A DNA stretch of 63,466 nucleotides from IMG/VR virus record IMGVR_UViG_3300030060_007512, positions 1-63,466 of that record; one strand, written 5' to 3'. This stretch comes from a virus. Taxonomy: Duplodnaviria; Caudoviricetes. This document shows, piece after piece, positions 1-63,466 of the stretch; positions within the stretch are counted from its first letter, which is position 1; the number at the start of each line of letters is the position of its first letter. The position numbers were made by a program, and so were the translations under genes. The notes beneath the pieces are model-generated. The model had not been told where the DNA came from. It was given only the letters and a program-made list of their open reading frames with translations, and ran no database searches.

Positions 1-386
1 CGGTTGACTTTCAGAATAATCTAAATAATTTTGGTTCAGGTCAAGTTGTAATGTATAGTGACAGAATAGTTATTGGTACTAAAACAGACTCTATATTACT
101 ATCTACTGCTAATACTATTGCTCTATGCACTCAAAACTGGCAACATGATGTTGATACTGTATTAGATATTTTAACAGATTTAATTGATCAAGTATCTAAA
201 TTATCAACTGAAGTACAAAATCAAGCTAGAGCAAGTGCAACACAAACATTTCCAGTACCTATAGTTGGATCAACTTTATTAAGTGTACAATCCCCTACGT
301 TTAGTACATCATTACAAAATGCTATAAATATAAGTACAACAGTAAATTCATTAAAAAGTAATTTAGAAGCATTAAAGCAAAAATAG
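1..386 (+). CDS. 5'-truncated structural protein, possibly the C-terminal part of a baseplate spike (gp5-like)
   Basis: Frame open from base 3 (VDFQNNLNNFGSGQVVMYSDRIVIG...); ends in a coiled coil; lies upstream of gp25/gp6-like genes. Confidence 0.4.
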   Translation, partial: VDFQNNLNNFGSGQVVMYSDRIVIGTKTDSILLSTANTIALCTQNWQHDVDTVLDILTDLIDQVSKLSTEVQNQARASATQTFPVPIVGSTLLSVQSPTFSTSLQNAINISTTVNSLKSNLEALKQK

Positions 387-432
387 AAGTGGTTTATATT
401 TATTATATATACCATAATTGTGGAGAAAAAAA

Positions 433-780
433 ATGGCAAAAGTAAACAAATTAGCTCAAGTTATAAGAAAAATAGTACGTGAAGAAGTACAAAAAGAAGT
501 ACGAAATGTATTAAACGAGCAAAAACAAAAATCTAATGTTGATAGTTTAACACTTAATGAAGCGTTATCTCAAACAGAAGATGATTTTCCAACTATGAAA
601 CAATTCACCTCACAAGATGCAAGAGCAGGTTTCGCTGCTTTACAAAACGGGTACGACCAACCACCAAATGCATTAGAAGGACATAATGGTAGAATAGTTT
701 CAACTGACAAGGTGGATCCTTCTGTTACAAAAGCTATGACAAGAGATTATTCAGAATTAGTAAAGAGGTTTAAGAAATAA
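433..780 (+). CDS. Hypothetical protein with N-terminal IRKIVREEV...LNE motif
   Basis: GGAG SD at 422-425 favours ATG 433 over the ORF-track start at 418. Confidence 0.6.
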   Translation: MAKVNKLAQVIRKIVREEVQKEVRNVLNEQKQKSNVDSLTLNEALSQTEDDFPTMKQFTSQDARAGFAALQNGYDQPPNALEGHNGRIVSTDKVDPSVTKAMTRDYSELVKRFKK

Positions 781-1196
781 TGGCAAAATTAGTACCATCA
801 TTATCAAGCGAGCAAATTGTACTTTCAGGTGATATAGCTGTAGGTATTGGATTTCCTTTGAACGTTGGTACTCCTAATCAAAATTTTACTACCACTAAAC
901 AGATTCATGATAATTTAAGAAATTTAATATTAACTATGAAAGGTGAAAGACCTATGCAACCTACTTTTGGTAGTGATCTTTACAATTTACTTTTCGAACC
1001 TCTTTATGAAGACACATTAACATTAGCTTGTTCAGACGCAATTAAATCAGCTGTAGCGCAGTGGATGCCGTTTGTTACTATAGAAGATGTTGATGTACAA
1101 GAACAAAGAGATAAGAATTTAATATTTGTTAGAGTATCATATAGTGTTCAAGGATGGACGCCTGACAATACACTTAATTTAGCGGTGAAAGTATAA
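780..1196 (+). CDS. Baseplate wedge subunit, gp25/GPW family
   Basis: LRNLILTMKGERPMQPTFGSDL...LFEP...WMP signature; 138 aa. Confidence 0.9.
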   Translation: MAKLVPSLSSEQIVLSGDIAVGIGFPLNVGTPNQNFTTTKQIHDNLRNLILTMKGERPMQPTFGSDLYNLLFEPLYEDTLTLACSDAIKSAVAQWMPFVTIEDVDVQEQRDKNLIFVRVSYSVQGWTPDNTLNLAVKV

Positions 1197-3073
1197 TGGC
1201 TTATAATGGATCAAATCAAATAAAAGATGTAAAATATACACATAGAGACTTCGGTGGGTTAAAAAATAAACTTATTGAATTTGCTAAAACTTATTTTCCA
1301 AGTTCAGTAACAGACTTTTCAGAAGCTTCACCTTCAACTATGTTTATTGAAATGGCAGCATACGTAGGTGATGTTCTTTCTTTCTATACTGATTATGCAA
1401 TGAAAGAAACGATGCTTCATAGAGCAACAGAAAAGAAAAATATTTATGCTATTGCTCAAGCTTTCGGGTACAAGCCTAAACTAACAGCACCTGCAACTGT
1501 AAATATAAAAGTAATGTGCTTGATACCTTCTGCAGGTACAGGTAATAACATAAAACCTAATTACGATTATGCACCACGTATTGCATCAGGTATGACTATA
1601 TCAGACGCAGGCGGGACTAAATTTCATACAAATGATGTAGTTGATTTTGCTGTTTCTAGTTCAGTTGATCAAACTGATATACAAGTATATTCAACAGATG
1701 CATCAACCGGTAGACCAGAGTTTTATATATTTTCAAAAACAGTAAATGCTATGAGTGGTCAAAAATTGGTAAAGCAGATACAAACCGGGCCAGTTAGAGA
1801 GTATCCTTCTTTTATAGTTAATGATACACAAGTACAGAGTATTGATTCGGTTGTAGATTCAGATGGTAATAGTTGGACACAAGTTCCATTTTTAGCTCAA
1901 TCTACAGTATTTGATGAATCAGTAAATGATATAGCAAACGATCCTTACTTATCTGAAGGATCTAATAACACGCCTTATGTATTAAGATTAAAAACAGTTA
2001 AGAGAAGGTTTACAACTAGAATAACTGAAGGTGAAAAAATAGAGTTAAGATTTGGTGCTGGTATTACTGGTGATCAAGATGAAACTATTATACCTAATCC
2101 TGAAAATATTGGTTCAAACTTACCATCTGGTGTTAATAATTTAGATAAAGCTTTTGATCCTTCTAACTTTCTTTATACAGATGTATATGGTCAAGCCCCA
2201 GGTAATACTACTTTAACAGTAAGATATACAAAGGGATATGGACTAGGTGCAAATGTACCAAGTGGAACAATTACTAATATTGATAGTAAAACAGTAACAT
2301 TTGATCCTGCTAAAACTTTAATAAGCGGTACAAGAACTGCTGTTGTAGATTCTATAACTATTAATAATGATGAGCCTGCATCTGGTGGTGCAGCTTCTGA
2401 AAATACAGAAACTGTTAGACAGAATGCTCTAGGATATTTTGCTACTCAAAATAGAATGGTAACAAGAGAAGATTATGTAGTTCGTGCTTTAAGTATGCCA
2501 TCTAAATTTGGCTCAGTTGCTAAAGCATTTGTAGCATCAGATGAACAAATGTTGCCAAATGAAGTTAGTGCTAATAATCCATTAGCGGTAAATTTATATG
2601 TACTAACTTATAATAAAGATAAACAGCTAACAACTGTTCCAAGAGCTGCTAAAGATAATTTAAGAACATATTTATCTCAATATAGAATGTTAACTGATGC
2701 TATCAACATAAAAGATGGTTTTATAGTTAATATAGGTATTGACTTTGAAATTACCGTATTACCGGGACATAATTCGAACGAGGTATTATTAAAATGCATA
2801 AAATCATTAAGTGATAAATATAATATTGATAAATTAAGTTTTGCAAGTGCTCTTTATTTAACTGACATATATTTATGTTTAGCTAATGTATTAGGAGTGC
2901 AATCAGTAACAGATGTAAAGGTTAAAAATTTATTTAATGGAGATTATTCTGAACATAGATATAATTTACAAGAAGCAGAATATCAAAATGTAATTTATCC
3001 ATCATTAGATCCTTCTGTATTTGAAATAAAGTTTCCGTCTAAAGATATTAGTGGTAAAGTAATAACGTATTAG
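1196..3073 (+). CDS. Baseplate wedge protein, T4 gp6/baseplate J-like
   Basis: DF..LK..LI, AYVGDVLSFY, LRFGAG, GANV, GG...E, QNRMVTREDY motifs; follows gp25. Confidence 0.9.
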   Translation: MAYNGSNQIKDVKYTHRDFGGLKNKLIEFAKTYFPSSVTDFSEASPSTMFIEMAAYVGDVLSFYTDYAMKETMLHRATEKKNIYAIAQAFGYKPKLTAPATVNIKVMCLIPSAGTGNNIKPNYDYAPRIASGMTISDAGGTKFHTNDVVDFAVSSSVDQTDIQVYSTDASTGRPEFYIFSKTVNAMSGQKLVKQIQTGPVREYPSFIVNDTQVQSIDSVVDSDGNSWTQVPFLAQSTVFDESVNDIANDPYLSEGSNNTPYVLRLKTVKRRFTTRITEGEKIELRFGAGITGDQDETIIPNPENIGSNLPSGVNNLDKAFDPSNFLYTDVYGQAPGNTTLTVRYTKGYGLGANVPSGTITNIDSKTVTFDPAKTLISGTRTAVVDSITINNDEPASGGAASENTETVRQNALGYFATQNRMVTREDYVVRALSMPSKFGSVAKAFVASDEQMLPNEVSANNPLAVNLYVLTYNKDKQLTTVPRAAKDNLRTYLSQYRMLTDAINIKDGFIVNIGIDFEITVLPGHNSNEVLLKCIKSLSDKYNIDKLSFASALYLTDIYLCLANVLGVQSVTDVKVKNLFNGDYSEHRYNLQEAEYQNVIYPSLDPSVFEIKFPSKDISGKVITY

Positions 3074-3081
3074 GGATAATT

Positions 3082-4164
3082 ATGATAAAGACTATATTTC
3101 CATCTAAGGATGCAACATTATACGAACATACAGCTAGTATGAATACTGGTCTAGATCCTATACTTGATATACAAAAAGACGTTTCAGGATCAGGAGGAGA
3201 TCTATTTCGCTCTAGAGCTGTAATACAGTTTGATACTGACACTGTTTCTGCTTCTTTAGCTGCTCAAGGAATTAACACAGGTTCGGATTCAGGAAGCTTA
3301 AAATATTTCTTAAAGATGTTTGTATCAGAAGAAGTTGATGTACCTTTAGCCTATAAGTTAGTAGTTCACCCAATAAGAGAAGGGTGGACTATGGGTTCAG
3401 GAAAATTTACAAGTTCTCCTATCGTTACTAACGGATGTTCATGGACTAATAAAGGTGCCCAAGCTTGGGAAGATGCTGGTGGGTATTTCTTTTCTGGTTC
3501 ACATGCATCTGAATCTGTTATACAAACATTTAGCAATGTTACAGGTGATATTGAAGTAGATGTAACAGAAATGATTGAAACTATACATAGCGGCACTAGA
3601 CACAATTTTGGTTTTATAGTAAAGCGAGTAAGCTCTGAAGAAAGTGATGAAAATGAATTTGGAAAATTATCTTATTATTCAAGAGAAACTAATACTATTT
3701 ATCCACCAAAGTTAGAAGCAAGATATAAAGATGTAAGTAACTCTTTTGATGTAGCTGCAACTGGTTCCGAAGTTACTGTAAATGATATTATAAAAATAAG
3801 ACCTAGATTACAGCCTGAATATAGACGCGGAGATACTACTAGAATTTTTGTAGATATTGATAAGCAATATAGTGGTCGCTCTCAAGTTGGAGCTGCTGGT
3901 GTTATTTCAAGACATTATTTACCGCAATCATCTTCATTTGCAATTAAAGATGTTGCAACTAATGAATATGTTTTTAATCATGATGAAAATTATACTCAAA
4001 TCGGTAGAACAAATAACACGTTAAATTATTTTGATTTAGATACAAATGGATTATTTCCTGAAAGACATTATTGTGTAGAATTCAAAGTAAATTATTATTC
4101 AGGCACTAGTGTAGTGGCTACAAAACATTATAAACCAAATTTATATTTTAGAATAGCGAGATAA
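3082..4164 (+). CDS. Virion structural protein with DNRLRE/CBM96-like beta domain
   Basis: KDATLYE...NTG...RAVIQFD...W..G...W...GG...YSRE....PKLE pattern; baseplate context. Confidence 0.55.
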   Translation: MIKTIFPSKDATLYEHTASMNTGLDPILDIQKDVSGSGGDLFRSRAVIQFDTDTVSASLAAQGINTGSDSGSLKYFLKMFVSEEVDVPLAYKLVVHPIREGWTMGSGKFTSSPIVTNGCSWTNKGAQAWEDAGGYFFSGSHASESVIQTFSNVTGDIEVDVTEMIETIHSGTRHNFGFIVKRVSSEESDENEFGKLSYYSRETNTIYPPKLEARYKDVSNSFDVAATGSEVTVNDIIKIRPRLQPEYRRGDTTRIFVDIDKQYSGRSQVGAAGVISRHYLPQSSSFAIKDVATNEYVFNHDENYTQIGRTNNTLNYFDLDTNGLFPERHYCVEFKVNYYSGTSVVATKHYKPNLYFRIAR

Positions 4165-4165
4165 C

Positions 4166-5731
4166 ATGGCATACGGAGCATCAGGTGGAGGATCAGGACA
4201 ATCTTCGTTTACGGCAGATACAAATCAAACCGCAAACGCAAGAGAAACGCCTACGGGTAATGGTAGAAATAGTGTTTCTTATGAATCAACGTTTGATGGT
4301 AAACCTGATACATCACCAGCTGATACTGGTTCTATTTATAACATAATAGGTGAAACACCCGGAACAATAGATGTTGATGATTCGTTTTTTATTACTGACG
4401 AATTTGAGGATGGTGATCTCGTAAATATTTTATCTAGAAAATTACGTAATCCTATTTTCGATAAGAGTGATATTGAAGAAGCTCAAGATATAAAAATATT
4501 TGAACTATTACCTAAAGAACCTACATACCCTGATACACCACCTCAATCGTTAGATGTATATGTCGCTAATTGGTCACGTGTAATTAACTTTGGTGGTGTT
4601 ACTGATCCAACAAAAGATCCAAGAGTAGAAAGTTTAGGTGACTGGTCTATTGAGCAGTGGACTGAACGTCATAGATGGCCTACAGTTGCAACGCTTGATC
4701 CTACATATATGTTCTTTACTCAAGACCCTGCATTATTTTATTCCGCAAATGCTATAAGTCACTATGAGCCTGATGAAAACGGTGATATACAAGCAATAAA
4801 AATACCAGACACAGAGGTAAGTTGGCTATTAGATGGTAAAGAAGTTGCCTCAGGTAAGCCATTCTTAAGACTTTCAGCGTTAGATAGAACAGTTGAGGTT
4901 AGAGACGGAGTAGGTGCAGTGATACCTAGAACGCTAACTTGTGTAGTAAAAAATGATAAAGGTGAATTTAGAAAAGATGTAAAATTTGCTGCTATAAATT
5001 CAGATGATTCTGGCACATTAGAAAATGTATCAGGATTAGGTGATAGTGAAGTAGATAACTTTTCATCTACTTACGAAGGTTCATTTGTATACGATAATAA
5101 TCCTGATAGCCCTAACTATAAAAGAGCTGTATTTGAACCCGATCCAAGATATGAAGCAAGAAGAATTTTTGTAAGATTTAGATGGGATCCGTTCGATAAA
5201 GATAAATGGTCAAGAAGAAGAAAGTTTAAGAAAAATACAGCTACTGTTACAATTGATGGTCAAAGAGTATTCAGAGGACCTGGTACTGATATGCACGATA
5301 AGTTTAAGAATAGAGATAAGAAGAAAGGAAGACATCAGGATGCTATGGCTTATTTTCCTGAAATTTTTAACGATAACGGTAGACTAAAGACAAAATATAG
5401 AAATAAAGGCGGCGGACAATTAGCTGATATAGGTGTATTTGATTTAACACAAGGAAGAAAATCTGCTCTATTTTATGATGAAATAGACAAAGGTGAGGGC
5501 GATTTATATATGTTCGAAAAGAAGCCAGGTCCATTTACAGGTAAAGTATATCTTAAAAAACGAGTAAGAAAGGGTGGCTGGTTTAGTAAGAAGATAGATG
5601 TATTTTATGAAAAAAATCTTAGCTTTGTTAATAATGAGCTATCATTAGATACAGCATTTAATACAGAAACAAATACAGTACAAGATATTGATCTTGGTGT
5701 ATTTAATGTAAGTTATACAAAGGGTGATTAA
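4166..5731 (+). CDS. Hypothetical baseplate-region protein
   Basis: 521-aa ORF tightly coupled to neighbours; acidic N-part, basic C-part. Confidence 0.5.
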   Translation: MAYGASGGGSGQSSFTADTNQTANARETPTGNGRNSVSYESTFDGKPDTSPADTGSIYNIIGETPGTIDVDDSFFITDEFEDGDLVNILSRKLRNPIFDKSDIEEAQDIKIFELLPKEPTYPDTPPQSLDVYVANWSRVINFGGVTDPTKDPRVESLGDWSIEQWTERHRWPTVATLDPTYMFFTQDPALFYSANAISHYEPDENGDIQAIKIPDTEVSWLLDGKEVASGKPFLRLSALDRTVEVRDGVGAVIPRTLTCVVKNDKGEFRKDVKFAAINSDDSGTLENVSGLGDSEVDNFSSTYEGSFVYDNNPDSPNYKRAVFEPDPRYEARRIFVRFRWDPFDKDKWSRRRKFKKNTATVTIDGQRVFRGPGTDMHDKFKNRDKKKGRHQDAMAYFPEIFNDNGRLKTKYRNKGGGQLADIGVFDLTQGRKSALFYDEIDKGEGDLYMFEKKPGPFTGKVYLKKRVRKGGWFSKKIDVFYEKNLSFVNNELSLDTAFNTETNTVQDIDLGVFNVSYTKGD

Positions 5732-5733
5732 CG

Positions 5734-8700
5734 ATGGCTTTAGATAGAACAGAATTTATATTAGATGATTTTCACGCACCTGAGTTTGATCCTAACTTAG
5801 GTAACACTATAAAAATTACATCTGGTGAAACATACCTTAATGCACCTTCTAATCTTGATTTAATAACTATAGATCTTTTAGATGAAGTTGATAGTGTTGT
5901 AAGTACTTTTACTGGTCATATTAGTAATATAGGTGGTATAAAATATGAAGCAGGATTACTTCATCTAGATACCTTTCAGATAGTTGCATCTCAATTTGGT
6001 AGAACAAGCGGTGGCTATCAGATTAAAATTAGTGGATATAGAAATTATATTCATGATGCTATTGTAGATCCTAATGATGAAACAAAACTTGTCGATGTAG
6101 ATGACGCTGTACCTAATCAGATTCAACATAGTAAATTGGAAGTAATTGAAGTATCTAAATCAGGTACAGAAGTTCGATTAAAAGCAACAGCTAAAAATGC
6201 TGTTTCGTTTGCAAATTTTTATAATTTTGAAACTCCTGGCTCGTTACCAATAGATGGATTCTATTGGAAGTATATGAACTTCTCTGATAATCCAAATATT
6301 AATACTACTGTTTATTTTGCAAAATATATCGACGGATATAATCCTTCTAAAAATTTAGCATTTTCTTCTGAAGCACAATATGCTGCTCATAGGGTTGAAC
6401 GAGGCTTAATGGGCCAAGACGGTGATGGTAGGTATGTGTATGATGGTGTTAGAGAAGTAAATCCTGATGGGTCTTTTCAATTTATACAATTTGTTGGTAA
6501 TCAAGGAGTAGCTGGATCAGCAGATGATATATGGCCTGTATATTTACAAGTTACTAAACCTTTATCAGGTGACAAATTAAATCTTGTTGCATTAAATTGG
6601 ATGTATCATGAGTATGTTCCTAAACCTGATGTGTCAAGTCCGAACGACCAACCTGAGCCAGTAGATACATTAATATTAAAACTCGCATCACCTGTACCAC
6701 CCTCTCTAAAAGCCGGAATTCAAGTTTCATTACTAAGACCGTTATTTATACCTTACAATGTTAACGTTGATATCGATATTCCTTTCTTAATAGATGAATC
6801 ATTTACCGAGTTAAGAGGGCCGAATCTACGCCTTGGGTTAGAAAAAAATTCAGCTAAAGCAACTTTAATTAAGAATGAAGAAGAATTGGTTGGTACTAAT
6901 CAAGATATTAAAAACAGATTAGAAGCTAAAATTATTAGCGGTTCAGGAATTGAAGTAAATTATGATTTTACTCAATATAAAAACTTTGTTCACTTTTCAT
7001 CTGCTGAAGAAAGGCTGAAAAACTTTAGATACAAGATTCAACAAATAGAACATTATGAATCTAAATCATTAGCGTTAGGTGACGGGTTTGCAGGAACTGA
7101 TAGTGATGTAACTGGCTCATCAGATGTAATAGCTAATAAATTGCAGTTTGATAATTTGAAAAGAGGATTCATTAGAAGTTTTACACCATATGAAGAGCAT
7201 TTATATTATGAATCATCATCAGTTGAAACCAGATATACCGACGAAGGTGAGATTACGTTAAACCCAACTACGTGGCCTAAATCTAATTCAGAAAGAACAG
7301 GATTAGGATATAATTTATTCTCTGTTACATCATCTGAAGCTACTACATGGTATACTGCTCAATTAACTACAGCATCACTTTACGATCAAACAAATATGTC
7401 TATGTTAAGAAACTCAATACCTATTCATATAAAAACTGATTCGGAAAATCAATCTTATGAAGTATTTATGGATATGGTTGGTGAGCACTTTGATACAATA
7501 TTTCATACTATAAAAGATTTTGAAGAAACATATAACCAAAAAGAGTCGGTATCAGAAGGTATATCAAAAGATTTATTATTAGATGCTGCTAAATCATTTG
7601 GTGTTAATTTATATCCTGGATACAGTTCTGCTGAACTTTGGGATTATGTATTAGGTACTAACAGTTCAGGGACTTATCAAGCATCCGGTTCAGGTGAAAC
7701 TCGCACGTTTGTAAAAAAAGATTCACATTCATCTGGGGATATAGAAAAGCAAACATGGAAACGAATAGTAAATAATTTACCTTTATTGTTAAAAACCAAA
7801 GGTACTGCTAGAGGGATACGAGCATTGCTCACTTCTTATGGCATTCCTTTAACGATATTAAATATTGATGAATACGGCGGTGCACCGGCAGAACGCTCGG
7901 CCGATAAACGAGAAATTCAAAAATTTAATTATGCTGTTGATTTTTCTGGTTCTGCACATATAGAAACAGCGCATAAAGTGATTGATTATGATAACCCTAA
8001 TTTGAACCTTTCTAATACAGGCACATCTAATCGTCTTTTAAGTATGTACGAATTTAGAATCGATACTTCAACTACTGAAAGTATGCACCTCGTAAGTTCA
8101 GATAAAGATGGTGCAGGTGAAGAACAATGGGTACTAATGTTAGAGCATTCATCTTCTGCAGCAGGACACGATTCACCTTCAGCAATCGCTGCAGGATCAG
8201 CATCCGTTTACGCTAATTACGGAAGATTAACATTTTATATATCAGGTTCAGCTGCTCAACCTGCTAAATCATGTTCAACTGATTATGCACCTTTTTATGA
8301 TAATGATTGGTGGAATATATCGTTTGGATGTACTGAATATTCTTATACTAGTAATAATACTTTTGAAATTAGATATGCAAAAGCATCTGAACATGCAGCA
8401 GGAAGAATAACACATTCAGGCTCTGCTTCTGTAAATACTACATCTCAAAATAATAATCAGTGGCATGACGGACAAGAACTTCGATGGGGTGGGTCAGGAT
8501 CATCTGCTCAAGCAGGATCTGATTTTCCTGAGTTAAAATGTTTTCATGGCTCAATGCAAGAGATAAGAGGATGGGCTGAGTACTTATCAACCGATGCTTT
8601 TCATCAACATACTTTAGCACCAACTTCTATAATAGGTGATACTATAGAAAGTGCTTACAATGACCTCTTTTTACGAATACCATTAGGAACAGATTTGAAA

Positions 8701-10035
8701 CGTTATGATGTAACATCAGCAGGTACTACACTTACTCTTGGTCATACAAACTATTCAGGGTCTATTCCAAATAATTATAATGCTGAAAGTGGTTATACTA
8801 CACCTTTCTCTTCTTTGAATAGACCTCGATTTATCGATTGGCAATCAATACCATTTATTCCTAAATCAGAAACGTATTATGTTAAAGTTCCTCACACAGC
8901 AGGGCCATCAAAACATTCAAACAAGATAAGAGTAGAAAATAATACATTACGTAATAATCAATTAAGCAGGGGAGAATCTTTTGAGCAATCTTCATTTGAT
9001 TCTAATCCTTTAGATTCAGAAGATTTATCAGTTGTATTATCACCAGCCGATCAAATTGATACCGATATTTCAATGCAGTTCGGTTCACTAGATTTAGATG
9101 ATTATATAGGTGACCCAAGAGATAAATACAAATATGAATATACAGGTTTAAGAAATCTTAAAAGTTTATATTTCAAAAAATATACTGGTGGAACTAATGT
9201 AATGGCATTCGTTCAATTTTTGAGAGCATTTAATAAAGGACTTTTCAAACAAATTGAAGATATGCTACCAGCTAGAGCTGATGCTATAGTAGGTATAGAA
9301 ATACGACCTAATCTTCTTGAAAGGCATAAAATTGCAACTGTAGCTAGTATGTCTCAAGAAAATTTACAACTTACATCTAGTATAACTTTAACATCAACAC
9401 ATGATCTACCGAACAGTGAAATAATAAATTCACAGACTTTCTTTGGTAGTGACATAGGTACTTTATCAGCATTAATTGGTGTTGGAGCTGCACCGTCTCA
9501 ACAAAGAAGTGGTTCAAATGATTATTTTAATTTATATAGGGGTGCAACTTATTTAAGAGATGTATTTGGTGAAGCAACAGAATCAGCTGTACAAACTTAT
9601 GTTTCAGGCTCACCTATATGGTCAGGCGGTGAAGATTTCAAATTTGTACCTACATTTAATCTATATCATAAGCCTGGTGCGTTTGAAGTGCCTGTAAGTC
9701 AATCCGGTGTAACTGGTTCAGCTGCAAAAGCGATATCAAATTTATATCCAAAATCAGTTGATATACAACCTAACTACATTTATAGCCCAGCACAAAGAAG
9801 ATTAATAATTGAAGGTACTAGAATTAATTCACCTGACTTTAATGTTGGAAGTAGTGAAACTATAGACGGTGGACCTGTTGCTGAATATTTATTAGTAAAT
9901 CCTAATATTATAACTGTTGATCCTAATCAAACAACAGATTCATTTGGCGATCCTGTAAGTCCATTGAGTGGATACAATCAAGGAAGAGGTGGAAGTGGGG
10001 GTACAAATCAAGCTTCACAAATAAATGTAAGATAA
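5734..10035 (+). CDS. Large baseplate wedge protein (gp7/tail protein I-like) with a LamG-like insert
   Basis: LLLKTKGTARGIRALLTSYG motif typical of gp7/gpI family; FHGSMQEIRGW LamG-like end motif. Confidence 0.65.
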   Translation: MALDRTEFILDDFHAPEFDPNLGNTIKITSGETYLNAPSNLDLITIDLLDEVDSVVSTFTGHISNIGGIKYEAGLLHLDTFQIVASQFGRTSGGYQIKISGYRNYIHDAIVDPNDETKLVDVDDAVPNQIQHSKLEVIEVSKSGTEVRLKATAKNAVSFANFYNFETPGSLPIDGFYWKYMNFSDNPNINTTVYFAKYIDGYNPSKNLAFSSEAQYAAHRVERGLMGQDGDGRYVYDGVREVNPDGSFQFIQFVGNQGVAGSADDIWPVYLQVTKPLSGDKLNLVALNWMYHEYVPKPDVSSPNDQPEPVDTLILKLASPVPPSLKAGIQVSLLRPLFIPYNVNVDIDIPFLIDESFTELRGPNLRLGLEKNSAKATLIKNEEELVGTNQDIKNRLEAKIISGSGIEVNYDFTQYKNFVHFSSAEERLKNFRYKIQQIEHYESKSLALGDGFAGTDSDVTGSSDVIANKLQFDNLKRGFIRSFTPYEEHLYYESSSVETRYTDEGEITLNPTTWPKSNSERTGLGYNLFSVTSSEATTWYTAQLTTASLYDQTNMSMLRNSIPIHIKTDSENQSYEVFMDMVGEHFDTIFHTIKDFEETYNQKESVSEGISKDLLLDAAKSFGVNLYPGYSSAELWDYVLGTNSSGTYQASGSGETRTFVKKDSHSSGDIEKQTWKRIVNNLPLLLKTKGTARGIRALLTSYGIPLTILNIDEYGGAPAERSADKREIQKFNYAVDFSGSAHIETAHKVIDYDNPNLNLSNTGTSNRLLSMYEFRIDTSTTESMHLVSSDKDGAGEEQWVLMLEHSSSAAGHDSPSAIAAGSASVYANYGRLTFYISGSAAQPAKSCSTDYAPFYDNDWWNISFGCTEYSYTSNNTFEIRYAKASEHAAGRITHSGSASVNTTSQNNNQWHDGQELRWGGSGSSAQAGSDFPELKCFHGSMQEIRGWAEYLSTDAFHQHTLAPTSIIGDTIESAYNDLFLRIPLGTDLKRYDVTSAGTTLTLGHTNYSGSIPNNYNAESGYTTPFSSLNRPRFIDWQSIPFIPKSETYYVKVPHTAGPSKHSNKIRVENNTLRNNQLSRGESFEQSSFDSNPLDSEDLSVVLSPADQIDTDISMQFGSLDLDDYIGDPRDKYKYEYTGLRNLKSLYFKKYTGGTNVMAFVQFLRAFNKGLFKQIEDMLPARADAIVGIEIRPNLLERHKIATVASMSQENLQLTSSITLTSTHDLPNSEIINSQTFFGSDIGTLSALIGVGAAPSQQRSGSNDYFNLYRGATYLRDVFGEATESAVQTYVSGSPIWSGGEDFKFVPTFNLYHKPGAFEVPVSQSGVTGSAAKAISNLYPKSVDIQPNYIYSPAQRRLIIEGTRINSPDFNVGSSETIDGGPVAEYLLVNPNIITVDPNQTTDSFGDPVSPLSGYNQGRGGSGGTNQASQINVR

Positions 10036-10090
10036 CTACTAAAAATTAATTAAATGTATATTTATTATATATAAGAATAGGAGAGTAAAA

Positions 10091-10750
10091 ATGGGATATT
10101 TAGATAACACATCTGTAACTGTTGATGCAGTTCTCACCAAGCTTGGAAGACAAAGACTTGCAGAGGGCGCACTCAGTATTACAAAGTTTGCACTTGCAGA
10201 TGATGAAGTAAATTATGCGATGTATGATACTTCACATAATTTAGGAACTTCGTTTTATGGTGAAGCTATAGAAAGAATGCCTCTTTTAGAAGCATTTACA
10301 AATGATCCACAAGCGATGAATAATAAACTGGTAACATTACCTAAAAATACACAAATACTACCTGTAGTAACTTTAGCACAATCATCTATATCTTTAACTA
10401 ATCCAGGTCAAACAGTAACATTAGAACCTCAAACATTGAATATCCTCAACGCAAATGCTTCAGGATATACATTTACAATTGGTAATACTGATATTGTTTC
10501 AATGCAAGTTATGGAAATGGCTACACAAACAGGAGGTACTGAAACCACAGCAATGCAAGCTAGAGGAGCTGGTTATATACCCCCTCAAACAGGAAATAAA
10601 TTATCAGGGACGGTTATTGGAATGTCAGTAAAACTTACTGCGTATTCTATTACTCAAACTACTTCAACAACACTTACAATATCAGGTAATGGTACAGGAG
10701 GGACAGTTACTGTTCCAGTTACTATTTCCAGAGATACATCACTAGACTAG
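10091..10750 (+). CDS. Baseplate/tail-collar structural protein
   Basis: DAVLTKLGRQRLAEG...ITKFALADDE resembles the N-terminal half of the tail-collar fibre domain; AGGAG SD. Confidence 0.55.
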   Translation: MGYLDNTSVTVDAVLTKLGRQRLAEGALSITKFALADDEVNYAMYDTSHNLGTSFYGEAIERMPLLEAFTNDPQAMNNKLVTLPKNTQILPVVTLAQSSISLTNPGQTVTLEPQTLNILNANASGYTFTIGNTDIVSMQVMEMATQTGGTETTAMQARGAGYIPPQTGNKLSGTVIGMSVKLTAYSITQTTSTTLTISGNGTGGTVTVPVTISRDTSLD

Positions 10751-10760
10751 GAGAGAGTAA

Positions 10761-11828
10761 ATGGCATATACAATTTTTAATACTGACGATGTAATATTAG
10801 GTAATGTTGTTAACGGGGTAACATCAACTCTTTTTACAGGCAATGTATCCAGTTTAACTGCATTTCATACATCTTCAACTCAAACCGCATCAGTAAGTGG
10901 ACCTTATCAGTTTGAGCTTTATAATGCTAATCCTGCTTCTGATACTAGCGCTGAAGTACAAATGAGTATTGCTTATGGTATGTTCAGAGGATCAGGCTCA
11001 GTAAGACAAACAGGTGCTAGTATTGGTAATTCACCTACTAAAGCAGTTTTTTCTCAATTTAGAAATTTACTTTTAGATGATCCTACAGATGGAACAGCAT
11101 TTACTGATACTGATGGTTCAGGTCATGGTAGAATGTTTTTTATGACTATGAATCGTGCTAGATTTAAGCAAGGTGTAAATGCAGGTAACTGGGAGTTACA
11201 TTTATCTGCTTCTGCTGGACATTATACAACAAGTGTTGTAAAATTAATTGATGATTCATCTGTTTCTGACGGTGATACTGTTAACGGACATTTAGTTTAT
11301 AATATTGTTAGTGGTTCTGAAACAGATGGATGCTATAGTGATGGATCTGGTGATAAACATTACTGGGGTAAATTTTATCCTGAACTAGGAGTATTTGCAT
11401 TTTCAGGTAATAAATTTAGAAAAGGTAATACACTTGGACCACAATCATCACCAGGATTAGGAATGACAATTTCTGACAGCGCAAATACTAATGATAGAAT
11501 GAATAGAAAGTTTTATGATATGATTAATAGAGGTAAATACTTTTCTATTAGAGCTGAAGAAGATGTATCATCAACACACTATTTTGTAAGAGTAAAAAAC
11601 TCTCAATATAATTATTCTACTAATCACACTTATCAAAGAACAGGTTCGAGTGGTCAGATAAATGGTCAACTACTACATAATTCATTTATACAAAATCCAC
11701 AAACCTTTATAACTACAGTTGGATTGTATAATGATTTTAACGAATTATTAGCTGTTGCAAAACTCAGTAAACCATTACTTAAAAACTTTGAGAGGGAAAC
11801 TACGATAAGAATTAAGCTTGATCATTAA
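10761..11828 (+). CDS. Baseplate/tail-collar structural protein
   Basis: C-terminal ITTVGLYNDFNELLAVAKLSKP; AGGAG SD. Confidence 0.55.
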   Translation: MAYTIFNTDDVILGNVVNGVTSTLFTGNVSSLTAFHTSSTQTASVSGPYQFELYNANPASDTSAEVQMSIAYGMFRGSGSVRQTGASIGNSPTKAVFSQFRNLLLDDPTDGTAFTDTDGSGHGRMFFMTMNRARFKQGVNAGNWELHLSASAGHYTTSVVKLIDDSSVSDGDTVNGHLVYNIVSGSETDGCYSDGSGDKHYWGKFYPELGVFAFSGNKFRKGNTLGPQSSPGLGMTISDSANTNDRMNRKFYDMINRGKYFSIRAEEDVSSTHYFVRVKNSQYNYSTNHTYQRTGSSGQINGQLLHNSFIQNPQTFITTVGLYNDFNELLAVAKLSKPLLKNFERETTIRIKLDH

Positions 11829-11839
11829 GGGGGTGTATA

Positions 11840-13648
11840 ATGTCTATATACAAAGAGGTAAAAACTACACCACTTAATAAAAAGCACGTAGCTCACAAAT
11901 CATGGACTATAACTGATGAAACAGCCGCTAACCATGGCATTATAAGTTTTAGTGGCCAATACTCTGATGGTGACTTTAGTATTAGTGACCCTAATGAAAG
12001 TAATATAGCAAACGAACCCAAAACTAGTGGAGATTACTTTAAGCGAAATATATGGAACTCTGTATATCATTTATACTATTGTGATGTAGAGAATGCATAT
12101 AAATCTAATGACAGTGAATACCTTTCACAACAGATTAGAGATATAAATCAAAAAGTTACTATAGTATCTATACCTTCTGGAATATTTGGAGATAGAATAA
12201 AAGAAGGCTCTGTTACTATGAGCGGTGGGCAGAAAGGTATTTTACGGGATGATGGTACAGGTAATTTAATAGATCATAATTTTAACGGTATAGCAGACTT
12301 CAAAGCCATAGATAGGGATGATTATATAATTAAAGTTGATTTTAATGATGGCTGGAAGTTAATAAAAGGAAATCCACTTGTAGGTACTCCAACTTTTAGA
12401 ACAGCTAACGAACATTTAGCAGATATATCAAGTGGGCCGTTTGAGCCGCATGGTGAAAATATAACATTTAATATTCATAGTACCGGTTATGATAGTAACA
12501 AAGATTATGGAATAAAAGACACTACTTACGTTGACTTTCACGGCGAACAAACTATTAATTCAGGGTCTAACAGTTTTGTTGAAATAAAAAATACACAAAC
12601 ATTAGCTAATAATGCTAGGTGGAATTCTGATTTTGCTGTTTCGTTTTGGGTAAAGGCAGGCGTATCACAATCTGTTACTTCTAGTTTTACAGGTGGGTAT
12701 CCTGTAGGAGCAGGCTCTTTACCTCCAATAGGTACTTATCAATATCGTACACTTAAAGATCATGATCATAATGTTATTGTTACTTCACGTCAATGGTCAA
12801 ATACAGTACCATGGGAAATAAATATTTATAACAGTACAACTGCTAGAAAAGGTAAATTAAGATTCTTAAGAGGTAAAACAGAAAATTTTACTGAAATTAC
12901 TTCTTCTGCAATAAATGATGATACATGGCATCATGTAGTTGCACAAATAGCTACCGGCTCTATGCAACTTTGGGTTGATGGTACACTTCAAACTTCAAAA
13001 GCTGATCCTATGGCAGATGAAATAGTTGCTGACAATACTACTAATATACATATTGGTGCCAGAAGGTGGGGATTCAAATCTAGAACATACTTCGGTGAAG
13101 TTGAAAATAAAAAAGTTGTTAATGGTCAATTGCAAACAGTATTTCAAAATGTTTTTAACAATAAAGCTAAAAATTATATATACCCATTCAAAGGTAGTAT
13201 GGATAAATTTAAGCTTATGAGAAGAGCTCTTACAACTCCTGAGATTACATCATTGAATACTTATTATAGAGATACTAATATTGTTGGTAATGTTTTTTAT
13301 AATCATGGTATGTTAACGATAACTGATGTTACAGGATCTTATAATGAATTACTAAATGATTACATATTAAATTTTCAAGGAACAACTGAACACACTATTC
13401 ATAATTATCAATGTGTAGTTGAAGATGAACAATTTAACATAACATATAATCCATCTGCAAGAGTTAATTATGATCTAAACAATGAAAGATTAAGAGGGTT
13501 TGCAACATCATCTGAGTTTACACCTTATATTACTACTATTGGATTATATAATGACTTTAATGAGTTACTAGCAGTTGCAAAACTAGCTAACCCGGTTAAA
13601 AGTCCATCTGATTTAGACATAGTTTTTAACGTTCAGTTTGATACATAA
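11840..13648 (+). CDS. Structural protein with LamG/concanavalin domain, paralog of the upstream gene
   Basis: FAVSFWVK, DDTWHHVV...LWVDG, FKGSMD LamG motifs; C-terminal ITTIGLYNDFNELLAVAKLANP. Confidence 0.65.
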   Translation: MSIYKEVKTTPLNKKHVAHKSWTITDETAANHGIISFSGQYSDGDFSISDPNESNIANEPKTSGDYFKRNIWNSVYHLYYCDVENAYKSNDSEYLSQQIRDINQKVTIVSIPSGIFGDRIKEGSVTMSGGQKGILRDDGTGNLIDHNFNGIADFKAIDRDDYIIKVDFNDGWKLIKGNPLVGTPTFRTANEHLADISSGPFEPHGENITFNIHSTGYDSNKDYGIKDTTYVDFHGEQTINSGSNSFVEIKNTQTLANNARWNSDFAVSFWVKAGVSQSVTSSFTGGYPVGAGSLPPIGTYQYRTLKDHDHNVIVTSRQWSNTVPWEINIYNSTTARKGKLRFLRGKTENFTEITSSAINDDTWHHVVAQIATGSMQLWVDGTLQTSKADPMADEIVADNTTNIHIGARRWGFKSRTYFGEVENKKVVNGQLQTVFQNVFNNKAKNYIYPFKGSMDKFKLMRRALTTPEITSLNTYYRDTNIVGNVFYNHGMLTITDVTGSYNELLNDYILNFQGTTEHTIHNYQCVVEDEQFNITYNPSARVNYDLNNERLRGFATSSEFTPYITTIGLYNDFNELLAVAKLANPVKSPSDLDIVFNVQFDT

Positions 13649-13649
13649 T

Positions 13650-14090
13650 ATGAGTCATTGGTTATATAAAAATAAAACATTAGATGAAGCCCCTGAAGGG
13701 TATTTTGGTTTTGTGTATTTAATTACAAATCTAAAATCAGGCAGAAAGTATATTGGAAGAAAATATTTCGGCACAACTCGACGTGTAAAAGTGGCTGGTA
13801 AAAAAAGACGTAAAGTAATTAGAAAAGATTCTAATTGGAAAGAATATACTGGATCATCTAAAGAATTAAATCAAGATATAAAAACGTTAGGAATGTTGCA
13901 ATTTCGATTTGAAATTCTTATATTAGGTAGAACTAAAGGTCAAGTTAATTATTTAGAAGAAAATATACATCATAGATTTCATGTATCTTCTAGTTACGAG
14001 TTTTATAATGATTGTATAGGTCCACGAAGATTTGCTAATGTAAAGCTAGAAGAAGGCGTACATGATATTATTAAAAATATTGTTGTTTAA
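13650..14090 (+). CDS. GIY-YIG (Seg-like) endonuclease
   Basis: GFVYLITNLKSGRKYIGRK, YTGSS, F.FEIL, FYN motifs; ATG at 13650 directly after the upstream stop. Confidence 0.8.
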   Translation: MSHWLYKNKTLDEAPEGYFGFVYLITNLKSGRKYIGRKYFGTTRRVKVAGKKRRKVIRKDSNWKEYTGSSKELNQDIKTLGMLQFRFEILILGRTKGQVNYLEENIHHRFHVSSSYEFYNDCIGPRRFANVKLEEGVHDIIKNIVV

Positions 14091-14113
14091 TTAAATTATT
14101 TTTCTTATATTTA
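14082..14113 (+). promoter_or_regulatory. Putative host-sigma (Bacteroidota-type -33/-7) promoter
   Basis: GTTG at 14082-14085, 20-nt spacer ending TTTTCT, TATATTTA at 14106; same layout at 42080 and 61653. Confidence 0.6.
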
Positions 14114-14117
14114 TACT

Positions 14118-15029
14118 GTGAGTTTATTGAGTTTACTAGAATCGGTTATAGGTAGGTCTAAAAAGACCTCAGGCAATAATGTTTCATTCAAATGTCCTTT
14201 ATGCAATCATTACAAGCATAAATTAGAGGTAGATTTGAATACACAATATTGGCACTGTTGGGTATGCAATTCTAAGGGAAGAAAATTATATAATCTTTTC
14301 AAAAAAATAGGTGCTACTGTAACGCAAATAAAAGACTTAAATAAATTTGTTGATTCTTATATTCCAGTAAAAGAAGAAAGAGAAGAACATGTATCATTAC
14401 CTCCTGAGTTTAAGCTTATATTAAATGGTAACAAAAATAATCCTGAGTTTAGAAATGCTGTTATGTACTTAAAAAATCGTGGTATTACTAAACATGATAT
14501 AGTAAGATATGGTATTGGTTATTGCGAAACAGGTCAATATGAAAAAATGATTATTATTCCTAGTTATGATAGAGATGGTAAATTAAATTTCTTTACAGGT
14601 AGAAGTTATTATAAAGATGCATCTTTTAAGCATAAGAATCCTAAAGTATCTAAAGATATAATAGGATTTGATTTACTTATAAACTGGAATCAACCTATCA
14701 CTATTGTAGAAGGTGCTTTCGATGCTATAGCTGTAAAACGTAACGCTATTCCGCTATTTGGTAAAATAATATTAAATAAGCTCAAGAAAGAAATAATTGA
14801 AAAGAAAGTAAAAGATATTTATATAGCTTTAGATTCTGATGCTAGAGACAAAGCGCTAGATATATGTCAATATTTTATAGAAAACGGCATTAAAGTTTAT
14901 TTAATCGAATTAGGTGATAAAGATCCTTCTGAAATCGGTTATAAGAATGTAACAACATTAAAGAGTGTAACTACAAATATTACAGGTAGTGGACTTATGA
15001 TGCAAAAATTAGGGAGCATGTTTGGATGA
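14118..15029 (+). CDS. DNA primase (zinc finger plus TOPRIM)
   Basis: CPLC...HCWVC zinc finger, YLKNRGI, IIIP, VEGAFD, ALDSD, KDPSE; GTG start. Confidence 0.9.
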   Translation: MSLLSLLESVIGRSKKTSGNNVSFKCPLCNHYKHKLEVDLNTQYWHCWVCNSKGRKLYNLFKKIGATVTQIKDLNKFVDSYIPVKEEREEHVSLPPEFKLILNGNKNNPEFRNAVMYLKNRGITKHDIVRYGIGYCETGQYEKMIIIPSYDRDGKLNFFTGRSYYKDASFKHKNPKVSKDIIGFDLLINWNQPITIVEGAFDAIAVKRNAIPLFGKIILNKLKKEIIEKKVKDIYIALDSDARDKALDICQYFIENGIKVYLIELGDKDPSEIGYKNVTTLKSVTTNITGSGLMMQKLGSMFG

Positions 15030-18000
15030 TTCAAAATATAAAACTTAACTTCGATAAAGTAGAAAAAATACTACACGTTGCTGATATACATATTCGTAAT
15101 TATCAACGACATAAAGAATATAGAGAGGTATTTAAGCAACTTTATTCTGCATGTAAAGATTTACCTGAAAATAGTTTAATATATGTAGCTGGGGATATAG
15201 TTCACAATAAGACTGATATATCACCAGAGTTAATTGATATTACTTCTGAATTCTTAAATACTTTAGCTAATATTAGACCAACTATTATTATTACTGGTAA
15301 CCACGATACTAACTTGAATAATACTAGCAGGTTAGATGCATTAACTCCTATTGTAAATAATCTAAACAATAAAAATTTATATTATCTAAAAGACTCAGGC
15401 GTTTACAAATTTGGTAATATTCACTTTACAGTATTTAGTATATTTGACCACCCTTCTACATATATAAAAGCAGAAAGTTTTAATGCAGAAACAAAAATAG
15501 CTTTATTCCATGGACCTGTCAAGTCTTCAAAAACTGATATAGGCTATGAAGTAACAGGCGATGAATATACAGCTGATTTATTTAACGGCTACGATATATC
15601 CCTATTAGGTGATATACATAAACGTCAATATGTTGATAAAGATAAAAAGATATGTTATCCAGGCTCTCTTATACAACAAAATTTTGGTGAAGCTTTTAAG
15701 CATCATGGGTATGCTATATGGGATGTAAAAACTCGTAAACCTAAGTTTACTGATATATCAAATAATTATGGTTTTTATACTATAGATATCAAAGATGGTA
15801 AAATGCCTGTAATTAATGACATACCAAAATATCCTAGATTAAGATTACGTACTAAAAATACAACTGAAGCTGAAGTTAAAACTATACTTAAGCAGATTAA
15901 AAAGAAATGTAGAGCTAATGATGTAGTAATTATAAAGCAAGATAAAATTAAAGGTCAAGCAAGTACTTCTAGATCATTAACTAGAGATGTTAGAGATATA
16001 AACTATCAAAATAAACTCTTACAAGAATATATAGAAAAAAATCATGATATTGATTCTATTATGATGAGACAAATTCGTAGTATAAATAAATCATTGAATG
16101 AACTTATACCTAATGAAGAAATATCTCGTTCTGTTACCTGGAAACTAAAAAAGTTTGAATTCTCTAATATGTTTAGTTACGGCGAAAATAATGTAGTTAA
16201 TTTTGAGCGCGCTAAAGATGTTGTAGGGATATTTGCTCCTAATCACGCTGGTAAATCTGCTATTCTAGATTCAGTATCTTTTTGTATATTTGATAGGTGT
16301 AGTAGAGGTAAGCTAGCTACTGATATAATGAATAATAAAAAGAATAATTTTTATTGTAAATTAAATTTTGAAATAGACGGCACAGATTATTTTATCGAAC
16401 GAAAAGCAAAGCGGATACTAAAAGGTTGGATGAAAGGTAAAGTTAGAGTTGATGTTGACTTTTGGTATGTAGATGAAGAAGGAAATAATATATCTCTAAA
16501 TGGAGAACAAAGGCGTGAAACCGATAAAAATATACAAGGCTACCTAGGCCAGTATGAGGATTTTATTTTAACTGCTCTGTCAGTACAAAATAATAATACA
16601 GGTTTTATAGATATGTCTCAGCATGAGAAAAAAGATCTTTTATCTCAATTTTTAGATATTACCGTGTTTGATTCTTTATATAAATTAGCTAACGAAGAGA
16701 TACGAGACGTACAAGCATTATTAAAAGATTTTGGTAGTACAGATTATTCACAGCAATTAGTTGATGCTGAAGAAAAATTAGAAAAAGATCAAAAACGTCA
16801 CGGTGAATATGAAGGACATAAAGCTACTTTAGAAAAAGAAATAAAATCTATACAAAAGCAGGTATTAGCTAAGACTAAAACTTTACATAAACGAGTACCG
16901 CTTGATGATATCGATAATTTAGAGTTAGAGCTAATAGGATTAAATAATAATATTGAGACTATTAATACCAGATTAGAGTCAGATGAAAAAATAGCTGAAG
17001 GTAACAAGCTTAAGATTAAAAAAGCTAATGAAGTTTTATTAAATTATGATATAGATAAAGTAAATGCAAACTATAATAAATATAATGAAACCTTAACAAA
17101 GGTTACACAATTAGAGCAGGTACGTGATCGTTTAAGATTAGAAGTTAAACATAAACTTGAAAAATTAGAAAATAAAAGTGAGTTTGATCCTAATTGTGAG
17201 TTTTGTAAAAAAAGAGAAAGTAAATATATCGAAATGTCTAAAACTGTTAAGTTAGATTTAGAACAAGATAAAATTAAAGCTAAACAAACTTTAGAAGAGC
17301 TCTCTATACATAATTTATTTATTGAAAATAATGCTACTGTTATAGATGATTATAATAAAATAGATAAATTAAATTCGTTACTTATACAAATCGAACGAGA
17401 AAGAAATACGGGCAGGATAGCTTATTATAAAGCTAAAGAAAAACGAGATGGATTTCAAAATAGAGTAAACGAAATAAATAAAAAGATTAAAAAATATCAT
17501 ACTAACATTAAAGCTATAGAAGAAAACAAAACTATTAATCTTGAAATTAGTGAACTTAATAATACAGAAAGCGATTTACAAATTGAGCTAAATAGTGTCT
17601 CATCTAAATGTCAATTGTGCTATAGTGATATAAAAGTTTTGAAATCTCAAATTAAAAATATTAATACACAAATTAAAAAAGCTCATACTCTTGAAACTAA
17701 ATTAAAAGCATATGAATATTATTTAGATGCTATCCAGCGTGATGGTATACCTTATGAAATTATTTCTGATACACTCCCTTATATCGAAGAAGAGATAAAT
17801 AATATATTATCTCAAATAGTTGATTTTAAGTTAGAGTTCGATGTAGATGGTAAAAATATTTTAACGTATATAAAATATGGTGAAGATAATAAATGGCCTC
17901 TTGAAATGACATCAGGTATGGAAAAATTTATATCCTCCTTGGCTGTAAGAGTTGCATTAATTAATATATCAAGTCTTCCTAGACCTACATTTTTAGCTAT

Positions 18001-18181
18001 TGATGAAGGATTTGGTAATCTTGATACTAACAATATTAATTCTATAGCTATGCTTTTTGATTATCTAAAACTTCAATTCGATTTTATACTAATTATATCA
18101 CATATTGATATAATGAGAGATATGGTTGATGGTACTGTTGAAATAAGCAGAAAGAATGATTTAAGTAACGTTATTTACTAA
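15026..18181 (+). CDS. Fused SbcD/Mre11 nuclease and SbcC/Rad50 ATPase (T4 gp47+gp46-like)
   Basis: ADIH, GD, GNHD, LGDIH, YPGS metallophosphoesterase; NHAGKS Walker A; coiled coil with CEFC hook; SGMEK signature; IDEGFGNLD Walker B; ISH. Confidence 0.92.
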   Translation: MIQNIKLNFDKVEKILHVADIHIRNYQRHKEYREVFKQLYSACKDLPENSLIYVAGDIVHNKTDISPELIDITSEFLNTLANIRPTIIITGNHDTNLNNTSRLDALTPIVNNLNNKNLYYLKDSGVYKFGNIHFTVFSIFDHPSTYIKAESFNAETKIALFHGPVKSSKTDIGYEVTGDEYTADLFNGYDISLLGDIHKRQYVDKDKKICYPGSLIQQNFGEAFKHHGYAIWDVKTRKPKFTDISNNYGFYTIDIKDGKMPVINDIPKYPRLRLRTKNTTEAEVKTILKQIKKKCRANDVVIIKQDKIKGQASTSRSLTRDVRDINYQNKLLQEYIEKNHDIDSIMMRQIRSINKSLNELIPNEEISRSVTWKLKKFEFSNMFSYGENNVVNFERAKDVVGIFAPNHAGKSAILDSVSFCIFDRCSRGKLATDIMNNKKNNFYCKLNFEIDGTDYFIERKAKRILKGWMKGKVRVDVDFWYVDEEGNNISLNGEQRRETDKNIQGYLGQYEDFILTALSVQNNNTGFIDMSQHEKKDLLSQFLDITVFDSLYKLANEEIRDVQALLKDFGSTDYSQQLVDAEEKLEKDQKRHGEYEGHKATLEKEIKSIQKQVLAKTKTLHKRVPLDDIDNLELELIGLNNNIETINTRLESDEKIAEGNKLKIKKANEVLLNYDIDKVNANYNKYNETLTKVTQLEQVRDRLRLEVKHKLEKLENKSEFDPNCEFCKKRESKYIEMSKTVKLDLEQDKIKAKQTLEELSIHNLFIENNATVIDDYNKIDKLNSLLIQIERERNTGRIAYYKAKEKRDGFQNRVNEINKKIKKYHTNIKAIEENKTINLEISELNNTESDLQIELNSVSSKCQLCYSDIKVLKSQIKNINTQIKKAHTLETKLKAYEYYLDAIQRDGIPYEIISDTLPYIEEEINNILSQIVDFKLEFDVDGKNILTYIKYGEDNKWPLEMTSGMEKFISSLAVRVALINISSLPRPTFLAIDEGFGNLDTNNINSIAMLFDYLKLQFDFILIISHIDIMRDMVDGTVEISRKNDLSNVIY

Positions 18182-18238
18182 TTATTTGATATTTATATAC
18201 GATACCTGCGTAAAGTAGGTAGATATACGGAGATAATA

Positions 18239-20341
18239 ATGATACAAAGACGAGTTGGTATACTTAAACCTGAGTTCAACGAAACGGTACTTATAAATCA
18301 AACCTCATTTGATTCAGAGTACTTTCGTCTTGATAGTATGCCTGAATCTCTCACAGCTGGTAAGAACATATTTAAGATATTTGGTAACAATCAATTACTA
18401 GCTAGTAAATCACAGATTTTAATCCAAGTAACAGATGTAAATGGAGCTGCCGTATATCACCATGTAAATAATTATGTTGATCCAGGAGGTAGAATAGTAG
18501 TAGGGATATGGATATATCCTGAAACACCGCCTGGACTAGGTAGAATTGAAATTTTAGGTGTTGCTACTCAAAGACCAGACGGTAGAAGTATACCCCAATC
18601 TTTTAGAAATCGTTATAATGTAAAGTGGTCTAAAGAACTTATTATACAACCTGACGCAATTAACGATACACCTATTATTTTCCAAAAAGTACCAGGTGTT
18701 AAAATTTTTGAAAATGAAAGAGAGTATCTTACTCAAACTTATCTTGCTGGTTCATCAATAGCAAGTCAATCAGTTGGTCAACTTTCTTATACTTATAGTG
18801 GATTTGGTGATGCAACTATAACTATGGGAAATGCTGACCCTCACGGGCTAAGGTTTTCAGCATCTATGGCGGGTGGACTGTTAACTATTGAAGAACCTAA
18901 TTTTACTCTACCTTCTAACTATTCTTTACAGCCAGGTACTATGGATAATGAGACAGGAAATTTACCTGCTTATACATCTTATATTTCTCAAGTAATAAAT
19001 TATAACACTATAAAAGTAGATCCATATGTTTTACCAGTTCAATCTGAAACTAGTGTATCTCCGTTACCAGGTAGTGGACGAAGTGTACCTGTAACTTCAA
19101 CAGTTAATTCAGCATACCCTGTGACTAGTTTCGGTCTAAGTAATTATTCTATTGAATGGCAACAAGACGCTATACTTGCAACCGGATCACTTAACTCACA
19201 ATCATTCGCAAGTATAACTATGAAAAATATTGATCCAATAGCTGGTTCAGTACATAAAATAAAAACTTATATGAAGAGTGCAGGATTTGCTGATTTTGAT
19301 TTAGTAAGTACACAACTATTACAAGAACGAGATTTATTAATTAATGTTGATTCAGACCTTGCATTCGATAGAATAGGAGATTATAAAAGTCAAGAAATAA
19401 TAAATAATTTTTGGCACAGTGAATCTGTTAATCAATCCGGTCACCATCCTTATGCTTTACATGATGATAGTATTATGATATCATCGTTAAAAATTTCAGG
19501 GAGTGGTGAGTTATCAGGCTCGTCAAATTACCCAGCATTACCATTAGCTACCGATCCTTATGTAAAAGTTTATAGTAAACCTAATATTGATTTGTTTCAA
19601 AATAATGAATACCAAATAAAATTTAGAGTTGCTAATACTGCAGAAGGATATCGACCTCCACCTTTACCAACACCAGCTGGTGTTATTGGACAAATATCTT
19701 CATCATTAATGGATGTTTATATATCAGGAAGTAATATTCCTAATTCTGATACAAGGAATTTAGGTCATAAGCTAGTATCGCTTGAAACAGAAAACGCAGC
19801 ACCTCATTTAGTAAATAGTGTAACCAATTTTATCAATATATCAACGTTAGCTAATCAAACATCTACTCCTATTAGATTGCCTTTTACTTCACCACCAACT
19901 CTTACAAATGTTACATTGCCTGCAAACTTTGATGGTAATACAACATTAGAGGTAAATCCTAATGATATGCCATTTATGGACGAAAAACTTTTAGAGGTTG
20001 GCTTTACACCGGATTTTGATACTGATGCCCATATCGTTTTTGCAGTAACTAGAGGTAATTGGTATCTTTCAGATGTATCATTAGAAGGTGCTAGTGACTT
20101 TGGTTTTACTCCTAATCATACTTTTTTTGAAATACCTATACAAACTCCGCAAGCTGATGATATTCTTGATTTTAAGTTTGAATTTTATAATAGTAGAGAT
20201 CAAATAGCAAATATATCTTTGACTACACAATCACTTGATTTTGTCGGAAGTAATCTATTTATAAGTGGTAACGATAATATACTATCAGGTTCAGTTAATA
20301 TTGGCAACGGAATTATTATGCAAGGATTTAGAGCAGACTAG
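18239..20341 (+). CDS. Hypothetical virion structural protein
   Basis: 700 aa, beta/Ser-rich; preceded by the ATATTTATA motif and GGAG SD; heads the tail-fibre cluster. Confidence 0.55.
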   Translation: MIQRRVGILKPEFNETVLINQTSFDSEYFRLDSMPESLTAGKNIFKIFGNNQLLASKSQILIQVTDVNGAAVYHHVNNYVDPGGRIVVGIWIYPETPPGLGRIEILGVATQRPDGRSIPQSFRNRYNVKWSKELIIQPDAINDTPIIFQKVPGVKIFENEREYLTQTYLAGSSIASQSVGQLSYTYSGFGDATITMGNADPHGLRFSASMAGGLLTIEEPNFTLPSNYSLQPGTMDNETGNLPAYTSYISQVINYNTIKVDPYVLPVQSETSVSPLPGSGRSVPVTSTVNSAYPVTSFGLSNYSIEWQQDAILATGSLNSQSFASITMKNIDPIAGSVHKIKTYMKSAGFADFDLVSTQLLQERDLLINVDSDLAFDRIGDYKSQEIINNFWHSESVNQSGHHPYALHDDSIMISSLKISGSGELSGSSNYPALPLATDPYVKVYSKPNIDLFQNNEYQIKFRVANTAEGYRPPPLPTPAGVIGQISSSLMDVYISGSNIPNSDTRNLGHKLVSLETENAAPHLVNSVTNFINISTLANQTSTPIRLPFTSPPTLTNVTLPANFDGNTTLEVNPNDMPFMDEKLLEVGFTPDFDTDAHIVFAVTRGNWYLSDVSLEGASDFGFTPNHTFFEIPIQTPQADDILDFKFEFYNSRDQIANISLTTQSLDFVGSNLFISGNDNILSGSVNIGNGIIMQGFRAD

Positions 20342-20350
20342 GAGATAGAT

Positions 20351-23300
20351 ATGGCAGAAATTAGAACTATAGATTATAAAGGTTTCAATCACGCTACAGG
20401 TAGTGGTGGTACACCCGGGTTCTTAATTTACTCTGGTTCACTTTCTTTAGGTTCAGATGTAAGTAGTATTACATCGTATTCAGGTGTTGGTATTGAAGCA
20501 ATCGGTGGCAGTGAATCATTCTTAAGATTTAGATCTAATCCTAATGAGCTAGATATAAGAACTAATAAATTCTTTTTAGGTAGTAATACTCAATTTATAT
20601 CTGGATCTGATGGTAATATAGAAATATCATCTAGTAATTTTCATTTAGATAATACAGGTGATGTTGTAATGCAAGGTACTATTACTGCAGAAGCGGGTGG
20701 TACAATCGGTGGTTGGTCAATAGGAACTACAGCACTATCATCGAGTGGTAATACTGTAATGTTAGATTCTGATGGTCCCTATCATATATCTGCTTCTGAT
20801 TTCCAAGTAGATACAGCTGGAGCAGTAACTGCAAGTGCTGGACTGATTGGCGGTTGGCAAATAAAAGACGGTAATATTTTTAGTCCGGGAATGTCTACTA
20901 CAAATGGTTCTGGTATAGCTTTAGAAGGAGACAGTCATCCTAGAATTATAGTTCAAAGCAGTACTAATAATTATGTATGGTTGAATTATACAAGCGCCAC
21001 CAACTATGGATTATCGAGCAAGCTTAATGGCAATCTTGTATTCACGCTTGGAAATCCAAGCGGTGAAGGTAACACTATAGCAGGCTGGTCCTTTGATACT
21101 CAAGCAATTGAAGGTGGTAGAATGCATATGAATAAAGAGGGATATATTTCATCTTCCGGAGCTGGAGGCTGGATGATTTCCTCATCTAATGCAGTAGATG
21201 ATCCTGTAGGTTTTATCTCATCATCTGCATTTAAGGTATCACCAGATGGAAGAATGACTGCAAGTGCTGGACTAATTGGCGGATTTATTATTGAATCAGA
21301 TTCACTTACAGCTAATGATGGTACAGCTTGGGATCCACTTAAATTAACAGCTGGTTCAGCTCCAAAGATTCATATAAGAAATAGTGGTGCAGATTATGTA
21401 AGAATGTTTTACGATTCAAATTCAGTATATGGAATAGAACAAAAAACATTTGCATCAGGAGAAAAAGCATTTCAACTAGGCTCTACAAATCAGATAGCAG
21501 GATGGTCTTTTAATCATGCATCACTTGATGGTGGTAGAATGCATATAAATAAAGAAGGTTATATTTCATCTTCTGGAGCAGGGGGTTGGATGATTTCCTC
21601 ATCTAATGCAGCAGAAGATCCTGTTGGATTTATTTCATCATCTAAATTCAAAGTATCAGCTGATGGTAGGCTAACTGCATCAGCAGCAACTATAGAAGGA
21701 AAAATAACTGCAGGTAGTGGTGAAATTGGTGGGTGGACTATAGAATCTGATAAATTAAGTAAAGGAACAGATGCAGATTATATAGCACTAATACCAGGAA
21801 CAGGTATACAAATGGGGGACTCTACATTTGCAGATGCACCATTTAGTGTAACAAATGCAGGTGTTGTAAAAGCAACTTCAGGAACTGTTGGTGGTTGGAC
21901 TTTAAGTAATGATAAACTTACAGGTAACAATATAATAATTAGCTCTTCAGGAGCTATTCAAACTTCTAATTTTATATCGTCTATGGTTGGCGGACTAGCA
22001 GGTTCTGGTTATCGAATAGGAGAGGATGGAATTGCAGAATTTGAAGAGGCTAGAATAAGAGGAACATTATCAACAGCAGTTTTCGAAAAAGAAACGGTTT
22101 CAGCTGTAGGTGGTGCATTAATAGTAGCAAATGCAACAGCATTAAAATCTGGCTCATTAATTTTATCAGGTAGTATAGCTACTGCATCTGTTGATAATGC
22201 AGCTGGATTTGTATCTGGTGAATATATTTTAGCTAAAGCTACAAGCTCTACCGGATTTACAGAAGAAATAATGAAAGTACATTCAGTAGATACATCTGCT
22301 AATACAATGGTTGTATCTAGAAGTATGAACGGTAACTTAATTCAAAGTATGTCATCAGGGCAAGTTTTAGTTTCACAAGGTGCAAATGGTACAGGATTTA
22401 TTTTATTGAATGCTACATCAGGCTCTGAAACTCCTTATATTGATATTGTTGAACGAACAGGAACTGGTGTTAATGATTTAGATATTAAAGTAAGGTTAGG
22501 TGATTTATCAGGAATAAGTGATAATAATTTTGGCACTTTATCAGGATTCGGTTTATATACTGATAATGTATTTCTTAAAGGTACAATATCTTCTTCTGCA
22601 GGTAATATAGGTGGATTCAATATATCATCTGAAGAAATAAAATCTGATAATAATAATTTAAGATTAAAAGCTAATGGAACTATAACCGGCTCAGATGTAT
22701 TATTTAATGGTGGAAGGGTAGGTGGGTTTACTATGGATGGTCATAGTTTAAGATCAACAGGTGTTGAAATAAATAATGCAACACAAACCCTTTTTATATC
22801 GTCAAGTAATTTCAAAGTCGATCATTCAGGTAATATGACCGGCTCTCAAGTTTTGTTTACTGGTGGGAAAATTGCAAACTTTACTATTGATGATCATTCA
22901 CTTACTACAACTGGTGTTGAAATAAACGATTCAACTCAAACCTATTTTATATCGTCAAGTAATTTCAAAGTCGATCATTCAGGTAATATGACTGGTTCAC
23001 AAGTTGATTTCACCGGTGGTACGATTGGCGGGTTTAATATATCTGATACTGAAATAAACTCTGATAATAATAATTTAAGATTAAAATCAAATGGTCAAAT
23101 AACAGCTAGTCAGGCACTATTTACGGGAGGTAAAATTGGTGGATGGACAATATCAAACTCGCATCTCCAAAGATTTACTGCTAACGGTGGGTTAGAGCTA
23201 GATTCTACAGCTCAAAAACTTTTTATATCTACAGGTTCTGATGGAGATAATAGTAAAATTATTGAAATAGGTAGACTAAACAGTACACAATTCGGTATTG

Positions 23301-23842
23301 TAGGTTATAACACTACAGGTACTGAAATTTTCAAATTAGGTGAAACAGGAAATAATATAGCAGGATTTAGTTTTGATGACGGTAAATTTTCTAAAGGCAC
23401 TAGTTTTCATATTTCCACATCAACTGATACAAGCGATTCAGTAGGATTTATATCATCATCAAACTTCAAGGTATCTCCAGGCGGTGTATTATCTGCTTCA
23501 AGTGCTAACTTTCAAGGTGATATAATAGCTCATAATATTACTGAAAAATTTGTAAAAGTAACTGATGCTAATTCAGGTTCGTTTTTAAGATATGTATCTG
23601 GTAATGCTACTACCGGTAAAAAGAATATAGTTTGTGATGGCTCTTTAGGTGGTGCTATTACATCTAATTTTGAAATAGCTACAACTGCAGCATTTACTTT
23701 AGCTGATATCGAACTAGCTAATACAGGTTCTCAATTAGCTACCGTAGATGTTTATATTACTACCGATGGCATGCATTTTGATAATGATGTTGTACAAACC
23801 GATCAACAAGAGGCATTTAACCAAAAAGTTGATGGAACCTAA
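20351..23842 (+). CDS. Tail fibre-like protein with internal repeats
   Basis: Many G.IGG[WF].I and ISSS.FKV..G..TAS repeats. Confidence 0.7.
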   Translation: MAEIRTIDYKGFNHATGSGGTPGFLIYSGSLSLGSDVSSITSYSGVGIEAIGGSESFLRFRSNPNELDIRTNKFFLGSNTQFISGSDGNIEISSSNFHLDNTGDVVMQGTITAEAGGTIGGWSIGTTALSSSGNTVMLDSDGPYHISASDFQVDTAGAVTASAGLIGGWQIKDGNIFSPGMSTTNGSGIALEGDSHPRIIVQSSTNNYVWLNYTSATNYGLSSKLNGNLVFTLGNPSGEGNTIAGWSFDTQAIEGGRMHMNKEGYISSSGAGGWMISSSNAVDDPVGFISSSAFKVSPDGRMTASAGLIGGFIIESDSLTANDGTAWDPLKLTAGSAPKIHIRNSGADYVRMFYDSNSVYGIEQKTFASGEKAFQLGSTNQIAGWSFNHASLDGGRMHINKEGYISSSGAGGWMISSSNAAEDPVGFISSSKFKVSADGRLTASAATIEGKITAGSGEIGGWTIESDKLSKGTDADYIALIPGTGIQMGDSTFADAPFSVTNAGVVKATSGTVGGWTLSNDKLTGNNIIISSSGAIQTSNFISSMVGGLAGSGYRIGEDGIAEFEEARIRGTLSTAVFEKETVSAVGGALIVANATALKSGSLILSGSIATASVDNAAGFVSGEYILAKATSSTGFTEEIMKVHSVDTSANTMVVSRSMNGNLIQSMSSGQVLVSQGANGTGFILLNATSGSETPYIDIVERTGTGVNDLDIKVRLGDLSGISDNNFGTLSGFGLYTDNVFLKGTISSSAGNIGGFNISSEEIKSDNNNLRLKANGTITGSDVLFNGGRVGGFTMDGHSLRSTGVEINNATQTLFISSSNFKVDHSGNMTGSQVLFTGGKIANFTIDDHSLTTTGVEINDSTQTYFISSSNFKVDHSGNMTGSQVDFTGGTIGGFNISDTEINSDNNNLRLKSNGQITASQALFTGGKIGGWTISNSHLQRFTANGGLELDSTAQKLFISTGSDGDNSKIIEIGRLNSTQFGIVGYNTTGTEIFKLGETGNNIAGFSFDDGKFSKGTSFHISTSTDTSDSVGFISSSNFKVSPGGVLSASSANFQGDIIAHNITEKFVKVTDANSGSFLRYVSGNATTGKKNIVCDGSLGGAITSNFEIATTAAFTLADIELANTGSQLATVDVYITTDGMHFDNDVVQTDQQEAFNQKVDGT
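22792..22992 (+). repeat. 48-bp exact direct repeat within a ~153-bp tandem duplication
   Basis: ttttatatcgtcaagtaatttcaaagtcgatcattcaggtaatatgac at 22792-22839 and 22945-22992. Confidence 0.85.
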
Positions 23843-23861
23843 TTAATTAAGAGGAATAAAT

Positions 23862-25211
23862 ATGGCAAGTATAGATATGAATAAAGGAAATAGGTTTACA
23901 TTACGTAGGATTGGTGAAACAACATTAATTACCGACTCTACTGATCATTCACATGCTCCAACAGTATTTAGACAACAAGTAATAATATCCGGAAGTACCA
24001 AGTCAGGACATGGTACGTTTCAACCTGCTGTAGATGTTATAGTTGCAAATGAAGATCCTGCTGTGCGAATTACAACTACAGGATACGGTACAACTGAACC
24101 ACTTCTTGAACTTAGGCATACGAGTACTGACCAAAATCGTCACGCTTATATGCGTTTTAATCATACGTCAAATAACTTTTCAATGGGAGTAGTGCAAGGA
24201 AGTCTATCTGGATTAGATGATAAAGGATTTTTCGTTTTTAGTGATGATACTGATATCCAAACAGATGCCGATAGGATTATGATGTTCGATACAACTAAAA
24301 ATATTTATATACCAAACGGCGGTGTAGTAATTGGTGGTGCAGATGACGGTACTGAAGCAGAACCTGCAGACGGTACACTACGTGTTAACGAATATATTGA
24401 ACTTCCATTAGATATAAAAGCTACTGATGCAACTGCAATTTTTAATTTTCAGGAGGGCAGTACAAGTGGTTATCAAACTACATTTAATATGGACGATACT
24501 GGACTTAAGATTGGACACAATACTAGTGTTAGGAATTTTGAACTTCAAACTAACTCTGTTACTCGTATGACCTTAGCTGGTGATCAAACCAGAGTAGGTA
24601 TAGGAATTTCATCAGGAATGGATAAACGTCTTCATATTCATGATAGCGGAATTAAGATCGATGGAGCTTCTGCTCTTGATACAGACTCATCTAGATTCGT
24701 TATTGATACTGATAACTCAACAGCCCATAGATGTATGGAATTACGAAGTGATGATGGTATAGCATTCGTAGTTGATGCAGATGGTGGTATAGAAATGCCT
24801 AATCTAGATACATATTCATCTGGTGGTAACAACGTAAAATGGCATTCAAATGTAATTAAACGAAATTCTTCAACTCGTAAAGTAAAGAAGAATATAAAAG
24901 ATTTAGATAGTTCGTTTGTTGATAATTTTTCTAAACTAAGACCTGCACAATGGCTATGTAGAATGAGTGATCAGCCCGGATTTGGTTTTATAGCAGAAGA
25001 AATTTCAGAAGTTAATAAAAGTTATGCTACATATGGCCCTGATTGGACAAGAGACGAAAAAGGACAACAGATACGTATCGGTAAAAGAAAATTCAAAAAA
25101 GATAGTGATAAACAAGTACCTAATGGTCTTGATGAAACCGCTATCCTTACCGCTGCAGTAGCTAAAATACAACAATTAGAAAAACGTATAGAAGAATTGG
25201 AGAATAGATAA
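23862..25211 (+). CDS. Tail fibre/spike with C-terminal intramolecular chaperone (peptidase S74)
   Basis: SSTRKVKKNIKDL...LRP...GFIAEEI...AKIQQLEKRIEELE. Confidence 0.8.
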   Translation: MASIDMNKGNRFTLRRIGETTLITDSTDHSHAPTVFRQQVIISGSTKSGHGTFQPAVDVIVANEDPAVRITTTGYGTTEPLLELRHTSTDQNRHAYMRFNHTSNNFSMGVVQGSLSGLDDKGFFVFSDDTDIQTDADRIMMFDTTKNIYIPNGGVVIGGADDGTEAEPADGTLRVNEYIELPLDIKATDATAIFNFQEGSTSGYQTTFNMDDTGLKIGHNTSVRNFELQTNSVTRMTLAGDQTRVGIGISSGMDKRLHIHDSGIKIDGASALDTDSSRFVIDTDNSTAHRCMELRSDDGIAFVVDADGGIEMPNLDTYSSGGNNVKWHSNVIKRNSSTRKVKKNIKDLDSSFVDNFSKLRPAQWLCRMSDQPGFGFIAEEISEVNKSYATYGPDWTRDEKGQQIRIGKRKFKKDSDKQVPNGLDETAILTAAVAKIQQLEKRIEELENR

Positions 25212-26101
25212 TGGCAACATTTCAAGTTGAACAAACATTAAGTGCATTTACAAACGGTACAGGATCTAATTCTATAAGTAAAATACCAATATCGTGTACC
25301 GACCCTAGTGGTTCATTTCATATGCTTAAACCAGGCATTCCTTATTCACATTTTGAAAATGCAGCATCAATGTCACTTGCTGTTTTAGCTTCCTCTTCGT
25401 TTGCTATAGAAGCTGATCCAGATGATATTACAAGTGTACAATTTCGAATACCAGCAAAATCAGCTGGTACTACTCATGATAGAGTTGCATTTTATATATC
25501 TGGTAGTGGCGAGATAGGTGTTGGTACTAAAGACCCTGAATCATCATTTGATATTAGAGATGTAAAACAAGATATAGATCCTAAAAATGCAAAAAATGAT
25601 AAAGAAGCTTTACTTAAATTATCAAGAGATGCTGCAGAAAAAGATATACAAGCTGAAAAATTCCGTACTGCTAGAACCATTGGTGGAGTTAGTTTTGATG
25701 GTACAGCTAATATTAATCTACCTGGTGTAAATACAGCTGGAAATCAGAATACAACAGGAAATGCAGCAACAGCAACTTCAGCATCTTATGCTGTAACGAG
25801 TAGTATGACAACAGGTAATGCTAGTACTGCTGGTGAGGCAAGGACTGTTGTTGTAAGTTCTGATGTAGGTTCTGCTGATCATCCATTAACATTTATAGAT
25901 GATACAACACCTGACGGTTCAGCTGAAGCACTTCTAGCAGCTAATACTATTACAGTTAATCCAAGTACAGGTGCACTTACTTTAGGTAACTTAACCATTT
26001 CCTTTACACAAGGTGATGGTAAAAAAACATTCGGGACAATAACATTTATTGCTAATGATGCCCGTGGAACAAGAAGAACGGCTACCATAAATTTAACTTA
26101 A
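25211..26101 (+). CDS. Tail fibre-like protein
   Basis: TARTIGGVSFDGTANINLPG, GNAATAT and IGVGT.DP fibre motifs. Confidence 0.65.
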   Translation: MATFQVEQTLSAFTNGTGSNSISKIPISCTDPSGSFHMLKPGIPYSHFENAASMSLAVLASSSFAIEADPDDITSVQFRIPAKSAGTTHDRVAFYISGSGEIGVGTKDPESSFDIRDVKQDIDPKNAKNDKEALLKLSRDAAEKDIQAEKFRTARTIGGVSFDGTANINLPGVNTAGNQNTTGNAATATSASYAVTSSMTTGNASTAGEARTVVVSSDVGSADHPLTFIDDTTPDGSAEALLAANTITVNPSTGALTLGNLTISFTQGDGKKTFGTITFIANDARGTRRTATINLT

Positions 26102-26125
26102 AATGCAATAGGATGATATTTATAT

Positions 26126-26470
26126 ATGGCGACAATCACTAAAATAAAATGGAAAGACGCTAATTTCAAGTGGAATGATGCAGAAGGAGATGCTGCATAT
26201 CTTGATTTTACCGGTCACTTAAAATTTGAGTGGGATGAAGTTTTTCTTGTTGAAGTGGTTGGTACTGGAACAGGCAGTGTTCCATCAGTAGCTGATACAT
26301 TAGGTAAATTACCTAAAGAAAAGAAAAAGAAGTACATTAGATTAATAATGGACTTCAAAGGTGTTAAAATTTACGATGAGCGTAAAGAAGTAAAAAATAT
26401 TAAAGCTTATGCTAAAGATGTTAAATTAATAGCAGAGGAGATAAAACGAAATGTACAAATTATTCACTGA
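26126..26470 (+). CDS. Hypothetical protein
   Basis: 114-aa ORF with Trp-repeat N-terminus (KWKDANFKWND). Confidence 0.5.
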   Translation: MATITKIKWKDANFKWNDAEGDAAYLDFTGHLKFEWDEVFLVEVVGTGTGSVPSVADTLGKLPKEKKKKYIRLIMDFKGVKIYDERKEVKNIKAYAKDVKLIAEEIKRNVQIIH

Positions 26471-27023
26471 TAAAATTGAAAATTTCGAAGCTAATATTAA
26501 ATTAGAAGGAGCATCGCCATCTAAATCTATTGCAAGATTGGTTGTAGAGGCATCTGATTTTAGTTTAATGTTTAAGGGTAGTGTTAATAATAATGGTAAA
26601 GTAACCGTTCCTGTTAAGAGGTTAAGAGGATTACTTGACGAAAACACTACCGGTACTATTAAGCTTGAAGTTATAGCGGAAGATACTTTTTTTACTCCAT
26701 GGGAAAGTAAATTTGAAGTTCATACATCTAAAAAAATTACTGTTGAAGTAAAATCACAAGCTAATACAATCATAGAAAGTAAAAAACCAAAAATTAAAGT
26801 TGAAGTTATGAACGATAAACAAGTTACATTAAGCGAGCGAGAGCACGTAATTAATATTGTAAAGATGTTAATTAAAGAAAAAATTAATATGAAAAATCTT
26901 ACTATTAAGAAAAACAAACTTAATAATATAATAGGTGAATATATTACCGAAAATAAAATCACAGACAAACAAAAGGCTCCTGTAATTAATAAAGTTATCA
27001 AAGTACTTGAAAAAACTAATTAA
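26451..27023 (+). CDS. Hypothetical protein (Ig-like N-domain, helical C-domain)
   Basis: 190-aa ORF overlapping the upstream gene. Confidence 0.5.
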   Translation: MYKLFTDKIENFEANIKLEGASPSKSIARLVVEASDFSLMFKGSVNNNGKVTVPVKRLRGLLDENTTGTIKLEVIAEDTFFTPWESKFEVHTSKKITVEVKSQANTIIESKKPKIKVEVMNDKQVTLSEREHVINIVKMLIKEKINMKNLTIKKNKLNNIIGEYITENKITDKQKAPVINKVIKVLEKTN

Positions 27024-27036
27024 GGAGTAAGCGGTT

Positions 27037-30000
27037 ATGGCCGGACCTAACGATTTTACAAATCAAAATATTCAAGATACTTATCAGAGAGTCTTGCAAA
27101 TATCCAGTAGCAATATAGTTACTGATGGTACTGGTTCTGTAGTACCTATACTTCAAGCAACAGCATCAAATGCTGTCAGTGCATCGTATGCAGTATCTGC
27201 ATCTCATGAAATAATTTTAGAAGTATCATCATCATATGCAGAAAGTGCATCATTTGCATTAACTGCATCATATGTAGATTCAAGTACATTAGATACATTC
27301 AAACAAACTGGACATAGAAATGGAGATTCTGTTATAACAGGTTCATTGTTTGTTTCAGCATCAAATGGAAATATAACAGCTTCAGGTAACATAAGTGCTA
27401 GTGGTAATTTAGAAATAAGTTCAAGTATAACGTTTGGTGATGGAATTGCTAAAATTATTGGACCTGGTAATAATGATTATATACTATTATCTACTGATAA
27501 TATAGATTTCTACTTAAATGGTGCGGAAGCTGTTTCATTTGATCCTAATCAAATAATAATGAATGCCTCTAATCATAATATTGATTTTAAGGTTATGCAT
27601 GATAATGCTGTTGCAGCTATTCAAACAGATGCTTCAACTAATAGAGTAAAAATAAGAGATTTTGTTACAATAGGTAGTGGTTCAGCACCAAATGCCGATC
27701 CTAATACATTGTTAGTATCAGGAAGCTCACAATTTGTAGGAGATATAACAGCATCAGGTAATATAAGTGCTAGCGGTAATATAATATCAGATAAAGTTCA
27801 TGCAAATGTAATAGCTGGTAAAGTAGATGGGTCGGGCATAGTATTAGGTTCTGCAAGTGATATTCACGTAACAGCATCAGGTAATATAAGCGCAAGTGGA
27901 ACTATAACAGCGAACTCATTTCTAGTACCTTTTGGATCTTCTATTTTAGGTGAAGATTCATCAGGAAATATTAATGATATAATAGTTACGAATGGAGCAG
28001 ATTCTCTTGGTGTATCTTTTGGCGATTCTGATCATAGTACCATTTTAGCAGGAGGAGCTATAACCTTAGACTCAGTTCTAGATATTCATTTGAATGCAGA
28101 TGGGGGAGATGTTAACTTTGCTGACGGTGCAGGAGGAACTACGGTTAATATAAATACAACAGCAGGTGATATAAGTGCAAGTGGAGTAATATCAGGCTCT
28201 AATATTGTTAAATCAATGAGTACAGGTACTGGCAATAATGTAACACTTACTTTATATGATGGAACAACATTCACAAGAACTATTAATAATGTAACTAATG
28301 CAACTAATGCAACAAATGCAGATTGTTCTGATAAAGTTAAAACTATAACTTGTGATGCAAACGCAGAAAGATTTATTACCTTTGTAGATGATGATAATGA
28401 CCCTGCAGCGTGTGAAACTGTAAAAACAAATCCAGCATTAAGATGGAATTGTGCTAAAAGAATACTTATAGTAGACGGTGCAATAAAATCTAAAGGTTCA
28501 GACGTTACTATTATGAGCGGTTCTATTTCAATGTCAGGTGATCTAGTAATTACAGGAAGTATAAGCTCTAGTACTCCAGGTACAAGTTTAATATTTACTA
28601 CCGGCTCATTTAATCATATTATTACTGATGGTGATACTATTGAATTTAGAAATGCTTCAACGAAAGCAGTTGAAGGTAATCTAGTATTTGACCCTACCAA
28701 CGGACTTACTGTAAAAACTGCAGATAAAACAGCAGAATCAAATATTAAAATAGCAAATATAACAGCAGGTGAAACTTTAATAGTTGGAGGTCGCAGTGAC
28801 TTCGAAGGAGAAATAAGTACATCTGCTGGTATTTATGTAGAATCACAAAGTGCAGCAGGCGCAGGAAAAGGTTATGTGCAAGCTGTTAACTATCGAAGTA
28901 TTAGTGATACTAATAAGGGTGTGGTATTTGGTACTTCTAAAGAAAAAAATTATTATCGAGCAAATGGTTCTCACGAATTTATTGATGCCCCTGTAAATAT
29001 TGATGGTAATGTAAGTGCAAGTGGTAATCTAAATGCGGCAATAGTAAGAGCAGGCGATCCATTAAGAGGTATATATACTAGCATGCAACAAAATGTTATT
29101 GCTGTACCAGGCCATGTAAATACAATAAAGCTTCAAGGAGGTGTTGATGTAGGAACAGAAATTGGAAAAGAACCTACAATTGCATCAGACAATGGTGTTG
29201 CTATAATAATAAATGCGTTAGAAGCAGGACATTCTGGATCTTTTAGTATTTACAATGCAACAAATTCAACAACTATACCGGGTGTAAATAGTAGTGAAAT
29301 ATTTGCAATTGATGAAGATGGTAATATAACAGCTTCAGGAGATATAAGTGCAAGTGGAACAGGAACATTTGAAACAATTCAAATGGACGATAATAGAAAA
29401 ATATCTTTTGGAAACTCACAAGATTTATCAATATTCCACGATGGGGCTAATTCATATATACATGATACTGGTACAGGAAGATTGAACATTAAAGGTGGAG
29501 CTGGTGTAAACATTATATCACCGGCTGACGAAAATATGGCAACTTTTGAAGGTAATGGAGAAGTAAATCTTTACTATAATAATGTTAAAAAGTTTGAAAC
29601 AACTAATACTGGAATACAAGTAGCTGGTGATATAATAGCAACCGATTCAACAAATATTTCAGGTTCAAGTACAACCACTGGATCTTTAGCTAGAGTAGAA
29701 TCTATCAGTAATAAAACAGGTAATATTACTACTGATAGTAGTCAAATTGTATCTGCAGATTCTCTAGCTATTAAAGCTGCTACAGATATAAGATTATCTG
29801 CCAATGGTGAAGATATATTCTTTTCCGATGGATCTTCTGATAAACTTACTATATCTACCGGCACTGTTCCTACAATAACTGTTGATGGAAATCATACACT
29901 TGATATTAGTGGTGATTATAAAATTGATGTTGATGGCGATGATATACAGTTTCTCGGTAGCAGCACTCTTCGTGCACAATTACATTTAGATACAATTCCT

Positions 30001-30576
30001 GAGCTCGAGTTTATTGGTAAACAAGCAAATATAAGAGTTGATGACGGAGCTGGTACAGGTGCATTAGTTATAGGAGCTTCTGCAGGAGCCTATCAGTACG
30101 GTACTGATAAAAACTACCCTAATGCATTATTAGGTGGAGGACAAGGAGATTCAACGTATGTTGGATTTTCTGGAAATGAATTAACTCCTGTAGATATGAC
30201 AGATGTTCAATTCATATCAGGTTCATTAAAAAATGTTTCAGGTGGTACAATACAAGTAACACATTCTTGGCCAATACCACCTGGAGCTAAAGTAAACGGA
30301 TGTGCTCTAGTAGCAGATAGTGGTACATCATATAGATTAGAAATGCCTAGCCTTGCTCCATTTTGCGGAGCTATGGACTCGGTAAAGACAGGAATTACAT
30401 CTGTTACATGTCCAGCCAGAGCAGGCTATAAACGTCTAGGCCTTACATTATTAAGTAAAACAGAAGCAAACAAATTAGTTAATTCAGATGGCTTAGGAAA
30501 TCGCGTTTTAATGACTGCAGATGTTCCTAACAATGTAACTGTAAATGGACTGGCTTACTCGTATGAATTACTTTAG
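27037..30576 (+). CDS. Long tail fibre-like protein with ITASGNISASG repeats
   Basis: Repeated (I/V)TASG(N/D)ISASG; ASYAVSASH; DLSIFHDGANSYI and LYYNN.KKFETT..G fibre motifs; AAGGAG SD. Confidence 0.7.
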   Translation: MAGPNDFTNQNIQDTYQRVLQISSSNIVTDGTGSVVPILQATASNAVSASYAVSASHEIILEVSSSYAESASFALTASYVDSSTLDTFKQTGHRNGDSVITGSLFVSASNGNITASGNISASGNLEISSSITFGDGIAKIIGPGNNDYILLSTDNIDFYLNGAEAVSFDPNQIIMNASNHNIDFKVMHDNAVAAIQTDASTNRVKIRDFVTIGSGSAPNADPNTLLVSGSSQFVGDITASGNISASGNIISDKVHANVIAGKVDGSGIVLGSASDIHVTASGNISASGTITANSFLVPFGSSILGEDSSGNINDIIVTNGADSLGVSFGDSDHSTILAGGAITLDSVLDIHLNADGGDVNFADGAGGTTVNINTTAGDISASGVISGSNIVKSMSTGTGNNVTLTLYDGTTFTRTINNVTNATNATNADCSDKVKTITCDANAERFITFVDDDNDPAACETVKTNPALRWNCAKRILIVDGAIKSKGSDVTIMSGSISMSGDLVITGSISSSTPGTSLIFTTGSFNHIITDGDTIEFRNASTKAVEGNLVFDPTNGLTVKTADKTAESNIKIANITAGETLIVGGRSDFEGEISTSAGIYVESQSAAGAGKGYVQAVNYRSISDTNKGVVFGTSKEKNYYRANGSHEFIDAPVNIDGNVSASGNLNAAIVRAGDPLRGIYTSMQQNVIAVPGHVNTIKLQGGVDVGTEIGKEPTIASDNGVAIIINALEAGHSGSFSIYNATNSTTIPGVNSSEIFAIDEDGNITASGDISASGTGTFETIQMDDNRKISFGNSQDLSIFHDGANSYIHDTGTGRLNIKGGAGVNIISPADENMATFEGNGEVNLYYNNVKKFETTNTGIQVAGDIIATDSTNISGSSTTTGSLARVESISNKTGNITTDSSQIVSADSLAIKAATDIRLSANGEDIFFSDGSSDKLTISTGTVPTITVDGNHTLDISGDYKIDVDGDDIQFLGSSTLRAQLHLDTIPELEFIGKQANIRVDDGAGTGALVIGASAGAYQYGTDKNYPNALLGGGQGDSTYVGFSGNELTPVDMTDVQFISGSLKNVSGGTIQVTHSWPIPPGAKVNGCALVADSGTSYRLEMPSLAPFCGAMDSVKTGITSVTCPARAGYKRLGLTLLSKTEANKLVNSDGLGNRVLMTADVPNNVTVNGLAYSYELL

Positions 30577-30618
30577 GTAATTTATATAATTTTTAATATT
30601 AATTAGATATTTATAAGT

Positions 30619-33021
30619 ATGAATAGAGAACAAAATTTAGGAACTTGGTTAGCTGATCAAATAATATCAGAAGAGAAAACAACTATAAAAAATATAGTTG
30701 CTATCTATCCTGGAAGATTTCAGCCTATGGGAAAACATCATGCTGAAACTTATAAATGGTTGAAATCCAAATTCAAAGACGCATGGGTTGTAACATCTGA
30801 TAAAGTAGACCTTCCTAAATCTCCTTTTTCATTTAATGAAAAGAAAAAAATTATAAACTCACATGGCATACGAAACGTTGTAAAAGTTAAAAATCCTTAT
30901 CAAGCCGTTGAACTACTAAAAAAATATGATCCAAAAACAACAGCAGCTGTATTTATGGTTGGTGCTAAAGATGCACAACGTTTAGGAGGTAAATTTTTTA
31001 GACCTTGGAAAGGAAAAGCTGAAGTAGGGTATAAAGATGGCGCTTATACTTTAATTGCTCCTCACGTTAGTTTGAAAGTACCAGGTTACGGAGAAATGTC
31101 AGGTACAGCGATAAGACAAGCGTTAGGTGCTAAAGCTATAGATAGTAAATCACGAGCTCAATTATTCAAACATATTTTTGGGCATATGAAAAATTATAAA
31201 CTTATTACCAAGAAGTTAGGTGTTAATGAATCTATACTAAATTTTATAGCTTCAGGAAGAGTTGAAAAAATTATAAAAGAGAGTAGTAATGTAGCAGGCG
31301 GTCATGTAGATGACGGTCCTCAAACATGGTATCAAACACAAAGACATTATAAACAATCTACTGATAGTATTGCAAAAAAGTTTGGTATGCAAGTTATAAA
31401 TTATCTTTCAGGAGATAGTGAATTACTTAAAGAACCATCTAGATATTCAAACACAAGACAGCCATCTAACTTTCCTTCTGGTGTTGCAGGTAAAACTACT
31501 ACAGTTGCTCCAAAAGAATATCCAAACATTACAGCTTATAGAAAATGGAAAGCAGAAAAAGATAAATTAGCTAAATCATTAGGTTACGAATTATTAAATT
31601 ATTTAGGAGCTGGTGAATCTACTAAACATCCAGAACCTAATAAAGAAGTAAAAATACCAACTAACGAAGAAATTAAAATTCCTATCGAAATAGGTGATAC
31701 TGTATTAGGTGGTAAATTTAAGAATAAAAAAATAGTCGTAAAAACTATTTCTAAAAATGAAAAAGGTGATATTTTAATAAACGGCAGACCATTATTAAAA
31801 TTTAGACTAATGAATGAAGGATTAATATTAGAAGGCGGTGCTTACGGGCATATGTCTCATCCTTTTGATGATAAAAAATTAACCTTTGGAGATTTCAAAC
31901 AAATGATAAATATTGCCCTTCAAGGTAAACTAAATCTTGAATCGGCTGCAACTGAAAAAACTGATGGTCAAAATTTATTTATTACATGGGATACTGAATT
32001 AAAAGCTGCTAGAAATAATGGTGATATTAAAAGAGGTGGAATGGATGCTAAAACCTTTGCTGCTAAATGGAAAGGCAGAGGTAATATAGAAAAAGCATTT
32101 ACTTATGCATTTAGAGATTTAAGTAAAGCTATATCTAGATTATCAGAGAAACAAAAATTAAAAATATTTAATGATGGTAATAACTGGATGAATATGGAAA
32201 TAATGTATCCTCAATCTGCTAACGTTATAGTTTATGATGCACCTAAATTACAATTTCATGGTGTATTAAGATATGAAAAAGGTGCTCCTGTAGGTACAGT
32301 AAAAGATGGTGCAAGAATACTAGCCGGTATGATTAAACAAGTTGATGCTAATATTCAAAAGAGTTTTAGTATAATAGGGCCTCATGTACTTAAAGTAAAG
32401 CCAGTTCAAAACTTTGGCGAAAAAATACCTTATTTTACTAAAAAATTACAAAAGCTTATGTCATCATATAATATGAAAGATTCTAATATGTTTGCTGATT
32501 ATCATCAAGCTTGGTGGGATAATTATATTGATAAAAACTTCAAAGGTTTAGAGAATAGAATTAAAATGGGATTAGTTAAACGCTGGGCGTTTTTTGATAA
32601 ATCATTTAGATTAAATGCTAAAAATATTGAAGATCAAGAATTAAGAGAAAAAATAATTGAATTTGATAAACAAAAGCATAAAGGCACAGTACAAGATACT
32701 ATGAAACCTTTTGAATTATTATTTTTTGAATTAGGTGTTGAAGTTCTAAAAAATGTAGAAAACTTTTTAGCTGTAAATCCTGATAAAGCTGTACAGAATA
32801 TAAAGAAGCAAGTATCTAAAGCTATTAGTGATGTTCGTAAAGGTGGTGATATTAAAAAATTAAATAGAATGGGACAACAATTAAATAAATTAAATTCTAT
32901 TGGTGGATGGAAAGCAGTAATACCATCTGAAGGGCTAGTATTTATATATAAAGGTAAAACATATAAACTTACAGGTGCATTTGGTCCTATAAATCAAATT
33001 GCAGGTATGATGACGTTTTAA
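30619..33021 (+). CDS. Multidomain protein: HIGH-family nucleotidyltransferase plus KxDG ligase-like domain
   Basis: IYPGRFQPMGKHH and MSGTAIRQ (cytidylyltransferase-like); GGAYGHMSHPFD...TEKTDGQN...EGLVF...YKLTG. Confidence 0.7.
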   Translation: MNREQNLGTWLADQIISEEKTTIKNIVAIYPGRFQPMGKHHAETYKWLKSKFKDAWVVTSDKVDLPKSPFSFNEKKKIINSHGIRNVVKVKNPYQAVELLKKYDPKTTAAVFMVGAKDAQRLGGKFFRPWKGKAEVGYKDGAYTLIAPHVSLKVPGYGEMSGTAIRQALGAKAIDSKSRAQLFKHIFGHMKNYKLITKKLGVNESILNFIASGRVEKIIKESSNVAGGHVDDGPQTWYQTQRHYKQSTDSIAKKFGMQVINYLSGDSELLKEPSRYSNTRQPSNFPSGVAGKTTTVAPKEYPNITAYRKWKAEKDKLAKSLGYELLNYLGAGESTKHPEPNKEVKIPTNEEIKIPIEIGDTVLGGKFKNKKIVVKTISKNEKGDILINGRPLLKFRLMNEGLILEGGAYGHMSHPFDDKKLTFGDFKQMINIALQGKLNLESAATEKTDGQNLFITWDTELKAARNNGDIKRGGMDAKTFAAKWKGRGNIEKAFTYAFRDLSKAISRLSEKQKLKIFNDGNNWMNMEIMYPQSANVIVYDAPKLQFHGVLRYEKGAPVGTVKDGARILAGMIKQVDANIQKSFSIIGPHVLKVKPVQNFGEKIPYFTKKLQKLMSSYNMKDSNMFADYHQAWWDNYIDKNFKGLENRIKMGLVKRWAFFDKSFRLNAKNIEDQELREKIIEFDKQKHKGTVQDTMKPFELLFFELGVEVLKNVENFLAVNPDKAVQNIKKQVSKAISDVRKGGDIKKLNRMGQQLNKLNSIGGWKAVIPSEGLVFIYKGKTYKLTGAFGPINQIAGMMTF

Positions 33022-33029
33022 GGGTTATT

Positions 33030-33602
33030 ATGAGAAAAGGAATATCAACAAGTAAAGTAAAAAGAATGAGAAATTTAGTTTCAGGTAACTTTAGTTCTAA
33101 AACTAAAATTCGTAGTGGGTATTTGAAAAAAGAAGATAGTCGTAAAGAAGGCGATGTTTGGAAAGAAAGAGGAAAAACTTGGACTATAAAAAATGGTATT
33201 AAGCGTACAATTAATAAAATGGATAATGCTAGAAAATTAATTAATATACCACTATCTTGCCCTAAATGTATTAATTCACTTTCACACCCTGCTCATAAAA
33301 AAATGTTTAGACGTTGGGGTATGTGTTTAACTTGCGTTACAAAATGGGAGCAAGAAATGATTGATAATGGTACATATAAAGAATGGTCTAGTCAATTTGA
33401 TAGTGATAATTTTAACGCGTTTATAAAAGATATAAAGGTAGAGTATGATGAGTGGTTAGAATCAAGAAACTCTAAACAATTTATTACTGAAGCAGGCGAT
33501 ATTGAAGACTGGAATGGTGGTAAAGATTCTGAAACACTTAAAGAAGAATTTAACGAAAATTTAGAAAAATTAATTGAGAAGAGAAATGGCCAGACTGACT
33601 AA
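33030..33602 (+). CDS. Hypothetical zinc-finger protein
   Basis: CPKC...CLTC; EGDVWKERGKTWTIKNG. Confidence 0.6.
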   Translation: MRKGISTSKVKRMRNLVSGNFSSKTKIRSGYLKKEDSRKEGDVWKERGKTWTIKNGIKRTINKMDNARKLINIPLSCPKCINSLSHPAHKKMFRRWGMCLTCVTKWEQEMIDNGTYKEWSSQFDSDNFNAFIKDIKVEYDEWLESRNSKQFITEAGDIEDWNGGKDSETLKEEFNENLEKLIEKRNGQTD

Positions 33603-33840
33603 TGAACATTTAAGTAACGAAATTAATTTAGTAAAGCAAGAGCTTGAATATCTAAAAAAGAATCAAGATAAAATGCAAGCTGATCTTTCTATGATTAAAG
33701 AACGTCTACTAAATCCTGACGAAGGTACTATAGCTAGAGTAAATAAGAATACTCAGTTTAGAAAATCTACTACAAAGGTTTTATGGTCAATTTGGATAGC
33801 ACTAATTGGAATATTAACTAAAATGATATTTTGGGATTAA
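33586..33840 (+). CDS. Small membrane protein, holin candidate
   Basis: Coiled coil plus one C-terminal transmembrane helix (VLWSIWIALIGILTKMIFW). Confidence 0.45.
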   Translation: MARLTNEHLSNEINLVKQELEYLKKNQDKMQADLSMIKERLLNPDEGTIARVNKNTQFRKSTTKVLWSIWIALIGILTKMIFWD

Positions 33841-33842
33841 TT

Positions 33843-34256
33843 ATGAAAATAAAAGATTTAATAAAAGAAGAAGTACAAAAGATGTTAGAAGCATCTATGA
33901 CAAAAGGATTTAGAAAAGCAGTTGAAGCTCTTCAAGATATTCAACTTAAACAACAGAAATTAAGAAAAGCTTTTGTTGCAGAAAAAAATCCTAAAAAGAA
34001 AGATAAATTAAAACAAGCTCTTATTAATATGCATAAAATCGTTCAGAAAGCTGAACTTGACTTTAATAGAGCTATTTCTAATGAACCTGTTGATTTAGAA
34101 GAAATAGATGTAAGAAAAACTCATGGTGATAGAAGAATTGAAAACCCTAAGACAGGCAATGATGTTAAATTAAGAACAGCGCTAAAGGCAAAAAAAGGTA
34201 CTCAAGTTTATCAAAAAGCTAGAAAAATTTATAATAGATTAAAAGATAAGGAGTAA
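33843..34256 (+). CDS. Hypothetical protein, possible internal head protein
   Basis: N-terminal MKIKDLIKEEVQKMLEA; basic. Confidence 0.5.
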   Translation: MKIKDLIKEEVQKMLEASMTKGFRKAVEALQDIQLKQQKLRKAFVAEKNPKKKDKLKQALINMHKIVQKAELDFNRAISNEPVDLEEIDVRKTHGDRRIENPKTGNDVKLRTALKAKKGTQVYQKARKIYNRLKDKE

Positions 34257-34260
34257 GATT

Positions 34261-34557
34261 ATGAAAAAGTTATGGCAAGTATTATTAGGTATTGGAGCAA
34301 TTATTTTAGGTATTTTTGCTATGTCAGCAGGACGTGGTAATAAAAAACAATTCAAAAAAGACCTTAAAGATAATAAAAAGAAAATTAAGGATATAAAAAA
34401 GAAAACTGAACAATCTAAAAAGGAAAAGAAGAAGATAGAAGAAAAAGTTGTTAAGCAAGATAAAAAAATAAAAGATACTAAAAGTAAAGTAAAATCAACT
34501 AAATCAGCTAAAAAAACTGTTTCTGATTTTAAGAATAAATATAGGAGTAAAAAGTAA
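34261..34557 (+). CDS. Membrane-anchored Lys-rich coiled-coil protein (i-spanin candidate)
   Basis: N-terminal transmembrane helix LWQVLLGIGAIILGIFAM followed by coiled coil. Confidence 0.45.
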   Translation: MKKLWQVLLGIGAIILGIFAMSAGRGNKKQFKKDLKDNKKKIKDIKKKTEQSKKEKKKIEEKVVKQDKKIKDTKSKVKSTKSAKKTVSDFKNKYRSKK

Positions 34558-34952
34558 TGAAAAAAATATTATATATTTTAGGAATTATATTATTAGCGTC
34601 TTGCGCTGCTCCTAAAAAATGTTGTGCTCAAGATAAAATAGTTAAAATACCTCAATCTGAATTAGATGCATTCTTTCTAGCAGTTGATACTTTAGAATAC
34701 CAAGATTCTATTAAAACTGTATTAATCGCAGATCTTGAATTACAATTATTAAATAAGACTAATCTTAATTTTACCAATGAAACTATAATTCTAAATCAAA
34801 ATTATGAAATCGAAATGCTTAATGACCAAATTAAACTATATTCAGATAGATTAAAAATAACTGATAAGTGGTATAATAAAAGGTGGTTTGGTGTTGTAGT
34901 CGGCGTTGTAGGAACATCGACAGCAATTTACTTGGCAGGTCAAATTCAATAA
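34557..34952 (+). CDS. Lipoprotein with C-terminal hydrophobic helix (spanin candidate)
   Basis: MKK-hydrophobic-LLASC lipobox; C-terminal WFGVVVGVVGTSTAIYLAG. Confidence 0.5.
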   Translation: MKKILYILGIILLASCAAPKKCCAQDKIVKIPQSELDAFFLAVDTLEYQDSIKTVLIADLELQLLNKTNLNFTNETIILNQNYEIEMLNDQIKLYSDRLKITDKWYNKRWFGVVVGVVGTSTAIYLAGQIQ

Positions 34953-34978
34953 TTTAATTTCTATATATTTATATATAC

Positions 34979-36559
34979 ATGGCTAAAGATATAAAACAAA
35001 TAATACAATCAGAGTATATAAAGTGCGCAAAAGATCCTGTACACTTTATGAGGAAGTATTGTAAAATTCAACACCCAACCCGGGGTAAAATAAATTTTGA
35101 TTTATATCCATTTCAAGAAAAAGCTCTTACGCAGTTCAAAGATCATGATTATAATATTATTCTTAAATCACGTCAATTAGGTATATCTACTCTTACAGCG
35201 GGATACACTCTATGGGGTATGATATTTAATGCTGATTTTAACGCATTAGTTATTGCAATTAAACAAGATACAGCAAAAAATCTTGTAACTAAAATACGTG
35301 TAATGCATGAAAATTTACCATCGTGGTTAAAAGGTCAAGTATTAGAAGATAATAAATTATCATTACGATTAAAAAATGGCTCTCAAGTTAAAGCTGTTTC
35401 TTCTTCTCCTGATGCAGGTAGATCAGAAGCACTATCTTTACTAGTTATTGATGAGGCAGCATTTATTGATGGTATTGATGAAATATGGACTTCAGCACAA
35501 CAAACTCTTGCTACCGGTGGTAGATGTATTGCGTTATCAACACCTAATGGAGTAGGTAATTGGTTTCATAAAGAATGGGTAAAAGCTGAAAACGGCGAAA
35601 ATAAATTCAGTACTATTAGATTACACTGGACAGTGCATCCTGAACGTAATCAAACATGGAGAGATGAACAAGATGTAATTTTAGGTACTGATCAAGCAGC
35701 TCAAGAATGTGATTGTGATTTTATTTCATCTGGTAATTCAGTTATACCCGGTCCTTTATTAGAATGGTATAAAACTAATATGTGTCAAGATCCTGTTGAA
35801 AAACGAGGTCATGATAATTCATACTGGGTATGGGAATATCCTAATTATACAAAAGATTATGTTGTTGTAGCAGACGTTGCAAGAGGTGATGGTGCAGACT
35901 ACTCTACCTTTCATGTTATTGATATTGAGTCAGTTACTCAAGTAGCTGAATATAAAGGTCAAATAGGTGTTAAAGAGTTTGGTAATATGTTAGTAAATGT
36001 TGCTACTGAATATAATGAAGCATTATTAGTAGTTGAGAACGCTAATATAGGATGGGCAGCTTTACAACCTGCAATAGATAGAGGCTATAGAAATTTATAT
36101 TATACATATAAACACGATGGTGTTGTTGATCCTGAAGTTCAGCTTAAAAAAGGCTATGATATGAAAGATAAATCACAAATGGTACCAGGTTTTACAACAT
36201 CTGCTAGGACTAGACCACTTTTGATATCAAAGCTAGATATTTATTTTAGAGAAAAAGCGTGTGTTGTGCGTTCGACTAGACTTATTGACGAACTGTTTGT
36301 TTTCGTTTGGAGAGGTTCTAGACCGGAAGCACAATCTGGGTATAACGATGATTTAGTAATGGCATTCTCTATTGCTATGTATATTCGTGATACAGCTTTG
36401 AAATTAAGAAACGAAGGATTAGAACTTAATAAAAGAGCTATAGGATTGATGGGAACAAATACATCATACAATGGAGTTTACACGCAAAAAACTGATCCTG
36501 ACGATTCATGGAATATGAATTTAGGAAACAACAAAGAAGATTTAACATGGTTATTATAA
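34979..36559 (+). CDS. terL: Terminase large subunit (T4 gp17-like)
   Basis: LYPFQ, KSRQLGIST Walker A, LVIDEAAF Walker B, STPNG, ADVARG..DYS, DDLVMA. Confidence 0.95.
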   Translation: MAKDIKQIIQSEYIKCAKDPVHFMRKYCKIQHPTRGKINFDLYPFQEKALTQFKDHDYNIILKSRQLGISTLTAGYTLWGMIFNADFNALVIAIKQDTAKNLVTKIRVMHENLPSWLKGQVLEDNKLSLRLKNGSQVKAVSSSPDAGRSEALSLLVIDEAAFIDGIDEIWTSAQQTLATGGRCIALSTPNGVGNWFHKEWVKAENGENKFSTIRLHWTVHPERNQTWRDEQDVILGTDQAAQECDCDFISSGNSVIPGPLLEWYKTNMCQDPVEKRGHDNSYWVWEYPNYTKDYVVVADVARGDGADYSTFHVIDIESVTQVAEYKGQIGVKEFGNMLVNVATEYNEALLVVENANIGWAALQPAIDRGYRNLYYTYKHDGVVDPEVQLKKGYDMKDKSQMVPGFTTSARTRPLLISKLDIYFREKACVVRSTRLIDELFVFVWRGSRPEAQSGYNDDLVMAFSIAMYIRDTALKLRNEGLELNKRAIGLMGTNTSYNGVYTQKTDPDDSWNMNLGNNKEDLTWLL

Positions 36560-36571
36560 GGAGTATAAAAA

Positions 36572-38341
36572 ATGGCAGATAAGACTTTTTTTGGAAGACT
36601 GCAAACATTATTTTCAACTAATGCAGTAGTACGTAGAGTTGGAACAAATAAATTAAAGGTTATAGATGTAAATAAAGTTCAATCTAATAGTGGATTAGCA
36701 ACTAATAGACTCATAGATAGATATACTAAACTACACGGCTCATTAAGTAATTTAACATATAATCAATATCAAAATTATCAAGTACAAAGATTAAATTTAT
36801 TTACTGACTATGAATCGATGGATGATGATTCTATTATTTCTTCAGCATTAGATATTTATGCTGATGAATCCACTATAAAAAATGAATTCGATCAAGTATT
36901 AAGTATAAATTGTAAAGATCAAGATATTGAAAAAATATTACATAATTTATTCTATGATGTACTTAATATTGAATTTAATCTATGGCCTTGGATACGTAAT
37001 ATGTGTAAGTATGGTGACTTTTACTTAAAGTTAGATATTACTGAAAAATTAGGTGTAACAAATGCACAACCAATTTCAACTTATGAAATGGTAAGAGAAG
37101 AAGGCACCGACCCTGCTAAACCTGAGTATGTTAAATTTGTGCATGATATTTCATTAGCTGGTCAATCATCTAGTGGAGGTCAAACAACTAGAAAAGATTT
37201 TGAAAACTATGAAGTAGCTCACTTTAGATTATTGTCTGATACTAACTTTTTACCTTATGGTAAATCAATGCTTGAAGGTGCTAGAAAAGTTTGGAAACAA
37301 TTAACTCTTATGGAAGATGCTATGATGATTCATAGAATTATGCGTGCACCTGAAAAGAGAGTATTTAAGATAGATATAGGTAATATACCTCCTAATGAAG
37401 TTGATAACTATATGAGACAGGTTATCGATAAAATGAAAAAAACTCCTTATATAGACCAAACAACTGGTGAATATAATCTTAAGTTTAATATGCAAAATAT
37501 GCTAGAAGATTTTTACTTACCTGTAAGAGGTGGTCAGTCAGGTACTGAAATAGATTCATTATCAGGTATGGAATTTGGTGGTATTGAAGATGTTGATTAT
37601 CTTAAAAATAAAATATTTGCAGGGCTAAAAATACCTAAAGCATTTTTAGGGTATGATGAAACTACAGAAGGTAAAGCTACATTAGCTGCTGAAGATGTAA
37701 GATTTGCAAGAACTATAGAACGTATACAAAGAATAGTAACTTCTGAACTTACTAAAATTGCTATAGTACATCTATACTCACAAGGATATACTGATGAAAA
37801 ATTAGTTGATTTTAGTTTAGGATTAACTAACTCTTCAACTATTTACCAACAAGAAAAGATATCACTTTGGAAAGAAAAAGTTGATCTTGCTAGAGATATG
37901 AAAGATGGTAAAATGATGTCTGAAGAGTGGGTATATAAAAATATCTTTAATATGTCAGATCAAGAAATTGAAAAAGAAAGAGCGAGTGTTATTGAAGATG
38001 TTAAGCAAGCATTTAGAAAAACTAAAATTGAAGACGAAGGTGAAGATCCAGCTGCTGATCCAAAAATACAGCCAGATGATGATGAACCAACTGAATCATC
38101 AATTAACCCTGTTGGAAGACCACCTGAAGGTACTAAATATGGTACACAAGATCATGTTAGAGGTTCAGATCCTACAGGAAATGGCACGCGTATAAGAGAT
38201 ATTAAGAATAGAGATAGAAGCATAAAACATACATATAGAGAGAATATCGACTCTTTACTTAAAAGTATAGACAAAAACAAAAAACCATCATTATTAAGTG
38301 AAAATAATTTGATAGATGATGATTCTTTGCAAACAAGTTGA
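36572..38341 (+). CDS. Portal protein (T4 gp20-like)
   Basis: LMEDAMMIHRIMRAPEKRVFKIDIGN.P, EDFYLPVRG, GTEIDSL, LKIPKAFL. Confidence 0.93.
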   Translation: MADKTFFGRLQTLFSTNAVVRRVGTNKLKVIDVNKVQSNSGLATNRLIDRYTKLHGSLSNLTYNQYQNYQVQRLNLFTDYESMDDDSIISSALDIYADESTIKNEFDQVLSINCKDQDIEKILHNLFYDVLNIEFNLWPWIRNMCKYGDFYLKLDITEKLGVTNAQPISTYEMVREEGTDPAKPEYVKFVHDISLAGQSSSGGQTTRKDFENYEVAHFRLLSDTNFLPYGKSMLEGARKVWKQLTLMEDAMMIHRIMRAPEKRVFKIDIGNIPPNEVDNYMRQVIDKMKKTPYIDQTTGEYNLKFNMQNMLEDFYLPVRGGQSGTEIDSLSGMEFGGIEDVDYLKNKIFAGLKIPKAFLGYDETTEGKATLAAEDVRFARTIERIQRIVTSELTKIAIVHLYSQGYTDEKLVDFSLGLTNSSTIYQQEKISLWKEKVDLARDMKDGKMMSEEWVYKNIFNMSDQEIEKERASVIEDVKQAFRKTKIEDEGEDPAADPKIQPDDDEPTESSINPVGRPPEGTKYGTQDHVRGSDPTGNGTRIRDIKNRDRSIKHTYRENIDSLLKSIDKNKKPSLLSENNLIDDDSLQTS

Positions 38342-38380
38342 TATTTATATAAGCATAGATGTATATATTGGAATAGTAAT

Positions 38381-39247
38381 ATGGCAAACATTAAACATAA
38401 TAAAATAAAAAATGTAGGTGTGTTATTCGAGTTACTTACTCGACAAATAACATCTGATACTATTAATGGTATTGGAAATTCACCAGCTATTTTTATTGTA
38501 AAAGAATTTTTTAACAAAAATTCGTATTTGAGTAAGGAATTAAATTTATATAAAGCGTTACAAGTTCAAAAATATAAAAATGAAGCTAGAGCTGAAAAAT
38601 TTATTGATGTTGTAGTTGCTGAACATAATAAACTATCAAGTGCTAAACTTAATAGAGAAAAATATAACCTTATAAAAGAAATAAAGTCAAAATACAATTT
38701 AGAAGATTTTTTCAAATCTCATGTTGCTAATTATAAATTAAATGCATCTATTTATAAAATACTTGAAAGTAAAAACAATAAAAGATTTTCTAATCCTATG
38801 AATGTAATGAAAAGTAGAGTTTTTCTTACTGAGCATATTCTTGAAAAATTTGGAAGTACTAAAAATACAAAAGAAACTATTATTAAAGAGTATTCTAAAC
38901 AAGATCAGGATTTAAGATTATTATCTTATAAAATTTTACTTGAGAAATTTAATAAAAAGTATGGTAAATTAAACGTTAAGCAGAAAAATTTACTAAAAGA
39001 ATATATTAATAATATATCTAATCTTTCTTCATTAAAAAAATATATTATTAAAGAAGTAAACACTGTAACTAAAGCTTTAAGTTTACTTACACCTAAAGTA
39101 AGTGATAAGGTTGTAAAGATAAAGCTTAAAGAAGTATCAGATCAATTAAAGCTTATAAAAAAAGAAAATAAAATAAGAGATAAGCATTTAGTCTCTGTAC
39201 TTCGTTCTTATAATTTAATTAAGGAGTTAAATAATGTCGTTAAATAA
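38381..39247 (+). CDS. Hypothetical helical head-module protein
   Basis: 288 aa between portal and protease; IKHNKIKNVGVLFELL N-terminus. Confidence 0.55.
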   Translation: MANIKHNKIKNVGVLFELLTRQITSDTINGIGNSPAIFIVKEFFNKNSYLSKELNLYKALQVQKYKNEARAEKFIDVVVAEHNKLSSAKLNREKYNLIKEIKSKYNLEDFFKSHVANYKLNASIYKILESKNNKRFSNPMNVMKSRVFLTEHILEKFGSTKNTKETIIKEYSKQDQDLRLLSYKILLEKFNKKYGKLNVKQKNLLKEYINNISNLSSLKKYIIKEVNTVTKALSLLTPKVSDKVVKIKLKEVSDQLKLIKKENKIRDKHLVSVLRSYNLIKELNNVVK

Positions 39248-39674
39248 ATTATTAGAAAAAAAATTAAAAGAAGTTGAAGAAGAACTAGAAGAAATATCTA
39301 CAACAGGCGCAGGTGAAGCATATAATACTAAATATGCATTTGGTGATTTAGATGATGATGATGTTGAAAAATCAGGGTATAAAAAAGTAAAAGAATCTAA
39401 ATTTAGAAAAATGGCATCTGCTTCTTTTCTTAATGAAGTTTCATATAATGAATATAAAAAGAATAATGATTTTTCAGCTAAACAAAAAGTTAATAAATCT
39501 ATAAAAGAAGTTAGTAGTAAACTTTTTAGAATTGAACGTATTATTAATCAGAATATAAAATTAAAAACAGAAGAAGGTATTGATAATAAACAGTACTGGA
39601 AATCTACTAGAAAAAATTTATATAAGATATCAGAACGTATGATGCGTATTGGTGAAAAATTAAGGAAATTCTAA
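39234..39674 (+). CDS. Hypothetical head-module protein
   Basis: AAGGAG SD; LEE, VKE and LNE motifs. Confidence 0.55.
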   Translation: MSLNKLLEKKLKEVEEELEEISTTGAGEAYNTKYAFGDLDDDDVEKSGYKKVKESKFRKMASASFLNEVSYNEYKKNNDFSAKQKVNKSIKEVSSKLFRIERIINQNIKLKTEEGIDNKQYWKSTRKNLYKISERMMRIGEKLRKF

Positions 39675-39800
39675 ATGAGCAAAGATATTATTAATGAAAA
39701 TATTACTATCGAAGAAATGCGAAAAATTATTCGCACCGAACTTGCTCGTATATTTTTCGATTTATACCGAAAACGTAGCACGTGGGAGAGATTAGGATGA
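39675..39800 (+). CDS. Unlisted 41-aa small ORF (MSKDIINENITIEEMRKIIRTELARIFFDLYRKRSTWERLG)
   Basis: Fills the gap exactly: TAA-ATG junction upstream, ATGA overlap with the protease downstream. Confidence 0.65.
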   Translation: MSKDIINENITIEEMRKIIRTELARIFFDLYRKRSTWERLG

Positions 39801-40426
39801 GTAAAACATTACTTATAGATTATACACCATTTGATATATCACCACAAATGATTATTGAATCTGAACAACAGAATAATGGTAGAGTTATTGTGTCAGGTGT
39901 GTTGCAACGTGCTGGTGCGAAAAATCAAAACGGAAGAGTATACCCAAAAGATATTCTAATGAGAGAAGTAAACGAATATAAAAAAGTTCAAATATCTGAA
40001 AGAAGAGCTTTAGGTGAATTAGATCACCCTGATACTTCTGTAGTTAATTTAGCTAACGCTTCTCATAATATATTAGATGTATGGTGGAACGGAGATGATG
40101 TAATGGGTAAAGTTGAAGTTCTTTCAACACCATCAGGTAATATACTTAAAGAGCTATTAAGATCAGGTATTAAACTTGGTATATCATCTAGAGGACTTGG
40201 TTCAGTAAAACAAATTAGTGAAGATACTGTTGCAGTACAAAATGATTTTGAATTAGTATGCTGGGATTTCGTTTCAAATCCATCAACACATGGAGCTTTC
40301 ATGAAGCCTATGAATGAATCAGTTGGCAGTAAAATTAAAAAAGATAAATTTTTCAAAGTAAATAATATTATTAGTGAAATGCTTTGCGACTTAACTTGCA
40401 AATGTGCATTACCTAATCAGGAGTAG
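39797..40426 (+). CDS. Prohead protease (T4 gp21-like)
   Basis: NQNGRVYP, ALGELDHP, GISSRGLGS, DFVSNPS; GGGAG SD favours ATG 39797. Confidence 0.93.
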   Translation: MSKTLLIDYTPFDISPQMIIESEQQNNGRVIVSGVLQRAGAKNQNGRVYPKDILMREVNEYKKVQISERRALGELDHPDTSVVNLANASHNILDVWWNGDDVMGKVEVLSTPSGNILKELLRSGIKLGISSRGLGSVKQISEDTVAVQNDFELVCWDFVSNPSTHGAFMKPMNESVGSKIKKDKFFKVNNIISEMLCDLTCKCALPNQE

Positions 40427-40430
40427 ATAA

Positions 40431-41126
40431 ATGAAATTAAAAAATATATTAAAAGAAAGCAATAAAGAAGCATTTAATAGATCTCTTACTAAAGAAGAAA
40501 AAAGAGATGTTATGAATGCTGTATCTAAATTTAACGATTTCGGTGCTAAAGTATATAAAACTAATGAAATTAAAGATATGGTAGAAGCAATTAAAAGTAT
40601 GACTAAAGGAGCTTCTAATCTCGCTTTACAAGAAACCGGTGATTGGTTTGATGCTGTTACAGTAAAAAGAGATATGTCTGAAGTAAATAAATCTGCTAAA
40701 TTATTTGAAAAAGCTGCAACTGAATTATCCACTCTTCAGCAAAGGCTTGAGTCAGTATTTGAAGATATTGGTCACAAATTAGGTAAGTATTATGATATAT
40801 CAGAAGCTATGGACCCAGTAGGAAAAGAGGATGGTGATATAGATAATGATGGTGATGAAGATGAATCAGATGAGTATCTAGCAAAGAAAAGATCTGCTAT
40901 TACTAAAGCGATTAAAAACGAAACTAAACTAACTAAAATTGCTGAAGCTGCTCCTAAAATGAAAGATAGCAAAGAGACTGAAAACATTAAAAAAATATTT
41001 CAAATGGCAAACCTTGCTAGAAAAGGTGGTATGGGTAATAGATACGGAAAAGAATTTGAAAAGGCTAAAAAGAGAGCAGTTAAAGCTTTAGCAGATATGT
41101 ACCAATATTCAAAGATAGGAGGGTAA
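40431..41126 (+). CDS. Hypothetical head protein with acidic DxDNDGDxDxxD loop
   Basis: MKLKNILKE N-terminus; DPVGKEDGDIDNDGDEDESDEYL. Confidence 0.55.
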   Translation: MKLKNILKESNKEAFNRSLTKEEKRDVMNAVSKFNDFGAKVYKTNEIKDMVEAIKSMTKGASNLALQETGDWFDAVTVKRDMSEVNKSAKLFEKAATELSTLQQRLESVFEDIGHKLGKYYDISEAMDPVGKEDGDIDNDGDEDESDEYLAKKRSAITKAIKNETKLTKIAEAAPKMKDSKETENIKKIFQMANLARKGGMGNRYGKEFEKAKKRAVKALADMYQYSKIGG

Positions 41127-41128
41127 TA

Positions 41129-42073
41129 ATGAACGAAACTAAATTAAGACAGTTAATATCAGAAGAAATTAGATTTCTTTTATCAGAAAGATTTGGTTCT
41201 AAAAGATTACAATCTATAGTTAGTGGTATGGGTAAATGGGAAAAAACTGCATTTCTAAAAGCTGGTGTTAAAACCGGACTAGATTGGAACTCAATTACTG
41301 ATGCTGATATCAAAAGAGTAGCGAAAACTCCTGCTCAATTATACGGTAAACAAGGTATATATCTTATTTTAGCTATTAAAGATTTTGACTTTACAGAATC
41401 AGGTAGATACGGTTGGACTAATAAAATTAAAAAAGGTCAAATGATCGGAATGATGGTAGGTGGTAAGGTAGCATATGTAACTAAAAATGGTTTAGGACCG
41501 AAATCTAAATATGGATATAGTGGTAAGGATAAAGTTGGTATAGATAAAGTAGGTGCAAGAAGTGTTAAAAGTATGTCTGAAATGCCTCATATAGTATTTC
41601 AAATAAATTATGAAAATAAAAGAGATGCACTAAAAGACAAACAAAGAATGCGTGCTAACATAAAATTTGGTGCAACAGCATTCAAAACTGATAAAGAATT
41701 CAAGCAAGAAAATCTAAAAAGATATAAAGAAGCTTTAGCTAACTCTGCTGATAAATCAGAAAAAATACACAAACAAGTTCTTGCTGCTGTTCAATATTCT
41801 AACAAATTAGTTGAGAAAGCGGTTAAAGAAGGTACAATGACTAAATATCAAGCAATGGGTGTTGATATAGGTGGTAAAATACATGAGTTACAATACGTAA
41901 CAAGACTACAAAATCAGATTCTAGATAATTATGCTAGATATACTGATTATGATAATAAATCTAAAAGCGATGAACGTTCAGCTGATTACTATGGTGAACA
42001 AAGAGCTCAATACGCACTTAAGATTAAACAATACGTTGGATATATGTTAAAAAATCAATTTAATAAGTGGTAA
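41129..42073 (+). CDS. Hypothetical protein, possible internal head protein
   Basis: MNETKLRQLISEEIRFLLSE N-terminus; AGGAGG SD. Confidence 0.55.
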   Translation: MNETKLRQLISEEIRFLLSERFGSKRLQSIVSGMGKWEKTAFLKAGVKTGLDWNSITDADIKRVAKTPAQLYGKQGIYLILAIKDFDFTESGRYGWTNKIKKGQMIGMMVGGKVAYVTKNGLGPKSKYGYSGKDKVGIDKVGARSVKSMSEMPHIVFQINYENKRDALKDKQRMRANIKFGATAFKTDKEFKQENLKRYKEALANSADKSEKIHKQVLAAVQYSNKLVEKAVKEGTMTKYQAMGVDIGGKIHELQYVTRLQNQILDNYARYTDYDNKSKSDERSADYYGEQRAQYALKIKQYVGYMLKNQFNKW

Positions 42074-42079
42074 TATTTA

Positions 42080-42111
42080 GTTGGTTAATTGTAGTTTTTT
42101 TCTTATATTAA
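42080..42111 (+). promoter_or_regulatory. Putative Bacteroidota-type promoter of the bS21 gene
   Basis: GTTG at 42080-42083, 20-nt spacer ending TTTTCT, TATATTAA at 42104. Confidence 0.6.
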
Positions 42112-42145
42112 GGTAATTAATAATCGTTTAACTAAAATTATAAAA

Positions 42146-42505
42146 ATGCGAAAAAATTATGAAGGAGGCCAAGGCCCTCCTAAAAAAGCCTTTCGAAGAA
42201 AAAGATGGTCTAGGCAAGACTTTTATGTACCAGGTAATCCGAGAGGAGTTAAAGTACCTGACAATTCACCAGCAGCTTTAGAAAAAAGTTTACGTTATCT
42301 TAAACGTCAAATGAAAGATGCTGATATCGTTGGTAAACTTAGAGCTAATCAAGAGTATACTAAACCTTCAGCTAAACGTAGAAAACAGATGCAAGATGCT
42401 GTTAGAAAGCAACAGTTGAGAGATAAAATTAGTAAACAGTATTGGGATAATTTTACATGGATAGTCCCACCATCTAAAAATACTGGACCTGAATTACCAT
42501 TTTAA
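42146..42505 (+). CDS. rpsU: Phage-encoded ribosomal protein bS21 with N- and C-terminal extensions
   Basis: VKV......LEKSLRYLKRQM...IVGKLR..QEYTKPSAKRRK...AVRK matches the bS21 core; lies in the head module. Confidence 0.8.
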   Translation: MRKNYEGGQGPPKKAFRRKRWSRQDFYVPGNPRGVKVPDNSPAALEKSLRYLKRQMKDADIVGKLRANQEYTKPSAKRRKQMQDAVRKQQLRDKISKQYWDNFTWIVPPSKNTGPELPF

Positions 42506-42511
42506 TAAAAG

Positions 42512-42538
42512 AAACCCGAAAATTTTTCGGGTTTTTTT
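42512..42538 (+). terminator. Rho-independent terminator after bS21
   Basis: aaacccgaaaa/ttttcgggttt inverted repeat plus T tract. Confidence 0.85.
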
Positions 42539-42580
42539 ATATATTTTATATTTACGTATATATTTATATGTGTACAAAAT

Positions 42581-42667
42581 ATACTATCATTTATATAGTA
42601 TTAGATACAAAATTAATATCTATTAAGATTCCTAATAATCTTATTTCCACATTATATTTATTGGAGA
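42581..42667 (+). promoter_or_regulatory. Structured 5' leader (four tandem hairpins) of the scaffold-capsid operon
   Basis: atactat/atagtat, tagata/tatcta, taagatt/aatctta, tttcca/tggaga (the last covers the SD). Confidence 0.45.
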
Positions 42668-42673
42668 CAAATT

Positions 42674-43672
42674 ATGTCAAAAGACTTGTTAAAAGAAGCA
42701 ATTGCTGATGCAAAAGCTGTTAGAGAAACTGCTATCGCTAATGCTAAACTTGCTCTAGAAGAAGCTTTCACACCTAAACTTCAATCTATGTTATCTGCAA
42801 AATTGCAAGAAGATGATATGGAAGATGAAGAAGAAGACGTTGATGTTGCAGAAATGGAACATGGCGAGGAAGAAGCTGAAGAAGGTATGCATGCCGACGA
42901 TGAAACAGAAGAAGGAATGCATGGCGACGATGAAGCTGAAGAAGGTATGAGAGAAGAAGACGAAGAGGAAGAAGAAGGTATGAGAGAAGAGGACGAAGAG
43001 GAAGCTGAAGAGGGAATGCGTGAAGAAGATGAAGAGGAAGAGGGTGACCTTGACCTTGAATCTATCATTAGAGAACTTGAAGGCGAAGATGAAGAAGAAG
43101 CTGAAGAAGGAATGCGTGAGCAATCTGACTCAAGCGATCTCGGAAAAGGCGATAACAAAATGGATCAAGCGTCTGGTAAAGACCAAGACGATCCAGGTAA
43201 AGGTAAGTTAAAAGAAGAAGAAGAAGGTGATGATGAAGAAATCGATTTAGACGAAGTAATCAGATCACTAACTGAAGAAGATGAAGACGAAGAAGGTATG
43301 GAAGAAGAGGAAGATAAAGATGCTGAACTAGAAGAAGCATATAATACTATCAGATCTCTTAAATCTACACTTCAAGAAGTTAATCTTCTAAATGCTAAAT
43401 TATTATTCTCAAACAAATTGTTTAAGGGTAATAACTTAAGTGAATCTCAAAAGATGAAAGTTATCGAAACATTCGATAGAGCATCTAATTTGAGAGAAGT
43501 TAAGTTAGTATATTCTACTTTAGCTGAATCATTTACCGGTAAGTCAGTTTCAAAGAAAGGCTTAACAGAAGGATTCGCTTCTAGAAAATCAAACTCAACA
43601 GCTCCGAAAGGACAAATTGTTGAATCAAATGGCATGGCAAATCGTATGAAGCGATTAGCTGGCTTATTGTAA
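42674..43672 (+). CDS. Prohead core/scaffold protein (gp22-like)
   Basis: Highly acidic, coiled-coil ends, immediately upstream of the major capsid gene; ends RMKRLAGLL. Confidence 0.8.
   Translation: MSKDLLKEAIADAKAVRETAIANAKLALEEAFTPKLQSMLSAKLQEDDMEDEEEDVDVAEMEHGEEEAEEGMHADDETEEGMHGDDEAEEGMREEDEEEEEGMREEDEEEAEEGMREEDEEEEGDLDLESIIRELEGEDEEEAEEGMREQSDSSDLGKGDNKMDQASGKDQDDPGKGKLKEEEEGDDEEIDLDEVIRSLTEEDEDEEGMEEEEDKDAELEEAYNTIRSLKSTLQEVNLLNAKLLFSNKLFKGNNLSESQKMKVIETFDRASNLREVKLVYSTLAESFTGKSVSKKGLTEGFASRKSNSTAPKGQIVESNGMANRMKRLAGLL
42866..43120 (+). repeat. Degenerate 30-36 bp coding tandem repeats (EEGM[HR]...E/D)
   Basis: gaagaaggtatg/gaaggaatg units; six EEGM copies in this span. Confidence 0.8.
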
Positions 43673-43709
43673 AATTATTAACGTATTTAAGAAATAGGAG
43701 AGACAAAAA

Positions 43710-45278
43710 ATGTCAAACATTTCAAATTTATTAAACGATGCTCAATCAACTTACAGACAACAGTTGAATGAGACAAAAAAATACGTATCTAAATGGGAAA
43801 AGACTGGATTACTTGAAGGAATCGATCACGATTACGAAAAGCATAACACTGCAATCTTATTAGAAAATCAGGCAAGAGAACTTGTAACTGAAAACTCTAA
43901 AATTGGTGGTGCTAGCTCAGAAGAGTGGAACGGTGTTGCTTTACCATTAGTTAGACGTATTTTCGGCGAAATCTTTGCAAAAGAATTCGTTAGTGTACAA
44001 CCAATGAACCTTCCATCTGGTCTAGTATTTTATCTAGATTTCAAGTATGGTACAGGTGGTGCTAATGACAGACAAGTTAGCGGAACAGACGTGATGGGTA
44101 ATACTTCATCATCAAGCTCACCAACAGGTGGTCTTTACGGTGATGGTAACGGAACTGGTGATAAAGCAGGATACACGCTTAAAAAGCAAAGTACTACTTT
44201 AGCTGCTGGTGCATTTAGTTCACAAACAGCTGCTAACGGTGATGGTGTTGAAATCACAATATCTAATCTTAACGCTGATTTAGATTTAGATTTAGTTGGT
44301 GCTATCGTAATTACTTCAGCTTCAGTTTTAGTTAACGAAGTTGGAACAATTACAGGTTCAACTAATGATACTAAAATCATGTTTAAGAACAACAAAGGTG
44401 ATGCGATGAGAGCTGGTGATATCTTAACTGTAAATTACTACTTGAACACTACTACTGCTGCTTCAAGAGGTGACTTCGAAGATTCAACTGCAACTCCTGC
44501 GGGATCTGTAAATGATGGATCTGATGATATCGGTATTCCAGAAATGAATGTTCAATTGAGACAAGAAGCTCTTGTTGCAAAGACTAGAAAACTAAAAGTT
44601 GTTTGGTCACCTGAATTTGCTCAAGACTTGAACGCTTATCACTCAATTGACGCAGAAGCAGAATTAACATCAATGCTATCAGAGTACATCTCGATGGAAA
44701 TCGATATGGAAATTTTAGCAATGTTAGATAGAGCTGCTGATACAGTTTCTGGTAATGTTGGTTCATTTACTTTAGAATCTGCTGCTAATGGATATGCTCC
44801 TACAGTATCTAATGCAACTGCAAGATACGACTTAGGAACATGGGCACAAACTTTAGGCTATCAAATGCAAAAAGTTTCTAACAATATCCATAAGTTAACT
44901 ATGAGAGGTGGTGCTAACTTTGCTGTAGTATCTCCAGAGATAGCTGCAATTATCGAATCTATTCCAGGATTCTCAGCTGATACTGATGGTACTGCTACTC
45001 AGTTTGCTGCAGGTGTAACTAAAGTAGGTGCTTTTGCAAATAGATATACTATTTACAAGAATCCTTACAGACCAACTGCTGCTGGTATCTTAATGGGCTT
45101 CAGAGGTAATCAATTCTTAGAAACTGGTGCTGTTTATGCTCCATATATTCCATTAATTATGACTCCTCTAGTGTATGACCCAACTAACTTCACTCCAAGA
45201 AAAGGTGTGATGACTAGATACGCGAAGAAAGTTGTAAGACCTGAATTCTACGGAAAAGTTAACGTAACAATTAACTAA
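43710..45278 (+). CDS. Major capsid protein (T4 gp23-like)
   Basis: LLENQ, LPLVRR, VQPMNLPSGLVFYL, AKTRKLK..WSPE.AQDL.A.H.IDAEAEL, YAPYIPL, GVMTRY. Confidence 0.96.
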   Translation: MSNISNLLNDAQSTYRQQLNETKKYVSKWEKTGLLEGIDHDYEKHNTAILLENQARELVTENSKIGGASSEEWNGVALPLVRRIFGEIFAKEFVSVQPMNLPSGLVFYLDFKYGTGGANDRQVSGTDVMGNTSSSSSPTGGLYGDGNGTGDKAGYTLKKQSTTLAAGAFSSQTAANGDGVEITISNLNADLDLDLVGAIVITSASVLVNEVGTITGSTNDTKIMFKNNKGDAMRAGDILTVNYYLNTTTAASRGDFEDSTATPAGSVNDGSDDIGIPEMNVQLRQEALVAKTRKLKVVWSPEFAQDLNAYHSIDAEAELTSMLSEYISMEIDMEILAMLDRAADTVSGNVGSFTLESAANGYAPTVSNATARYDLGTWAQTLGYQMQKVSNNIHKLTMRGGANFAVVSPEIAAIIESIPGFSADTDGTATQFAAGVTKVGAFANRYTIYKNPYRPTAAGILMGFRGNQFLETGAVYAPYIPLIMTPLVYDPTNFTPRKGVMTRYAKKVVRPEFYGKVNVTIN

Positions 45279-45301
45279 TTCTAATTAGAATTAATATTAA
45301 G

Positions 45302-45325
45302 AGCCCTCTTCGGAGGGCTTTTTTT
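45302..45325 (+). terminator. Rho-independent terminator after the capsid gene
   Basis: agccctc-TTCG-gagggct followed by a T tract. Confidence 0.92.
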
Positions 45326-45375
45326 ATGGATATATATGTACATATTGATATTTATTATAAATAAAGGAGAACAGT

Positions 45376-46053
45376 ATGGCACAACCATTTTCTAAAGACG
45401 CAGGTGCAAAGAATAATAAGAAAGGTTATCGCTTTTTATTATCTTTGAACGATGAACAAAAAGAAGCTAAACGTGAAATTTTAGATAACACTGTTTCGAT
45501 AATTCTTGGTAAAGCCGGATCGGGTAAGACCTTGTTAGCGTGCCAAATCGCACTTCAGGAAGTCCTACAAAAGAAAAGGAAAAAAATAATTATTACCCGT
45601 CCGACTATATCTAAAGAAGATCTTGGTCATTTACCAGGTAATATGGAAGAAAAAATGTCTCCATGGGTAGCACCAATATATGGTAATATGTATCAATTAT
45701 TAAGAAGAGAACGAGTTGATAAAATGATTAAAGATGGTCAGATAGAGATTGTACCAGTTTCATATATGAGAGGTAGAACTTTTTTAGATGCATCAGTAAT
45801 TGTAGATGAGTGTCAGAATTTAGATCATGAGCAAACACTTATGATACTTCAACGAATTGGATTAAATAGTAGGATGATGTTCTGTGGTGATTCACAGCAA
45901 GTTGATTTGAAAAAAGGCGGTGATAGTGGCCTTCAATTTTTATCATCAGTTAATACTGTAAATGGACTACATACTATAGAATTATTAGAAAACCACAGAC
46001 ATCCTATATTAGATGATATTCTTAAGGTATATAAAGAAAAACACGCTAAATAA
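45376..46053 (+). CDS. phoH: PhoH family ATPase
   Basis: GKAGSGKT, ITRP, LGHLPG, YMRGRTF, VDECQN, GDSQQVD, RHPI. Confidence 0.93.
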   Translation: MAQPFSKDAGAKNNKKGYRFLLSLNDEQKEAKREILDNTVSIILGKAGSGKTLLACQIALQEVLQKKRKKIIITRPTISKEDLGHLPGNMEEKMSPWVAPIYGNMYQLLRRERVDKMIKDGQIEIVPVSYMRGRTFLDASVIVDECQNLDHEQTLMILQRIGLNSRMMFCGDSQQVDLKKGGDSGLQFLSSVNTVNGLHTIELLENHRHPILDDILKVYKEKHAK

Positions 46054-46103
46054 CTTTTAATTTGATATTTATATTAGACTAATAATATCTATAGAGGAAT
46101 AAT

Positions 46104-47255
46104 ATGGCAACAACAACTGTATATGACGGAACAGCTGGTGACATTAGTGGTAGTACTCCTTTTGGTATATACGATGAGCATTCTGATTTCCAAACTGATG
46201 GACCTAAAGTAGCTGATTGGTGTGCTAGAAGGATAGGGTATCCTATTGTCGATATTGAGCTCCAAGATCAAAATTTCTTTGCATGCTTTGAAGAAGCTGT
46301 AACGGAATATTCATCTCAAGTAAATAGATTTAATATAAAAGAAAATTTATTAACACTGAGAGGTAATTCAACTGCATCTAACTATACCCATAAACACTTT
46401 AATCCAGGGTTAGATGATATTGTAGGGATATCTAAAGCATATGGTACTGAAGCTGGCGTGGGAGGTGATGTAAAACTATATACAGGCTCTGTATCAATGT
46501 CAAAAAATCAAGGTGTATACGATTTGACTGATTCTAATTTAGTAACTTTAGAAAATGGTACTGTAGGTTCAGATTCAATAGAAGTTAGAAGAGTATTTTA
46601 TGAAGCTACACCTGCTATGACACGATTTTTTGATCCACATATAGGTTCAGGACTAGGCTCACAGCAAATGTTAAATACATTTGGTTGGGGTAACTATTCA
46701 CCAGCAATAAATTATTTATTAATGCCAATGTATGATGATTTATTACGTATACAAGCTATAGAATTTAACGATCTAATGAGAAAATCAGCTTACTCATTTC
46801 ACATACAAGGAAACAGAATAAGAGTATTTCCTTTACCTGATAGTTCTTATAAATTGTATTTTCATTATATAAAGGTAAGTGATAGAAGAACTATATCATT
46901 TGATGGTGGACTAGTTTCTGATTTTTCTAACGCACAATATAATAATATGACCTATAATAATATTAACGATCCAGGTAAACAGTGGATTAAAAAATACACT
47001 TTAGCATTAGTTAAAGAACTATTAGGTTCTATTAGAGGTAAATATGGTTCAATGCCTATACCTAACGGCGATGTATCCTTAGACGGTGATACTCTACGTT
47101 CTGAAGGTGCTGCTGAAAGAGATGCTCTAATATCAGAATTGAGAGAAGATTTAGAAGCAGCTTCTAAACGTCAATTAATGGAAAAGCAAAATGATATTGC
47201 TAACTTCCACCAAGAAACTATGAATAAAATGCCATACGGCATATATATTGGATAA
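46104..47255 (+). CDS. Neck protein (T4 gp13-like)
   Basis: RRIGYPIVDIEL, WIKKYTLALVKE..G..RGKY, LDGD. Confidence 0.8.
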   Translation: MATTTVYDGTAGDISGSTPFGIYDEHSDFQTDGPKVADWCARRIGYPIVDIELQDQNFFACFEEAVTEYSSQVNRFNIKENLLTLRGNSTASNYTHKHFNPGLDDIVGISKAYGTEAGVGGDVKLYTGSVSMSKNQGVYDLTDSNLVTLENGTVGSDSIEVRRVFYEATPAMTRFFDPHIGSGLGSQQMLNTFGWGNYSPAINYLLMPMYDDLLRIQAIEFNDLMRKSAYSFHIQGNRIRVFPLPDSSYKLYFHYIKVSDRRTISFDGGLVSDFSNAQYNNMTYNNINDPGKQWIKKYTLALVKELLGSIRGKYGSMPIPNGDVSLDGDTLRSEGAAERDALISELREDLEAASKRQLMEKQNDIANFHQETMNKMPYGIYIG

Positions 47256-47260
47256 CGATT

Positions 47261-47857
47261 ATGCCTATATTTGGTAGAACTAACGATAGAAAGCTTATTA
47301 AGCACTTCAGTAGAGAAGTAATGGAAGATATTATTGATACTCCTGTAATTGTATTTAAGCCGTATATTACTAAATCGAATACTAATTTATATGGTGAAGG
47401 TGTTAATGGTGATAAAGCTTGGAGAACAGGTGTTTTACTTCATGCAATGGTAAATAGAGAGGATCAAGAATATATGCAGACAGATTACGGTATAGATATT
47501 AATCAAAAAATTACATATAGTTTTCTTAATGAAGATATAATGAGTAAAAATAGTAAATTTGATACTGGTGAAGAATCTGCATTTAGCATACAGATTGGCG
47601 ATTTAGTATACTATGACTCTAATTATTGGGAAATTGATAGTTTAACAAAAAATCAATATTTGTTTGGAAGAAATCAAAACGTAATAGAAGGTGATGCACA
47701 AGATTTTGGCTTTAGTAGTACTACGGATATGCATGGTGAAAGTTTATCTACTATAGCAGCTGCTCATTTAACTAGAAAATCTAGATTAAATATTGAATCA
47801 CCATCAGAGAGTAATATTAAAAGTGTTACTAGCGAAATAAACGGACTTTATAGATAA
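47261..47857 (+). CDS. Head closure/neck protein (gp14-like)
   Basis: NLYGE, GDLVYY...YWEI; position after gp13-like gene. Confidence 0.65.
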   Translation: MPIFGRTNDRKLIKHFSREVMEDIIDTPVIVFKPYITKSNTNLYGEGVNGDKAWRTGVLLHAMVNREDQEYMQTDYGIDINQKITYSFLNEDIMSKNSKFDTGEESAFSIQIGDLVYYDSNYWEIDSLTKNQYLFGRNQNVIEGDAQDFGFSSTTDMHGESLSTIAAAHLTRKSRLNIESPSESNIKSVTSEINGLYR

Positions 47858-48654
47858 TGGCAAATAAAGATATTAAACATAATAGAAATAATGTTAATCG
47901 AGCAGAACAAACTCGACGAGATAATGATAATAATAAAGATTTATCTATTGGGTTATATGATATCGATGAAACTATCAAATATTATTTTGATGAAGTATTA
48001 AAACTTCAGATAACTGATAGTGGTGGTAATATTAATAAAGTGCCTGTAAAATATGCATCTCCAGAAAATTGGAAAAGTTATCAAACTAATGATTTAAGAC
48101 GAGATTCAAGAGGTAAAATACAATTACCTATTCTTACATTTAAGAGAGATAGTATCACAAAAAATAGAAATCTTGGTAATAAAGTTGATGCTAATAAACC
48201 TATTTATACTTTTGTAGATAGAGGTAGAGATCCTAATCAAAGGTATGATAGATTAACAATGCTTAATCAAAGACAAACAGGTGCTAAATATTCTAGAGTG
48301 CTAGAAAAAATAGTTGTACCTGATTATATTACTGTAAATTATTCCTGCGTTGTTTATACTGAATTTTTAACTCAGATGAATACAATTATCGAAGCTATAA
48401 GTTACGGTGAAGGAGGATATTGGGGTGATAAAAGTAAATATATGGTTAGAGCTAAAGTAGATGAATTTCCTAGCGCAGTTGAATTAGCTATAGGAGAGGA
48501 TCGAGTAGTAAAGAGTGAATTTTCATTAACAATAGAAGGACATATTATACCTAAGACTATACAAAAACAAATACAACAAGGAAGTTCTAAGGTATTAACT
48601 AAAACAAAAATACAGCTAGGCGAATCAGTTGTATCGGATATAACTAAAATTTAA
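47857..48654 (+). CDS. Tail terminator/sheath stabiliser (gp15-like)
   Basis: KVPVKYASPE.W, LPILTF.R, VPDYITVNY, QMNTIIE. Confidence 0.7.
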   Translation: MANKDIKHNRNNVNRAEQTRRDNDNNKDLSIGLYDIDETIKYYFDEVLKLQITDSGGNINKVPVKYASPENWKSYQTNDLRRDSRGKIQLPILTFKRDSITKNRNLGNKVDANKPIYTFVDRGRDPNQRYDRLTMLNQRQTGAKYSRVLEKIVVPDYITVNYSCVVYTEFLTQMNTIIEAISYGEGGYWGDKSKYMVRAKVDEFPSAVELAIGEDRVVKSEFSLTIEGHIIPKTIQKQIQQGSSKVLTKTKIQLGESVVSDITKI

Positions 48655-48668
48655 TAAGGAGAAATGTT

Positions 48669-48914
48669 ATGACTAAAATTAAGAAAGACGAGCTTAATAA
48701 AATCAAGGGATCAATCGAATTACAAACACAATTTACTACAAGGTTAGGAGATACTGAATTACAGATTCTTACCTTGAAGGAAACGAAAAAAAATATATTA
48801 AACAAAATAAATGACATAATTGAAGAACGTGGTCAATATTTAGAACAGCTTAAGGAAACTTATGGTGACGGCACATTAAATATTGATACAGGAGAATTTA
48901 CTGTTACAAAGTAA
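48669..48914 (+). CDS. Hypothetical coiled-coil protein
   Basis: 81 aa; YGDGTLNIDTGEF; AGGAG SD. Confidence 0.55.
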   Translation: MTKIKKDELNKIKGSIELQTQFTTRLGDTELQILTLKETKKNILNKINDIIEERGQYLEQLKETYGDGTLNIDTGEFTVTK

Positions 48915-48985
48915 AGTTTGAGGTTTTTGTCATATATTTATATAAGAATAATTATATACTTGGTAATTATATTAGGAGACAATAA

Positions 48986-50758
48986 ATGGCAGAAAAAATA
49001 GTTAGCCCGGGCGTCTTTACCAGAGAAAATGATCTATCGTTTTTACCCGCTGGTATTGGAGAAATTGGTGCAGCAATAGTAGGTCCTACTGTAAAAGGAC
49101 CTGTACTTGTACCAACATTAGTTTCTACATACGCAGAATACGTTGATAAATTTGGTGATACTTTCCAATCTGGAAGTGATTACTATCAATACTTAACATC
49201 TCATACAGCAGAAAGATATTTGCAGTTTGGTGGTGCATTAACAGTTGTTAGAATAGCAGGAGATAGTTTTTCTGTAGCTACTGCTAGTGTTAATACTTCA
49301 TCTGCAGCAACAACAGCTGGAAGTAAATCATTTACTTTACATACACTATCTCATGGAGCAACACTAAACAGTGTAGATTCAGCTGGTGCAGTGACAGAAG
49401 GAGCAAATAATCTTTTACCTAATGGTACTAAAGATAATTTAAGATATGAGATAACTGGTAAAAATAATGAAACTGGTACCTTTAATGTTAATATTAGAAG
49501 AGGTAATGATACATCGAACAACAAAGTAATTGTTGAACAATTTAATGGTGTTAACTTGGATCCTAATACAAGTAATTATATCGGTAAAGCGATTGGTGAT
49601 TCATATTTCCAAATTCAAGGTACAGAATCTGATCCTTATATTCAAGCAGTTGGTGATTATGAAAATAAATCTACCTTAGTAAGAGTTGAAGTTCATAAAC
49701 AAACTGTAAATTATTTAGATGAAAATGGTGCTGTTAGAGTACCTGCTGCATCTGCTTCTTTACCTGCTAACGGTTCAGGGTCTTTAGGTGGTGCATTCGG
49801 CGGTGGTGCTGATGGTAATACTGTTACAGGTGCTAGAAAATATTATGAGAATATTGATACTAATAACTCTCAAGGATATGATCTAAATGATCTATCTAAT
49901 GCTAATGGAGGTAGTGCTTATGCTAAAGGACTTCAGTTATTAGCTAACCAAGATTTTTATGATATTAATATGATATTAGTACCTGGTGCGAATCAAAATG
50001 AGCATGCTGCAGTTGTTAATAAAGCAATATCAGTAGCTGAGACTAGAGGTGATGCAATCGCAATTGTTGATCCAGTACCTCACAATACTACAACACTTTC
50101 GACTGTAACAGGTGAAGCTAACGATTATAATACAAGTTATGCAGCTATGTATTGGCCATGGGTCAAGATTGCTGATAATCAACTTGGATTGAATAGATGG
50201 GTACCGCCTTCAGTAGTAATGCCTGGTGTAATGTCGTTTAATGACTCAATTGCTGCAGAATGGTTTGCTCCTGCTGGATTAAACAGAGGTGGTATTAATG
50301 CTATTAGAGCAGAAAGAAACTTAACTCATACAGATAGAGATACTTTGTATGAAGGTAAAATAAATCCTATAGCAACTTTTCCTGGAGTAGGAGTATGTGC
50401 TTGGGGTCAAAAAACATTACAGAAAAAAGCTTCTGCATTAGATAGAATTAATGTAAGAAGACTATTAATTAATCTTAAGAAATTTATTGCTTCAACTTCT
50501 AGATTCCTAGTATTCGAAAACAATACTGTAGCTACTAGAAATAGATTCTTATCTTCAGTTGTTCCTTACATGGAAGAAGTTCAAGCTAACCAAGGACTCT
50601 TTGCTTTCAAAGTTGTAATGGATACTACAAACAATACACCTGATGTAATCGATAGAAATATCTTAAAAGGTGATATATTCTTACAACCAGCTAAAGCAGC
50701 AGAATTCATAGTAATAGACTTTAATGTCTTACCAACAGGTGCAACTTTTGGTGATTAA
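48986..50758 (+). CDS. Tail sheath protein (gp18-like)
   Basis: SPGVFTRENDLS, YWPW, WFAPAGLNRG, INPI, WGQKT, DRINVRRL, FE.N. Confidence 0.95.
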   Translation: MAEKIVSPGVFTRENDLSFLPAGIGEIGAAIVGPTVKGPVLVPTLVSTYAEYVDKFGDTFQSGSDYYQYLTSHTAERYLQFGGALTVVRIAGDSFSVATASVNTSSAATTAGSKSFTLHTLSHGATLNSVDSAGAVTEGANNLLPNGTKDNLRYEITGKNNETGTFNVNIRRGNDTSNNKVIVEQFNGVNLDPNTSNYIGKAIGDSYFQIQGTESDPYIQAVGDYENKSTLVRVEVHKQTVNYLDENGAVRVPAASASLPANGSGSLGGAFGGGADGNTVTGARKYYENIDTNNSQGYDLNDLSNANGGSAYAKGLQLLANQDFYDINMILVPGANQNEHAAVVNKAISVAETRGDAIAIVDPVPHNTTTLSTVTGEANDYNTSYAAMYWPWVKIADNQLGLNRWVPPSVVMPGVMSFNDSIAAEWFAPAGLNRGGINAIRAERNLTHTDRDTLYEGKINPIATFPGVGVCAWGQKTLQKKASALDRINVRRLLINLKKFIASTSRFLVFENNTVATRNRFLSSVVPYMEEVQANQGLFAFKVVMDTTNNTPDVIDRNILKGDIFLQPAKAAEFIVIDFNVLPTGATFGD

Positions 50759-50789
50759 TGATATTTATAATAAATAGAGGAGAATAACA

Positions 50790-51293
50790 ATGCCAGATTT
50801 CGAACAATTTAGCCCCGAATCATTCATGGCCGGACCTGAAGAATTATTTGTACCCAAGACAGCCAATAGGTTTGTTATGACAGTTGCAAACATTCCTTCG
50901 TTTCTAGTTAAAAAAGTAACTAGACCTGGAATAAGTTTCGGTGAGATTAAATTAGATCATATTAATACTTATAGAAAATTACAAGGTAAAGCAGATTGGC
51001 AAGATGTATCGATGACATTATACGATCCAATCATACCATCTGGTGCTACTTATGTAATAGACTGGGTAAGATTAGGATATCAATCAGCAACTGGGCTAGC
51101 TGGTTATCCATCAGAGTATAAAAAAGAAGTAACTGTAGAAGGATTAGATCCTGCAGGAAATATTTGTGAAAGATTCATATTGAAAGGTGCTTTCATATCA
51201 TCAGCTGAGTTTGGTGAATATGATTGGGCTAACGATCAACCATTAGAGATTTCAGTAACAATGAAATACGATTGGGCACTTTGGGATCTATAA
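50790..51293 (+). CDS. Tail tube protein (gp19-like)
   Basis: Follows sheath; NRF, RP, W, YKK, LKGAF...EYDW, MKYD. Confidence 0.85.
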   Translation: MPDFEQFSPESFMAGPEELFVPKTANRFVMTVANIPSFLVKKVTRPGISFGEIKLDHINTYRKLQGKADWQDVSMTLYDPIIPSGATYVIDWVRLGYQSATGLAGYPSEYKKEVTVEGLDPAGNICERFILKGAFISSAEFGEYDWANDQPLEISVTMKYDWALWDL

Positions 51294-51304
51294 GGAGATA
51301 AGAT

Positions 51305-51508
51305 ATGGCAGCACGTACACAAGCTAATACTAAAGTTAAAACGTTTCTAGTAGATGTAACAGCTACAGTCGATTCAGGTAGTGCTGGATTAGCTAAAGAT
51401 GTTAATGATTATATATTAACTCTTGATGATACATTAACTGTACATACTACTATGGCTACTGCTGGATATGGCAATAAAGTAATTTTTACTGTAACTGCTG
51501 AAAAATAA
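51305..51508 (+). CDS. Small hypothetical protein
   Basis: 67 aa; AAGGAG SD; upstream of a terminator. Confidence 0.55.
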   Translation: MAARTQANTKVKTFLVDVTATVDSGSAGLAKDVNDYILTLDDTLTVHTTMATAGYGNKVIFTVTAEK

Positions 51509-51529
51509 TATCGCTACTCAAAAATAAAG

Positions 51530-51558
51530 AAAGTCCTAGAAATCCTAGGACTTTTTTT
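51530..51558 (+). terminator. Rho-independent terminator
   Basis: aaagtcctag-aaatc-ctaggacttt plus T tract. Confidence 0.88.
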
Positions 51559-51603
51559 GTTGGTGTATATTTATTATAGAACAATATAAATAGGAGTTAT
51601 AGA

Positions 51604-52449
51604 ATGGCACAAAAGTTAACAGACGCTCAAATAAAAGCAAAAATTATTGCAAACGCTCAATCAGAAAGTAAATCAAAAAATGATAATGATTCATTATTTC
51701 CAACAGAAATAGTACCATTACCATCTAAAGGATTAGTATATCCACTTGATCATCCTTTATCTTCAGGTGAAGTAGAAATACGCTATATGACCGCTAAAGA
51801 TGAAGATATACTTACAAATCCTAACTACCTTAAACGTGGACTAGCATTAGATAAATTATATGAAGCTATTGTTGTAGGTAATGGTAAAGGTCAGCCAGTA
51901 AATATGAATGAAATGATTATGGGTGATAGAAGTGCTGTAATGTTAGCTGCAAGGCTCCTTGGTTATGGAAGTGATTACGATATTACTGTAACACATCCTG
52001 ACACTGGTAAAGAAATACCTCATACAGTAGATTTGAATATACTTAAACCTAAAGATATTGACGAGTCATTATATAAAAATTCAAGAGAATTTGAATATGA
52101 GTTGCCTGTAAGTAAAAAGGTTGTAGTATTTAAGCTACAAACAATTGTAGAGCAAAAGTCGATCGAAAAAGCTATCAGATCTCAAGAAAAAGCAGGTATT
52201 CCTTTAAGAAATCAAACAACTACATTAAAAGAATGTATTGTAAGTATTGACGGTAATGATGATCCTAAATTTATTAATAGCTTTGTAGATAACTATTTAC
52301 TTGCTAAAGATTCATTACATTTAAGGAAGTTTATGCTAGATATTAACCCTGATTTTGATTTAACAGTTGTTATTGATATTCCAACTGAAGATTTTTATCA
52401 GGAAATGGCTCTGCCAATTGACACCTCCTTTTTTTGGCCTAGGCTCTGA
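51604..52449 (+). CDS. Baseplate hub/tail assembly chaperone (gp26-like)
   Basis: LPSKG..Y, RYMTAKDEDIL, GDR, ELPVSK, ends FFWP; lies between tube and tape measure. Confidence 0.75.
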   Translation: MAQKLTDAQIKAKIIANAQSESKSKNDNDSLFPTEIVPLPSKGLVYPLDHPLSSGEVEIRYMTAKDEDILTNPNYLKRGLALDKLYEAIVVGNGKGQPVNMNEMIMGDRSAVMLAARLLGYGSDYDITVTHPDTGKEIPHTVDLNILKPKDIDESLYKNSREFEYELPVSKKVVVFKLQTIVEQKSIEKAIRSQEKAGIPLRNQTTTLKECIVSIDGNDDPKFINSFVDNYLLAKDSLHLRKFMLDINPDFDLTVVIDIPTEDFYQEMALPIDTSFFWPRL

Positions 52450-52666
52450 TTACAGGGCCGTTCTGCACCAAACGTTGTTTTATATACTAGACAACGGACC
52501 AGGCTTCTCGTGGTCTGAACTATATACTATGCCTATAGATCTGCGTAGATTCTATCAGAAACTCGTAGTTAAAAAAGTAAAAGAGCGAAATGAAATTATA
52601 GAAGCTCAAAATAAAAAAGTAAAATCTATTAAGGGTAACCTACCGAATATTCCACGTAAAAAGTAA
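52430..52666 (+). CDS. Frameshift extension of the tail assembly chaperone (gp51/GT-like)
   Basis: +1-frame ORF with no usable start; FSWSELYTMPIDLRRFY motif; entered at the T7 run 52429-52435. Confidence 0.65.
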   Translation, partial: FFGLGSDYRAVLHQTLFYILDNGPGFSWSELYTMPIDLRRFYQKLVVKKVKERNEIIEAQNKKVKSIKGNLPNIPRKK

Positions 52667-52714
52667 ATAGTTTGATATTTATAATATATAAAACCATACA
52701 TATGGAGAGATATT

Positions 52715-52912
52715 ATGAGTAAACAAAATTTACGAGAAGGATTTCTTGATACAGCGTTGAAAGGCGTATTAGGTGTCTATTTCGGTGGCAAGCTTATCGA
52801 TAGACTTGCACGTAAACAAGCAATGAAAGACCCTAAAGTAAAAGCAAGGGTTGCAGATCTAAAAAAAGCTATAGCTGATTTCGATGCAGTTGTAGCTAAA
52901 TACGAAAAGTAA
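52715..52912 (+). CDS. Small hypothetical protein
   Basis: 65 aa; ATATTTATA motif and GGAG SD upstream; MSKQNLREG. Confidence 0.55.
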   Translation: MSKQNLREGFLDTALKGVLGVYFGGKLIDRLARKQAMKDPKVKARVADLKKAIADFDAVVAKYEK

Positions 52913-52918
52913 TAGTAT

Positions 52919-54739
52919 ATGAGTTCAGAGAAAGAGTTAAATATTCTTAAAAAACAGGTAGAGATGGCCAGTCAAAAACAGGCCTTGGAAGAAAAATACC
53001 TGGAAGTCTTAAGACAGAAGAACGATCAAAGCCAAGAGTACCTCAATCAAGAGGCTAAAGTCAAGGCTATGAACGAAGCTAATCTTAAGATTAAAGAAAA
53101 AGAATTAAGCCTCGAGGTTGAACTTTCTGATAAGATAGAAGAAAAAGCTAGCCGTATGAAAAAGCTAGCTGCAGTAGGTACAGCATTTGTAGCTACACTC
53201 GATAAAATGCAAGATCTTATTAAACGTGGTAGTGATAATACTAGAAGTACTGCGGATGCTATGGGCGTTAATGTTAATGAAGCTAGAAAGCTAAATACTG
53301 AAATTTTAGCACAAATGAAAGGATCTAACAAGTATAATACTAACTTGAAAGATTCTGTAGCAACCATGAGTGCATTAAATGACGCATATGGAGGAGCTAT
53401 GAAATTTACTGCTGAACAAGCTGTAAATCTAGATGTTGCTTCTAAAAAATTAGGTATATCTTCAAGTGAAGCTGCTAATTTTAGTAAATTAATGTTTGAA
53501 ACTTCAGGCGCTACACTAGAAACATCAACTAACTTAATGGCAGGTATTAAATCTTTATCAGATGCATCAGGTGTTAAGTTTTCTAGTGTAATGAAAGATA
53601 TAGCTGCTTCTGGTGCAGAGATGGCAAGAACGTTTGGTATGTCAGGTGATGAAATTGGAATCATGGCTGTTGCAGCTCGTAGATTAGGATTCGAGTTAAA
53701 CGATGTAGTTAACATGAATAAGTCTTTACTTGATGTAGAAGGTAGTATTGAAAAGCAAATGATTGCTAATGTGATGACCGGTAAAAATATGAATCTAGAT
53801 AAAGCTAGAGCATTGGCTATCGAAGGTGATCATGAAGCAATGTTAAAAGAAGTTGTTAAGCAAGCAGGTGATCTTGATGGATTAAACTCATTGCAAATAC
53901 AAGCACTTAATGAAGCATTAGGTGTTGATATATTGAAATTAAAAAATGCTAAAGAGCTGGAAAAAACACGTCAAGAAGATGCTAAAAAAGCTCAAGAAAT
54001 TGCAGATACAGAAGCATTAATTAGAGAGGGTAAAATAGCAGAATTTGGGTTACAGTTAGAGCGTGATGCAGCTGCTGCTACCGGTGAAGAACGTAGAATG
54101 AATTTTGAAAATAATATGCTTGATATGGCAGCTCAACAATTAGAAAACTCTGAGCATGCTAATAATTTAGCAATGATATTTCAAGGTATACAGATGGTGA
54201 TTCAAGGACTTATGGTTGCACAATCTATTGCTGCTATGGTTAAAGCTCAAAACGAAAAGAAAGCTGCAGCTGCTTCTGCCGCTCAATTGCCTAAATTAGG
54301 TGCTGAAGTTGGATTACGAACTGCGAGTGCAACTGCTGCATTAACAACTAACGCTGCTGCTACATTTGGTTTAGGTACTGTGATTGCAATGGCTGCTGTA
54401 GCATTAGGAGTTGGTGCATTACTAGGATATATGATGACATCTCCAAGTCCTGCGCCTGCTACTGTTCCAACTGGTGACCTTGGTATTGATCCTAACGGTG
54501 GACCAATAGTAATGTCACCTCAAGAAGGGGGTATTTTCCAAGGAACGAAGAATGATGGTGTTTCAATGAGCCCTAGTCATGGAACAAAAGGGGGTGGAAA
54601 CGGTAGTATGAATCTTAAGCCATTATTAGATAAAATGGATCAACTCATAGCTGCTGTTCAAAAAGGTAGAGTATTAAGTGTTGACGGTTACCAACTTAAC
54701 GAAGCTATTCATTTAGAAAAAGCGCCGATGGGATTATAA
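52919..54739 (+). CDS. Tape measure protein
   Basis: Helical, Ala-rich, hydrophobic segments near the C-terminus; follows the chaperone. Confidence 0.75.
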   Translation: MSSEKELNILKKQVEMASQKQALEEKYLEVLRQKNDQSQEYLNQEAKVKAMNEANLKIKEKELSLEVELSDKIEEKASRMKKLAAVGTAFVATLDKMQDLIKRGSDNTRSTADAMGVNVNEARKLNTEILAQMKGSNKYNTNLKDSVATMSALNDAYGGAMKFTAEQAVNLDVASKKLGISSSEAANFSKLMFETSGATLETSTNLMAGIKSLSDASGVKFSSVMKDIAASGAEMARTFGMSGDEIGIMAVAARRLGFELNDVVNMNKSLLDVEGSIEKQMIANVMTGKNMNLDKARALAIEGDHEAMLKEVVKQAGDLDGLNSLQIQALNEALGVDILKLKNAKELEKTRQEDAKKAQEIADTEALIREGKIAEFGLQLERDAAAATGEERRMNFENNMLDMAAQQLENSEHANNLAMIFQGIQMVIQGLMVAQSIAAMVKAQNEKKAAAASAAQLPKLGAEVGLRTASATAALTTNAAATFGLGTVIAMAAVALGVGALLGYMMTSPSPAPATVPTGDLGIDPNGGPIVMSPQEGGIFQGTKNDGVSMSPSHGTKGGGNGSMNLKPLLDKMDQLIAAVQKGRVLSVDGYQLNEAIHLEKAPMGL

Positions 54740-54740
54740 T

Positions 54741-56096
54741 ATGGGAATACTACAACCAGGTTCAAATCAAAAAAAGTCTATGAGAAGATATTATGATCAG
54801 CTCAAAAAAGATAGATATGGTGGTAAGCCAAGAAATTACTTACCTTCGCAAACTAATGTACAGCAACAAGCTTTTGCTGGACGATATACAGGTTTAAGAA
54901 GACAAGGTAGAGGTGCTCTTATATTAGGTGGATTATATCTTTTAGGTTCATTTAGATCTATAGAACCAAGATTATTTACAGCAGGTAAATATCTTGTAGC
55001 TCCTGTTATTAACACAACAGTAGCTGGTAAAGCTCTTAAAACTGCTACGAATGCTTTAAGAACTGCTCAACAGTTAGGTGTTTTACCAACTGAACTTACA
55101 AATACATACGCTGATATACCAGTTAACTTTGATCCAAAAAAGCCATTTGAAAGAATTACATCTATTTTCAAAGATAAAGGATTACAATCTAAAGATGTAA
55201 GAAAACGTTATGGACTATTATATGGAGATGATAGATCACATGATTCGCGTTTACTTGATACTGCAACTGCTGGTGGTGTACCTGATTTAATACCTATTTT
55301 ATTCAAAGGATTTGATGCTGCTGGTGATGAAGTAATGGTTCCAATGAGAGGTATGATAGCTGGATTATCAGATACAGTAACACCAACTTGGAATGAAACA
55401 ATGTATGTAGGAAGACCTCAAGGTGTTGTTTCATATGGAGGATTTACTAGAGAAATTGCTTTTGATTTAACAGTAGCTGCTGTTGCAGGTAAAGATTTAA
55501 GGCCAATGTGGAAAAGAATAAATAAACTAGCTGAATTTGTATTACCTCAATCAGATGGAGATAGTGGATTTAGATTTGCTGGTAGATTATGTAAAGTAAC
55601 AATAGGTAACTATCTTGATGATGAACTTTGTGCTATGACTTCAATGGCAATTACACCTAATGAAGAAATGATGTGGGAAATAGAGGATCCTGAAATACAT
55701 CACGATTCGATTACTTTAACACCACCTATTGGAGCGCAATTAAGAGAAGCGGTGCAACGTAAAATAAATAAAGGAAGAGAGAAGAAGGTACAAGCACTAG
55801 AAAAAGCAAATGCTTCAGAAGAAGAAGTACAAAAAGTAAAATCTAAAATAAAAAAGTTTCCTAAAACGCGTAAAGAAAGAAGAAAGCTTGATGCAAAAGG
55901 AGAAGGTAATGGTTATACAAGATTTGTTATGCCTAGAGTTTGTACAATATCTATAGGACTAAAAGTATTACATAATAGAGTTCCAGGAGCAGATGATAAT
56001 AACGGTGGATTATTTAATGTTAATGAATCAGCGGGATTAAAAAAGCCAACTGAAACACCAGGAAATCCTGAAACTAACTTAAATGTATTTGGGTAA
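54741..56096 (+). CDS. Baseplate/tail tube initiator-like protein
   Basis: LSDTVTPTWNETMYVGRP....YGGFTREIAFDL, VTIGNY; position after tape measure. Confidence 0.55.
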   Translation: MGILQPGSNQKKSMRRYYDQLKKDRYGGKPRNYLPSQTNVQQQAFAGRYTGLRRQGRGALILGGLYLLGSFRSIEPRLFTAGKYLVAPVINTTVAGKALKTATNALRTAQQLGVLPTELTNTYADIPVNFDPKKPFERITSIFKDKGLQSKDVRKRYGLLYGDDRSHDSRLLDTATAGGVPDLIPILFKGFDAAGDEVMVPMRGMIAGLSDTVTPTWNETMYVGRPQGVVSYGGFTREIAFDLTVAAVAGKDLRPMWKRINKLAEFVLPQSDGDSGFRFAGRLCKVTIGNYLDDELCAMTSMAITPNEEMMWEIEDPEIHHDSITLTPPIGAQLREAVQRKINKGREKKVQALEKANASEEEVQKVKSKIKKFPKTRKERRKLDAKGEGNGYTRFVMPRVCTISIGLKVLHNRVPGADDNNGGLFNVNESAGLKKPTETPGNPETNLNVFG

Positions 56097-56113
56097 TATA
56101 TAGGAGTTATTAA

Positions 56114-56413
56114 ATGAGATATAAAGCTAATAGTTTATTAAAAAAGGAAAGAAGTAAGCCTATACAATCTACATATGTATTAGGTAAAATACCTTTCTCA
56201 CCTAATGATCGATATGTTGAAGTTACTACAACTGATAGATTAGATCTTATTGCTCATAAATATTATGGCAATAGAGATTTTTGGTGGATTATTGCTGACG
56301 CAAATGGTATAGGTAAAGGAACACTTAATATTGATGATGGTAAAATATTACGCTTACCAGCTGATCCTCAAGGAATAACTACTTCTAATAAGAATAATAC
56401 TTCGGGATACTAA
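56114..56413 (+). CDS. LysM-type baseplate wedge protein (gp53/gpX-like)
   Basis: DRLDLIAHKYYG..DFWWIIADAN...LRLP. Confidence 0.8.
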   Translation: MRYKANSLLKKERSKPIQSTYVLGKIPFSPNDRYVEVTTTDRLDLIAHKYYGNRDFWWIIADANGIGKGTLNIDDGKILRLPADPQGITTSNKNNTSGY

Positions 56414-56414
56414 T

Positions 56415-59400
56415 ATGTCAGGGTTCAGAGGAATATTTCTTGATGCTATGCACCCGTTAATAGTAAGACGGTTAGATGCTGATACTAATGCTTTAACTTT
56501 TAGAGGCCCTAATCAAGCAATGACTGATCTTGATCAAACAGCTGCTTTTAGATACTTTCAAGAGAGAACACCGTGGATAAGAGTTTGTCCATTTGCGATA
56601 CCACAAACAACTTTTTTAGCTAATCCTAATGTATCAATATATAATATTCCTGAAGTCCCTGATTGGAGAGATTGGATAATCTGGGGTGGTAAAGGTATAA
56701 ATCACGGCGGTGGGTATCAAACGGTTGAAGGTGGAGAAGCTGGAACTGATTCAAGCGTTTCAGGTGACGCAGGTGGTAGGCAATGGGTAGCAGGTAGACC
56801 TTATGGTAGTGCAGCTGATTGGAAAGCAAATAATTTTAATGAAGATATTGGTGTTCGTCATAGTGCCGGTAATGTTGCAGGTATTGGTAATTCCGGACAT
56901 TCTTTATATAGATCAACAGCACAAGGTTGGAGAGGGCAAGATGTACTTGGGATGAAATCAAGTCCAGTGCCCGGTATTTTAGCATTAAATGTAAGTAATA
57001 AAGGTGACTTAGGAACTATTAGAAGAGCTTCTTTCGATATAAAAGTTTTTAATACTGATGATCTAGAAGCTATAGAAATGATGTATATGATTCCTGGTAT
57101 ATCTGTACTTGTAGAATGGGGATGGTTTCATCCTACAAAATATATTGATCCTATAAATGTTGAACTAATAACAGATGGTAGTACTTTAAGTAATACTAAT
57201 CTTATTAATACTGAAATATTAAGAAAGTCATATGGTATTACTAAAGGACTCCCAGGCGATGCAAGACCTTTATATAATTTAGAAGAGCAAGCAAACGCGG
57301 TAATAACTGACCCAACTGGACCTGATGCAGGTATTTACGATGGACTATTAGGTGTAGTAACCAAATTTAATTGGACTAATGATGGTGCTGGTGGATATGA
57401 TTGTAGAGTTGATGTTGTATCACCTGGCTCATTAGCGACCGGTATTCCTACTGTAAGTTTTGATTGTGGTGGTGAAATGGAGGTTGAAGGTAAAAAAATC
57501 CAAGTTTCAGATGTAAGAACTATAGTTTCTTTAATTAAAAAAGAAAGTAGAGCTATTGAAGCTGCTCCTGCTGAAGATAATGCTTCTAAACAATCAAAGA
57601 ATAATATAGGTAAAATTGAACTTGGTGATCCAGCTGGTGAACAAGATGTAGCAATAGATGGTGGTGGTGAATCAGGGGTAACAGTTAAAGTAAATCCTAA
57701 AAAATTAAATACCAGTGCTTATAATATTAAAATTACTAAAGATCAAAACGGTGATTTACAATTTGAAGAATCAACAGGTAGTTCTTCTAAAGAAGAATAT
57801 TTTATAGGAGAGTTCAAAGGAGGAAAACGTCAAAAAACAACATTAATTAAAGGTGATAGAACTTGGTGGAATAAATGTGTTGCATATTGTATGTATGCTG
57901 ATGATATAAGGAAAGCTGGAATTAATGTAACAGACGCAAGAAACGGTATAGTAGATATGTCAAAAATTACTAGACCTAATGGTGGAAAACCTGATTTAGA
58001 TTATTTAGAAGATAGATTCCAAAATAGTAAGGTAAGTGATTTTTTATGGTCTGGTGGTGCAAACGATAATGGTATGGCTAATATGGAGTTGAAATGGGGA
58101 GACCAACTTCGTGATGGTGATTTTTTTATAAAAAGAGATCCTAAACCAAGTAAAAAAGGTTCTACTTTAGGAAAACATTATACTATTTGGATAATAACAT
58201 TTAGTGGTATAGTTGATCATACAACATCAGGTAACAACCTTTACTTAAATTATAGAAATTGGTTTAATCCATGGGGCGTTAAAAAATTAATACCTAAAAT
58301 GGAAGATCCTGGACAGGAAGATATACCTTTAGGTCAACGTACTGTTAAAGCTTCTTCAGAAGATATAAAAGGGTATATGTCTAAAGATGCTGCAGCTAAA
58401 AAATATGGATGGAAAACTACAGATGATGGTAAAACATATGTTGATGAAACCGGTCAAAAGGTTGATTGGGGAGAATATGGACCGTATGCAGTTGAACAAC
58501 AGACAGGTATAACAGTATATACTAAAGATGATAATGGTAATTATAAAGAGGTTGCATCTTTTGAAGGTGATAATGCAAAATCAGATGAACAGTTAGTAGC
58601 TGATCTAGTTGCTAAAGCTAAAGGTATTGATAATCAAAAAGCAGATGATAGAGAAAATGAATTAAATGAAAATATGAAAGTTGATGCTGAGATAACAAAT
58701 ACAGCTCAAAATTTAGGAATGCTTTCTTGGGTTAACAGTGATGATTTCAAATCAGGTAAAAAACCTGTAAGGTTAAGTGGAAGTGGTAAATTTCATAAAG
58801 TAATTTATGCAAACAATCAACCTGTACATGCACCTAAAATTGGTGGTCTTGATAGTAAAGTAAGAGAAAATGTAACCGAAGAATTAGGTTATGATTTTGT
58901 AATGGGTAAGACAGCTAACTTATTACCTGTAGGTTCTGTAGTTTATGGTAATACATATGTAACGTGGAGGTTTATAGAAGATTATATTATAAACGAATTA
59001 TATATGCCTAAAGCAGTTAAGCCTGGACAAAACGAAGAAAATGATAATAACACAACTCTTGATACTTTATTTAGATCTTGTACAAGAATGACTGATAATG
59101 AAAAAGCGACTTTAGATCCTGATGTTGCTAAATTAGTTGGTGTCGAGTTTGATGATGACGGATTACTTACACCTCAATCAAGGAATAGAGAAGTTTGGAA
59201 GCCTGTACATATAGTCAACCACTCAGGATTAAGATCGCTAGACCCAACTGTTTGTTATATTCCAGGTCAAGAAACTTTAGATGCTATGATTATTACTGCA
59301 GAAGGTTCAGGTGGTGCAAGTGGAGGTGAACATTTATTAGATGCGGGCCTATCAGGAGCTTCTAAATATCTAAAAGGAGAAGATTGTTTTAATAAATTTA

Positions 59401-61028
59401 TAGGAATTGGTCCTAACGGATTACCTAATGTTCCAACTAATAGTGGCATTTTAAGAAACATTATGATAAATGCAGATTTAGTATTAGAATCTGCTGAAAA
59501 ATCTGAAAATGTTAGAAAATTTTGTTTAACGATTCTTGATGCAGTAAATACAGCATGTGGTAAGCCATGGAGTTTCAAAATGCTTACTAATTCAGCTTTA
59601 GGTCAAATAAGTATAATTGATGAAAATTACACACCAACTGAATTTGTTGATGATTATTCAAGTGGGTGGACAGGAATGCAGGAAGTTAACGGATATAAAA
59701 TTTATAAATTTGCTGCAGCTGGTACTAATAATGTTTTAAGAGATGTAAAGATACAATCTAAAATACCTAATGAATTAGCTACAATGGCATATTACGGTAC
59801 TATGGGTACAGGTAATGAAAAAGGTTCATCGATACAGATGTTTCAAATGTATGGTGCAGGTATATCTGATAGATTAAAATCTATCTCATCTATTAAAATA
59901 TTAGGTAGTACAACCGGATCTGCAGAAGATAGACAAGCTGCTGAAGAAAAATTATTAAATTCATATAGAAACTTATTAGGTGATACTAGAAGGATTGAAT
60001 TAAATGGAACTGACGAAACTGAACCTATCGAAGAAGGTGTAAGAATAGCTGAACAATATGTAAGAAAATATATTCATGGTGATACTCAAACTGTCGGTTC
60101 ATACAGGCCACCTATTCCTATTGACGTATCATTAACTTTACATGGAATATCAGGAATATATATGGGTAATGCGATTCATATAAAGACTACTTCTGAAGGA
60201 GGTATATTACCTGATAGATATCGAGATACTGTAGCTTTACAAATTACATCTGTAGATCATAGTATTACGCCAGAAGATTGGACAACAAGTATAGGTACAT
60301 TAATGAGACCGATAAATGATTCAGGTAATAAGCCTGAAGCAAAAATTATAGAGCAACCACCTACAGAATATAAAAAGAAAACTACATTCAAATCTGGTGG
60401 TGCAAATGGTCCTAAAGATAATAAAAGTTTAGATGCTCTTCATCCTGTTGTAGCAGCAGCTTGGTTAAGAGTTGAAGCTAAACTAAAAGCTGATGGATGG
60501 CAACCTCAAATTGTAACTTGTTTTAGATCTCTTAAATCTCAAGCTAAAAAAGCTTCATCTGGAAAATCACAAGTTACATTTGGTAATCACTGTGCAATTA
60601 ATGAGAAAGGTGAGCCTAATTCACAAGCTATGGATATTATAGATAAGCGTTATTCATATGGTAATAATAAAAAGACTATAGCTGAAAAAGGTAAAAAGTT
60701 TGTAAAAGATCAAGCATTTAAGTTTTGGGCAGAAGCAGCAAGATATGGTAAAATGGAAGGATTTTCATGGGGTGGAGATTTTTCTTGGAAAGGAAATAAA
60801 TATAAGAAAAATGGTGATTATGATCCAGATGCTTCAAAAGTAAATACTAAGAAAAAATATTCACCTACTCATATTGGTTGGGACCCAGGACACCTTGAAA
60901 TGATTGGTAAGACTGTTAATGGTGTGAAAATGCCATCGATGAGAGAAAGTGCAAAAACAGCGACTAAATTTTACGGTAGAAAAATACATACTAAAAATAA
61001 AGAAAATCCAAATATTAATTTAGTATAA
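56415..61028 (+). CDS. Large baseplate hub-like protein with C-terminal M15 peptidoglycan peptidase
   Basis: PGISVLVEWG, FNW, LHGISGI, VDHSI...WTT hub-like motifs; LHP...FRS...Q...H...A.D...WGGDF...DPGHLE M15 motifs. Confidence 0.7.
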   Translation: MSGFRGIFLDAMHPLIVRRLDADTNALTFRGPNQAMTDLDQTAAFRYFQERTPWIRVCPFAIPQTTFLANPNVSIYNIPEVPDWRDWIIWGGKGINHGGGYQTVEGGEAGTDSSVSGDAGGRQWVAGRPYGSAADWKANNFNEDIGVRHSAGNVAGIGNSGHSLYRSTAQGWRGQDVLGMKSSPVPGILALNVSNKGDLGTIRRASFDIKVFNTDDLEAIEMMYMIPGISVLVEWGWFHPTKYIDPINVELITDGSTLSNTNLINTEILRKSYGITKGLPGDARPLYNLEEQANAVITDPTGPDAGIYDGLLGVVTKFNWTNDGAGGYDCRVDVVSPGSLATGIPTVSFDCGGEMEVEGKKIQVSDVRTIVSLIKKESRAIEAAPAEDNASKQSKNNIGKIELGDPAGEQDVAIDGGGESGVTVKVNPKKLNTSAYNIKITKDQNGDLQFEESTGSSSKEEYFIGEFKGGKRQKTTLIKGDRTWWNKCVAYCMYADDIRKAGINVTDARNGIVDMSKITRPNGGKPDLDYLEDRFQNSKVSDFLWSGGANDNGMANMELKWGDQLRDGDFFIKRDPKPSKKGSTLGKHYTIWIITFSGIVDHTTSGNNLYLNYRNWFNPWGVKKLIPKMEDPGQEDIPLGQRTVKASSEDIKGYMSKDAAAKKYGWKTTDDGKTYVDETGQKVDWGEYGPYAVEQQTGITVYTKDDNGNYKEVASFEGDNAKSDEQLVADLVAKAKGIDNQKADDRENELNENMKVDAEITNTAQNLGMLSWVNSDDFKSGKKPVRLSGSGKFHKVIYANNQPVHAPKIGGLDSKVRENVTEELGYDFVMGKTANLLPVGSVVYGNTYVTWRFIEDYIINELYMPKAVKPGQNEENDNNTTLDTLFRSCTRMTDNEKATLDPDVAKLVGVEFDDDGLLTPQSRNREVWKPVHIVNHSGLRSLDPTVCYIPGQETLDAMIITAEGSGGASGGEHLLDAGLSGASKYLKGEDCFNKFIGIGPNGLPNVPTNSGILRNIMINADLVLESAEKSENVRKFCLTILDAVNTACGKPWSFKMLTNSALGQISIIDENYTPTEFVDDYSSGWTGMQEVNGYKIYKFAAAGTNNVLRDVKIQSKIPNELATMAYYGTMGTGNEKGSSIQMFQMYGAGISDRLKSISSIKILGSTTGSAEDRQAAEEKLLNSYRNLLGDTRRIELNGTDETEPIEEGVRIAEQYVRKYIHGDTQTVGSYRPPIPIDVSLTLHGISGIYMGNAIHIKTTSEGGILPDRYRDTVALQITSVDHSITPEDWTTSIGTLMRPINDSGNKPEAKIIEQPPTEYKKKTTFKSGGANGPKDNKSLDALHPVVAAAWLRVEAKLKADGWQPQIVTCFRSLKSQAKKASSGKSQVTFGNHCAINEKGEPNSQAMDIIDKRYSYGNNKKTIAEKGKKFVKDQAFKFWAEAARYGKMEGFSWGGDFSWKGNKYKKNGDYDPDASKVNTKKKYSPTHIGWDPGHLEMIGKTVNGVKMPSMRESAKTATKFYGRKIHTKNKENPNINLV

Positions 61029-61038
61029 GGAGATAAAA

Positions 61039-61653
61039 ATGGCTGAAAAAGATAACAGTAAAGAATATAAACATGAATCGATACACGGAGATCCTTCTGC
61101 TGAACAATCTATGACTGGTCTACAATTCTTTACTGAAGGCGATGAGTCTACTGATTTAGGTCATAGAGAAGAGTATGAAAATAGAAAAGGTCTCGCAACT
61201 ACAAATATATTACCACCTCCTATAAATGGACCTATCCCTATAAGTGATTTATTAGTTGAAAGTAGAAAGCGTTCAATTATATTACGATATACTGGTGAGA
61301 TTAGAGAAGTTGCACCTGATGTAGCTGCAGAATTTGAAGAAGAATTAGCTAAAGGAATTTATTTTTTAATTAATTTTTACTGGCCACAACAACAAAAAAA
61401 TAGAAAAACTGTTGAAATGAGAAAGCGTGAAGTAATTGATATAGCAGTTGCTCAAGCGCCTGTAGAATTAAGAAAAAATGTTGCTGAATGGTTTTCTTAT
61501 CAAGTTTCTCAAGGTCCAGAGTCAAATGAACCGCAATCAACAAGAAGATTGCGTAAAGATCCTGATTTATATAAATCACCTTTGACAGCACCGGTAGTTA
61601 ATGATACGGATAATAGGAGTCTAGAGAGTGATTCTGATTATTCTAGAGGTTAG
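61039..61653 (+). CDS. Hypothetical protein
   Basis: 204 aa; AAGGAG SD. Confidence 0.5.
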   Translation: MAEKDNSKEYKHESIHGDPSAEQSMTGLQFFTEGDESTDLGHREEYENRKGLATTNILPPPINGPIPISDLLVESRKRSIILRYTGEIREVAPDVAAEFEEELAKGIYFLINFYWPQQQKNRKTVEMRKREVIDIAVAQAPVELRKNVAEWFSYQVSQGPESNEPQSTRRLRKDPDLYKSPLTAPVVNDTDNRSLESDSDYSRG

Positions 61654-61684
61654 TTGTTTATTTGAATAGTTTTTCTTATATTAG
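61653..61684 (+). promoter_or_regulatory. Putative Bacteroidota-type promoter of the polymerase gene
   Basis: GTTG at 61653-61656, 20-nt spacer ending TTTTCT, TATATTAG at 61677. Confidence 0.6.
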
Positions 61685-61705
61685 GTAAAGTTTCAAAAGG
61701 TTATA

Positions 61706-62971
61706 ATGATTGTAGATAATGATAAAATACTATCTCAACTAAAAGTTGAGTATAATAATTCTGAATCAATAGTAATACCTATATACAGTGATATTCGTAA
61801 ACATAGAGTAATTAACAAATTATCACTTTTGTATATTTATATTATTAATTCGAAAAAGACTTACTGTATTCTTGTAAATCATTCTGATAAAATCTACAAT
61901 ATCGATAGCTTAAGCTTTATTAATAATGATAGTATTAAATATACTTATAGTACAGGTATAAAAAATTCTATAAATATTGATGCGTTATACTATCTTACAA
62001 ATTTATGTAATATTAATAAAGAAGAGTTATATACTGAATCACATAAGTTTTTTTATAATAAGTATTGGAAGCTTGATAATATAAATGATGTTATACCAGT
62101 CTATAAACATTTAGAGTATTGCAATAAAATAAAAGAAAAAACATTACAAGTAATTAAAAATAAAAATTTACCTGGGTTTACTGAATATAATAAAAAAGTG
62201 ATACCTGCTTTTAGAAGTATTGAAAATAATGGACTTGCAACTTATAACGGCGTTGAATTTACTAAATATAATTTATGGACAACTACAGGTAGACCAAGTA
62301 ATTCATTTAATGGAATAAACTATGCAGCGTTAAATAAAGAAGATGGTACAAGAGAAAAATATATTAGTAGATTCGATAAAGGTAAATTAGTAGAGTTTGA
62401 TTTCGATGCATATCATTTAAGATTAATTGCAAAAATGATTAACTATGATTTGCCTAAAACTTCTATGCATACTTATTTAGGTAAATATTATTTTGGAAAA
62501 GATCTTATAACTAAAGATGAGTATAATGAATCTAAAGCAGTATCGTTCAAAATACTATATGGTGGTGTTCCTAAAGAGTTTGAAAATATTCCATTTTTTA
62601 GTAAAGTAAAGAGCTATATTTTTGAACTTTGGGATATTTATATTAGTAAAGGTTATGTAGAAACACCTATATTCAAAAGAAAGGTTCATGCAGAGAATCT
62701 CAAAGATAGAGATATTAAACCTCAAACATTATTTAATTATCTAATTCAATCTATGGAAACTGAACAGAATGTTTTAATAATTGAGTCGATACAGAATATG
62801 TTGAAAGATTATCAAAGTAAGCTTGTATTATATACTTATGATGCGCTATTATTTGATATTCACCCTAATGAAATATCTTTATTAAATAATATAAAAGATA
62901 CAATGATTTACCCAGTAAAATGTAAAACGGGACATAATTATAATAAAATGAATCTTTATACCTTTGAGTAG
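61706..62971 (+). CDS. Short family A DNA polymerase-like protein
   Basis: TTTGRPS, motif A EFDFDAYHLRLIA, motif B SKAVSFKILYG, NYLIQS, motif C YTYDALLFD. Confidence 0.8.
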   Translation: MIVDNDKILSQLKVEYNNSESIVIPIYSDIRKHRVINKLSLLYIYIINSKKTYCILVNHSDKIYNIDSLSFINNDSIKYTYSTGIKNSINIDALYYLTNLCNINKEELYTESHKFFYNKYWKLDNINDVIPVYKHLEYCNKIKEKTLQVIKNKNLPGFTEYNKKVIPAFRSIENNGLATYNGVEFTKYNLWTTTGRPSNSFNGINYAALNKEDGTREKYISRFDKGKLVEFDFDAYHLRLIAKMINYDLPKTSMHTYLGKYYFGKDLITKDEYNESKAVSFKILYGGVPKEFENIPFFSKVKSYIFELWDIYISKGYVETPIFKRKVHAENLKDRDIKPQTLFNYLIQSMETEQNVLIIESIQNMLKDYQSKLVLYTYDALLFDIHPNEISLLNNIKDTMIYPVKCKTGHNYNKMNLYTFE

Positions 62972-63000
62972 GTATCTAGATATTTATATATAGGAAATTT

Positions 63001-63466
63001 ATGAAATATTTTATAGAAAAAGCATTAACTGATTGGGCATATAAAGTCAATGACGGTTGTCCAGATCCACACAATAGAACTCATATTCAGATTCTAGAAA
63101 GTGTGTTACGTCAGTATGGATGTGATGAAAATTTTATAAAAGAATATATACCTCGCGTTGTTGATCCTGCTAAACATTCATCTAAAACTTTTCAAGAGTT
63201 TTGTGTTGAAGTAGGAAAAATTATTAGTGAAGATAAATTACTTACAGAAGCGTCAGTATTTGATGATAAATATACTGTTGGTACTGAATTTATTGCAATT
63301 AAAAATACTGATGATCTTTTTAAGAGAGGTGGTGTTACTCCTCCCAAAGGCCCGTTTTTCAAATCAAGCCCAGTCGATAACGCAATTGAAGTTAATATTG
63401 GTGCTGGTATTACTTTCTATATAAAATCAGGAAATGACGTTTATAAAATAACTGGACCTAAAGGCA
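63001..63466 (+). CDS. 3'-truncated hypothetical protein (MKYFIEKALTDWAYKVNDGCPDPHNRTH...)
   Basis: Frame open from ATG 63001 to the window end; ATATTTATA motif and AGGA upstream; IISE/LLTE motifs; absent from the ORF track. Confidence 0.65.
   Translation, partial: MKYFIEKALTDWAYKVNDGCPDPHNRTHIQILESVLRQYGCDENFIKEYIPRVVDPAKHSSKTFQEFCVEVGKIISEDKLLTEASVFDDKYTVGTEFIAIKNTDDLFKRGGVTPPKGPFFKSSPVDNAIEVNIGAGITFYIKSGNDVYKITGPKG

Follow-up and report, generated by a model that had tools for sequence, protein, structure and literature searches.

bS21 is the ribosomal protein most commonly encoded by viruses, and to our knowledge no function has been established for any phage-encoded copy. The locus examined here raises the question of why a phage rich in Shine-Dalgarno (SD)-led genes should carry, among its head genes, a bS21 gene that has no SD and that is preceded by a promoter-like box of the type found before replication genes. 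The window, by which we mean the whole stretch of DNA analyzed, is the whole of one virus record (63,466 bases, 32% G+C), with nearly all ORFs on the + strand. PHROG matches of its ORFs identified a T4-like myovirus. For the virion and its packaging they comprised baseplate wedge, tail sheath, tube, large terminase, portal, prohead protease and major capsid; for replication and repair, primase, an SbcD-SbcC fusion nuclease and a family A DNA polymerase represented by its N-terminal part; PhoH was matched as well. Open at both ends, the window covers part of a larger genome; its close relative G011 reaches 104 kb and is rated 61% complete. The cultured phage closest by capsid protein was Flavobacterium phage vB_FspM_immuto (Immutovirus, MW353176), with 49.6% identity, followed by 'Microcystis' phage Mel-JY01 with 47.5%. 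A Pfam scan of 44 window ORFs returned no host-specific domains, and no tRNAs were found in the window. The bS21 unit comprises the following features.

42080..42109, + strand: class B promoter-like element GTTG-N20-TATATT before bS21 (GTTG at 42080-42083, TATATT at 42104-42109)
42126..42137, + strand: GTTTAACTAAAA element of the bS21 leader, a 5' UTR without SD; conserved, from comparison with relatives
42146..42505, + strand: extended phage bS21, 119 aa, from PF01165 and TIGR00030 profile matches and the family alignment
42163..42181, + strand: AGGAGG...CCTCCT hairpin in the first bS21 codons, an SD paired with an anti-SD look-alike, from the sequence
42508..42538, + strand: hairpin (14 pairs, loop of 3) followed by a T-run, resembling an intrinsic terminator, at the end of the bS21 unit

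The ORF had been taken for a bS21-like gene in the initial annotation, and profile searches identified it as a bS21 homologue, with scores above the curated cut-offs of both PF01165 (Ribosomal_S21; E 2.9e-9, 36.9 bits, cut-off 27) and TIGR00030 (E 1.1e-9, 38 bits, cut-off 28.95). Ordinary bS21 proteins have about 55-75 residues; at about twice the normal length, the 119-aa window protein is outside the usual bS21 size, its core (residues ~35-90) being flanked by extensions of ~34 aa at the N terminus and ~29 aa at the C terminus. A protein search yielded 33 clusters of relatives of 100-138 aa with the same extensions, and a scan of viral contigs yielded 55 loci. Residues F16, K19, R23, F26, G30 and P32 and a C-terminal W/F-rich stretch are conserved in the extensions across the family. 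A family-alignment scan of one genome each of 185,579 species gave no match in cellular genomes and hence no host clue; within the 55 viral loci and these species genomes, the extended bS21 is a phage-only family. The window protein also had no tblastn match among 50,697 phage records at E 1e-3. The window gene stands within the terminase-portal-protease-capsid block, and its place is kept in 53 of the 55 loci (all but L018 and L026), on the same strand and between homologues of w40431 and w41129 on one side and the scaffold and capsid genes on the other. Short bS21 genes of ordinary length occupy the same position in sister clades.

The AlphaFold model of the protein (mean pLDDT 77.6) has helices at residues 42-58, 61-68 and 74-102, and its top Foldseek match was Pseudomonas aeruginosa bS21 (7unr_u), a weak one (E 0.69). 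The bS21 core was also compared with 301 sampled genomes, all from the phylum of the Flavobacteriales-labelled metagenome-assembled genome (MAG) G002, of which 160 matched at E <=0.01, the best scoring 34.8 bits at 40% identity. In the PDB, bS21 proteins of Bacteroidia-like, gamma-proteobacterial and other types scored only a few bits apart, and naming a host phylum from affinity of the core was dropped because of these near-equal scores and the single phylum searched.

In Flavobacterium johnsoniae, Tyr54 of bS21 is described as a phylum signature; it stacks on A1534, at the bend by which the 16S tail enters the pocket formed by bS6, bS18 and bS21 (PMC7797042). In an ungapped phmmer alignment of F. 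johnsoniae bS21 (7jil_z, residues 8-62) with residues 41-95 of the window protein, Tyr54 fell on Arg87 and Ile55 on Lys88, such that the signature expected at the residues contacting the anti-SD is replaced by two basic residues. The best PDB match of the window protein, 9i5v_9, likewise has Tyr at this position. Arg87 is at least 90% conserved in the extended family, with Tyr in two clusters. The C-terminal part of Bacteroidia-type bS21 is less basic than that of other phyla, and the RRKQMQDAVRKQQLRDK stretch of the window protein is, qualitatively, fairly basic. Basic residues at the Tyr54 position are reported as the norm outside Bacteroidia (PMC7797042), with which our PDB alignments agree. 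As judged from the alignment, Arg87 is in keeping with a bS21 that would fail to hold the anti-SD.

The bS21 gene had been proposed to have its own GTTG-N20-TATATT element, common to primase and DNA polymerase, as well as its own terminator, and both proposals agreed with the sequence: all three element sites are present, as is the 14-pair stem with its T-run. The motif occurs four times on the + strand of the window and never on the - strand (0.19 in shuffles). The 3' part of the bS21 element (42097-42109) is the 13-mer TTTTTCTTATATT, here called the class B box, a longer common core than the initial annotation gave, of which there are three copies on the + strand, all intergenic and situated before primase, bS21 and DNA polymerase (0.0 in shuffles). 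A different box, [GT]ATATTTAT[AT] (class A, late-type), has 21 copies on the + strand and 4 on the - strand (2.5 in shuffles), is thus strand-biased, and lies mostly just before structural genes. The sites besides that of bS21 to which we refer below are these.

13895..13924, + strand: fourth GTTG-N20-TATATT copy (motif match), inside a segE-like homing endonuclease ORF just upstream of primase and additional to those in the initial annotation
14082..14111, + strand: class B element before primase (motif match), whose GTG start at 14118 is 6 nt past TATATT, leaderless-type
42559..42662, + strand: two class A boxes ([GT]ATATTTAT[AT] matches) before an SD-led acidic scaffold-like gene (start 42674)
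43696..43700, + strand: AGGAG SD ahead of the major capsid start at 43710, exemplifying the SD-led genes
61653..61682, + strand: class B element (motif match) before the gene for the N-terminal part of DNA polymerase A, which starts at 61706

Both classes of box recur in the relatives G011 and G012 and in phage immuto. In G011 the primase ATG is again 6 nt past the class B box, and the 50-kb early region of immuto has nine copies of TTG-N20-TATATT on the + strand and none on the - strand, the TTG lying exactly 20 bases before TATATT and the boxes typically following a hairpin with T-run. Their position, strand bias and conservation lead us to infer that the boxes of both classes are probably promoters, and temporal promoter classes of the T4 type are predicted, with a distinct, strand-specific, intergenic late box before the structural genes. 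Since class B is the box of bS21, primase and polymerase and class A the late box, the bS21 gene, although in the head module, carries a replication-gene box. Promoters of Bacteroidetes have a -33/-7 spacing; TTG-N20-TATATT fits this spacing as well as a sigma-70 -35/N17/-10 arrangement and consequently cannot name the host. A scan of the window with the sigma-70 consensus was uninformative (79 sites against 105 expected).

Upstream of bS21, the relatives have a common order of elements, namely a hairpin with T-run, a TTATATT box, a leader of 30-37 nt containing GTTTAACTAAAA and the ATG. GTTTAACTAAAA or a near variant is found in most of the distinct relatives, even where protein identity falls to 42%, a conservation of the upstream region far beyond expectation from the divergence of the protein. 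The hairpin and T-run preceding the box are strong (<= -10 kcal/mol) in 16 of 21 representatives; in the window this hairpin is degenerate (-0.9 kcal/mol), making late read-through into bS21 possible.

SD motifs were called as GGAG or GAGG at -17 to -5 from the start. By this definition, 28 of 54 curated window genes (or 30 of 52 automatically called ones) are SD-led, compared with 2.8% of 1438 other ATGs. All twelve starts that had been singled out as SD-led carry GGAG, and the start contexts agree with the earlier description of bS21 and primase as SD-less and of the polymerase as having AAGG only. Across the 55 extended-bS21 loci, SDs precede 24-80% of the genes against a background of 3.5-6.2%. 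Neither in the window nor among the start contexts listed for the relatives is there a GGAG or GAGG before the bS21 start, which in such SD-rich surroundings makes bS21 the systematically SD-less gene of SD-rich genomes.

Because the window holds few early genes, these were studied in G011, which has 84-97% protein identity to the window in the shared block and whose non-structural genes follow the same order as those of immuto (split PolA, SSB, UvsX, exonuclease, DnaB, RNR, Que cluster, GroES and GroEL). SDs were called on 25 of 38 genes in its structural block and on 29 of 85 elsewhere (Fisher p 0.0015; background 5.3%), the rate outside the structural block still being six times background, with clear SDs on SSB, UvsX, RNR, FolE, QueE, GroES and GroEL. 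The first genes after boxes, pooled over the window, G011 and G012, were distributed as follows.

Class A: 28 with SD, 16 with an ATG abutting the box (<=12 nt, leaderless-type), 9 with neither; 53 in total
Class B: 3 with SD, 7 with an ATG abutting the box (<=12 nt, leaderless-type), 4 with neither; 14 in total

The difference between the classes in SD-led first genes (28/53 and 3/14) is weak (Fisher p 0.068). Of the partition of SD use by promoter class that had been put forward as the testable part of the original proposal, the bias toward structural genes held in G011, and the clean early/late switch did not, given the SD-led early genes and the result for the box classes; the partition between early and late genes amounts to a bias. 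The SDs on many early and middle genes imply that SD-dependent initiation would already be available at that stage, and it must then either be provided by the host or result from a bS21 that acts very early.

The relation between bS21 and SD use was then examined in relatives retrieved by capsid protein, to avoid selection on bS21 itself. They comprised 34 MAG contigs together with the 80 best-matching of at least 594 viral contigs, and their stop-to-stop frames were searched for bS21 with an iterated profile. A viral locus was taken as evaluable if it had 8 or more genes and 3.5 kb or more of sequence preceding the capsid gene, which left 44 of the 80 and dropped 36.

Non-aromatic bS21 at the Tyr54 position: 23 loci, 171 of 319 genes SD-led (54%), median 0.54
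Aromatic bS21 at the Tyr54 position: 5 loci, 21 of 81 genes SD-led (26%), median 0.22
Without bS21: 15 loci, 23 of 223 genes SD-led (10%), median 0.10
bS21 with unreadable Tyr54 position: 1 locus, 4 of 16 genes SD-led, 0.25

The SD fraction differed between loci with non-aromatic bS21 and loci without bS21 (Mann-Whitney p 3.4e-7), and between non-aromatic and aromatic loci (p 0.0018). Among the MAG contigs, the SD-rich L061, L066, L067, L068 and L069 encode a short bS21 of the non-aromatic type ahead of the capsid gene, seven SD-free ones (L064, L071, L078, L084, L087, L088 and L092) have no bS21 there, and the SD-free L060 has a bS21 with Phe at the Tyr54 position. Mel-JY01 encodes a 75-aa bS21 in the same place and has SDs on 7 of 20 genes. 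No bS21 was detected anywhere in the 160,366 bases of immuto, and this phage is essentially SD-free (0 of 20 genes in the structural block and 3 of 80 in the early region). The association is not without exceptions: L011 has Tyr at the Tyr54 position, yet 6 of its 13 genes are SD-led, the aromatic-type loci L141 and L143 have SDs on 33% and 40% of genes, and L151 and L165, with no bS21 within 7 kb, have 27-31%. In the capsid tree, the SD-free contigs without bS21 and immuto form essentially one group; over the 43 rows of the tree, the bS21 state needs 4 changes, and well-supported branches provide two independent pairs, both concordant (sign test p 0.5). With so few independent pairs, the association may reflect one or two old events; it rests on about two to four independent changes.

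These observations can be accommodated in a circuit in which bS21 would be transcribed as its own unit from an early/middle-type box that would also drive primase and DNA polymerase, and translated without an SD through the conserved A-rich leader. This SD-independent synthesis would allow the circuit to start on unmodified ribosomes. The phage bS21 would then enter the host 30S subunit, replacing or adding to host bS21, and would keep or make the anti-SD of 16S rRNA available, upon which the SD-led phage messages, comprising two thirds of the structural genes, would be initiated efficiently. In a Flavobacterium-like host the step would be the release of a normally hidden anti-SD, through displacement of the Tyr54-bearing host bS21, and in a host that already uses SDs it would be the supply of bS21. 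We favor this coupling of bS21 to SD-dependent phage translation, by way of the SD-less leader, the replication-type promoter and 30S entry with the anti-SD kept or made available, but hold it tentatively, at a little less than an even chance. The ribosome-reprogramming proposal of the initial annotation thus survives in part. The bS21 homologue, its replication-type box, its lack of an SD amid SD-led genes, Arg87 and the association between bS21 and SD use all speak for it; the SD partition is only partial, the SD-rich L011 bears a Tyr, and the events behind the association number about two to four. The SDs of G011, which are not confined to late genes, likewise weigh against the coupling, as do L011 together with the aromatic-type loci at 33-40% SDs, the shallow phylogenetic basis, the degenerate hairpin preceding the window box and the weak fold match. 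A narrower version, which we regard as plausible but less likely than not, supposes a Flavobacteriia-like host that ignores SDs, in which the elongated Arg87 bS21, made independently of SDs from an early promoter, would displace host bS21 and free the 16S 3' tail, creating a private pool of SD-reading ribosomes that favors phage messages over the SD-less ones of the host; sister phages such as immuto would then never have acquired bS21, or would have lost it, and stay SD-free.

The identity of the host bears on all of these readings. SD-rich genes are the usual sign of an SD-using host. For a Bacteroidota host speak the synteny, the accessory genes and both boxes that the window relatives have in common with immuto, a phage isolated on Flavobacterium. 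Among the MAG bins of the capsid relatives, Bacteroidota is the commonest label (14 of 34), followed by Pseudomonadota (5), and four of nine rows in the SD-rich clade with short bS21 are labelled Bacteroidota; all the MAG relatives are at most 54% identical to the window over the full capsid protein, and binning is not infection. L081, from a MAG labelled Flavobacterium sp., encodes a bS21 of the extended type, and the N terminus of its capsid protein is 65% identical to that of the window. Other bins holding relatives are assigned to Pelagibacter, Rhodobacterales, an archaeon and others, and Mel-JY01, the nearest SD-using relative with a named host, was recorded on a cyanobacterium. The sugar epimerase of G011 gave no host clue, its nearest protein-atlas clusters being all viral. 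We consider a Bacteroidota host quite possible, if just short of an even bet.

If the phage simply matched an SD-using marine host, its SDs would need no further explanation, and bS21 could, like that of Pelagibacter phage HTVC008M, serve ribosome takeover in general or an auxiliary function, without special connection to SDs, its leader then serving regulation of the gene itself, for example autoregulation. An SD frequency of about 55-70%, typical of phages of SD-using hosts, is in line with this, as are the SDs on early genes, the cyanobacterial record of Mel-JY01, the normality of basic residues at the Tyr54 position outside Bacteroidia (PMC7797042), the presence of Pelagibacter, Rhodobacterales and archaeal bins among SD-rich relatives and the phylogenetic shallowness of the association. 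Such matching is harder to reconcile with the whole-genome synteny and both boxes common to a proven Flavobacterium phage, or with Bacteroidota as the commonest bin label (14 of 34 loci; four of the nine in the SD-rich clade with short bS21), and it leaves unexplained why bS21 alone is SD-less in the start contexts listed for 55 loci and why SDs are scarce in all 15 evaluable loci that have no bS21. We regard it as the main alternative, credible albeit somewhat less than probable.

Two other explanations start from the position of the gene among head genes. bS21 might be transcribed with them by read-through from late promoters and act late, or be packaged in the virion, favoring phage transcripts generally; its place in the terminase-portal-protease-capsid block, as in the phages of PMC9723584, the lack of a strong terminator upstream of it in the window and late boxes upstream at 38340 are all compatible with such a role. 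We nonetheless find this improbable, because in 16 of 21 representatives a strong hairpin and T-run insulates bS21 from upstream transcription, its box is of the replication-gene type and not late, and the aromatic residue reported for all 61 proteins of PMC9723584 is missing from the window bS21. That the protein has left the ribosome altogether and, as a basic derivative of bS21 that binds nucleic acid, now plays some part in the head, for example as an internal head protein, appears very improbable. Its doubled length and conserved extensions, the location of the gene among head-assembly genes and a fold search without a significant ribosomal match could be read in this way, but the bS21 core is conserved and scores above curated cut-offs, ordinary-length bS21 genes hold the same position in sister clades, and the promoter box is not of the late type.

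The coupling of bS21 to SD use favored here has partial parallels in known systems. Chen et al. 2022 (PMC9723584) described freshwater myophages with bS21, predicted to infect Bacteroidetes, found an aromatic residue at the Tyr54 position in all 61 phage bS21 proteins, concluded that blocking of the anti-SD is kept, and proposed both substitution of phage bS21 into host ribosomes and a late-stage role. The window resembles those phages in being T4-like and in having bS21 inside the terminase, portal, prohead protease and capsid block; it differs in that its bS21 lies on the strand of the structural genes and not on the reverse strand, has 119 aa with conserved N- and C-terminal extensions, bears Arg in place of the aromatic residue, and is preceded by a box of the replication-gene type, not late (PMC9723584). 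SD use was analyzed here for the window lineage, and the portions of PMC9723584 covered contain no SD analysis. F. johnsoniae ribosomes lacking bS21 read SDs (PMC9976891), and the rpsU gene of this species has a strong SD that is read by such ribosomes, resulting in autoregulation (PMC7797042, PMC9976891). The protein family is the same, and in F. johnsoniae it is likewise the bS21 state of the 30S subunit that decides the reading of SD-led messages (PMC7797042, PMC9976891). The layout is opposite, with an SD-led rpsU in F. johnsoniae and an SD-less bS21 amid SD-led genes in the phage, and the Tyr54/Ile55 signature is Arg/Lys in the phage protein. The extended SD of the rpsU type is absent from the window bS21 and from the start contexts listed for its relatives.

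The bS21 of HTVC008M, which like the window comes from a marine T4-like myovirus, was shown to enter Escherichia coli ribosomes (Mizuno et al. 2019, PMC6375957). It is host-like, with 67 aa and 54% identity to Pelagibacter bS21 (PMC6375957), whereas the extended window form had no cellular counterpart in the species genomes scanned. Older E. coli studies cited in PMC9723584 and PMC6375957 reported that mRNA binding and SD pairing require bS21. Immuto is the closest cultured relative, with 57% identity to the window in terminase and 48% in portal besides the 49.6% in capsid, the same gene order (split PolA, SSB, UvsX, DnaB, RNR, Que cluster, GroES/EL) and the same class A and class B boxes; unlike the window, it has no bS21 and essentially no SDs.

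Phage bS21, its place in the head module and the idea of substitution are already in print (PMC9723584, PMC6375957). The extended Arg87 family, the SD-less leader with its replication-type box and the lineage-wide link between bS21 type and SD use were absent from the titles and abstracts found in a full-text literature search and are not mentioned in the portions covered of PMC9723584, PMC9976891, PMC7797042 and PMC12619734; the supplements of PMC9723584, with bS21 alignments and clade-specific C-termini, may already hold members of the family. What the locus offers is a specific and checkable link between one form of bS21 and the mode of translation start of a whole phage lineage, next to a sister lineage on a proven Flavobacterium host (immuto) that is without both bS21 and SDs. 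Should the host belong to Bacteroidota, the locus would exemplify a virus that rewires mRNA selection through replacement of a single ribosomal protein, and would provide a natural tool to switch on SD recognition in Bacteroidia. Should the host use SDs, there is still a large phage-only bS21 family in which both the extensions and the SD-less leader are conserved.

In metatranscriptome run X16, for which contigs only were available, the listed pieces cover scaffold, capsid, sheath and tube genes and none lies on bS21, which says nothing on bS21 expression. The AGGAGG...CCTCCT hairpin in the first bS21 codons had been considered as an autoregulatory sensor and was set aside since it is confined to the closest relatives: it occurs in the window, L005 and L008 and is not family-wide.

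In four genes of the window, the distance separating a promoter-like box from the ATG or GTG start codon was 1-12 nt, the box belonging either to class A, the late-type box found mostly before structural genes, or to class B, the GTTG-N20-TATATT-type box that precedes bS21, primase and DNA polymerase.

Boxes adjoining start codons in the window
26115-26128, box adjoining the start of the ORF at 26126
30606-30621, box adjoining the start of the ORF at 30619
34964-34981, box adjoining the large terminase gene, start 34979
14099-14120, box adjoining the primase gene, start 14118

When the window was pooled with two close relatives, the 104-kb contig G011 and G012, such boxes were found at 16 of 53 first genes of class A and at 7 of 14 of class B. 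Such close spacing suggests that the messages of these genes would be leaderless or near-leaderless. Immediately 5' of primase, a gene for a SegE-like GIY-YIG homing endonuclease has been inserted (13638-14090; PF19835, E = 3.3e-31), and inside this gene the class B element occurs a second time (13895-13924).

In the closest cultured relative, Flavobacterium phage vB_FspM_immuto, the class B box stands immediately 3' of a conserved GGCTTG...hairpin and T-run, the same terminator-promoter layout as is found next to bS21 in most of the marine relatives.

Hairpin and T-run with class B box in immuto
22018-22124
25403-25469
25866-25952
46445-46505

A perfect AGGAGG is located 17 nt inside the bS21 coding sequence (window 42163-42181) and could pair with CCTCCT, an anti-Shine-Dalgarno (anti-SD) look-alike 7 nt further 3', with a local fold of -12.9 kcal/mol; the pair is retained in the closest relatives only. 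Between bS21 and the capsid gene, 42674-43672 encodes a strongly acidic 332-aa protein with EEGMREEDEEE-type repeats, for which no family match was found and which probably serves as the scaffold or the core of the prohead.

Family A DNA polymerase is encoded by two separate, widely spaced genes, as it is in immuto (genes 1 and 71).

Family A DNA polymerase gene parts
61706-62971, window
39113-40381 and 58880-61108, G011

SbcD-like phosphoesterase and SbcC-like ATPase, equivalents of T4 gp47 and gp46, are fused into one polypeptide in the window (1051-aa ORF, 15026-18181).

G011 also carries about 15 clustered sugar-nucleotide/glycosyltransferase-type genes (about 71,300-83,400, read as reverse complement), which may be a recent acquisition. 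Just one of them has an SD, in a genome in which between one third and two thirds of all genes are SD-led. The nearest protein-atlas clusters of the block's epimerase are viral.
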